Part shown: positions 1 to 40,827 of the stretch, piece after piece
Numbering within the stretch: position 1 is the stretch's first letter
Layout of the letters: each line of letters opens with the position of its first letter
Source: Sphacelaria rigidula
Lineage: Eukaryota
Direction of reading: 5' to 3'
Length of the DNA stretch: 40,827 nt
Assembly (NCBI GenBank): GCA_964200075.2
Contig: CAXNAA020000009.1
Span: 1-40,827, forward strand
Program-made: the position numbers and the translations under genes
Notes under the pieces: model-generated
The model's database searches: none
The model's input: only the letters and a program-made list of their open reading frames with translations
What the model was told of the DNA's origin: nothing

Positions 1-39
<39 letters not shown>
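1..39. repeat. (TGT)n microsatellite; (CAA)n on the minus strand
   Basis: 13 perfect TGT units at the window start. Confidence 0.95.
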
Positions 40-182
40 ATTCACATTAAAAGTCGTTCCGTTATCTGCGCAGTGCTGTACTGAGCATCTGACTCGGACG
101 TCTCCCGTGGTCACGGGCTACCACCCCATAAGAGCTTGGAAATGGTACTACAGGTTGGTTCAGGCATATCACCCAAAAAACA

Positions 183-495
183 CTCATCGGCAAAACCTCA
201 CGCCATTATAAGGCGTTAGACCCTGAAATTTTGCACAGGTGTTGTATGGGGCATTACTCACCTTTCGAAGGTCGAAATTTTTCTACTTTTTCCCCTACTT
301 TTCCCACCGTTTTTCGGGCGTCCCAGTTTTTTCCGGGAAACATCGATCCAATCGGACCCCCGTAAAACGGTGAAGAAAAAAAATAAAGAAACCTCGTTCA
401 CGTAAAGTTGCGTAGTGATCCATAGCACAGCTGTGTGAAATTTCAGGGTCTAACTCCTTCAAACGGCGTGAGGTTTTCCGCTTTTGTGCGATGAG
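183..495. repeat. Imperfect inverted repeat (arms ~183-259 and ~410-495) of a dispersed repeat family
   Basis: AAAACCTCACGCC...GTTAGACCCTGAAATTT(TG/CA)CACAG occurs on + at ~192-238 and on - at ~430-477. Confidence 0.75.
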
Positions 496-1323
496 CTTGG
501 ACGTGCCGCGGTGAAACCGCAAACTACTTGATTTTAGTACCAAAACGGCATTTTTGGGCCTTCTTTGACGTTTGTTTGACGATAGTTGATGCGGTGTGGG
601 AGTGCTGATGGTCGTGATCCAATCCGCGGGACCGAAATGTAAGCTGACCAGGGGAGATGGGTCGGTCCCTTGAGACAGACCACAGACTGGTCCCGAGGAA
701 GGGGAGGGGTTCTGAGCGAACAAATGAAAAAAATATATATAAATGATAATATATGAGGTTTAATTCCAGTTGCTTTCTTCCTTTTTTCTCACGGTCTTCT
801 CCTTTTCTCCTTTCTTGAGCTTCCCTTGGTCTTTTTTCTTCCGTTTTGGTTCCCTTGGGTACGTACGTCCACTTTGCGGAGAATGACCCAAGACTGGATC
901 ATGACTCTCGGAGATCAGTTAGTGTGCGATACTTGACCAAATCAATCAGTCAGTCAGTCAATCAGGAGCTTAGGAATATGGAATACTCAGCATTTTGTCA
1001 TGAAAGGTGTACTCATCAAGCAAAGAGCTTTTGCTTGGGTATAAAGCACGATGTGCAGTTGCGTTTAAGGCCAGCCTACGATGTTTTGTTCCGAAAGGAG
1101 GACTAGCACGCAGGCGGTTTGAGTGTTGATCGTGTGACAACAAAGCTGGTCACCATCCGTTCGAGTTCACGTATCCCTGCTTGTGCCAGCGCATCATGTA
1201 ATGGCTCTATTCGCGGGTACAGGTATTTTCACTATTTTGTTTCTTCGGTCGAAGACTCTCCGGACGTCCCGCGGTCAACGTCTTCAAAATGTGCACACTC
1301 TGGACAATGGCAGTGTACTCTAA

Positions 1324-1582
1324 TGTCAATAATTGCAATAGACAAAAAATGTACGGCGTAAAGTACAGTCCCCTTCACGCGGTATATTTTTGTCTATTGC
1401 AACTACTGACCATATACTATTGTCAGCAACATAATTGTAGTTGCAATCGCCCCATCATTTGCGCAGTCTATTTTTTGTCTATCGCAACTATTGACCATAT
1501 ATTGTCAGCGACAATAGTTGCAATAGATCTATACTTTACGCAGTACATTTATCGTCTATTGCAACTGTTGGACATGTGTTGA
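1324..1582. repeat. Palindromic minisatellite (~3 units of ~80-90 bp)
   Basis: Recurring TCTATTGCAACTA(T/C)TGACCATAT...TTGTCAGC..CA..AGTTGCAAT(AGA); each unit contains both orientations of TATTGCAACTA. Confidence 0.8.
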
Positions 1583-1723
1583 TCAGGGTGTGAAAATGTG
1601 CCGTACTTTCATGTGCGGCACATCCTTCGAACCAGCAGACTCGCAGTCGCCACGTAGCGTGAATTAAACGTTTGTGTATGCATCACACCCTGGCAAATAT
1701 ATCACACTTTTTGGCAATGGAGT

Positions 1724-2413
1724 ATGTTGTCATACATTCATGCATTTATTCATTCATCGAACGCGTGGCAGTCTGAACCTCTTTTTGCTCGTCCAATCGA
1801 TGTCATCCCTAACAACGCAGGCGGCGTGTCGCCATGTCAGCGAAGACATACAGACGTCAGCGATGCAAACCAGTCACTGCTCGTCAATGGCAGTCTCGGA
1901 GACACGAGCTCGTACCACGACAACGCCGGCGTAAACGGGGCGCATCTCCTACACTATTTTTTCGTGTTGACGCATCTATCCGTAGCCGCTGCGGTGGCTC
2001 TGTGCCTGTTTTTACGGGGGGTAACCGCGGGTGTGATCGGTGGAGCTTGCTTGGTGATCTTTTTGTCGATGGTGCTGTTCTTTCTAGCAACAGGCAGGAT
2101 ATACCGTGCATTACTGCAATACCACCACCGTCTGGATGATGGCCCAGATGGGGATCGCCTATTTGATGATGACGATGTGGATGCTGAAGCTTATGCCGAT
2201 GCCGGTGTTGAAGACCAAGGAGGATATTCGAACCGACCGCGATGTGCAGACAGCAGTGATGCGTCTGACGATGCTCATGCCGGGCGGCCGGCGGGGAGAC
2301 GCGAGGGAGGCACGGAGAGGCGAGGGGAACGAGATCGGCTGGTGCTGCCACAGAAAGTGGAGCATGACGCCGAGGAAGGAAGGGGTCTGTCGTACGGTGC
2401 GGTTAGAGCATGA
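1724..2413 (+). CDS. Hypothetical small membrane protein, possibly the terminal exon of a spliced gene
   Basis: 229-aa ORF with two adjacent hydrophobic segments (LLHYFFVLTHLSVAAAVALCLFL; VIGGACLVIFLSMVLFFLA) followed by an acidic tail. True start uncertain; possible CAG acceptor near 1771. Confidence 0.5.
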   Translation: MLSYIHAFIHSSNAWQSEPLFARPIDVIPNNAGGVSPCQRRHTDVSDANQSLLVNGSLGDTSSYHDNAGVNGAHLLHYFFVLTHLSVAAAVALCLFLRGVTAGVIGGACLVIFLSMVLFFLATGRIYRALLQYHHRLDDGPDGDRLFDDDDVDAEAYADAGVEDQGGYSNRPRCADSSDASDDAHAGRPAGRREGGTERRGERDRLVLPQKVEHDAEEGRGLSYGAVRA

Positions 2414-3307
2414 CGAATGCTGCATCGCTACGACAGCTCAGTTGTGTCAGTGAAGAACAGTGTTCGTCGTGCGCCGTTTGTTTGGCTGCGTAGCGGCTAC
2501 AATTTCGTGGCTTTTGGGGGAAGGAGCCTGTCTGGCTTGATGGGAGGGTGAGATAAGCTTGCAAGCTGTCGAGTTTTTTTATGTAGGTGACGACGGAAGA
2601 GGTGGTCGCGGTCGAGGTAGCTACACTTTACTGCACTAGACGTGTAGTTCTTGTGGTTGGTGACACCTCCTATTTTGATATTTGAAATTCTGGGCGATCT
2701 TCTTTCGGCGAGAAGCGAAGGATCCTCGTCTCCGAGGTGAATGTTGGCCAATGGGGCTGTGCCGACAGCAGTGGAATGATGTTGTTGCTGTACGATGCTG
2801 TGGTGTTCAAGTGATATTTTCGAAAACACGTTTAGATGGACTTTCTTATGGCTCACCTGTAGATGTGCGCGATTCGCGCTTGTGAGCGAGGGAGTTCTCT
2901 TCCTGTGTAGAATGTGTACAGTAGTGTAGCCTGTTATTACGTACCTGATCTGTTTTTTTTTCGCAAGTTCGCCGTTGCGTACTTTGTTTGATGTCATTGT
3001 CCAAACTCGATTTGTTCAGTAGCGGGATTGCTCATAATGCCGATAGCTGCATCGTTTGGCGGAAAGTCTGCCGCCTTCGACCGTGCAGGCAGGCAGGCTT
3101 TATCTCGCGCATCTGGACAAAGTCGAGTTGAAAAAAGAGAGTGATCGAAGGGCGTACATACATACCCAGCGATGCGAAAAGCAAACCGTTTGTTTAACGG
3201 CATATGCTTCGATGTAAAATGCACGTGGAGCATGCTCGGGACAACAGTTGGGTTTTGTGCCATGTGGCTCCAAGTTTTTGTGTGGTGGTTGTGTTCTGTT
3301 CGATCGT

Positions 3308-3344
3308 ATTGTTAGGGCTGGGTACAGTTGGATATATTCATGGT

Positions 3345-3405
<61 letters not shown>

Positions 3406-3528
3406 TTCTCCCCCCTGCCGCCCGCGCCGGCCCGCTCGTGACCGACCNNNNNNNNNNTTGTGTTTTTTGCGATGGTATTGTTGGGGCTGGGTACAGTTGG
3501 TTATATTCATGGTTCCCCCCCCCCCCCC
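3308..3528. other. Poly-C tracts and 10-N assembly gap (3448-3457) with duplicated flank
   Basis: ATTGTT(A/G)GGGCTGGGTACAGTTGG(A/T)TATATTCATGGT(A/T)CCCC occurs at ~3308 and ~3477, on either side of the Ns. Confidence 0.85.
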
Positions 3529-6373
3529 TCCCCCTCCCTTTCCACCCCCCCTTGCCCGCCTCTGTGTTGGGTCTCTTGCCCGTATTGCGAGAGACGCGCG
3601 TCGTTTCGAGCAACATGTGGAGATTGTCGGCCTCCCCTGTTTATACTTGTCTTGACCTCTATGCCCGAGGGGTAGACCCCCTTGTGGGTGGACATGATAC
3701 ACGAGGACATTGTGTGCTCCTGAGTTTTTGCTGTAGCATATACTGAATATTTTCGGGCGTGTCGCTTGATGCTGGGACGGAGCGTACGGGCGCGGGGTGT
3801 GATTGTTTTTCGCCGGCCGTGCTGTCCCTCTTGCTGTAATGACGGTGACCGGTCCGCTGTGAGGGTGATGGCGGGGGAGTCTTGTTGTCTGTTTTGTCTG
3901 TACGTCTGGAGTGGTTCACTGTACTGTTCGACCTGTTGTCACATCTTCCATATCGAATATTTCGAATATTTCGGGCCTGAGCTGCACTTGCTGCGAGCAC
4001 GCATGTTCGTATTTTGCTGTTGCCGCATATCGATTTTTACAAGAAAAAAAAATGAAGTGGAGTGGAGTGATGGTATTCTTGTACTCTGCCCCCCCCCCCT
4101 CCCCCCCACCTTGTGGCCGCCGTTGCTCGGCTGGCGAGAGTGTTGAGGGGTCTTAGACCAATTTTCTCGGCATTTGATTTGCATCTGACTTGTTTTGACG
4201 TTATTGGACGTAGTTTAGTGGTTGAGTTGATCCTGTGCGCTCGAAACTTGAATGTTTCTCCGCCTCGCCCCGCCGCCCCCCTCCCTCGTATTTTCTTTGT
4301 TTAGTCTAATGTTTTTCGGCTTGAGCCACTTAGACTAGAAGGGGTAATGCAGGAAACGTTGTTATCATGAGCGCATCGCGCACCCTGGTGGAATATGTAC
4401 AGCATCATTCCAGGAGATTCGAGTCGTTCGTCATTATCCAGCAGCGTGAAACCCCCCCCGTGTCTAGCTTTTTTTTTGTTTTTGGTGAGCTGGGCTATTT
4501 AGGAATAGAGGTGCCGTGACTTGTGTTGAGTGTAGGAGTGTGTCGACGTTATCTTTTTGCTGCATGTTGCACAAACTGGTGTAGTATTACCGTGGCCAGT
4601 TGAGAAGCAGATGAGCCGGGAAAGTGTGCTTCCGTTGATGAGGACCGTTCTCAACCATGGAAAGCAGGGTCGTTCCCCTCCCCCCCCCCCCCATATTTAT
4701 TCTCGTTCTTTGTTTCTTGTATTTGAAGAGTCGCACGGCTTAATATCTTTTTATCGCGATGTCGAGTCCCATTTCGACATGTGGAAAGTGGGAACCTCCC
4801 CCCTCCCCCCCCAAAAAAACCCAATTCAGCACGGTTGCCTGTTTCGCGCAGTTTTCGGGCATGCACAGCCCCGATACTGTTGGAACGTGACGGCACTGCA
4901 TGTAGATACGATTTTTGCCGTTATGGTGATCATGACATTTTGGGGCCTTGCGCTACTGGCATGACACAATGTGATGGTATGATGCGATGTGATGTCGAAT
5001 GTAGGATATGAGCCCCAAACCGTTTTGCGTTAAGTTGTCGTCTTTCCATTTTTGAGGTGGGGACAATGGGATGGCGCAAGGAAAAGATTCCGTGAGTACC
5101 CCCATCAGGGAGAATGTGCTTAAGTGCTTGGCCTTCATAGCCGGGACAGGTTGTATCGATGTGGTTTGTCTTCACTTCGTAAAAGTAGAAGTAGTGCTCG
5201 CATCTGCGGTGTGCGGTACGACTTTCCGTACACGCGGGGATTTTTTTTCTTTCCAGGTTTGGTTTGTTTTCTTTCCAGTAAAGTTTTACCCAACCCGTCT
5301 CTCCCCGAATGTATGGTTGGAACGTGGTTGGTTTTAGTGTAGATGATCATGTTCGGATTTTTTCAGGCGTGCAGATCTTGCGGCTCGCGCAGCGTGCTGT
5401 GAGCACGCGGCTAAGGACGCGAAATGTACCAAATACCACTTACCCGAGCAGTCTCGGTTGGCTTTGGTATCCTCAGGGTTTGGGTTAGGGGTGCATAGCC
5501 TTGAGGTTTCACGAAAACATCTAAACAGAGTTCCGGAAAATTGGGTTGAACATTGAAAAGGGGCTCTGTCCCCTTTGCGACGTTTCACATTCTTGCCCGA
5601 ATTGTTCCATCAACGCAAACAGCTTTGTATATTTTTCCTGATGACACTTTCCCTAGCTTTACTTGTCGTGCATTGTTGCCCCAGTGTCTGACGCCATATG
5701 TTATCTCCTTTCGTACATTCCCAACGACTCTGACCAGGTGGGGGAATCCGCTTTCATCGGGTTCACGTTCACTCATACGTGAAGAATATGATGCCGTTTT
5801 TTTTCGAGTCGTAGGAAAATTCGCAGAGGGTAGGGAGTTTCCGCCTTCAAAATTTCCTACTTTTATCTGTAAAACGTTTCCAGCAAGCAACGGGATTCCT
5901 TTTCCGAGAAACGAATGATGACCCTTTATTTTCAGAGAATTTGGGGGAAACCTTGGGACAGTTTTTTTCATGGCACCCGAAGGAAGTCGACGAAAGATCC
6001 TCCTATCACCTGTTGAGAGCCGTTTCGAATGCCCGAAAGGAGATGCGTATGGCGTTAGAGGCCGGAGCATTAATGCGCGACCAGGCGGGTAAGGGGAAGG
6101 TTAACCCTTAGACCGCGAGATTAGTCTTCCTGGATCATGCATACTTTTTTTCACTTGAAATTGATGCCGACTCAACAGAAGACTAACCTCGCGGTCTAAG
6201 GCTTAAACAGAGGGGAAAAAGAAAAGTTGCTTGCGTTGGTAAAACTTTTCGGGCAAGAGAGTGAAACTTGTCAAGGGGTTTGAGCCCCATTTCAATGTTC
6301 AACATTGTTTTTATGGAATTCTTCACAGAAGAGCTGGGCCGGCTAAAAGTACGCGGGGCTCGCCAGATGGACA

Positions 6374-6668
6374 TCGCCGCGCGCCGCTCAATTTCCCGAG
6401 TCGGGGCTTGAAATGTTGACACAGAGTTTGTGAGGTATTCATCATTCATAGCACGTCGCAGTTGATCTATTCCCTGATTCTTCTTCTCTTCTCTCGCCGA
6501 GATACGACCAACAACCAGGACCCAAGGAGTTGAGTTGATCGTGTTTCGGTGAAGGGGAAAAAAAGCGTGAGAAGGAGCTCGGACATCTGGATTGTGTCGG
6601 TGAGTATGTTGCAAATCACTTGTCAGGATTTCAGGTCTCAACTCAAAAGATTGAGCTGCGCATGGCGA
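6374..6668. repeat. Imperfect inverted repeat (arms 6374-6421 and 6621-6668)
   Basis: TCGCCGCGCGCCGCTCAATTTCCCGAGTCGGGGCTTGAAATGTTGACA versus the reverse complement of the right arm, TCGCCATGCGCAGCTCAATCTTTTGAGTTGAGACCTGAAATCCTGACA. Confidence 0.7.
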
Positions 6669-8622
6669 CGAGATTGTTATATGCAGATGCTGGCACCAAA
6701 TCGCTCTGCGTACAAATGCGCACGTACCCTTCCCTTACAATCCAAGTTTGTAGAATGTTTGGAGGACATGTAATACTTTGTAGCTTACCTGCGCCCCTCT
6801 CCGATACTGAAGACCTCGTTGAGAACGTGCGCTTGTTACCGCCATATTACCATGTCTGTCGGCTAGAACTTGACCTTTGCAACATAAAATAAAGGAACCA
6901 TGACATGAAATCGATGTACATCAGTTTTCATCTGTTCGCCGCGGGAGTGCACGCCCATGTCAGGAAAACTCAACTGCAATCTCGCCGCTGGTTTCTTTGT
7001 TCTCTAGTGACAGATGTTCAGGACTCGACACGGAAAGGGGAACGAAACGCGGAGACGCGAGTTTCACACCAACTTGGCGGATTTTGTTAGGAGTATGTTT
7101 AGTGTCATCCCATCTATTCTGGGCACCAGTCTACACCTGTTGGTATGTGTGGACGCATGAACCGCCATCACACAGGAGGATGGCCAGCACGACAGTTTTC
7201 TCCTCCGCCATTGGTTTTTAATACCCCACCTTCCTTGTGCGGGGTTTGCTCTTCATTTCATCATGATAGATTTTTTCGCTAGTAGGTGCTTGCCTTCCAA
7301 GTCTATTTGTTTTTTTTCAACCAAGTGCCCTTCAAAAATGGACGAGTCATACAAGAGCCGATCTTGAAGTTAAAGTTGGAACACTGGGATGGGGTTGAAG
7401 TCGTCTGCCAAAGAGTCAAATGTTGGGTCTGTTAAGCAAGCGCAGGCCGAGTATACGATACTCAGTATTCTGAAAGAGATATACTTTTGGATTTCAGTTA
7501 CCGAGTAGAGGACACGTGATACAGAATCACACTACCGTCACGAGTGGGACGCTACCGCGTCCAGGGCTTCCAAAGGAAGAATCATGTCTGCTCATGTCGG
7601 TTGTTGATTATGCCCTTCGCCGGTGACTTCGCACTGCCGCCTGGTGTGCGTCTGTGACAATTTCTACGGTGGCCACCCCCCGAAAGTGGCTGGTTTGGGG
7701 AGGCCAAATCTTCATGTAAATCGAAATGCAAAAGGCCGACCACAACGAGCAGCTGGACATTCCCACGCTTGGGTTCGTTCTCAATGATGTCGCCCATATG
7801 AGGCGCTTCATACAGCCTGAACGCAACCATCAGGCTCTGTATGACCAGTTTTTTCGTGACACCTTTGGGCTGGTTTGGGGGGGGGGGCACCGTCGAAAGT
7901 GTCCGGTATCTGTTTCATTGCCCTCAATTCATTGGGCACGAGTTATTTTGACTGTTCCTCTCTTTTCTGCCCGTCATGTCCGGCAGTGTGGTATCTCGCT
8001 TTTTCCACTGAAATTGTGTTTGTTCATCCCTTACTCCCAAAGTTTGTTTGTGCATGACGCCTTCAGAAAGGGTCTCGAATCAGCATGGTTCGGCATCGTG
8101 GTGCATTCATCTGACCACCAAAGCAGGTTACGAGCGTATTGCGCTCATAAAGCCCGCGAACTGTTGGAGCGAATGGATTAATATAATATCAAGTTCTAAA
8201 TACTGTTCCAAGGCTGGTGTACAATCCTTGATTATTTTCGGCACCCATCGTGGCTTAGCTGCACCCAACGACGACAATGCACCAACCAAATCCCAACTTT
8301 GTACACATGACCCTGCAAAAGGCACCATCACAGAGTAAAAGTCCCTCCGGCCTCATTAGATCATAGATCACGTGTTGAGGGCAATCCAGCCCAACCAACG
8401 CCAGGTGTGGCAGCTTGGCTAACACACAGAAGGAGGAATATCCACTTGCACCCACACTCAGCTCATGACCGCACGTATTCACATGGATTTGAGACCACTA
8501 CATCCTACATCAAACAAACGACTACGAACTTTCCTTTTGCTTCAGCCCAGAGAGCTCAATGAGACTCTTGACGTGTAGCCACCGACAGGTATCCACCACA
8601 CAGATCAATACAAATTATATTC

Positions 8623-11600
8623 CTAACTGGACATCTGACGCTGCAGTAACTCGAACCACTGCCGCAAAGCATCCGCTAAAGTCTCGGGCAGGGCTTCCAC
8701 ATGATTGAGCAAGATGTAGAAGGGGAACGGGTACTTGTCGAGGTAGCTTGACAGCATCAATTTCCCGCCCACATAGCTAGCTTCTCGCGTCTTCAGGATG
8801 GACGTGTCTCCCTCCTTATCCAGCACTGTCAAAGTCGAACGAACAAAAAGTCAAGGGGGAACGTTGCGGATGGAAACTCTTAGCCCGCACCTTCATCTTC
8901 TCATCAACCACCACGACAACAATATTACCTGGCGTGTACTCGTGCCCTCGTGAACGTCTCAGCGAAAATCAAGTCGATATATGCTCACACCAATTTCGGG
9001 ATACGTGGTCATCCTCTTCGAGCAAGACCAACACTACGGGATGAAACGCGAGTGACACGGTTTTGGGGTGCCAAGGCTCACTGAACAGCTTGAAGACAAG
9101 ATTGCTCCGGTCCGCCGCACTCCGTCATGCGATTGTGCGCCGACGACCGAATTAGCCCAAAGCTTCAAGAGTCAGCAGAAAGGAATCAGCTCACCAATCA
9201 AAACCAAAAGCTGTCCTCGCTCGTTCATCTCCCTGACTAGGGTCCGCAGACGATCCTTATTTTCCCGGTCGAATCGGCCATCTGATAGCATCAGAACCAA
9301 CTGACGGGGAGTACCCCTGGCACTCGCTCCACCCGAAGAAAAAGAAAAACTGCGTCGGGCCTCCTGCGCAATGAATTTCGTTGGGCCCGCACACGGGTTG
9401 ACGACACGCAGCTGAGAGATGCAATCATGGACTAGATGTTTCGGGTGTTACAGTGCGCCATGTAAAGCTACGTGGATAAAAACATGTTTTTTAATTCGAG
9501 TCAAGAAGGCAAGCGTATGCGCGTTTCGTGCTCACTCCATCGCCCAAAAGCGCAAATGCTCACGCCGATTTTGGGAGTTGGACTCTGAAAATATGTACAA
9601 TGCGACACCACAAAAAAATGTATGGATGGGGTGTTTCGGATCTTTTTGCGCCAGTCCTCGGAAGTCCCAGGAGGGCATGTGAGTCCCCACGACCCGGTGA
9701 CCCCGGAAAAATACCTCCTTTCACACGAAGTGACGTGATGTAACCCCCAACCCCAACCCTAATCCTAACCCTACATGCGGAAACGTTCTCAAGTCGAAGA
9801 ACTGTCGCGGACATTTGTGGATGGTGAGTACGCAAAACATGATCTCTTCGATATTGCGTCATCCTCCATTCGAAAGCGGAATGCAAGCTCAGCATTGGTC
9901 ACTGATGAACACCGCTTTTACCGTACAGCACCCACACACAGCAGATCAAACTTATCAAATCTAAGCGGAGGACACTCTAGCACAAAAGAATCGATTGGGC
10001 GCCATCAAATATTATTTGCCCTCACCTCGAGGAGGGCAACGACTCCTTCCAACATATGAGCCGTATTCGTGCGCGGCTGATCGAATGTGAATCCGCTGAC
10101 GATCTTGGCACCAGCTTGTTCGGTGAACGGCTCCCCAAACGCGTGTAGAAGATCCAGCTGCTCCCCAAACCTGACGACGAACGTAACATGTGCATGGGCC
10201 TTGAGAAAATTTGACGTCCAACACAGGAGAATATACTCTGACTGTTGACTGATCTCTGATTATTTTGCACAAAATCCCGCAAAGCACGCCCAACTTCCAA
10301 CCGTACCAATGTACACCAAAGTCTACTACTCGACAACTTGTACGACGGCGTTAGGAGCGGTCTGGCCACAAAAGTAACTGCCAGAATGCCCTGTGTTGCA
10401 CGTCCCTTATGATTCTGCTCTTGGCGAGGTTTTAGCGCCGCGTGCGCCACTGTGCACACCCAAAAGGTGAAATGCACGGCACAGCGGAGTAGTTAAACGC
10501 CGGGGTTTGTAAAGGCACACACCACAGGGGGGAAGGGGAGGAGGAGGAATTCCTCGGAACGGCAGAAGACACCTGGCTACTGCGGGTGTGATGCTCTTCT
10601 CCGTTATTTCACCTGGCGACGGCGAGTTGCCCGGCCTCGAGCTGCGTAAGGCCCGACGCTACAGTGGTCATGGCCGCCAGGGCAAGCGCTCCCGCGCCGC
10701 AGTCCGCCATAGACTGTGAATCGTCAATCGCCATCAAGATCTGGCGAAGACACGAGACATATGTAGGAGTTGAATGAAAACAACTTCACGCCGCCCACTT
10801 GTCGAGCCATGTTTGCCTAGCCAGAACTCGTGCGAACTCCAGTATCGGTTCACGACATTCTCATCGTCCGAAAGTCTACCGTTTTCGATGCATCGACGGG
10901 GGTGGGAGCGTGCAGGTTCCCAATCGCCAGGGAATATTTCCAGTATCAACCATACAAATTTCGAAGAAATTGCTGGGTCGGGTTACAGCCCTCAACCCCT
11001 TGCCCGCGAGGGTAGCTCACCTGCTGCATCGTGCTCCAAGGGTTGAAGGGGTCAGGAAGATGTTGCGATTGTACTGATACATTCCGGAGTGATCAATACT
11101 GCGGGATCAAGAAAGACCCACCCATGACGATCGGTTACAAAAACACCCCCACTCGCCGAGTAAAAAACACAGTAATTTTATACGGTGGATCGCTGGACGG
11201 ACAGGACGAAGCCTCGAGATCACTTGGCAGTTTTTTGTTCCAGCTAGCGAGGTCACGTCAACCGTAGGTTGAGTTAGCTCGCCGGTCAAAGCCCCTGGAG
11301 AAGGTCAGGGTTTTCATCATCGGCTTCGCTCTGCGCATAACGAGTACCCCCGCAGAATTCCTCACAGTCAACGATATCATCGGTTAGAGAGAAGCCAACA
11401 CGACTTTCGTCTGCACACAAAAAAAATCACAACAACCATATACTCCCCCCGCAATAGTGTAGCTGCAATAGAAATGTATCGAAAAACTGTAATTGGCATT
11501 AGGCTGTACTTCACGCAGTACTCTACTGCAACTGTTGAGCATGTCTTATCCAGTATGAAAAGTACCGAGAGGATTGTTCCAACCAGTCGGGCACAGCCGC

Positions 11601-11855
11601 GTGTCTTCACCTGATAGTCTCTTTTAGCAGGTTTCGTCCTCCTTAGCCATATCTTATCCTTCCGGAATCCTGATGCGATATAGGGGATCACCCTTCGCAT
11701 GTTGATCCGTTTGCCAGAACGGTAGTCACCCTGAAGCTTGGTGGCCACCATGGGCTCCAAGACCAGCCTCAGTTGCTCGCACAGCCTCTGAGAAAGACCG
11801 GCGGTCACGCCTCGCAATTTGCCCCATAGCTCGGCTGGAAGCACGGCCCCCGCGT
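8623..11855 (-). CDS. MDN1: Midasin C-terminal MIDAS (vWA-like) domain exons
   Basis: Exons 11611-11855, 10613-10740 (ILMAIDDSQSM, DxSxS motif), 10026-10170 (FTFDQPRTNT), 9195-9363 (LMLSDGRF) and 8623-8825 (YPFPFY...RQWFELL..., stop TAG). Confidence 0.94.
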
Positions 11856-14800
11856 CTGGACAGAGGGACGAAGCAAAGTTCGGTCGACTTTCTCTCACAT
11901 ACATCATCTGGTGAAACGCGAATACGCCGGCATCACATGCCGCATTAAGGCGATCAAGCAATGACCCGACACTTCTTGCAAGTTTCGATAAAAGTAGGAT
12001 TCGCGCAGCTACTCTGACCGTCTCACCAGGTATGCCAGCCTCTTCGTCCACCTCGGCATCACGCCTCCTGCGCTGCAATTCCTCGGCGAGATCATGAAGT
12101 TGCTCTCGCAACGCTTGAGCATCATTGACGTTGCTTGCCTCACCATGAATATCGGCACTCGTCACGATTTGTGGCTGATTCGGATTCGTTCGTTCATCCG
12201 CGTTGTCCAGTAACTTCAGATCTACCGGGGGCTGTTTCTCCACTGTGCTGTCATCTTCATCGGCTTCCACCATTTCCACATCTGCATCTTGCTCTGTTTC
12301 TGGTCACGTTAACCGTTGAGAGAGGATCGAATAGCGTGGAAAAATGCAACTGTCAACGTGCACACATGTATCCGAGACGGATCACGAATGGCAGCGACAA
12401 CAACGAGACCAAAAAAGCTTCACGACGCGCTTTCTTCGTTCTCCTCCCAACCGATGGCACCCACCTTGCTCGTGTCCATCCTCTTCGCGTTTTTTGCCAG
12501 ACTTGCGATTCTTGTCTCCGCGTTGAGCGTGTTCACCTTCTTCACCGTCAGCATCGCTGACCGCACCCTGGAGAAGAGAATATTCGCGGTCACAGAAATC
12601 ATGATTTTCCTACTGGAGAACTAGATGCGTACCAAGAACACGCTAATGGTGAAGCTATTTGTCAATCTCATGGACGAAATACTTCATCTTCAGTAAGTGT
12701 ACCGCCTACAGACAGATCCGTTGTCTACTGCCTTAAAAGCATAGGTCTACTGTATGCAAAGGGTGCTGAATGCACTCCATTCCCACATTTGGTTTCTCGT
12801 GAATAATAAGAATGAAAACATGCACAGCAGTTCATTTCATCGCCGCACAACCTCATACCTCCATGGAATCACACGCCAAAACCCGTCAATCGGATATACA
12901 GCCACGCACACACCTTTTGGTCTTCACCCTCGTCCAAACCATCCTTCGCATCGGCGGCATCAGCATCATCATCCGATTCTTCTGTCCCTTGAACGATAGC
13001 TTGGTCGATTTCCTTCTTTTCTCCTTCATCAGCGGCTTGACTGGCCGCAGTCTCAGCAGCTTGCTCTTCTGACACCCCCCCAAGGACCTGCACGAGGACG
13101 AAGAGTTAAAAAGGGGGGGGGGGGGGGCGAAATGAAATCACCATGCGGTCAGATCCCATTCCACTCAACCAGCTGACATACCTTCAGCCGACGAGTTACG
13201 GCATCACCACCACAGGATTCATGACCGATACAGGGTAGTCGACCAGCGGTGCGATGCTCCAAAAAAATCGTCGGACCGCCTCGTGTTGAGAGGAACGTGC
13301 GAAGGCCCAAGACGCTGATAAGCCCCATGATATCGTTTGGTGCCGTTGGGTTTTCCAGTTACAGCATCATCACACCTGACTGGAGCCTTCTTCATTGCTG
13401 GTCACGTACTCGAACTTTCCGTCATCTTTATCCCCCGATTCCTCATCGCCACGCTCGGTGTCTTCATCTCCGTCCAGGTCTTCATCTGTTCATGTCAGCA
13501 AGAGGGTATAGCTTTTGACACAATTCATCACGTATCGTACTGCTTGCTCTGTCGCCAACGAGTGAAGGCCATGACAATAAGCGCATCTTCAACCAGGTCA
13601 ACCAGCTCCCCGGGTGATACTGTGGATGAGCACTATCCGTTTGGAATCCGTTTGGAACCATGTGCGGCCGTCGGCGGGCGAGTCACCTGAACATGTGAAC
13701 CCACCGCGAGTATCCGCACCTCCAAATGTTAGTACTAACCTCCGGTGTTGTCCTTGAGCATATCCAGCCGCCTGTGCCAATGCTTCATCACATCGCCCGG
13801 GTTCCTGTAAACCACATCAAAATGCCGCAACGATGATACAGAGGAATATATTTACCGTTGGAGAGAGATAGTGGGTCATGTTTTGAACGGGACGTCAATT
13901 TCATTCGAAAAAAGCATGCGTAGCCCAGATAGACTACGTTCGCTGTGTGAGGGTCAAGGAGGACAAGGGCAGGTTTTATACTTTGTTGAGATGTTGACGG
14001 CGTTCGACCCGCCGAGTACACACAGGCGGTGTGACCACTCGCCCTTTCACACGGCGGTTCCTATATTTACCGACACACGGCGGTTCATCTTCGCAGGTCA
14101 TGGCAGACGAACGCGCCAATGGTTTGGCGGAACTCTGTGGCAGATAGACCTGCGGTATTGCTGATCCACGCAGAAAATCGCGGTCGTCTGTACTGCAGAA
14201 CCTAAAAAATCGGCACTGAACAAATATGTGAATTCGAAACAAAATAGGTGCCCGAATCCGACGGCAAAACACATGATCAACGACGGAATCGATAACGTGA
14301 TAATATTCAATATTTCCGTTATCTTTCGGCTTACATCGACGATTACACACAATTCTGCACTCAGCTGTGCAAACCATTCCCGTTTTTCACATACTAACCT
14401 GAAGGGATTGGGTGCTTCCGGACGCCGTCTTTTGTCTTTGCCGTGTCCCTCGCCCGTTCCATTGCCTCCTGACTCATCCCTCCGCCACTCCCCTCCATCC
14501 CCTTCTTCTCCCTTCCCCCCCCCGCCCCCATCATCGGCACCTTGCGCGGCACTGCCGCCACCAGGCTTGGGGAGTAAACGCGACGCGACGACGGGGTGGA
14601 AAAATAGCCGTTAGATGACGAAACTACAAACACACCCATCAAAACAGTTTTCCCGATATATTTCGAAAAAAAATACAACACAACGCAAAAGCTGGTTGTG
14701 ACAACATGTTGACAGCGTTCGACCCGCCGAGTACACACAGGCGGTGTGACCACTCGTCCATTCACACGGCGGTTCCTATATTTACTGGCACCCTTTGCTC

Positions 14801-17800
14801 TTCGCAGGTCATGGCAGACGAACGCGCCAATGGTTTGGCGGAACTCTGTGGCAGATAGCCCTGCGGGGAATAAAGAACAACTCAAAAATACCCGTTTGCG
14901 CTTCACGACAGCATCCTCACCCTGCAGTTATCAAGATTCAGATTTCACTCACCTCGGTATTTTTCCCGTCGTCTTCTCTGGCGTCCTCATCGTCCCCGTC
15001 GTTGTCTTCAGCCATCTATATTGAAAAAGAACAGCACCGAAGAAGAGCGTTCAATTTCAAGATACCTGCAACATTACGATGTAGAATCCCAACAACTTTC
15101 TTGCAGGTATCTTGTCACCCTTGTCGGCAAACGATGCGGTTATGACCGAATCCCCCCCAAAGAACTTTCACCAGCACGTGTGACGTTTGTCGCACACAGG
15201 AGACACCAGATGTTGACAGCGTTCGACCCGCCGAGTACACACAGGCGGTGTGACCACTCGCCCTTTCACACGGCGGTTCCTATATTTACTGACACTCTTT
15301 GCTCTTCGCAGGTCATGGCAGACGAACGCGCCAATGGTTTGGCGGAACTCTGTGGCAGATAGACCTGCGGGATATCCAACTTCACTATATATTGAGTCCT
15401 CAACTGCCTTGACGTTTTTCCACATATACTTTTCACAAATGAACGTAACACAAAGCTCGAAACGCGACGGATTACTCGATGTAGCGCTGATTGCACGCGG
15501 CGAATACACAACGAACGCAATCTCTCACCTCATCCTTCGAAGCATCCATCGTCACCCGAGCGTCGCCGTCGTCTCCCTCAACTCCAAAAGCAGGTGGTTC
15601 GTCCTTCCCATTTTCCACCTGATCCTCCACCTTCTCGGTTTCATCGCCTTCGTCCTTATCTTCACCACCATCAGCGTCGGCGCCCTCTTCGTCGACAGGG
15701 TCCACTTCTGGTGCTCCCGGATTCCCAGCTCCCTAATATAACGGCATGGTACGGACCAAAGTTAGTAAAACCTGAAACGCGATTTGGTTGTGGGTCATCT
15801 CCTCATGACCCATGACGGGCTAATCTGGGCTGTGTAATACCATCGCTCGGTTCAAGAAGACAACAATGTACAGCGCACAACCATGAGTAACCAGGGACGT
15901 TACACATCAGAAAGATCGTTTCGTGTTCAAGCCAAGCTAGACTAGTGATGTCACGGTGGGCACTATGGCCCAACGCTTGATACGATGTTACTTGTAGCGA
16001 CAGTTCCCTGATGAAAACGTCTCGCTGGTGACCTCTACTCCACCACCTATCGTCTGAAATAAAAGGGATTGTTGACAGCCTTCGACCCGCCGAGTACACA
16101 CAGGCAGTGTGACCACTCGCCTTTTCACACGGCGGTTCCTATATTTACTGATACCCTTTGCTCTTCGCAGGTCATGGCAGACGAACGCGCCAATGGTTTG
16201 GCGGAACTCTGTGGCAGATAGACCTGCGGGATAATTCCTTTTCACATCACGACTACTTCCCCCATGAGGGTTAGGGTTAGATAACCCATGAAACGACGAC
16301 TGTACGAAGGGAGGGATCACGACGCGAGACTGGGTAGATTGGATTGATCGTCATTAGCACCATGTCCGTGATATCCGAGCATGGTACAACCTTGGCCAAA
16401 CAAACCCAATACATCAAAACTACGCACTCTGCATTATATTCGTAATCACGTTACGAGATGTACAATGCGTACTATATTGACTTTTGTGGTATATCCACGG
16501 CCCCGGTGGCTCAGTTGGTAACCAAGTAACCTTTTGACGGTCGAGTAGTGGGGTTCAATTCCCGGAGCGATCTGGGATTTTCTCTACACCATGCCCAACA
16601 GTGGAGAGCGACCATGTCGTGGGTACACAAAATTCGACTCTACGGTCGACGAGGGAAAGCGGTTGTTGAACCGCAGGCACCGCAGGAGTAAGGTGGGGTA
16701 ATAAAAAAAAACACAGTGAAGTTCCTGTGTCGACCTTCCTTCTGTGTCAACCCAGCTAATGCGTCCACATATACCGAAAGATGTAGACTTTGTCTAGAAT
16801 AGATGAAACGTCAACACAGAGACCCGATACAAAAACCACAAGACGGTGAAACGCTAGGGCAAATCCAGGGTGCATATCCCGCAACGTTTCCTCATTACAA
16901 TTTCACCCCGAACAGACTGTGCCACGCGGCGGGGCAGGTAACATAATATGCGGAACGTATCATACCTCAGGCTGATTTTCATCTTGCCCGAGTTCGGGAG
17001 TTTCCGCAGCTTCATCTTCGGGCGCCAGAGTCTCGAAGCCCTCTTTCTCCTTGCCCTCCTCATCTCCATCACCACCTTCGCTGCCCCCGTCATCGTCCTT
17101 GCCCTCCTCCGCTCCTCCTCCTTCATCTCCGTCTTCATCCTGATTTCGGACCATGATCACATCAGCACATTTTCATGATTTGGCGTAAAGAGTACAGTTA
17201 CTGAAATCGATCTCCCCTCCCCCAAGTACAAACGCACGAACACACATACACCGATGGGCGCGTCTGTCTTTCCCTACAAACATGGCGTAAGAGTTGCATC
17301 GTGCGGGGCACTTCAGCGTCTGTTCACGTTTTGAGCCTCGTCCAGGTTGAGATCGTCGGGGAGCTCTTCCGGGTTGTCTTCGCCAGCAGGGTCCTTGTCT
17401 TCATCGTCCAATTGGCCTTCATCAACTTTCATTGCCTCTTCCTCACCTCGCACCTGAAATGGACATACGACGGAGAGTGAGAGTGTTTTCGCCTCAACGA
17501 GACTCTGTCGGTAAGGGTCGCGATTTGTCGTGAAGAGATGAAGTCAGAAAGCTGGGGGAATACATACTTATTTGACCATTGATCACACATCCCCTTCGAG
17601 ACAGAGGGGACACGGGGGGAAATGGGGATGAACGGACCTCCGCTCAGTGTGTAACACGTACATGACACGCTGACGGTGGTACCCTTTTCCAACATGTTGA
17701 CAGCGTTCGACCCGCCGAGTACACACAGGCGGTGTGACCACTCGCCCTTTCACACGGCGGTTCCTATATTTACTGACACCCTTTGCTCTTCGCAGGTCAT

Positions 17801-20800
17801 GGCAGACGAACGCGCCAATGGTTTGGCGGAACTCTGTGGCAGATAGACCTGCGGTGACTAATTTGACACGCATCCTCAAAAATGTTCTTTGCTTTCGCCG
17901 TAAAAAATCATGGGTGCACCAATTGAATAAGTTACAACACACGATTGAACGATTGACAATCGCACGTTGGCCAAATGAAGTTGAAGCTCACCTCTACGCC
18001 CATGGGCTTGTCCTCGTAGTTCTCCTCCAGGTCATCATTCACCAATCCTTCCTTCTCGCCGTCATCCCCATCTTCATGCTCATCATCAGCGTTTTCTTGG
18101 TCAACCCCATCATCACCCATGTTCCCCTCGGGCTTTCCATCAGCCTCATCTTCGCCCTTGTCCTCTTCTTTTCCTCCATCCTGTTTTCGATCACGCACAG
18201 AGTAACGCCCTTCAACACAATGGCTCGAGCAAATTTGTTCTCTTTCGATTTCACATGATGGCATCTCCCGACGTGTAAATTCAAGTTCGTCACATCACGA
18301 GCCAATAATGTCAGGGTATGATATGGCTTGCGACCAAATGTTATGTGGTCTAACCCGACCTTTTCCTTGCCCTCTCCGTCTTCATCATCGTCGTGACCAT
18401 CCTCCTTCGTGCGAATCTCGTCTTCTTCTGGCTTTTCTCCGTCTAGCCGAGACCTGACCATACACGGACACGAGACGGAGGGAATGAAGACGTGAGAAGT
18501 GCCTGTTGCGCCACTCATTCCATGTCACGTGACACATCCATCTTAACTGACTCCATAAAACCGGGGTCATCACACGCGTCTTGGACCGGCCATGATAAAC
18601 GAACATGCTTACCCTGCTTCGAACTTCTCCTCCTGCTCATCCTTTCCTTCCTCCTGCCCATCGTCGTCATCATCCCAGAGTTTCTCATCGACCACGTCGG
18701 CATTATCGCCCAGGTCATCACCCATCTCCCGATCAAGCTCCTCCTTATCTTCAGCTTCTTCTTCTCCCTCATCGTTTTGGTCACCCTTCCACATGTTGCG
18801 CATGACAAACGGGAGGGAGGCAGGTGTCAAAACTCTCTCCCTCGCGCGAAAGAAACATATTTTCCACTGTCATCTCTCGTCTCATCGACTGACAAAACAG
18901 TTTTGCCGTACGAAACGCGGTGGATCTGTAACACGGCATACTGACTGCGCGAATACCTTTCTCCTTCAAAACGCCTACACACCCAGAAGAGATCACTGAC
19001 CTTGGGAACATCAAACATATCCCCCTCGAAATCGTTTTCCATTTCCATACCCTTGTCCTGCTCGTCCTCGCCTGTGGACGGAAACGGAGATGGGACACAC
19101 GTCGAAGAGGGCGTCAGGATGATTGCAACAGCGGCTGCACACACGGAGTTGTACCGCGAGCTCTTCCTTAGCTTCATCTTTCGATTCCAACATCCTCACC
19201 GAGTTCTTTGACTTCCTCGGCTTGATCTTTATCCGGCTCATCGCCCTTGAGACCCAGCAGTTGTTCTTCGTCCTCGATCTGATCTGTGACGTCCTTCTTC
19301 CCATCTCCCTCACCCATTCCTGTCCCCTCAACATCATCGTCAAACTGTGGAGTGGCGCAGGCATGACATGGAATGCAACACGAGCGATACTGTCGAACTC
19401 ATTTCGAAAAAATGCGCACACCCGACACTTGATGAAGTGAACACCACGCGGTGCGGAGCTGACCCAAACTCGCGTCAAGTAACATGCAGTAAAGTCTCGC
19501 CTCTTATTTTCCAGATACGAAATACGTCGGTAGGGAGCATATTCGGAGAAATAAGACGAATGACGTGGATGATGATCCGGATCAGTGATGTGTCGTGTAT
19601 TAGCCCACAACAGATCACGGGACCCCAGATTCTCAAAGAGAGAATGTTCCATGATAATCCGCTTATTGCGGAATATCCCTCCTTGTCGAAATCGAACTTC
19701 ATGCAGCCCAGGTGGACGTGTCATCAACATCACTAGCTTCAAGTGCAATCAGTCAGTCCACATCACACGAACCTTCATCCCTTCAATGTCGCCCTCTCCG
19801 TCCCCCTCCATCTCTTCCGTTTCATCGGAGCACAGTCCCTTCGAAAGCAAAAGTCGGAAAACTCTAAGAGTGACGTAGTGCAGCTTGGCCGTTCCCTGAA
19901 AAAAAGTGCAACACGACAGTGAGAGTTAGGAGAAGCGTGACAGCATTTTGTACGTGAGCAATGCAACACCCCCGTGTTCCTATCGACAGAAGCAGAACGT
20001 CGAGCCCTTTCCCTACCGCTTTTCGTTGTAGTGTGCCATCATTAGGTACGCGACGGGGTATTGACGAATCGCAACATCGACACCAGAGATTCTAACCTTG
20101 TTGAAAGCAACGATCCCTGTCAGCACCGCTCGTCCAGCACCCAACACTTGCTCGGCCAACGGCAGAACGTCACGCAGCAGCGTCACCGCAGCGACCGTCG
20201 CCTCGGCGGCAGGCGCCGCTCCGTCCGCCCATCCAGTAGCAGTCACGGCTTCCGAGAACTCCACCATGCATGTTCTGACCGATCTCAGCGCGTCCGCGCA
20301 ACGCCAGAGTTTGAGCGATCTGGCTTGCTCGAAGGAAGATGCGTGTGTTTCCATCAAGGTCGTACCAGTGACCGACAGTCCTTCGTCTGCACCGTCGCTG
20401 TCGGAGTCAGTAGTCCTCTCTGGCAATAGGACCTCACCGTCGGCTGTAGTGTCCGATTTTCCATCTTCAACAGATGACGGACGGGGGCCTCGGCAGAGCG
20501 ATTGCACCGAAATCAGCATCGATTTCACGGCGAAGTTTATTTTTTTTCCGAACTGCCTCATGTGATCAACCGTCGCTGATTGCGCCGCGTCGAGAGCAAT
20601 CAAGTCAATGGCCGGTGAGGACGATTGCAAAGGTTGAGTCGAAGACATCGCTCGCACCTCCGATTCCGAAAACCGGGTTGAACCTGGCTGCATGACCCAC
20701 CAGAAACGAAGTACGGGGTCAGAGTTCAGGCACGTGCGGACGGTGTCGATGATGCACGACAGGTGGTCGCCAACACGCTGTAGAGCGGCGACAGGTATAA

Positions 20801-23800
20801 CGTTCGAGAATTTCCGAGAAATTGCGCGCGTTTCTGTTGCGAGGCATGCGAGTGACTCTTGATTCTCCAACACCGCAGCGACGGCTCCAGCAGCCAGGAG
20901 GGGCACCGCCACGTCCGATGAAGATTCGTCTTTGGTCGAGGTTGACATTGGAGGGGCCGGGAACTGATCGAGGCGGGCGAGCATGACGGATGTCTTTTGC
21001 TCCAAGTCGGACACGGCAGCCGTCGCCTCTGTCGAAGAGGCCGAATCAGTAGGGTTTTGACCCCAACCTTGAGAAAAAAAAGGCGGGAAGCAAAATAAAC
21101 GACAATTCAAGGGAAAAAAGCAGGGCGAAGACCGTCAGGGTTACATAGCTGGGAAAAGGGTTCAAAAAAATTCATCACTTTAATCCAGAAGTACCGAGGG
21201 CGTGACCCTTCCATACCGCGGACTCCCTATACAGCATTTCGCACCATCTCATCAGCGAAGTAAAAATCACATGCTGCCTTCAGATTTAGTTGCTACAGCC
21301 CATAGAACATGGGACCGCGGCCGGTAGCTCGTATCCTCGACGTCACGGCATACATGCCGCAACTCACCAGTTCCATTCGGCGTGACGGGCGTCGAAGGTG
21401 AGGGAGGATCGGCTTCCGCCATGGCTTTCACCAGCAGCTGGACCTCCCGGACCGATTCGACAGATCTCCGCAGACCCTGCCGTTGGGCCTCCACGGCCCG
21501 CCTCAGTGACCTCTGGGCCGGTAACGGTTTTTTAGTCGAAGCCGCCGCAGGAAACGCGGCGTTTTCGTCCACGGCCATCGAATCAACTGGATACGAGGGC
21601 TCCTCCTTGCCACCACCGATGGAATAGTCTCGGACAAGTGAACGGAGGGCGTTGATTTCTCGCGCAAACCTCGATATTTCCCTCTCGAGAGCAACAGCCG
21701 TTCCCCGCTGTTGCAAGATTACAAGGCCCAGATGTTCCGACAGACCTTTCATCACCTGTTACAGTAGGAGTCAAGACATGCCAAGTCGAGTACAGTAGGA
21801 GTCAAGACATGCCAAGTCGAGGAAAAGTGGTGCCCACGCGCTCGACCTAAATGGCGTCGAGTTGATATAATGTTGGACAAGAAGACATACCCAGATTTAT
21901 CGAAAATCAAGTTACGGGGTAGGGTTACATACCACCAGCGATCGACAGCCAGATTTGGGTGAAACGTTGAGTACAGCGAGCGCAGCACCGGCACCCGCGA
22001 CATTTCTAGTGAGGGGGAGCGACACATGTTGATGAAAGAAACACGGAGAAGCAAGCTGTGCCGACTACGAGATGGAGCGACGTACTCATTAGACCACGGG
22101 GAATACCACCTGGCAGACCACGTCCCGCACCATGTCCCAAGCATTTGTGACTGACCACAGCGTTACCAAGTATGCCCAGCCCATACCACTCGTTTTTGTA
22201 CCTCTGCTTCCCTCCTTGATAGATCCCTTGCCACGGGTGCTCCGGCCTCTAGTCTCAGTCGGGATAGCTCGCTCAAACTCTTGAAAAAGTATCGCTCCCC
22301 ACGATGCAATATATCGCGCACCGCCGACGCCGCACCGGGCGTGGGAGCATGGCCCTCAATTACGCTGTTGTCCAAGAGCCACGACGGCTCTGTCCCGGCG
22401 AGTTGGTCAGCGGCGAACGGCTGTGGGATGGCCATGACGTGAAGCATGTCCGACGCTTCCCCTGGTGTGAAGGACTTGGCGTGCTTCAGACCCTGCTTAC
22501 GCATTCCCACCAAAAGGTCAAGAACGGCCCGCTTCTTCACCTGCACAGAGACGCGTTTGTTCGGGTGAGTAATGTGCGCCTCCGAGGACAGCAACGCGTT
22601 TCTTTTACAGCCTTGCCTGTTGCGTTTCGGCATCGTTTTTTTTTCCGATGTCGAATGGAACCGCAATATTCTCACGAGGGTAGGTGAGCTGCTCATTCGG
22701 CATGAGTAGATTGACTACGCGCACGGCGTTTCAACGCCAAAACACGATTTTGAACCAACCGTGCTACACGCATCTGCGTTGTACAAGTAACGTGGAGCAC
22801 TACTACTAGAGCTAGTGGGAGGTGCACGAACGGAACACACCACAGGCAGGCTCCTGAGAGAACACGATCGTCCGAGAACATGACATGGTCCGCAATGCTT
22901 CTCGAGCTCACGAGAGGTGCACGGACGCGATACAAGATCGAATGGCTGCGCAAACCATGATCCCGACAACTGCCAATGCACACACCTGTTTGCCGATGGT
23001 GGTGGCTCGCAACGCCTGTATTCTCCCGAAAACGGCAAGACACAACTCTTCCGCTAGTCCTGCCCCCAGAAACCCGACCGGCCTACCACCGTCCGTCCAC
23101 CGGCCGTTTCGCGTCCATCTTGCCGACTTCTTGGCGTACACGCTCTCGCGCAATAACGAGCGCATGCGTTTCTTCAGCATGGACAACCGGGCCGTCAGCG
23201 AGCCAACTTTGTTGGTATTGCCGTCGGAACCTGTAGAGCTGTCGGCAAGTAAAGCCACCTTCAGCCAAGGTGACCACCCAATGCTCCTGGGATCGGTGAC
23301 TATTTCTCTCGTTGAGTGTAAAAGTTGCGGCTCCTTGGGAAGGCACACGTCCAGCAACTGTAACGACGTTCGCGATGCGTGACAAGGCCTAGCGGAACGG
23401 GATTTAGCTTCCGGTTTCTGCAACTCTTTTTCCATGGGCTCCCGTGCCTCAACGACGACACCGTGAATCATTACTGTATCGTCGGCAACGTTCCGTTCCG
23501 CTTCATCAGAATCAGCATCCGCTTCGACAAAATCAGCCGAGCTGTCCACCTGTCGCCGTCGTATACAGGAACGGGGGGCGCAACAATCACGGCCAAGAGT
23601 GCCTACATTGAGGCTGAGCCGAGTGGCATGTACCCAGGCCAAGAAGACCTCGCGCGTCATTCATCACCGACAATTTTGTTCACCGTAGCAACAAGCGAGG
23701 GTTCACTCTACAGTTCGTCGATATCTTTCCTACGTCGGCGTAGACCTATCGACATCTCGTAGTGGGAGAGTGTAATGGCATGACATCGAGCACAAAGCAA

Positions 23801-26800
23801 AGGTCTCACCTTCTTCACCATGGCAAACATGGAACCAACACTGGGGATCTCTGTGCACGGTGCGGCTCTCTTTGCCCCCGCGTCATTTCTTTCCCCGACA
23901 CCAGCGGTGAATACACGGTTCAGCACCTCTGACACCGATACCTGCAGCAGCCCAAATCGACAATAGCACAAGGGGAAAGCGCTCGTGGTGTGAAGACATG
24001 AGAAATATCTCCAACCCGGTCACATGAGAGTGTTTCATTTTGGCACACGTTTGTGGCTTCATCTTTCACAAACATAACCTGCGAATATTAGCATGGGGAA
24101 CACACACACCTACTTGCTCGAATATTCTCCACGACAAGAGCGATTGGATACAACCCCACTCCCAGGAAGTAGCAGCCGCGCCAACAGTCCACGTGTTCCG
24201 GAAGAGATCACCGGCTTCAATATTGCCTCGTGACACAACCTAGGGTGAGATCTCGTGACAATTCGCTAGCGAGTACCGTTGTACAGAAGATGTTGACAGC
24301 GTTCGACCCGCCGAGTACAGACTAGGCAGTGTGACCACTCGCCCTTTCACACGGCGGTTCCTATATTTACTGACATCCTTCGCTCTTCGCAGGTCATGGC
24401 AGACGAACACACCAATGGTTTGGCAGAACTCTGTGGCAGATAGACCTGCGTGGAATGCTATATAAAAAGGATTTCAAGAGTCTGCAGGCCTCGGTCCAGT
24501 ACAGAACCACTTCGAAAATGACCCCTCACCTCCAGCACCTCATCGTACTGAGACACAAGTTTGCAAAGCTTCCGGTGCGACTTCTCGGATGCCTCCGCCA
24601 GCGAGTAATACGTTTGCTCATCCCACCTGTTCAGCAACACAGTAACATCGATACTGCTCGTCAACACGAAAGCAATCTTGCCACATTTTCCCTGTACAGA
24701 AAATCCGCCCACGAGTTGATCTGATCACACGCAATGCTTTGAAGGAACGGACCTCCCATCGGGATTGGCTGTAGTTGACGATGACGCTTTGGATCGTCAC
24801 TGCGTTGGACAGTCAACCAAGTGACCGTTTTTTTGCGCTTTGAAGTGACCTTTTTTTTGCGCATTCAATCGAGATCACTTACACACAAGGGTTCATCAGC
24901 AATCCGGTTTTCCAGTAATGCAACAGCTCATGATTGATACTCACTTCGCCAGTTTGACCTCCTCCTTCAGCTTTTTCTCGATGCTATTCCGGACTAAATC
25001 CCTCGAGCTCATCACGTCGTCGGAGAACTGCAGAACGAGCGTGAATCAGGGTATACGGCTAGTTAAGTTGTGCCCATTCCAAAGGATAAGACAGACATGT
25101 TCACCCTCAGAACAGCTACCCTACATACTCACTTTTATAAAAATTCGGACATTTTCGCTAAGCCGACGTTTCAGCGTGAGGAGCGGGATCCAGCGCACCT
25201 GAGAGTAGAACCGCCATATCCCTTGCACGACAACAGCCACGGTGGTGGATTGGGGATGTTCCTCGGCCACGGCACAGATGTGAGCAGCGAACGCTTGGAG
25301 CATCTGCAACCTAGCCATGAACTCACCGACGCTCGAAGTTCGAATAAAGTCGTCCAACGCCTGAAACAGAACTGCGGAGGACAACGGACGGGGTGGTCGT
25401 TACATCCTACAAGAAAATACTGAACACGACTTCACCTACTGATCTTTCGAGTTTTCCGTCAGCGAGGCGCGCGAGATATTCCGTCTCGCAAAAGCAAGTG
25501 AAGGGATTTTGCAGCGTCGACGAATCTCGTACTGGTGGATGATGACATACAAGCTCATGTCACGAATGTGCTCTGTGTGAGGGTTTGTTCTCCATAAGAA
25601 GGAATTCCTCATGAGGACCTTTTCCAGATGTTTTTGAACAAGTAAACCGATTTTCATCATCGCACATGATGACATATATGAGCAACAAAACGTAGTGTGG
25701 TGCAAGCCACTCGAGCAGGGCATATGCACATGGTGTTCGTCCTCGAAGTCAACGTACTCACTTCTGATGCGCGCAAAGCCGGCGGGATCGAAACCGGACA
25801 AACCGCCCTTGGCAGCTTCTCGCCTCGTGAATTGCCGGTCCTCGGGAACAAGCCCATGCCACACCCAATCGGCAAACGACTCCTTTGCAGTCGGCCAGTC
25901 AGGGACCGACAAGACCTTGGTGGGAGACTCCTCTGCTTCATGATCGCCAGTCGTGGAAGCCTCCACCAGAGAATCTTGATCCGCCTCCCCTAGCCATTTT
26001 CCATCGAGGAGTCGAAACAAGTGTAACCACCACCGGCTTCCCTGCACACCCGATAGCATGATTAAAACATGGTACGGGATTTTGCGTCGCGAACTAAACC
26101 CCATAATTTCTCGAGCTTCCCCCAACTTAGCGTGAAATGTAGTTAATACCAAACTCATCTTCGCGCACGCGGGCTCACTCGGGGTATTGAAGCGTCCCAT
26201 TTAATGTTACCGTCACCCACGTTGACTTCGAAAGAATTCCAATTAGGTGACCAGGTCAGCTACGAACCAAATGTGATCCCGGCGTCGAATATCACCTTCG
26301 TCACGGATGCTCGCTCTCGGCCATCAAGCAATTGCGGCCAGCCCTTCAACTCGATGCCCCTCCACCGCACAACAAGAGCGCTCAAAGGTCCAAGCTCCTC
26401 CTTCAGGCTAACACCGCGATGAGCGTTCTGTTCCCAGTCTTGCGCCTTTCGTAACGTGAGTTCCACCCCGGCAAGCACAGCAGCCAGCGGAGAATGGAGC
26501 GGCATCCGACGAACACGATCTGCTACTCTAGCTAGCTGTAGTCGGAGCATACACCAACAGAGTGTGCAACAAATTGCGATATATGAAGATCAACACTGTG
26601 CAACGAGACCAAAAGCGTGTGCAACGAGCACTGCGGACATTCCAATATCGAGTTCGAGTAATAAAACCTGACTGAAACTGCAAGGTTCGAATCCCAACGC
26701 TAACCCTGATAGCAAAGCAGACGAAAGGTCCACCTCCGCCCGTCATGATGATCCTTCCCAATACGCGGTAAAAAATATACTTTGCATTTCGAAAAATATA

Positions 26801-29800
26801 GTTAGCAACCGAACTCGCATCTTGAGCAGCGACAAAAAGATCCATCCGCACCTGAATAAGAATGCCGTGCCCAGGGAATTCCTCCAGTAAGTTGGCAGCA
26901 CGTCGCAACAAGGCCGTTAGAGGGCGGTCCGTCAAACGTGTCTCCCTGACGTTGGGATCTCGGTGGAAATCGACGTGAGAATCCACGAACTCGTAAGACC
27001 GGCCCGAAACACCCTCCTCTTTCACGGGCGTCCCCCTCATCATAGATTTCCGAGTGAAGTCGGCACACATTTTCGTCGCTGAAGCATCCCACAACAGTGT
27101 CGTTCCAGACTTGCACATGCGGGCCGCATCTGAAATCGCCAACATGTGCGCCGGTGCAAACGCCGCCTCAAGGTCCAAAAACTTCCCGCGGATATTCGCA
27201 TCCTTACCGACATCATCGGGCCTAGACACTAGTCGCGGGACACAAGCCGGGGCACTTGCGGTGGGTCCCGCCAGAAGAACCGCTGCGCGGTAAGAATCGC
27301 CGAACGCCATTACTCGAGCCGGTATCAAAGAATTCGAGACATCATCGCCGGCTGTGGGCGCGGCGTAGTGCACGCTCAAGCGCCGCAAGGCTATTCGCTT
27401 GCGAACTGCAAGGGACAAAAGCAGGCGCGCATGGCACGCTACGAGGGAGGACAGCTGTTCGTCGGAGAGATGCCTTAGGGCGTGTGGCTGCGTGCAATCT
27501 TCAGACGGTTCTTGTGCGGCGACTGAATCGGCCGCTATAGCGTCAGCTGTAGAGTCGTCAGATTCGGCCGTGAGAATGTCCTTGAATCTGCTGTGGTAGT
27601 CTGGGAAGAGCATGCGAAGTCGCTTCTCGTCGACAGCTTCTGCTGACTGTACCTGTTTTGTACGCGGTGTTGAGGGACGGTATCATGCTTGTCGTGACGT
27701 CACTCATGGACCCTTGGAGACGCACGGTGAAAAACGTTCCGATGGCTACGCAGTACTGTTATTTCTGTACTGAGCTTTTGATGCAGCCCCGTTATACAGT
27801 GTACACGTGGGGTACCGTCATACAATCCACGAATTCGTGGCGGACGTCAGCAGGAGACCTTCTTCGAACGGTGTATCTGCACTGCTGACACCAAGGTAAG
27901 AGAACATGGCAACTCATGCCCTGATTTGGGGTAAATGAAGTGCCCGAGTCATGCACAACATCACCCAGGACCTTCAAAGCATACTGTCCTCTGAGAGTTG
28001 GAGCTCAAAAATTCGAGGAGGGGTGTATGTCCCACGTGGTTTCATGAACAGCAGCATCAGCTGTTACCGCCGAAACTACGACATGTAGGCGTCTCGATGT
28101 TCCAAAGAAGCCATCAGGGAAAAAATTAGAGTATTGAGCTGAAAGTCCTCACCAAGGTAGGATAGCTTTCTTTCATCACCTGGCACTCGGAACATCTCGA
28201 CGCGTTCGTACCTTGCGAACTACTGTGAAATATCATAAGAATACGGCAGCAACTGCTCGCGAGTCACGAGCTACCTCCTGGTGAAAAATACTGGTTTTAC
28301 ACGGACGAGGGCACGTTTCCGTCAGTAAAAAATTAGAGTGTTTTAGAAGCTTGATACGTCCTCACGGCGATAGGACAGCTTTTTTTCTTCATTCGGAATG
28401 CCCTCGCGGAGCCGAGACGAGTGTCGCGTCAGTCGTCCACGCGTTTACACATCTCGACGACAGGTATGGAAATCGTACAGCGGTGGCCTCTGGGAAAAGC
28501 TACATACCACGTGCTCCTGCATCTTGTACTTGATGATTTCGGCCTCCGTCTCCTCCTTCTCCGCCTTTTCCGCTTCTGCCTCGGACCACGCTGTCACTGC
28601 TGCGCCCATTGCTTTTAGGGCGCAGTCCACCGCCGGCGCCTCCAGAGATCCCGATAGGAGAAGGATCTCGGCCCGTGAGAGGACAGCCTTTTCAAATCAT
28701 CATGAGCACACGGGAAGATATGTCTTCAAGCCGTGCAATTGTTCACAGACAGATCATGTACAACCCTCAACTTCACAGTACCAAGGACAGTCGATTACGT
28801 CAGTATAGTTTTCCAAACGCACAGCTTCATCGGTGCCGAAAACACTTCACGAGACAGATGCACTCCTCCCTCTCAAATACAAAATGTGCGAACTCCGACG
28901 TCTGGGATACGACTGGCCTTCCGAAAACGCAGAAAACTTCCATATGCCAGATAGCGAGGAGGCGCAGCGTCCATTTTGGATATCTTAATCTAGCTCAAGC
29001 ATAGGAGGACCATCACGCAGTGTCCGCAGAGTGATCCAGGCCAGGGGCCGTTCGAGCAGGAGCAAAGGAATTCAGAACCGAGGGGTTAAAAAGACCAGGA
29101 TGCCACAAATGCTGAGCCCGCATTCATGACTCCGCTGTTGATATGAGACGAAGTACCACACCTTGTTCGAACACCCGCCACTGCACACACCTGTAGCAGA
29201 GCCATATGCTGGGCGCCCGATCCTCCTCGGCCATTTGGAACTCGATAAGTTAGTGCGAAATTGAGTTCCTCGCCCAAGGAGTCGCCATCGTCTTCTCGAT
29301 CGTGCCGCGCAGTGTTGACAGTCGGACGCTCGCACGCAGGGTACGGGTACCGTAGAAGGAAGCTCTGCAGACGGATCAAAGAATCGCAACTGGTAGGTAC
29401 TGCACCTGTGGAAGGTTGGCATGCCGAGACGGGAGGAGATCGTGGGTTTGGGGCGATGCTGCATTGCAACCTGCACGCACCTCCAACACAGTTCATGAAC
29501 ACAGCTCGTACAAATCAAAATTTCGATGCTTTGACGCGACCAGCGAAAAGTGCGACGAACAGTAAAAGGTCGACAGTTTTCGAGACTCCATAACAACCCG
29601 ATGCAACCCAAGAATGTAGACAATTATCAACATGTGTTCCAGAACACATCTGAGTCGGTCAAGTTTGCCGCTAGCACAAGCAAACGAAAAAAAAAGATAG
29701 AAGCCTGAAAGTGCATCATCCGCACGCCCCGAACCTACCGGGCTGTCGTGCAGATTCTTCCGCAGATGATTTCCCAAGGGCATTTGTTGCACAAGCAGCA

Positions 29801-32800
29801 GCAAGCAGGCGCAGTCCCAATCGACACGTCTCAATCGCATCGCAGAGACCCGTCATCACGTCCGGGTAGGCTTCCATGTACTCCGTTCGCATCCGCTCTA
29901 GAAATGATCCGGCCGCCTCTTGCCACACAACTTCCTCTTCGAGAGCAGCTGATCTTGACTTGGCCGCCTTCGCGCTACTGCCTGTTTCCGATCGCGATTG
30001 GTGCAAGCCTTCCTGAGGAGGGTCTGCGACACCAGCGAGACTGCTCAGGTTGTGAGCGAGAGACGACACGCGTTCGGGGTTCCCAACTCCTCTGGCGAAG
30101 GCGTGAACGTCACGGAAGAGAGTTTGGAACGCCGGGCGATCCGCAGCACGCTCGATAGACTCAGACCCGAGACGACGACACTCTTCACGGAGACGCCTGG
30201 CTTGCTGCAGTAGGGGCTCCATCTGAATACGTCATACAACAGGTGTAACCGGTTGCAGAATTTGTGAACGAAAAAGCTCACGAATTTGGCAAGCCTACAA
30301 TTTGGTGGAAACGACCCGGGAAGACGAAATAAAACTGTCGCCGACAGGGCTGGAAAAAACACGCTGTGAAACGACCAAAATGTTCCAAAACAGATTCGGA
30401 GTCCACACCACGTTGTGCATTGCGGCGTGAAGCAACGAATGTTTGGTTCATCCCGCGGTGGCGCCGTACAATCAGCGTCCACCTAGGTGATTTTGCAAAA
30501 CTGCGAACCGACCAAGGAGAATGTTTTCCCGCCAGGTACGAGGCCCGAGGGCAAAGTTAGCGGGACTCCAACGTGGTGACGTGTTTGCTGAAACAGTTCT
30601 ACAGTTCGACAGAGGGCAACGTTTTCTCACCCCTGGTGGAACATCTTCACCACCCTCCAACCTCGATAACCACCGCCATGCTGTAAGGTCACTCTTTACT
30701 GTTGCCAGTCTCCGTTCCAACAATTTCTTCTCCAGCGATGGCTTCATTCCGGGGTCAACAGGGGACGACGGCAGCAACAACATCAACCTCAAGCAGCCGA
30801 GGAGGGTGATACCGAGCCCGGTTAACGCTTGCGCTGACTCAACCTCATCACATAAAGAGGAACCGACCACCTTCGACGCGTAACACATGGCTCGTGCACA
30901 CGGCACGATCAACGTGTCCCCAAGGTCCGTCAATCGGTTGTCTCTGCATGAACTCAAAGCTTTCCGCGCCTCCACCTCGAACTCGTCCGGATCTCTGCAA
31001 ACGCGACTGGCGGTGGTTCGGGGTGGATCGCCTCTCTCTCGAGGACTCATAAACGCTCTGCTGAACGATGGTACGCCTTCAGCAGCGGGGGACGCTTCAT
31101 CGAACGAGCACAGTGTTTCGTACAGACGACACCAGGCAAGGCTTAGCACTTTCTCCAGCACTTCCTCCGACGCAGATTCAAGGTCACGCAAGAGCCGCAT
31201 CGCGGTCCGAAATTGTGCCATTCTGGTGGACACGTTCATTAGTGTCAAGTCGACCACCTCTCGCCGTTGCGCCCCTCTTGCTCGGGCCGTATCCGAGGTC
31301 AACTTGTCCTGCAAAACAGATGAAGACGACAGTCGTAGCAGAAAAGCTGATCGCACAAGCGTCAAGAGTTGAGCGGGTCCACCACCCCACGAGGTGTCGT
31401 CAGGATGATCCCGTCGCTTGGAGCCGGTCACGCCGGGAAAGACAATATCATCACCGTCCTGAACCATTCGAGGGGGACCCAGTTCAGTCAAAATGGTGCC
31501 TGGTGATTGAAAGAGGTTGTCCCACAGACGTTGCCCCCACGCATCGAGGGCAACTGGAAGTATCTTCTTCAACATGGCCCTCAACCCCGACGCTGAGAGG
31601 TTATTTTCCCATGCCCAGATTAGAGTCTGGTAGGGTCGGGCAACAGCTGGAGACAACGTCGGGGTGGCGAGAAGAGCCGACCTCAGTCGTACAATGCGCG
31701 GCATGAGCGGCGCGGCGCGGTTGAGATCCGAAAAAGTCTCTTGGTTCTCCAGTGACAGTTGGGAGAGTGCTGCTAGCACCTTGCACTCTTCCGCAACAAT
31801 CCAATGCTCCATGAACGACGCAAGCTGTACGGCTGCCCAGCGGCGCAGAACATTCTCACCTTCACGGTCATCATCAGCGTGGTCAGACACAACCAGCAAC
31901 GTCGAATTGGCCACGGCCTCTTGCGCCTCCGTCTCAAAATCGTCGAATCTTCGTGTGTCTTGCACGCCATGATCCTCCTGCGCGGGCTCGTTTTTGCTGA
32001 CGTCCACATCATAACGTGTACCCTTGTGGGCCTTGGTGAACCGCGCTTGCGCGGTCCTCACCACCTCTTCAAGGACTTGAGGCAGACTTTCCGCAAGAGC
32101 AACGGTGGTGGCAGGGCCGTCTCTCCCGTTTCTTTCCACTCCCTCGTCGGCCGGATCAGTTCGAAGGGTCGAATCTCCGATGTCCTCGACTTCGCTCGAT
32201 GCCGCCCACTGCAGGGTGCACAGGGCATGCAATAGTTCTCTCTTAGCGTCGTCGGGGACACACAACGAAGGATGCGCCGATTCCAAAAGACTTCCCAACG
32301 TGGAAATCCCACTTGACGCGTGAGGTCTGTATGACACTCGAAATTCGGAAGCAAGACGATGAAGTCGACCGAGAGCACACGCTGCTGCACCGGTCGTGGG
32401 AGCGGCTGCGCGCGCACCATGCGCCCAAAGCGAGTCCGAGGCGAGCGAGGAGCCCCCCGCATGCTGCACGACGGCTGCTTCTATACGAGATCGGACAGCC
32501 TCGAAATTGGCACAAGTCGATGACACTCCCGACAGCTCAGAAACAGCCGGCGGCGACACACTACGAAGAACCGCCGTACGTTCACAGACCCAGCTCCACG
32601 AGACCAAGAACAGGTCCCAAGGGAACACCAATAGTACCGCGCCCGCTGAGGCATCAGGCTCAGCTTGGTTGGCACTTGTCGTGGCAAGAACATGAGACAG
32701 CGAGTCCCTCGCGTGGTAGACACCCGCAAGGGCAGAGTGAAACTCATCCGCCGCCTTCTCCCCCAGAGTCGTAACTATGTCAACAACTTGCCGACAGAGG

Positions 32801-35800
32801 TATTGCTTCAACCAGGAATCAACGGCGAAAATAAGCGGCGCTAGGTACGGCACGAGGGCCGTCCGCGCCAAACGAGTCTCCGCCGACCGTAAACCACCTC
32901 GTGAACTCGTCTGTGTTATGTTGCGGCCTCCCTCAGACACAAGGTAGGAAAGACCGATCCATCCCAACCCTCCCTCGCCGCTTCGCCCCGACTTCAGCCG
33001 CGACGACGCCTTGGAAACCTCCGCCTCTTCACGCAGGATGAGTGGGAGCCTCATCCCGACCGCGGCGTCAAGGAGGCTCAGATACAGTACGAGAGGTTTC
33101 CACGTCGAGCCGTAGTTGACGAAACGTTCAACGCCATACAGATGGTCAATGTTAGACCGTGGGTCAGCGGGCGCCCACACGGACAGGGCCGCTGACGCGG
33201 ACGCTAGCAGACTCCCCGGCGCTTCGGCATTTCCATGGGTCTTGTCAGAGAAGAGTCCTTTCACTTGGTCCTTCAAATCGGAGAGTATTGCCGATATCTC
33301 CGCCCACGAATGAGATTCCATCAACGCTTCAGTCATTGGAATGACAAGGTCGGACAACTTCGGGTACCGTCCTCGACCATTCCTATCTTGAGATATTCGC
33401 GCCGCGAGTGCGGCACGCTGTCCACGATCAGCGACGGAAGTTCGTCGAACAAAATGCGACGCAAGGTGAGAGAAGAAATCCTCGCGTGACATTTCCATTT
33501 TGTCGAGAGTAGTTATGTCGCGCAAACCGACGAAAAAGCTGGTGTCCAAAGCGGGCGAAGTGTTGCCGGCCCCCTCCACAGCTCCGACTGTGTACGTACC
33601 TTCCAGGACCAGCGAAGCGAGCATTTCCCCAGCACGAGAAGAACCCTCCTCAGTTATCACTTCGAGGATACACAGGACCCTGCCATCGGCGCTGACTTGG
33701 CTCCCCACGCTATCGCTTGTTCTCGCCCTCCACTCGGGAGGCATCATCGCCCTCGTCACACCTTCGGCGGCAGACGCAGCGCATCCGCTGATGTCGTTGC
33801 TGTTTGGGAGCAACGACGACAGCATCGCTTTGACGAAAAGAAGCTCGCCCCCAGTGGCGGTCGCCGTGGTCAGCCTCGGATACGCCAACGAGACTACTTT
33901 TTCAAGAACTTCATGAGGATTATGGTCACAGCTTGTAACACCTCGAGAATAAGCAGCGGCGACAAGTTCAGCCAAAAGGGCGAGTGAGCGGGGCGTCGTA
34001 CCCCCCGCGGCCGACGGGCCGCTCTCACCGTGTGCTGGCCGCGCTCGTTGAGTACAATGAGTAGAGATCATAGCAGCCGTCAGTGCTGATAAATGACCAA
34101 GTCCGTATGCACCGATGATTGAGAGCAGGTCGGATGCATGTTCGCTGACAAGTACCGACGGGGATCCGTAACCCCGCCCCGCGGTTTTGGTTGCTGCTAG
34201 TTCGAGCGAGACACCAGCTTGGTTATCGAGGAGGAAAATTTCCACGCAGCGGTTACGCATCGCTCGTGACACCTCTCCGCAGGAGGGGTCAGCCGTGAGA
34301 AAAAGGCGAAAGTTGGGATGAGGTCGAACCACCCTGTGCACAGCGGCTGAGTCGACAGCTCCGTGCGTTTCGTCACCGTCAGACGTGGAGCCGCATTCCG
34401 TCAACATCAGCACGCCTCCAGGTTCGAGTAAGGGGTTGATGCGGTCGAGGACACTGTTCATGCGAAATTGCAGGGGAAGGGAAGCGAGAGTTTTTTTGAG
34501 GCGGGGGACGGGGGTCCCAGCGGCAGTCATGTTTTGCTTTGGCGTGTAGGCTGATATCATTTCAGTGTCTAGGTCGCACACCTTACCCTCCTACCCCTCA
34601 GTCGTTGGAGTCTCGAGACGCTCCTGGTGGCAAGCTCAAGACGATTTGTTTCAAACTGAGGATACAGCAACACCAACCTTGCTGAGCACAAGTTGGCTGA
34701 CTCAAATACAAGCCAATCTCCGCGCTGTAAGGCCTTCACCAGGATACCATCGCTCCATTTGAAGCATGACGCGCCAGCCCGCCTTGGTTGATTTTTTCCG
34801 GCAGACTCTTGAGCAACTCCTATATTTTGCCGTTGGACGGCGGCGGCGAGTACCTTGGCTTGGTGCAGGTGCTGTCGAAGATTCGACCAAAAGGAGTCAT
34901 CTGTGTCGACGACAGAGAGGAGATACCTTGTGAGAGAACGTCCGCAATCGTTTGAACTTGCCTCACTCCACTATTCAACCATGATCACATGAGTGGTCGC
35001 TTCCGTTTTGGTTGTGGTACACATGAGGGCTGCCGCTCTTCAGAAAAAAACCCACCAACTCACGAACGGCGCATTCAAAAAACAATCCCCGTATTTGTAG
35101 TCGGCCGCGAAGGTACACCCCAACCCTTGTAACCTTGACCTCAACACATAGCTGAATATATCTTCAAACATTCACATATATACATCCGCAACGGATTTGT
35201 TCCGATGCCGTCATTGAAACGATGGAAGACCAAAGCAGTACTGAGGCTACACCGGGATCTGATCGGTCACCACATCCAAATCGAAGCAGCCGGTGCGGAG
35301 AAGGGGAGACTGTCGCTGCATCAGCTTGCAATTTCTCTTCACCCGAAAGTCGGAGTGAGATTTGTGATCATTACTCTTCATGTGCAGCGGAGTCATCTCA
35401 GGCACGAGTATCTAGTTCAATTTCCGATGCGTAGTAAAGCCCAACGACTGAGCATGTGGAGATACGTACCCTTTCTCGTAGCTGAAGCTCGCATCGTGGT
35501 TCCCGATATGTTGGTAGACTCCTCTTCGACGACTCCGCGCACAACTTGCAAAAAAAATTCCACGGCAATCATTCCCTACAAACAGGTAACAGAGAAACGG
35601 GCGTGCTTCGTTGAGAAGAAACCAAGACCGAGTCATACAAGCTCGCCGACTTCCTGCCTAACGAACATCTGTTGACGCGTCAAAAAGAAGGAAAGGACGT
35701 CCAACATGGGCAACCGGATGGAACACGTTGCGTTGGATTTCTGTCATCGGCTGAGGGCACTGTACGTTTGACCTTGCACGACAAGTCGATTCTAGGCAAG

Positions 35801-38800
35801 CATCCCCCTCACGCACACAAGCGGTACGCACTTACATGTATTTAGTTCATTACATCTTTGCTTTTGGCTCAAGAATTATGGATTATTTGGGATGTAGAAA
35901 AAACGTGAAACAAACACAAACAAAACTGCGAGACAAAGAAAAAGCACGCTCTCGCAGTTGGGAAACTATGATAACACGAGACTAGTGTAGTTAATATTAA
36001 CGCTGCAGTCGAAGCGCGGGGGCGGGTAAACCCCAATGTCATTTCGTGGACGGTGGTCAACTTTGTGCTGCCTGCAGGTCTCGGGTTTCACGTGGACAGA
36101 ACTCCTCGGCAAGTCCTCGGATCATTGCGAGCACACTTCTGTTTATCCAGCTATCATCACGTTGTATCACGTGAAAAGAATACTTCATTTCCGGGGAAAT
36201 ATATCCTCGAAATTCCTATAACGATCGCCCGGAGGTGTGCGGACGACGGTCTCAAACATTCGAGGTGACATCAAGTCTCATCAGAGTCCAGGTCATCAAT
36301 GTAGGCATGCGTTCGTTTTTTGTGGAGGTGAACTGCGTATAGTTTGACTTTTGCGGAGTCAACACAGCCACCGCTGCTTATGCCATGTGGTCCAAATAGG
36401 ATGCAACAATAATTTCTGAGAACGGATAACGGTATCGACACATGGAGACTGCAAGGTGTCACTTCTTGTAAAAATCACGTCAACCGCGTTGGGTACCGTT
36501 TGGTAAGTGCCACCTGCCCCGCACGCAGCGTGATGTTACCTATGGACACGATGCTGGTCCAACCACCGATACCACAACACTCAAATGTTCCTTAGGAGTA
36601 TGGGTTGATTCCCTCAGGGCACGGACTTTGCTAGATGGCGGCATGATACCAACTGTGAAGAACCCACCGGAATCTCAACAGTACCTGCTTGTCAAATCCA
36701 ACCACGCCTCGCGAACGAGCGTCCCCCATCTGAGCATGTCCTGTCGGGTTGATATAGCAACGCTGGACAGTGTGAAAGGCATCCCAGACAGAAGCCGTCA
36801 GTGAATGGTGCTCGACATCGCTGTCACTACAGCACAGCTTGATGCAAACCGCCTCAGCGACGTACTCCAGGCACTCGAACAATTCGACTTGTTGAGACTG
36901 GGTGTCTGCCTGAGAAAAATGAGGAGCCGTTGCGAATTCAAAAGTAGCAGCAACGGGCGACACGAGGCAATGATGATGAGAGCCACAAACCAAGCGCCAT
37001 CATTAATGATAACATGAGCAACGGGGGGCTGCGGCAGCGGCGACGGAAGCTTGCCGACGTGGGGCAAGGGGGGACGCTTACGACCACGGTAGTTGGTATT
37101 CCCGACTCTCGCTCCGACTCTACGAAAAAAATTGTCCCCCGCACGTGTCGGACCGTCAATGAGAGCATCAAATTAGGAGCTGTATTTGACCACCTTGACT
37201 CATCAAAGCGACACGACATTGGCCGATGGAAATACCCAGCAACCGTGATACAGCGGTTACGGACTATATGTATGCGATCTATCGTGAGAAATGTCGGCGT
37301 CAGCTTCAGCACTCGACAACAGAAGACCAGACTTTTCAGTCAAGTCTGATGAAGGTGCCGCGTGACCAGCGCCCCCCACGGGACATTCACCGCCTTCGCA
37401 GGCGGTGACATTCCGGAGGTTGAGTTTGATATATCCCTGAGTTTGACAACCACCAGGTCACGAGACATGGCGTGAGCGATAAAACTCACGCAAGGCCGTG
37501 GCGGACAACACTGCCAGGGAAATCGGCTGTGGGGCAATCTGTACATTTTCCGTCCGTGGTGATTCAAGATAACTAAATGGTGGAACGGCGGCAAGAAGAA
37601 GCCTCAGTGACACAGGAAGGTTGTAAACATTCCCCCTCAACAAGTCCAACCCGAAGGGTAGGAAAGCTATACGGAAACCCGTTTGTTCATCATTAGCTCC
37701 ACACACATCGCCGCTTCAGGCGCATTCAGAAGGATATTAGAGGGGAAGGCGGCCATTTGAAAAAGAAGGAGAGTGTTTCCTCTACGACAATCATGGAACT
37801 ACGTTCCGCTGTGGTGGGATGTGAACCCGGGACCGTTTGTTCGTGATACGTACTTCTCATCTAATGGTGTCACCGGTGTGAAAATTTGCCCCGTGCTTCC
37901 CGCAAAATATATGCTGCAGCGCTCACCGCTTCAAAATAAACTGCCATGTGTCGATACATATTTCCGTGGTTGGAAGGTCACTCAGCGAATATTTTCTACA
38001 CAAATTTTCAGGCTCATAACCGTTTCGAAGCATCCTTGTGACTTTTTATCGACATCCACAACAATGGTACCGAGGAGAATCCGAGATCTGGCGGGGTAAA
38101 ACGCTCAGGGCCCCGTAGTGTTTTTTTTCATCAAATTTAGTGACTACTCTCACCAAGGTTCCCACTACATTCTTCAACAATGTGAGATCGCCCGAGCGGC
38201 TGTAGCGCCTACCGCGATCATAAAACTGTTTCATCCGTGTGGGAAGGGTCACTCAGCGAATGTTTTCAACACAGTTTTTCAGGCTCATAACCGTTTCGAT
38301 GCATCCTCGTGACCTCTCCGTTTGGAAATTTCCTACTTCCGAATCTAGCCTGTGAACTTGCGGTGTACATCTTCCGCGCATACATATACCACCAGCGTGG
38401 CACCGTGGTTGTCACCATCATGCACCACTGGATACTGTTCAAATCCCGCGTCTTCAACACAGCTTACTCTCGGTAGATATATGTTGTCCGTTAGTGACCG
38501 TATGTCTCGAGTTGATCGCTAGATTGGTGATCGTGCTTCAGCGGACCCCTCAGATATTATGCCATGGTCACATGATGTACGTAACCACGAAAAACGAAAA
38601 CGCTCACTCAATCCGGTTCTAGAGAAGAATACAAGGCGAGTGTTACCACGGAGAGTAATGATACGTACCTGCTCAAAGCAGCCCAATAGCTCCGTTACAT
38701 CCATAGATGGAGTCATGGCAACTTCCGTGAGTCTTGCCCCAACTCCCGCGGCAAGACCTCGGATGAGACATGTCTTCCCGGAACCACGGTGTCCGACGAC

Positions 38801-39860
38801 CAGCGATGGCCACCCCATGGCTACACACCTGGCACCCCAGGCGAGGGTTAGCGTAGACATGATTCGTCAAACGTTGACACGTAAGGCGATGAGCACCTCC
38901 CCCAAGCATTCCACTACAGCTGCCTGGTACTCAATGAGGGAAAAGCTTTTCAAACTACTATCGAGTGCGTCCCAAGTCGGACCAGCTAGAGCGCATCGGA
39001 TGTTCGGCCACCCCAGGGATGCAGCATTTCACTTCCACAGTATTGCGTTCATCAAGAAAGCTCAAATTAACAATCCTCATTTTCCCCCTCCTTCGATAAT
39101 GGGCAAGAAGACAAGGGAACCAAGGAAACGTCGGTCCGCACGGAGGTAAAGTCGCGGAGCATTCGTCGATTGATTTCCAGCGTTTTCGCATTAGTGAAAT
39201 TTCGACGGTTCCGCGCACCACACAACCGCGAGGAAAACAAGCATACGGAGACTCCAGAAAAAAGTACTTGTGTCCGAGGGGTTTTTTGCAGCACAACGGA
39301 AAAACAAGTACGAATGTTCACATCACGCTCACCTGGCTAGGGCTTGAAGTGGCCTCCTGAGTGCAACCGGCATCAGCGCATCATCACGTGACCTGACACA
39401 CTCGTCACCACCACGCCCCGCAACCTCCGACCAACAGCCACGAGGCAGCACGGTTTGTCCAATTTGTAACCAGTCGGGGGTAACCCGCAGTAAGGGGCGA
39501 GTGCCTACATTCCCTTCTGCTCTGCCCGTCCCCGGACGATTCAAGTGGCCCTCTTTTTTGTCCCCGCCTGTATTGCAGGCTGGAAACGCTTCGGGGAACA
39601 CCTCCTTAAAACGGGTCAGCAACGCCTCTCGATCCGCACATGTCCTCATGCGTTGGACGTACAAAGTGTCTACTATCAACCACGGCTGCCATGCTTCTCC
39701 ACCCGTGGCGGCTTCATCCGACTCATGTCCGATGGGACGCGTTGCCACCTGTTCGCGAATCATGAGTTCACACCATCTGAACACGTCGCGAAGATTGAAC
39801 TCCCACGGTGACCCATTGCGTCCGTAGAGGCTGGCTTCCATTGTATCTTCTTGTACACGA
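8623..39860 (-). CDS. MDN1: Midasin (MDN1/Rea1) dynein-related AAA ATPase for pre-60S maturation; spliced, 5'-truncated by the window
   Basis: Hand-built exon chain with GT/AG boundaries and consistent phases, in transcript order: 39333-39860, 38669-38828, ~36668/36685-36909, [one unresolved exon], 34678-34900, 30631-34453, 29735-30222, 29191-29470, 28508-28687, 26852-27652, 26296-26535, 25762-26041, 25199-25371, 24945-25027, 24530-24626, 23810-23941, 22986-23549, 22202-22540, 21368-21755, 20097-21067, 19773-19895, 19200-19344, 19001-19071, 18613-18785, 18360-18453, 17992-18180, 17328-17453, 16966-17139, 15529-15732, 14953-15015, 14399-14565, 13740-13804, 13376-13485, 12914-13087, 12465-12567, 12027-12299, 11611-11855, 10613-10740, 10026-10170, 9195-9363, 8623-8825 (stop). 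Midasin-typical motifs: GSPWEFNLRD, GHRGSGKT, FKWSDGILVKAL, SVLDRINPLLE, HPNFRLFLT, GTGMGEGDGKKDVTDQIEDEEQL, LCEQLRLVLEP..LQGDYRSGKRINMRRVIPYIAS..KDKIWLRRTKP, YPFPFY..LPETLADALRQWFE. Confidence 0.96.
9440..9773 (+). repeat. Intronic relative of the 183-495 repeat family, ending in degenerate (CCCTAA)n
   Basis: CATCGCCCAAAAGCGCAAATGCTCACGCCG..GGAGTTGGACTCTGAAA (~9538-9590) resembles the minus strand of ~440-495; TAACCCCCAACCCCAACCCTAATCCTAACCCTA at 9741-9773. Confidence 0.7.
12027..19344 (-). CDS. MDN1: Midasin D/E-rich tether exons (15 short exons)
   Basis: Highly acidic in-phase exons beginning FDDDVEGTGMGEGDGKKDV; include EMENDFEGDMFDV, VVDEKLWD, ELPDDLNLD and NPFRNPGDVMKHWHRRL. Confidence 0.85.
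13989..14155 (-). ncRNA. Box H/ACA snoRNA, snR34/U65 (SNORA65)-like, copy 1
   Basis: Hairpin 1 CGCAGGUC/GACCUGCG; H box AGAUGA; hairpin 2 UGUCGG/CCGUCA plus CCGCCG/CGGCGG; ACA at 13992-94. Guides CUGCCAC+GCCA and AUAGGAA+GUCGA. Inside midasin intron 13805-14398. Confidence 0.88.
14704..14866 (-). ncRNA. Box H/ACA snoRNA, snR34/U65-like, copy 2
   Basis: Same fold; H box AGAGCA; ACA at 14707-09; guides intact, a few stem mismatches. Intron 14566-14952. Confidence 0.85.
15208..15370 (-). ncRNA. Box H/ACA snoRNA, snR34/U65-like, copy 3
   Basis: Consensus-like copy; H box AGAGCA; ACA at 15211-13. Intron 15016-15528. Confidence 0.9.
16067..16229 (-). ncRNA. Box H/ACA snoRNA, snR34/U65-like, copy 4
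   Basis: H box AGAGCA; ACA at 16070-72; core guides intact; wobble-compatible changes in upper hairpin 2. Intron 15733-16965. Confidence 0.86.
16499..16711 (+). mobile_element. tRNA-derived SINE
   Basis: tRNA-like head GGCCCCGGTGGCTCAGTTGG (Pol III A box 16507-18), B box GGTTCAATTCC (16552-62), ~140-nt body, then AATAAAAAAAAA tail. No complete cloverleaf. Intronic, antisense to midasin. Confidence 0.8.
17692..17854 (-). ncRNA. Box H/ACA snoRNA, snR34/U65-like, copy 5
   Basis: Consensus-like copy; H box AGAGCA; ACA at 17695-97. Intron 17454-17991. Confidence 0.9.
19773..30222 (-). CDS. MDN1: Midasin helical linker exons (15 exons)
   Basis: In-phase exons encoding e.g. MLFPDY, KAQDWEQNAHRGVSL, WRGIELKGWPQLL, LDDFIRTSSVGEFMARL, KWDEQTYYSL..SHRKL, VKKRAVLDLL, KLHYVTLRVFRLLLSKGLC. 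Confidence 0.88.
21760..21821. repeat. Perfect 31-bp tandem duplication
   Basis: TACAGTAGGAGTCAAGACATGCCAAGTCGAG x2, next to the acceptor at 21756-57. Confidence 0.9.
24288..24450 (-). ncRNA. Box H/ACA snoRNA, snR34/U65-like, copy 6 (variant H box, possibly degenerate)
   Basis: Guides and ACA (24291-93) intact, but the H box reads AGAGCG. Intron 23942-24529. Confidence 0.72.
30631..34453 (-). CDS. MDN1: Midasin 3.8-kb exon, end of AAA6 plus N-terminal linker
   Basis: Lies within the 1369-aa ORF 30472..34581; SVLDRINPLLEPGG, HPNFRLFLTADP, EVSRAMRNRCVEI, LLLPSSPVDP; AG at 34454-55, GTGAGA donor at 30630. Confidence 0.92.
34678..34900 (-). CDS. MDN1: Midasin exon, AAA6 Walker B region (absent from the ORF track in this frame)
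   Basis: Translates ...CFKWSDGILVKALQRGDWLVFESANLCSA and splices in phase to S-VLDRINPLLEPGG at 34453. Confidence 0.9.
37976..38313. repeat. 67-bp direct repeat pair (37976-38042 and 38247-38313)
   Basis: GGTCACTCAGCGAAT.TTTTC.ACACA..TTTTCAGGCTCATAACCGTTTCGA.GCATCCT.GTGAC occurs twice, 271 bp apart, in a midasin intron. Confidence 0.85.
38669..38828 (-). CDS. MDN1: Midasin exon, AAA6 Walker A
   Basis: CVAMGWPSLVVGHRGSGKTCLIRGLA...MDVTELLGCFEQ; GT/AG boundaries, phase matches the upstream exon. Confidence 0.92.
39333..39860 (-). CDS. MDN1: Midasin exon, end of AAA5 module
   Basis: Encodes RVQEDTMEASLYGRNGSPWEFNLRDVFRWCELM...; AG acceptor at 39861-62, GTGAGC donor at 39332. Confidence 0.88.
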
Positions 39861-40753
39861 CTGCTCCGGACACACAAGCGGAAACCATAATGCCAAGTGG
39901 TTGGCAGCGATGACATCAAACATGACCAGCAAGTGCACACCCCATGGAACGACCAAGGCACGAGGGCGAAGGGCGTGCAGGTACAAGTACCGCTATTCAA
40001 GTGCGATGTTGAGGACAGCATGTCACACGGTCGGCGAGTCACACACAACGAGCATTACATCTCATTGTAAGAAAAGCAATGACTTGGGTGCTCGCTCTAT
40101 TGGCCATGTATTAGTCAAGCGATGAAGTCAGGGAGCGCCCTGCTCAATCACGGCGAGGCGAAATTTATCGACCAGACCCGAACGCCTAGATAAGCTTTTT
40201 CAGGTTCCCCAAGCCAGGGTGCTGCTCAAGCCAGGGTGCTGGGAGCATGGCTTATGGTATGACTTGCATGTCGTTAGACACGTCTTTCTCTACCAGCCTC
40301 ATCGGGTTTTCTCGGGGCCCGGTCCCCAACAGGGTTTTCTTCTCATCACGAGTCACATTCGTGCTCGTTCAACGTATGCAATTTTTTGTCGGCGTTCGCG
40401 CTGAGCTGTACTAAAGTTCAATTGCGGAAGTATCATTATCTGGATGAAATGTCGGAGATCAAGGCCCACGCTGAGGGACTGCTGAGTCGCCTGAGCAGAG
40501 GGGCAAAACGCCCGATACGAATCGGGTAGTTACTGTGACTCCAGCCCTACACGACTCGAGACTCGACGCAAACGAAGAGCCCAAGTGGAGGTATCAATCT
40601 ACGAGGGCTTGGATGCTAGAGGGCCATGGTAAAGGGCCGAAAAGCGGAAGACGATTATATGTACCCTCGTGTAGACAGTATGTGCTTCGTTGATACGAAA
40701 TTTATTCAGGCTGTGTCTGCGGCAACCTTGAAGGGGAGGGGAGATGGCGAGGC

Positions 40754-40784
<31 letters not shown>

Positions 40785-40827
40785 CTGCGGTGATGGTGGT
40801 GGGGGGGGCGAGCAACACCGCCCCCGC

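Follow-up and report, generated by a model that had tools for sequence, protein, structure and literature searches.

The element of about 160 nt that recurs along the midasin gene of Sphacelaria rigidula is very probably an intron-encoded gene for a box H/ACA guide RNA, of which six midasin introns within the analysed stretch of DNA (40,827 nucleotides, hereafter the window) each contain a paralogue. From the predicted pairing of its two pockets with large-subunit (LSU) ribosomal RNA, we interpret this element as a guide functionally equivalent to yeast snR34 and human U65 that has multiplied within its host gene. The RNA is of a known kind; the organism and the host gene are new.

The original prediction had described six occurrences of the element, and a repeat search and a blastn search of the entire window with copy 3 as query agree on exactly six copies, all of them on the minus strand. 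No seventh copy was found in the window, where the next blastn matches span only 10-16 nt, with E values of 0.77 at best. The predicted starts also held to the nucleotide, since 13989, 14704, 15208, 16067, 17692 and 24288 correspond on the plus strand exactly to the position 3 nt past the ACA. Measured to this end, the copies are 163-167 nt long and occupy positions 13989-14155 (c1, 167 nt), 14704-14866 (c2, 163 nt), 15208-15370 (c3, 163 nt), 16067-16229 (c4, 163 nt), 17692-17854 (c5, 163 nt) and 24288-24451 (c6, 164 nt) of the minus strand. In the blastn search of the window, their identity to copy 3 ranges from 94.0 to 99.4% over 160-167 nt. The similarity between copies begins at CCGCAGG and stops 1-3 nt past the ACA, and the 60-nt flanks are alike at 27-39 of 60 positions in global alignments, which we take to be chance level; the repeated unit has the size of the predicted mature RNA and its flanks are not shared. 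Differences among the copies form a star centred on c5 and c3, which are separated by one differing column, c5 being the copy nearest to all others. Insertions were observed in the hinge of c1 (4 nt) and in c6 (1 nt).

The minus strand is the sense strand of a midasin gene of brown-alga type (MDN1/Rea1-type AAA ATPase), which can be aligned to Ectocarpus proteins from 8629 to 39856 (minus strand; residues 263-4763 of P0001). Exon-exon joints of the form CT..AC, that is GT..AG on the minus strand, were seen in all three RNA-type runs (X6, X7 and X8) and in none of the X4 contigs. With cuts placed at GT..AG, the spliced RNA contigs delimit minus-strand introns at 13805-14398 (containing c1), 14566-14952 (c2), 15016-15528 (c3), 15733-16965 (c4) and 17454-17991 (c5), as well as an intron without a copy at 17140-17327; the introns carrying c1 to c5 interrupt the acidic D/E-rich linker of midasin. 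The intron at 15733-16965 also contains an unrelated high-copy repeat. For c6, an intron at about 24009-24529 of the same strand was deduced from the tblastn exons 24527-24634 and 23807-24007 and from GT/AG in the sequence, its joint lying outside the 15 joints listed of 65. Intron borders taken from the RNA joints thus place one copy in each intron and c1 to c4 in four consecutive introns (13805-14398 to 15733-16965), so that the sense orientation, the single copy per intron and the run of four consecutive introns proposed originally are all upheld, by spliced RNA contigs for c1 to c5 and by protein alignment for c6. No other Rfam snoRNA match reaching the gathering score was found within these introns. 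The copies are therefore positioned as intronic snoRNAs usually are, in sense orientation, inside an intron and with no second snoRNA beside them, the intron of c6 being the one deduced from protein alignment. Each copy is bordered on either side by about 80-740 nt of unique intron, and the repeat stops short of the splice sites. A literature search combining MDN1 with 'snoRNA host gene' found no paper.

Along the element, the consensus fold runs hairpin, AGAGCA, hairpin, ACA, which is the class order of hairpin, ANANNA hinge, hairpin and ACA near the 3' end, the 3' end being defined here by the end of similarity. Of its 47 predicted pairs, 39 are invariant and one shows a compensatory change (A-U to G-C, borne by c1), whereas four have one-sided changes that still pair and three are broken in one copy each. 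Covariation is limited to this single compensatory pair because the copies are too alike. The two-hairpin form is also the minimum-free-energy structure of five of the six copies, the exception being c2, which folds differently and whose hairpin 1 has a single mismatch in its basal stem. The stem CGCAGGUC/GACCUGCG that had been recognised in the minus-strand reading is accordingly intact in all copies except c2, where this mismatch interrupts it. The proposed AGAGCA box needs a similar adjustment: it occurs in four copies, c1 has AGAUGA, which fits ANANNA, and c6 has lost the final A of box H and reads AGAGCG, outside ANANNA; the motif is thus found in five of the six copies and ACA in all six. 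In both hairpins the pocket top precedes its box by 14 nt (in c5, from 52 to 66 and from 144 to 158), exactly as predicted and within the distance of about 14-16 nt from box H or ACA that is typical of the class. Stability relative to shuffled sequences is modest (z = -2.2; 4 of 200 shuffles fold equally well), and the guide arms are partly paired in the predicted free RNA.

In c5, on the minus strand, hairpin 1 carries the 5' guide arm CUGCCAC (17836-17842; positions 13-19), which pairs with rRNA GUGGCAG on the 3' side of the target UU, and the 3' guide arm GCCA (17800-17803; positions 52-55), which starts 14 nt before box H and pairs with rRNA UGGC on the 5' side of the target U. Box H, AGAGCA, lies within the hinge (17784-17789; positions 66-71). 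In hairpin 2, the 5' guide arm AUAGGAA (17761-17767; positions 88-94) pairs with rRNA UUCCUAU, and the 3' guide arm GUCGA (17707-17711; positions 144-148), 14 nt before the ACA (17695-17697; positions 158-160), pairs with rRNA UCGGC with one G-U. The guide arms vary at none of their 23 positions among the copies, as compared to 21 of 137 positions elsewhere (Fisher p = 0.045).

The target sites were located with a pattern built from nothing but the four arms in reverse complement, the arm starts being set 14 nt ahead of the boxes; the target places were given as NN, and the gap was left free between 25 and 55 nt. The arm lengths were chosen with the LSU rRNA sequence already in mind, whereas the 14-nt registers had been set beforehand by the original prediction. 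This pattern matched at least 104 metagenome stretches. Among the matches listed (107 in 104 loci), the gap is always exactly 40 nt, the matched region is one same LSU rRNA segment, and both NN start with T, which the pattern had left free. In the three loci tested, the match fell each time inside a full Rfam LSU_rRNA_eukarya hit (3144-3180 bits). The rRNA used is that of metagenome eukaryotes picked by the pattern itself and not that of Sphacelaria rigidula. When the pocket registers were fixed by structure (three for hairpin 1, four for hairpin 2), a scan of the LSU, SSU and 5.8S rRNA of three rDNA loci, requiring at least 10 pairs with no more than two G-U, matched only these two sites, with 4+7 bp and no G-U for hairpin 1 and 5+7 bp and one G-U for hairpin 2. 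In 300 dinucleotide shuffles of the rRNA (at least 11 pairs, no more than one G-U), hairpin 1 found a match in 7, hairpin 2 in 6 and both together in none. Once the structural constraints are dropped, the complementarity loses its significance, since several chance matches then turn out equal or better. On the metagenome eukaryotic LSU rRNA, both pockets thus display the two-part arm complementarity flanking an unpaired U that is expected of H/ACA guides, and the proposed box H/ACA architecture is borne out by the fold, the boxes and the two rRNA targets predicted by the four pocket arms.

The target U's align without gaps to U2457 and U2511 of E. coli 23S rRNA, the equivalents of yeast 25S psi2826 and psi2880 (2880 being matched to 2511 by the present alignment), and the two predicted targets are 54 nt apart, which equals the yeast spacing (2880-2826 = 54). 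It has been reported that snR34 directs psi2826, corresponding to E. coli psi2457 (PMC11121408), and that this RNA, a homologue of human U65, directs U2880 as well as U2826 (PMC5778458). Like snR34/U65 (SNORA65), the midasin element is a two-hairpin H/ACA RNA with pockets for this same LSU pair 54 nt apart, and by predicted pairing a single RNA serves both the psi2826- and the psi2880-type sites. In contrast, no sequence or covariance-model similarity to snR34/U65 is detectable in the midasin element: the Rfam SNORA65/snR34 models, which the original prediction had put forward as a check, matched none of the copies, and among the 4227 families of Rfam 15 there was no match for any copy at the gathering score, nor for a single copy (186 bases) at E up to 10. 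The genomic setting differs as well, since snR34 is an independent gene and U65 a single intronic gene, whereas the midasin element has six intronic copies. The suggested affiliation to U65/snR34 is therefore supported by guide specificity for both sites and finds no counterpart in the Rfam family models; because the same two LSU sites are addressed and no Rfam model matches, the claim is one of a functional counterpart, an RNA that works like snR34/U65, and does not extend to common descent.

A near-identical short repeat that is always in sense orientation, occurs once per intron and has no Rfam match could in principle be a short mobile element of unrelated origin (a SINE, a MITE or an introner-like element) that resembles an H/ACA RNA by chance. 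Introner elements are indeed near-identical short intronic repeats in sense orientation, one per intron, and the midasin element shares with introners, SINEs and MITEs its size, near-identity, intronic position and sense orientation; it differs from them in lying inside otherwise unique introns from whose splice sites it stays clear, in bearing no splice sites itself, in having no target-site duplication and in its specific rRNA guide complementarity. The boxes set the pocket registers, and in these registers both pockets fit the two sites of a single known double guide, a joint result obtained in 0 of 300 shuffles; this argues against a chance resemblance, as does the unique intron sequence on each side of the repeat. 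Target-site duplications, which had been named at the outset as a refuting sign, were looked for in the flanks of the six copies and are absent (the longest word common to both flanks is 5 nt), no A run follows the copies after ACA+3, and no terminal inverted repeat was seen by eye at the two ends of the element; neither the duplication nor the tail or inverted repeats expected of a SINE, MITE or retroposon were thus found, the inverted repeats being judged by eye. Furthermore, a true high-copy repeat in the same stretch is far deeper than the bins of c1 to c3 (501,958 in the X4 bin vs 46.9-53 in the four c1-c3 bins), depth not being equivalent to copy number. We consider such a mobile element highly improbable. 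It is scarcely credible that the repeats are a repeated midasin exon: a stop-free minus-strand frame does extend over each copy, with five of the six in one register, but RNA contigs of three runs splice across c1 to c5, the spliced frame is open through the region without the copies, a consistent splice donor after the element is absent and the copies differ by 4-nt and 1-nt indels.

A closer competitor holds that the copies are repeats derived, by retroposition or conversion, from an snR34/U65-type snoRNA gene working elsewhere in the genome, most or all of them being unprocessed pseudogenes. The repeated unit coincides with the predicted mature RNA and shares no flank, the differences are star-like around c5/c3, c6 has a deviant H box and c2 a weakened stem, all of which would suit this origin. 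Moreover, X6, X7 and X8 each have one contig aligned to c6 (10 listed differences) that is neither c6 nor the consensus, which implies at least one more paralogue elsewhere. Against degeneration, all 23 guide-arm positions and the ACA are intact in the six copies and ANANNA in five, and every copy lies in an intron on the sense strand, which is where RNAs of this kind are released by processing. Mammalian snoRNA retroposons (snoRTs; Weber 2006) are described as having target-site duplications of about 14 bp and an A-rich tail, as inserting frequently into introns in sense orientation and as yielding copies that can be processed faithfully (PMC1687206). On that description, the midasin copies resemble snoRTs in being snoRNA-sized, intronic and in sense orientation, but they lack both the tail and the duplication and are all in one gene. 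We therefore regard an array of mostly silent copies as improbable. How the array was built is a related question, and it is conceivable, if rather doubtful, that a unit of exactly mature-snoRNA size was copied and pasted from one intron of the host gene to another without tail, duplication or flank; RNA-templated repair or insertion of processed snoRNA and very short-tract gene conversion are candidate routes. If true, snoRNAs would possess a mode of mobility other than the L1-type retroposition known from mammals.

If the copies are guide RNA genes, as we favour, their processing would by analogy follow that of intronic H/ACA snoRNAs in other organisms: each copy-bearing intron would be spliced out of the midasin pre-mRNA, Cbf5/dyskerin, Nop10, Nhp2 and Gar1 would assemble on both hairpins, and exonucleases would shorten the intron until a particle of about 163 nt remained, its end lying 3 nt past the ACA. 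In Sphacelaria rigidula the 5' pocket is expected to pair with LSU rRNA UGGC-UU-GUGGCAG and its 3' counterpart with UCGGC-UC-UUCCUAU, which would place the first unpaired U of each site for conversion to pseudouridine; the two sites lie near the peptidyl transferase centre. Five or six copies per pre-mRNA might raise the dosage of guide per host transcript, and a midasin transcript could release up to six guide RNAs, although the deviant H box of c6 and the different fold of c2 leave the full number in doubt.

Clusters of snoRNA genes in host-gene introns have reportedly been found in other organisms. The midasin array resembles these clusters in carrying several snoRNA genes in the introns of one host gene, but differs in having strictly one copy per intron and the same guide in all six, and in that its host is a protein-coding gene for 60S assembly in a genome of brown-alga type. 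A repeat unit so exact and free of flanks prompts one to ask by what route snoRNA genes spread from intron to intron. For Ectocarpus, snoRNAs are reported as a bulk prediction only, made with ACAseeker and CDseeker (PMC4513859). The present analysis provides predicted targets for an H/ACA guide RNA of a brown-alga-type genome. It also illustrates that a curated covariance-model library can miss a guide whose function its pockets still reveal, and that arrays of such guides are at risk of being masked as anonymous repeats. The two sites predicted here, near the peptidyl transferase centre, are those served by one RNA in yeast and human too, which points either to a great age of the paired guide or to its repeated origin, and a stramenopile match to both snR34/U65 sites would date the double guide to an early eukaryotic ancestor. 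Since midasin is itself an assembly factor of the 60S subunit, the output of an LSU rRNA guide would be tied to transcription of a gene of large-subunit biogenesis, and the sixfold amplification may offset the modest expression expected of such a host.

The element, a predicted box H/ACA guide RNA gene, forms one repeat family with six members in the region 13000-25500. When copy 3 was used as a blastn query against the whole 40,827-base window, the same six matches were recovered, all of them on the minus strand and with 94.0-99.4% identity to copy 3 across 160-167 nt; every other match measured 16 nt or less. In the minus-strand alignment of the six copies, the shared sequence begins at CCGCAGG and ends 1-3 nt past the terminal ACA, and the start positions of the original prediction (13989, 14704, 15208, 16067, 17692 and 24288, here c1 to c6) proved to lie on the plus strand exactly at ACA+3. 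The 60-nt flanks of the copies shared 27-39 of 60 identities in global alignments, which was judged to be chance level, and are unrelated. Neither a target-site duplication (the longest word common to both flanks being 5 nt) nor an A-rich tail was present at the copies. Since shared flank, duplication and tail are all lacking, the repeated unit is the same as the predicted mature RNA.

These copies are carried by the midasin gene (MDN1). A 1372-residue open frame at 30475-34590 on the minus strand matched midasins, with Ectocarpus as the best match and other brown algae next, and tblastn with two Ectocarpus midasins aligned minus-strand exons over the stretch 39856 to 8629, the best-conserved reaching 97.7% identity to Ectocarpus. 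Eleven coded public sequencing runs were available, all as contigs, of which X6-X9 are taken to be RNA by guess only; X6, X7 and X8, together with X4 (from another study, and DNA by guess), were aligned to 13000-25500. In all three RNA-type runs, contigs skipped stretches bounded by CT..AC, that is by GT..AG on the minus strand, and none of these joints was found in X4 contigs. With intron ends placed at GT..AG, the joints listed (15 of 65) gave, near the copies, minus-strand introns at 13805-14398 (containing c1), 14566-14952 (c2), 15016-15528 (c3), 15733-16965 (c4), 17140-17327 (no copy) and 17454-17991 (c5). No joint spanning c6 was among those 15, and its intron, at about 24009-24529 on the minus strand, is inferred from the tblastn exons and from GT and AG in the sequence. 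The joints thus confirm that the copies lie on the midasin sense strand, that c1-c5 occur one per intron, as would c6 in its inferred intron, and that four of them (c1-c4) occupy consecutive introns. The spliced sequence across the c1-c5 region is a single open frame corresponding to the acidic D/E-rich linker of midasin. We therefore rule out that the copies are coding midasin exons, since RNA-type contigs splice past c1-c5 and the spliced frame stays open.

The consensus fold of the six copies computed with RNAalifold bears out the expected H/ACA layout, with two hairpins, the hinge AGAGCA between them and ACA at the 3' end. Likewise, the tops of both internal loops were found, as predicted, 14 nt before the boxes (52 to 66 for box H and 144 to 158 for ACA, in c5 numbering). 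Among the 47 predicted pairs, 39 are invariant in the six copies, four show one-sided changes that keep pairing, one is compensatory (A-U to G-C, in c1) and three are broken, in one copy apiece. The two-hairpin form is also the minimum-free-energy fold of each single copy except c2, and the single-sequence fold of copy 3 compared to shuffles gave z = -2.2. The proposed box H, AGAGCA, stands in c2-c5 and is replaced by AGAUGA in c1; in c6 it fails, the sequence AGAGCG having lost the final A of ANANNA. The hinge of c1 further contains, after box H (about 14074-14085, minus strand), the sequence AACCGCCGTGTG, which duplicates the 5' strand of the hairpin 2 upper stem located about 26 nt downstream and could compete for pairing within c1.

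At these registers, hairpin 1 supplies the pocket arms CUGCCAC and GCCA, and hairpin 2 the arms AUAGGAA and GUCGA. A search pattern for the RNA that they would bind was built from them (TGGC NN GTGGCAG and TCGRC NN TTCCTAT, in this order, separated by any spacer of 25-55), the arm lengths being picked with known LSU rRNA in mind and the registers being a prior observation of the original prediction. In a scan of a metagenome collection this pattern matched at least 104 stretches. The 107 matches among the 104 loci listed were all one and the same segment, with a gap of exactly 40 nt in every case, and both NN started with T though the pattern had left them free; a pseudouridylation target needs a U. 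In each of the three loci tested, the match fell inside a full-length Rfam LSU_rRNA_eukarya match (3144-3180 bits). Alignment of the rRNA segment to E. coli 23S rRNA, taken from an annotated genome, needed no gaps and places the two target uridines at 2457 and 2511.

Two-part complementarity searched without structural constraint gave many chance matches of equal or greater length, so that complementarity alone proves nothing. We then considered only the registers permitted by the structure, of which hairpin 1 has three and hairpin 2 has four, against the LSU, SSU and 5.8S rRNA of three rDNA loci. At a threshold of at least 10 pairs with at most two G-U, the only matches were the two sites, paired over 4+7 bp without G-U for hairpin 1 and over 5+7 bp with one G-U for hairpin 2. 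The rRNA was also dinucleotide-shuffled 300 times and examined at a tighter threshold which both real sites pass (at least 11 pairs, at most one G-U); hairpin 1 found a match in seven shuffles, hairpin 2 in six and both in none; the rDNA loci having been selected by the pattern, the presence of the sites is by construction and the shuffles gauge only their rarity. All 23 guide-arm positions are identical in the six copies, whereas 21 of the 137 other positions up to ACA vary, a difference for which the test is weak (Fisher p = 0.045).

A column comparison of the copies revealed a star pattern of differences with c5 at its centre, from which c3 differs in one column, c2 in four, c4 in five, c6 in nine and c1 in ten, four of these last being gap columns. 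The A-rich tail and target-site duplication that are described as marks of mammalian snoRNA retroposons are both missing here, and snoRNA copies in introns and in sense orientation are known in mammals (PMC1687206). A 25-nt piece of the element had no match in a scan of viral contigs. One candidate origin is old duplication, with selection and gene conversion having since held the copies similar; the other candidate is a copy-and-paste process acting on an RNA-sized unit.

The family extends beyond the window. X6, X7 and X8 each have one contig lying on c6 (depth 30.8, 49.2 and 48.5, respectively), and these show ten differences from c6 at 24294-24418 among the 40 of 155 contig differences listed, and depart from the consensus at other places. 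Three of the ten restore the consensus hinge including AGAGCA, others are unique, and none of the ten falls in the guide arms. We conclude that at least one more paralogue, a seventh and c6-like copy with an intact AGAGCA, is located elsewhere in the genome and present in these three runs. X4 carries the same change at 24418. Its contigs end 15-44 nt within every copy, as expected of any repeat, and in four bins with c1-c3 its depth is 46.9-53 versus 26-31 in most neighbours, summed contig depth being a measure of neither copy number nor RNA level. Bins 13834-14250, 15085-15501 and 15919-16335 (c1, c3 and c4) are uncovered in X6 and X8 and have a depth of about 1 in X7, and are thus uninformative on expression. 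One 385-nt X6 contig (record 10, depth 7.67) runs from exon through intron into the 3' part of c5 and is read as unspliced precursor or DNA.

Several other features of the region were noted. A very high-copy repeat unrelated to the element lies within the c4 intron at 16500-16660 on the plus strand; the summed depth of bin 16336-16752 reaches 501,958 in X4 and 18,800-24,290 in the RNA-type runs, and many contigs diverge at 16586 and 16659. By eye, roughly the first 75 nt of the repeat (16500-16575) resemble a tRNA, no tRNA was called in it by ARAGORN or Rfam, and it is probably a tRNA-derived SINE antisense to midasin. In X4, bins 17170-17586 and 17587-18003 have a summed depth of about 3000, and a single contig of depth 33 spans 16759-17703; only a G-rich 22-nt low-complexity tract (17606-17627) was found in 17170-18003. 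In the intron 21068-21367, a weak Rfam match to the C/D snoRNA family snoMBII-202 was seen at 21137-21210 (minus strand), with GUGAUGA and CUGA 40 nt apart. A C/D snoRNA at this place is unsupported, the match reaching 25.7 bits where the gathering score is 40 and its longest complement to the LSU, SSU or 5.8S rRNA of one rDNA locus (L012) being 10 nt. X4, labelled algae metagenome, is about 1-2% off the window in introns over 13113-25500 (one instance being 74 differing bases out of 6241), with small indels including 27 nt omitted at 22126 and an altered 31-nt tandem repeat (two units, 21760-21821), and is read as a related strain or population.

The two predicted target sites agree with the originally proposed link to yeast snR34 and human U65. 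In yeast, snR34 directs pseudouridine 2826, the equivalent of E. coli pseudouridine 2457, and deletion of snR34, snR52 and snR67 removes those at 2826 and 2880 (PMC11121408); U2826 and U2880 of 25S rRNA are both attributed to snR34, homologue of human U65 (PMC5778458). The yeast sites are 54 nt apart, as are the two target uridines of the element. Sharing both sites and their spacing, the element has the predicted guide specificity of snR34/U65. For human SNORA65, position 4417 of 28S rRNA, near the peptidyl transferase centre, is a named site (PMC7862062), and our literature search found no paper settling positions 4373 and 4427 as the human sites. Covariance-model support, a check named with the original prediction, was not obtained. 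The whole window gave no Rfam match at the gathering score and two weak ones at E up to 1, neither on a copy; the 11.5 kb from 13500 to 25000 gave nine weak matches at E up to 10, none on a copy, and a single copy gave none at E up to 10. For this reason we limit the claim, made from sequence, to a putative functional counterpart of snR34/U65, without asserting proven common descent.

In rice, Drosophila and Chlamydomonas, single host genes are reported to carry clusters of H/ACA genes in their introns (PMC2780460, among other reports), and the Ectocarpus report consulted treats snoRNAs by bulk prediction only (PMC4513859); the literature search did not find MDN1 as a snoRNA host gene. The element is a well-supported predicted guide of the H/ACA class whose two conserved target sites lie close to the peptidyl transferase centre, and this predicted guide is amplified sixfold in the introns of midasin, a gene of 60S assembly.

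Follow-up and report, generated by a model that had tools for sequence, protein, structure and literature searches.

Within a 40,827-nt stretch of the Sphacelaria rigidula genome (the window, at its full length), six copies of a putative box H/ACA snoRNA occupy introns of the gene for midasin, and their two pockets are predicted to guide pseudouridylation of both large-subunit (LSU) rRNA uridines that belong to yeast snR34 and human U65. We give this reading a probability of about 0.82. The new observation here is the six-copy intronic placement in midasin, documented for five copies by spliced RNA contigs and for the sixth by exon mapping (Table 1).

Table 1. Positions of the host gene, introns, snoRNA copies and guide elements within the window
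Feature	Position	Strand	Description
Host gene midasin (Rea1/MDN1)	8629..39856	minus	Multi-exon; collinear with a 4764-aa brown-algal midasin (P0002)
Intron with c1	13805..14398	minus	GT..AG; spliced contigs in X5, X7 and X8, no joint in X1
Copy c1	13989..14155	minus	167 nt (corrected length); 4-nt hinge insertion; H box AGAUGA, still ANANNA
Intron with c2	14566..14952	minus	GT..AG; spliced contigs
Copy c2	14704..14866	minus	U8 to G mismatch (G-A) in lower stem 1; MFE fold not two-hairpin
Intron with c3	15016..15528	minus	GT..AG; spliced contigs
Copy c3	15208..15370	minus	Near-identical to c5
Intron with c4	15733..16965	minus	GT..AG; spliced contigs; also holds a very high-copy tRNA-like element
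Copy c4	16067..16229	minus	One hairpin 2 lower-stem mismatch; one change at a non-pairing pocket position
Intron with c5	17454..17991	minus	GT..AG; spliced contigs
Copy c5	17692..17854	minus	163-nt box H/ACA snoRNA (RNA 5' to 3' = 17854..17692): hairpin 1, H box, hairpin 2, ACA box
Pocket 1, 5' guide strand CUGCCAC	17836..17842	minus	Pairs rRNA GUGGCAG, 3' of target U-U; invariant in 6/6
Pocket 1, 3' guide strand GCCA	17800..17803	minus	Pairs rRNA UGGC, 5' of target U; invariant in 6/6
H box AGAGCA (fits ANANNA)	17784..17789	minus	14 nt downstream of hairpin 1 upper stem
Pocket 2, 5' guide strand AUAGGAA	17761..17767	minus	Pairs rRNA UUCCUAU; invariant in 6/6
Pocket 2, 3' guide strand GUCGA	17707..17711	minus	Pairs rRNA UCGGC, one G-U; invariant in 6/6
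ACA box	17695..17697	minus	14 nt downstream of hairpin 2 upper stem; 3 nt from end
Inferred intron with c6	23942..24529	minus	GTGAGG..CTGCAG; between tblastn exon matches 24634-24527 and 23950-23807
Copy c6	24288..24451	minus	164 nt (corrected length); most diverged; wobble-compatible stem changes

Architecture of the element and variation among its copies

Judged by its sequence, the element is a canonical eukaryotic two-hairpin box H/ACA snoRNA. Copy c5, the subject of the preliminary description, has a minimum free energy (MFE) fold of two hairpins (-59.4 kcal/mol), and the hairpin-hinge-hairpin-tail architecture is recovered by MFE in c5 and in five of the six copies overall. In RNAs of this class some 14-16 nt separate the target uridine from the H or ACA box, and in both hairpins of the element the distance is 14 nt. 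A C19-G52 pair in the MFE fold closes pocket 1 by one pair and would need to open for target binding. The ACA is kept in all six copies, and the 3' end is placed by the similarity between copies, which begins at the base of hairpin 1 and ends at the ACA plus 0-1 nt. The z-score of the c5 fold, at only -2.0, is modest.

A 30-nt probe produced six matches where none was expected (100 shuffles). The flanks of the copies are unrelated, and mean per-column identity over the 163 nt is 94%. The four guide segments assigned to two pockets in the preliminary description (CUGCCAC and GCCA; AUAGGAA and GUCGA) were located on the minus strand of 17692-17854, and its statement that they do not vary was borne out by the alignments of the six copies, in which 23 of 23 guide nucleotides are unchanged in every copy. 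Among the first 160 positions there are 22 variable columns, one of them due solely to how c1 was cut, and all lie outside the guide segments (hypergeometric P about 0.025); one is a pocket position for which no pairing is predicted (position 150, copy c4). The H box reads AGAGCA in four copies, AGAUGA in c1 and AGAGCG in c6, where the final A has been lost and the ANANNA consensus fails.

Stem pairing is largely preserved, 98.8% of 252 pair cells being paired across the six copies. Variation in the stems comprises one compensatory double change, from A-U to G-C in the hairpin 2 lower stem of c1, and four one-sided wobble-compatible changes, so that five of the eight variable pairs are compensatory or wobble-compatible. 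The copies differ so little from one another that covariation lends weak support, the observed score being reached by 74 of 500 shuffles. Possible defects are carried by c2 and c6, and c2 may be weakened, given its mismatch in lower stem 1 and an MFE fold that lacks the two hairpins. Retroposition was rejected as the origin of the copies, since neither A-tails nor target-site duplications are present. Separately, a low-depth, 385-nt contig of run X5 spans 17426-17810 and bears three letters typical of c2; we interpret it as a route that the assembler took across the repeat and not as editing.

That the copies are decaying repeats with no present function, whether dispersed intronic repeats or snoRNA pseudogenes, is scarcely credible. 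The stem or box defects of c2, c4 and c6 would suit such a view, yet similarity has vanished from the flanks while the RNA itself has kept its 94% identity and all of its guide positions, most of the variable stem pairs have changed in ways that maintain or tolerate pairing, and the poly-A tails and target-site duplications of the retroposed kind are missing.

Guide pockets and predicted rRNA targets

Duplexes were sought in the rRNA of other eukaryotes, represented by three complete rDNA units taken from metagenomes; these units were chosen by the pattern under test, and therefore only the uniqueness of the sites and the chance level constitute real tests. For pocket 1, the predicted site was the sole site of at least 8 bp in all three units, forming 11 bp (4+7, no G-U). 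For pocket 2, the longest site lay at the predicted U in all three units and formed 12 bp (5+7, one G-U), the other matches having 8-9 bp with 2-4 G-U pairs. When an rDNA unit was shuffled, duplexes this long appeared 42 times in 2000 for pocket 1 and 46 times in 2000 for pocket 2. Both duplexes of the preliminary description, including the single G-U pair of pocket 2, were thus reproduced on retrieved rRNA. Natural H/ACA duplexes are described as 8-17 bp long, each side contributing no fewer than 3 bp and the 3' side of the pocket holding the shorter arm (PMC6800473); under the corresponding rule for bipartite guides, which asks for 8 bp or more in total and 3 or more on either side of an unpaired U-N, the 4+7 and 5+7 bp arrangements found here are regular.

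The rRNA segments named in the preliminary description occur widely. Their combined pattern was present in at least 104 metagenome contigs, with the segments 37 or 39 nt apart, and the three pattern-bearing contigs that were checked all contain full-length eukaryotic LSU rRNA. There are 72 distinct regions flanking the targets, with pairwise identity from 42% to 99.5%, and the Rfam LSU_rRNA_eukarya consensus carries both segments; a scan of viral_contigs for the pattern returned no matches. As the segments are conserved across these contigs, through such diverse flanks and in the Rfam consensus, their absence from this alga's own LSU rRNA is unlikely, and both targets are presumed to be present there.

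A genuine H/ACA RNA might nonetheless have one or both pockets devoted to another substrate, such as an snRNA, an mRNA or another rRNA site, or might chaperone folding without modifying its partner. The scan covered the rRNA of other eukaryotes only, and the secondary sites of pocket 2, at 8-9 bp, leave some room for this idea. We consider it very unlikely, however, because each rRNA site is either the sole or the best one for its pocket, at 11 and 12 bp with the uridine correctly 14 nt from the box, and because both are known pseudouridines guided by one yeast snoRNA, as reported in PMC11121408 and PMC8536713.

Relation to snR34 and U65

On alignment, the uridines predicted as targets correspond to E. 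coli 23S U2457 (pocket 1) and U2511 (pocket 2). Published equivalences place yeast psi2826 at E. coli psi2457 and m5C2870 at C2501 (PMC11121408), and from the latter it follows that yeast 2880 corresponds to E. coli 2511. According to the same source and two others, yeast 25S U2826 and U2880 are both guided by snR34 (PMC11121408, PMC5778458, PMC8536713), which is described as the homologue of human U65 (PMC5778458). Hence, the identification of the targets as yeast psi2826 and psi2880, put forward in the preliminary description, agrees with the alignment and with these sources: one pocket of the element is predicted to pair at the U2826 equivalent and the other at the U2880 equivalent. Since its predicted target uridines are those of yeast 25S 2826 and 2880, we propose that the RNA is the functional equivalent of yeast snR34 and human U65/SNORA65, and it is probably their orthologue.

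The likeness to yeast snR34 extends to general form, which is likewise that of a two-pocket H/ACA guide whose target pair aligns to E. coli 2457 and 2511, and to the spacing of the two targets, 54 nt in both cases. In contrast, snR34 is an independently transcribed single gene, whereas the algal RNA has six intronic copies in a protein-coding host. In the alga, the 5' hairpin takes the upstream site; an assignment of hairpins to sites for snR34 was not found in the literature searched. Human U65/SNORA65 (RF00302) belongs to the intron-encoded H/ACA guides of vertebrates and acts on 28S rRNA, where its targets may be those numbered 4373/4427; the algal element is also intronic but has six copies in one host gene, midasin. 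The SNORA65 target is given as a 28S site under a different numbering (PMC7862062). A further parallel is offered by microsporidian U65/snR34 orthologues, whose pockets precede H or ACA by 14-15 nt and whose orthology was drawn from the expected rRNA targets (PMC5499648); these come from a different lineage, and it is the logic of assignment that is likened here, not the sequences. In bacteria, the same universally conserved position, 23S U2457, is modified by a stand-alone synthase, RluE, which is protein-only and employs no guide RNA.

Searches against Rfam returned nothing for the whole window at gathering score, and at E<=10 the 701-nt and 176-nt searches gave no H/ACA family, but only unrelated families at chance level. 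The SNORA65 model (RF00302; 127 positions, gathering score 70 bits) was in the library searched and did not match even at E<=10; the element is consequently not a member of RF00302 as defined, nor is a match of sequence or structure to yeast snR34 detectable through Rfam. With no Rfam family matching the element, its link to snR34/U65 is made through the targets alone. The orthology asserted in the preliminary description therefore stands on the common target pair, while the covariance models, SNORA65 included, lend it nothing. Among other annotation searches, neither strand gave a candidate when scanned crudely for box C/D guides against L012 rRNA, ARAGORN found no tRNAs in the window, and Pfam assigned no families to ten long frames and P0001.

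Alternatively, the RNA could guide modification of these two uridines as an analogue that arose independently of snR34/U65, since pockets can be re-targeted or recombined and a common pair of targets need not imply shared ancestry. The failure of every Rfam H/ACA family, SNORA65 among them, to match the element in sequence or structure would suit this reading. Against this, both targets of one known guide are joined in a single RNA, which is unlikely to have happened twice, and it is accepted practice to assign U65/snR34 orthologues from their targets, as was done in the microsporidian work cited above (PMC5499648). Independent origin has, in our judgement, a slim chance. H/ACA snoRNAs diverge fast outside their guides, and a miss by cross-kingdom covariance models is to be expected of a true orthologue.

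Midasin introns and proposed biogenesis

The host gene is, by homology, midasin (Rea1/MDN1), a pre-60S assembly factor. A tblastn search with P0002 mapped residues 263-4763 in order onto 39856 to 8629; the AAA part and the C-terminal MIDAS part of P0002 align with a UniRef 'Midasin', relatives of P0001 found by homology search are named midasin, and the closest relatives of the host protein are brown-algal. Splicing was assessed by setting contigs of runs X5, X7 and X8, presumed to be RNA, against the DNA run X1. All 15 listed joints, out of 39 in total, are GT..AG on the minus strand, and they occur in X5, X7 and X8 and are absent from X1. The joint of the c6 intron is not among these 15 of 39, and this intron rests on exon homology and splice-site sequence. 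Six introns thus hold one copy each, on the same strand as the host (five spliced, the sixth inferred), as is usual for intron-encoded snoRNAs, and five copies occupy five of six consecutive introns in a poorly conserved, acidic region of midasin. The RNA-type contigs cover the introns and the snoRNA copies sparsely or not at all, and such contigs are uninformative on the ends or levels of mature RNA. Our literature search found no paper on midasin as a snoRNA host.

Biogenesis would begin with transcription of the midasin pre-mRNA by RNA polymerase II and release of the introns by splicing. Exonucleases would then trim each intron to the part shielded by the H/ACA proteins Cbf5/dyskerin, Nop10, Nhp2 and Gar1, leaving a stable RNA of approximately 160 nt that ends in ACA-NNN. 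In the nucleolus, the pre-LSU rRNA is expected to pair with the 5' pocket as UGGC-[U U]-GUGGCAG and with the 3' pocket as UCGGC-[U C]-UUCCUAU; in each pocket, the first of the two unpaired nucleotides, a U, would be the one that Cbf5 converts to pseudouridine. The uridines so modified would correspond to E. coli 23S 2457 and 2511, or yeast 25S 2826 and 2880, which lie next to the peptidyl-transferase centre in domain V.

Perhaps the six copies are more than a passive duplication and are kept alike within the one gene by gene conversion or selection, with up to six guides coming from each midasin pre-mRNA. The suggestion is tentative, and we think it rather less probable than its negation; it stems from the unrelated flanks, the per-column conservation of the RNA and the crowding of five copies into neighbouring introns. 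If it is true, the amount of a guide that serves the peptidyl-transferase centre would be coupled to how actively a pre-60S assembly factor is transcribed, and the six copies would solve the dosage mismatch of an abundant snoRNA that comes from a rare 15-kb mRNA.

No description of H/ACA snoRNAs from brown algae or stramenopiles was found in our literature search. The analysis supplies a clean annotation for six previously unannotated genes, and a ribosome-assembly gene with one copy in each of six introns makes a tidy case for the study of snoRNA dosage and concerted evolution within a single host. For ribosome biology, the RNA would be an expected, conserved housekeeping component belonging to a well-known kind of gene, and as such it is no surprise. 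It would extend the snR34/U65-type guide, with its two highly conserved pseudouridines beside the catalytic centre, to a stramenopile alga, and this supports the view that the two-target guide dates to early eukaryotes.

Structure of the element and variation among its six copies

The copy under study, c5, folds into two hairpins (minimum free energy, MFE, -59.4 kcal/mol, compared with -51.8 +/- 3.7 for shuffled sequences; z = -2.0), and only 6 of 200 shuffles were as stable. Between the last upper-stem pair and the H or ACA box, each hairpin has the 14 nt that are canonical for H/ACA RNAs. A C19-G52 pair in the MFE fold shuts pocket 1, the guide pocket of the 5' hairpin, by one additional pair, and under this model it must open for target pairing; an alternative pairing above the pocket has likewise been described for snR34 (PMC6800473).

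A 30-nt probe found six minus-strand matches in the window, whereas 100 shuffles gave none. Similarity among these copies (c1-c6) extends from the base of hairpin 1 to the ACA plus 0-1 nt, while 50 nt of flank per side are unalignable; within the RNA, mean column identity over the six is 94%. Twenty-two of the first 160 positions vary, one due solely to where c1 was cut, and none of these variable columns falls among the 23 guide nucleotides (CUGCCAC, GCCA, AUAGGAA and GUCGA; P about 0.025), which bears out the preliminary description of the guide segments as invariant; one is a pocket position outside the pairing.

Positions of the snoRNA copies, their introns and the parts of c5 (parts of c5 are counted from the RNA 5' end)
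Feature	Position	Strand	Details
c1	13989-14155	minus	167 nt
c2	14704-14866	minus	
c3	15208-15370	minus	
c4	16067-16229	minus	
c5	17692-17854	minus	163 nt; 5' end 17854, 3' end 17692
c6	24288-24451	minus	164 nt
Intron with c1	13805-14398	minus	GT..AG, bridged by contigs of presumed RNA runs
Intron with c2	14566-14952	minus	GT..AG, bridged by contigs of presumed RNA runs
Intron with c3	15016-15528	minus	GT..AG, bridged by contigs of presumed RNA runs
Intron with c4	15733-16965	minus	GT..AG, bridged by contigs of presumed RNA runs
Intron with c5	17454-17991	minus	GT..AG, bridged by contigs of presumed RNA runs
Lower stem 1	2-9/57-64 of c5		CGCAGGUC/GACCUGCG
Pocket 1	10-19 and 52-56 of c5		5' strand UAUCUGCCAC; 3' strand GCCAU
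H box	66-71 of c5		AGAGCA
Lower stem 2	77-83/151-157 of c5		
Pocket 2	84-94 and 144-150 of c5		5' strand AAAUAUAGGAA; 3' strand GUCGAAC
ACA	158-160 of c5		followed by three nucleotides

Placed in the guide-mode structure, the six copies form standard pairs in 98.8% of 252 pair cells. In c1, G-C replaces A81-U153, the single compensatory double change; four further stem changes are one-sided and wobble-compatible, and three cells are unpaired. The covariation score, which has little statistical power for six near-identical copies, was equalled in 74 of 500 shuffles. Judged from these sequences, fitness looks unequal among the copies: c2 contains a G-A mismatch in lower stem 1 and takes another fold by MFE, lower stem 2 is mismatched in c4, the H-box position of c6 reads AGAGCG, and c1 retains a valid H box (AGAUGA) with a 4-nt insertion in the hinge. 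Owing to its insertion, the c1 hinge (14069-14090 region) reads AACCGCCGUGUG, the identical 12 nt with which the upper stem of hairpin 2 opens; this repeat, which could compete for pairing, might have arisen through local slippage or conversion. Neither A-tails nor target-site duplications were found in the sequence of the copies and their flanks, and retroposition as the source of the copies is therefore disfavoured.

Predicted rRNA duplexes and the identity of the target uridines

Eukaryotic target rRNA was drawn from metagenome contigs that match both target segments with a gap of 30-50 nt. At least 104 contigs carry both, separated by 39 nt (37 nt in a few), and SSU, 5.8S and LSU rRNA were complete by Rfam in all three contigs examined. 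In these three rDNA units every U was scanned as the first base of an unpaired U-N flanked by contiguous Watson-Crick or G-U pairs, with a minimum of 3 bp on either side and 8 bp overall; since the contigs were picked by the target pattern, the sites had to be present, and the scan addresses only their uniqueness and chance level. Pocket 1 finds a single site in each of the three units, uggc[UU]guggcag, with 4+7 bp and no G-U, and the longest site for pocket 2, the pocket of the 3' hairpin, is ucggc[UC]uuccuau, with 5+7 bp and one G-U, its remaining matches having 8-9 bp with 2-4 G-U; both are the pairings first proposed. Among 2000 shuffles of one 5291-nt rDNA unit, 42 offered pocket 1 a site of at least 11 bp and 46 offered pocket 2 one of at least 12 bp. 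Both duplexes fall inside the range that PMC6800473 gives for natural H/ACA duplexes (8-17 bp with no fewer than 3 on either side, the shorter arm usually on the pocket's 3' side).

Region 2420-2540 of the annotated E. coli 23S rRNA (2904 nt) was aligned to the LSU of L012, a eukaryotic rDNA contig from the metagenome. The pocket-1 uridine (L012 LSU 2811) aligns with U2457, the pocket-2 uridine (2865) with U2511 and C2855 with C2501, with no intervening gaps. PMC11121408 equates yeast psi2826, directed by snR34, with E. coli psi2457, and m5C2870 with C2501; yeast 2880 is thus E. coli 2511 by the same offset, and according to Table 1 there, the modifications that disappear upon deletion of snR34, snR52 and snR67 include psi2826 and psi2880. 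Alignment and offset together place the predicted targets at the equivalents of these two yeast sites. U2826 and U2880 are guided by snR34 (PMC5778458, PMC8536713), human U65 and snR34 are homologues (PMC5778458), and microsporidian U65/snR34 orthologues were assigned via predicted targets (PMC5499648), the line of argument also taken in the preliminary description.

Sphacelaria rigidula rRNA very likely also carries both target segments, because they are conserved in the Rfam LSU_rRNA_eukarya consensus (GGGAUAACUGGCuUGUGGCaGCC and UUCGAUGUCGGCUCUUCCUAUCaU; capitals denote strong conservation) and in diverse contigs: the exact segments occur in all 72 distinct regions of 767 nt that surround the sites, from contigs selected by that pattern, and pairwise identity among the matches listed runs from 42% to 99.5% (median 72%).

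The proposed orthology to snR34/U65 retains the support of two common targets, but Rfam H/ACA models including SNORA65 (RF00302) gave no match to the element at E<=10, and it is not a member of SNORA65 under that family's definition. The likeness is one of function, drawn through common predicted targets and not through comparison of the sequences themselves, and on that functional ground orthology is supported. It is the 5' hairpin of the element that takes the upstream site. Searches of one open-access literature library yielded nothing relevant on snoRNA pseudouridylation in a brown alga, on ACA-box snoRNAs of stramenopiles or on midasin as a snoRNA host gene.

Introns of the midasin host gene

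Contigs of three public runs presumed to be RNA (X5, X7 and X8) bridge 39 gaps, 15 of which are listed; all 15 of these joints show minus-strand GT..AG ends and are absent from the DNA run X1. Each of five bridged introns holds exactly one copy. A 4422-nt X7 contig connects exons from 15529 to 23546, which therefore belong to one transcript. The sixth copy lies between tblastn exon matches at 24634-24527 and 23950-23807, in a gap with the ends GTGAGG..CTGCAG, and is probably intronic; its joint is absent among the 15 listed of 39. The distance from snoRNA to acceptor ranges among the copies from 138 to 346 nt.

Comparison of protein sequences identifies the host as midasin (Rea1/MDN1), an AAA ATPase of pre-60S maturation, because of named relatives, collinear matches and domain alignment. 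The open frame P0001 (30472-34590) matches proteins of 2400-5000 aa, foremost a protein of 4764 aa from Ectocarpus (38% identity, 93% coverage, E 7e-219), followed by those of other brown algae and by proteins named midasin at source. By tblastn the Ectocarpus protein gives 29 strictly collinear minus-strand matches in the window, the first with residue 263 (at 39856) and the last with residue 4763 (at 8629). A UniRef 'Midasin' aligns with the AAA modules and the C-terminal MIDAS region of the Ectocarpus protein. The gene (8629-39856, minus) fills almost the entire window, with many GT..AG introns and one exon whose frame stays open for about 4.1 kb at 30472-34590; its closest relatives are brown-algal, at about 38-40% identity. 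This intronic setting is new relative to the preliminary description.

Several further features were observed. At about 16500-16660, in the intron with c4, summed contig depth in X1 is about 1.7e5-2.4e5 versus about 68 for its neighbours, and numerous contigs break off or diverge at 16499/16500, 16585 and 16659; read on the plus strand, this stretch resembles a tRNA-derived element and may be a SINE, but ARAGORN called no tRNA there. The same intron contains a telomere-like short repeat, TAACCCTAACCCT, at 16267-16279 (minus), which is about 40 nt upstream of c4. A 31-nt unit is perfectly duplicated in tandem (21760-21821) just within the acceptor-side end of intron 21756-22201, and there are homopolymers of 60 C (3346-3405) and 27 G (40754-40780). 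A low-depth 385-nt X5 contig (17426-17810) runs from exon through intron into c5 and shows three c2-typical letters, at 17745, 17748 and 17776; RNA editing was considered, and an assembly path through the repeat is preferred as most likely.

Structure, boxes, pockets, complementarity, intronic position and host splicing were shown in this analysis, and the mechanism is modelled on the established pathway of intron-encoded H/ACA snoRNAs. The snoRNA would assemble co-transcriptionally with Cbf5/dyskerin, Nop10, Nhp2 and Naf1/Gar1, its intron would be freed through splicing and debranching, and exonucleases would trim it back to the RNP. The guide pockets would then pair with domain V of the pre-LSU, and the first unpaired U of each would be isomerised. 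The arrangement in six introns within one gene of ribosome assembly holds the greater interest, as a neat example of snoRNA dosage and possibly also of concerted evolution.
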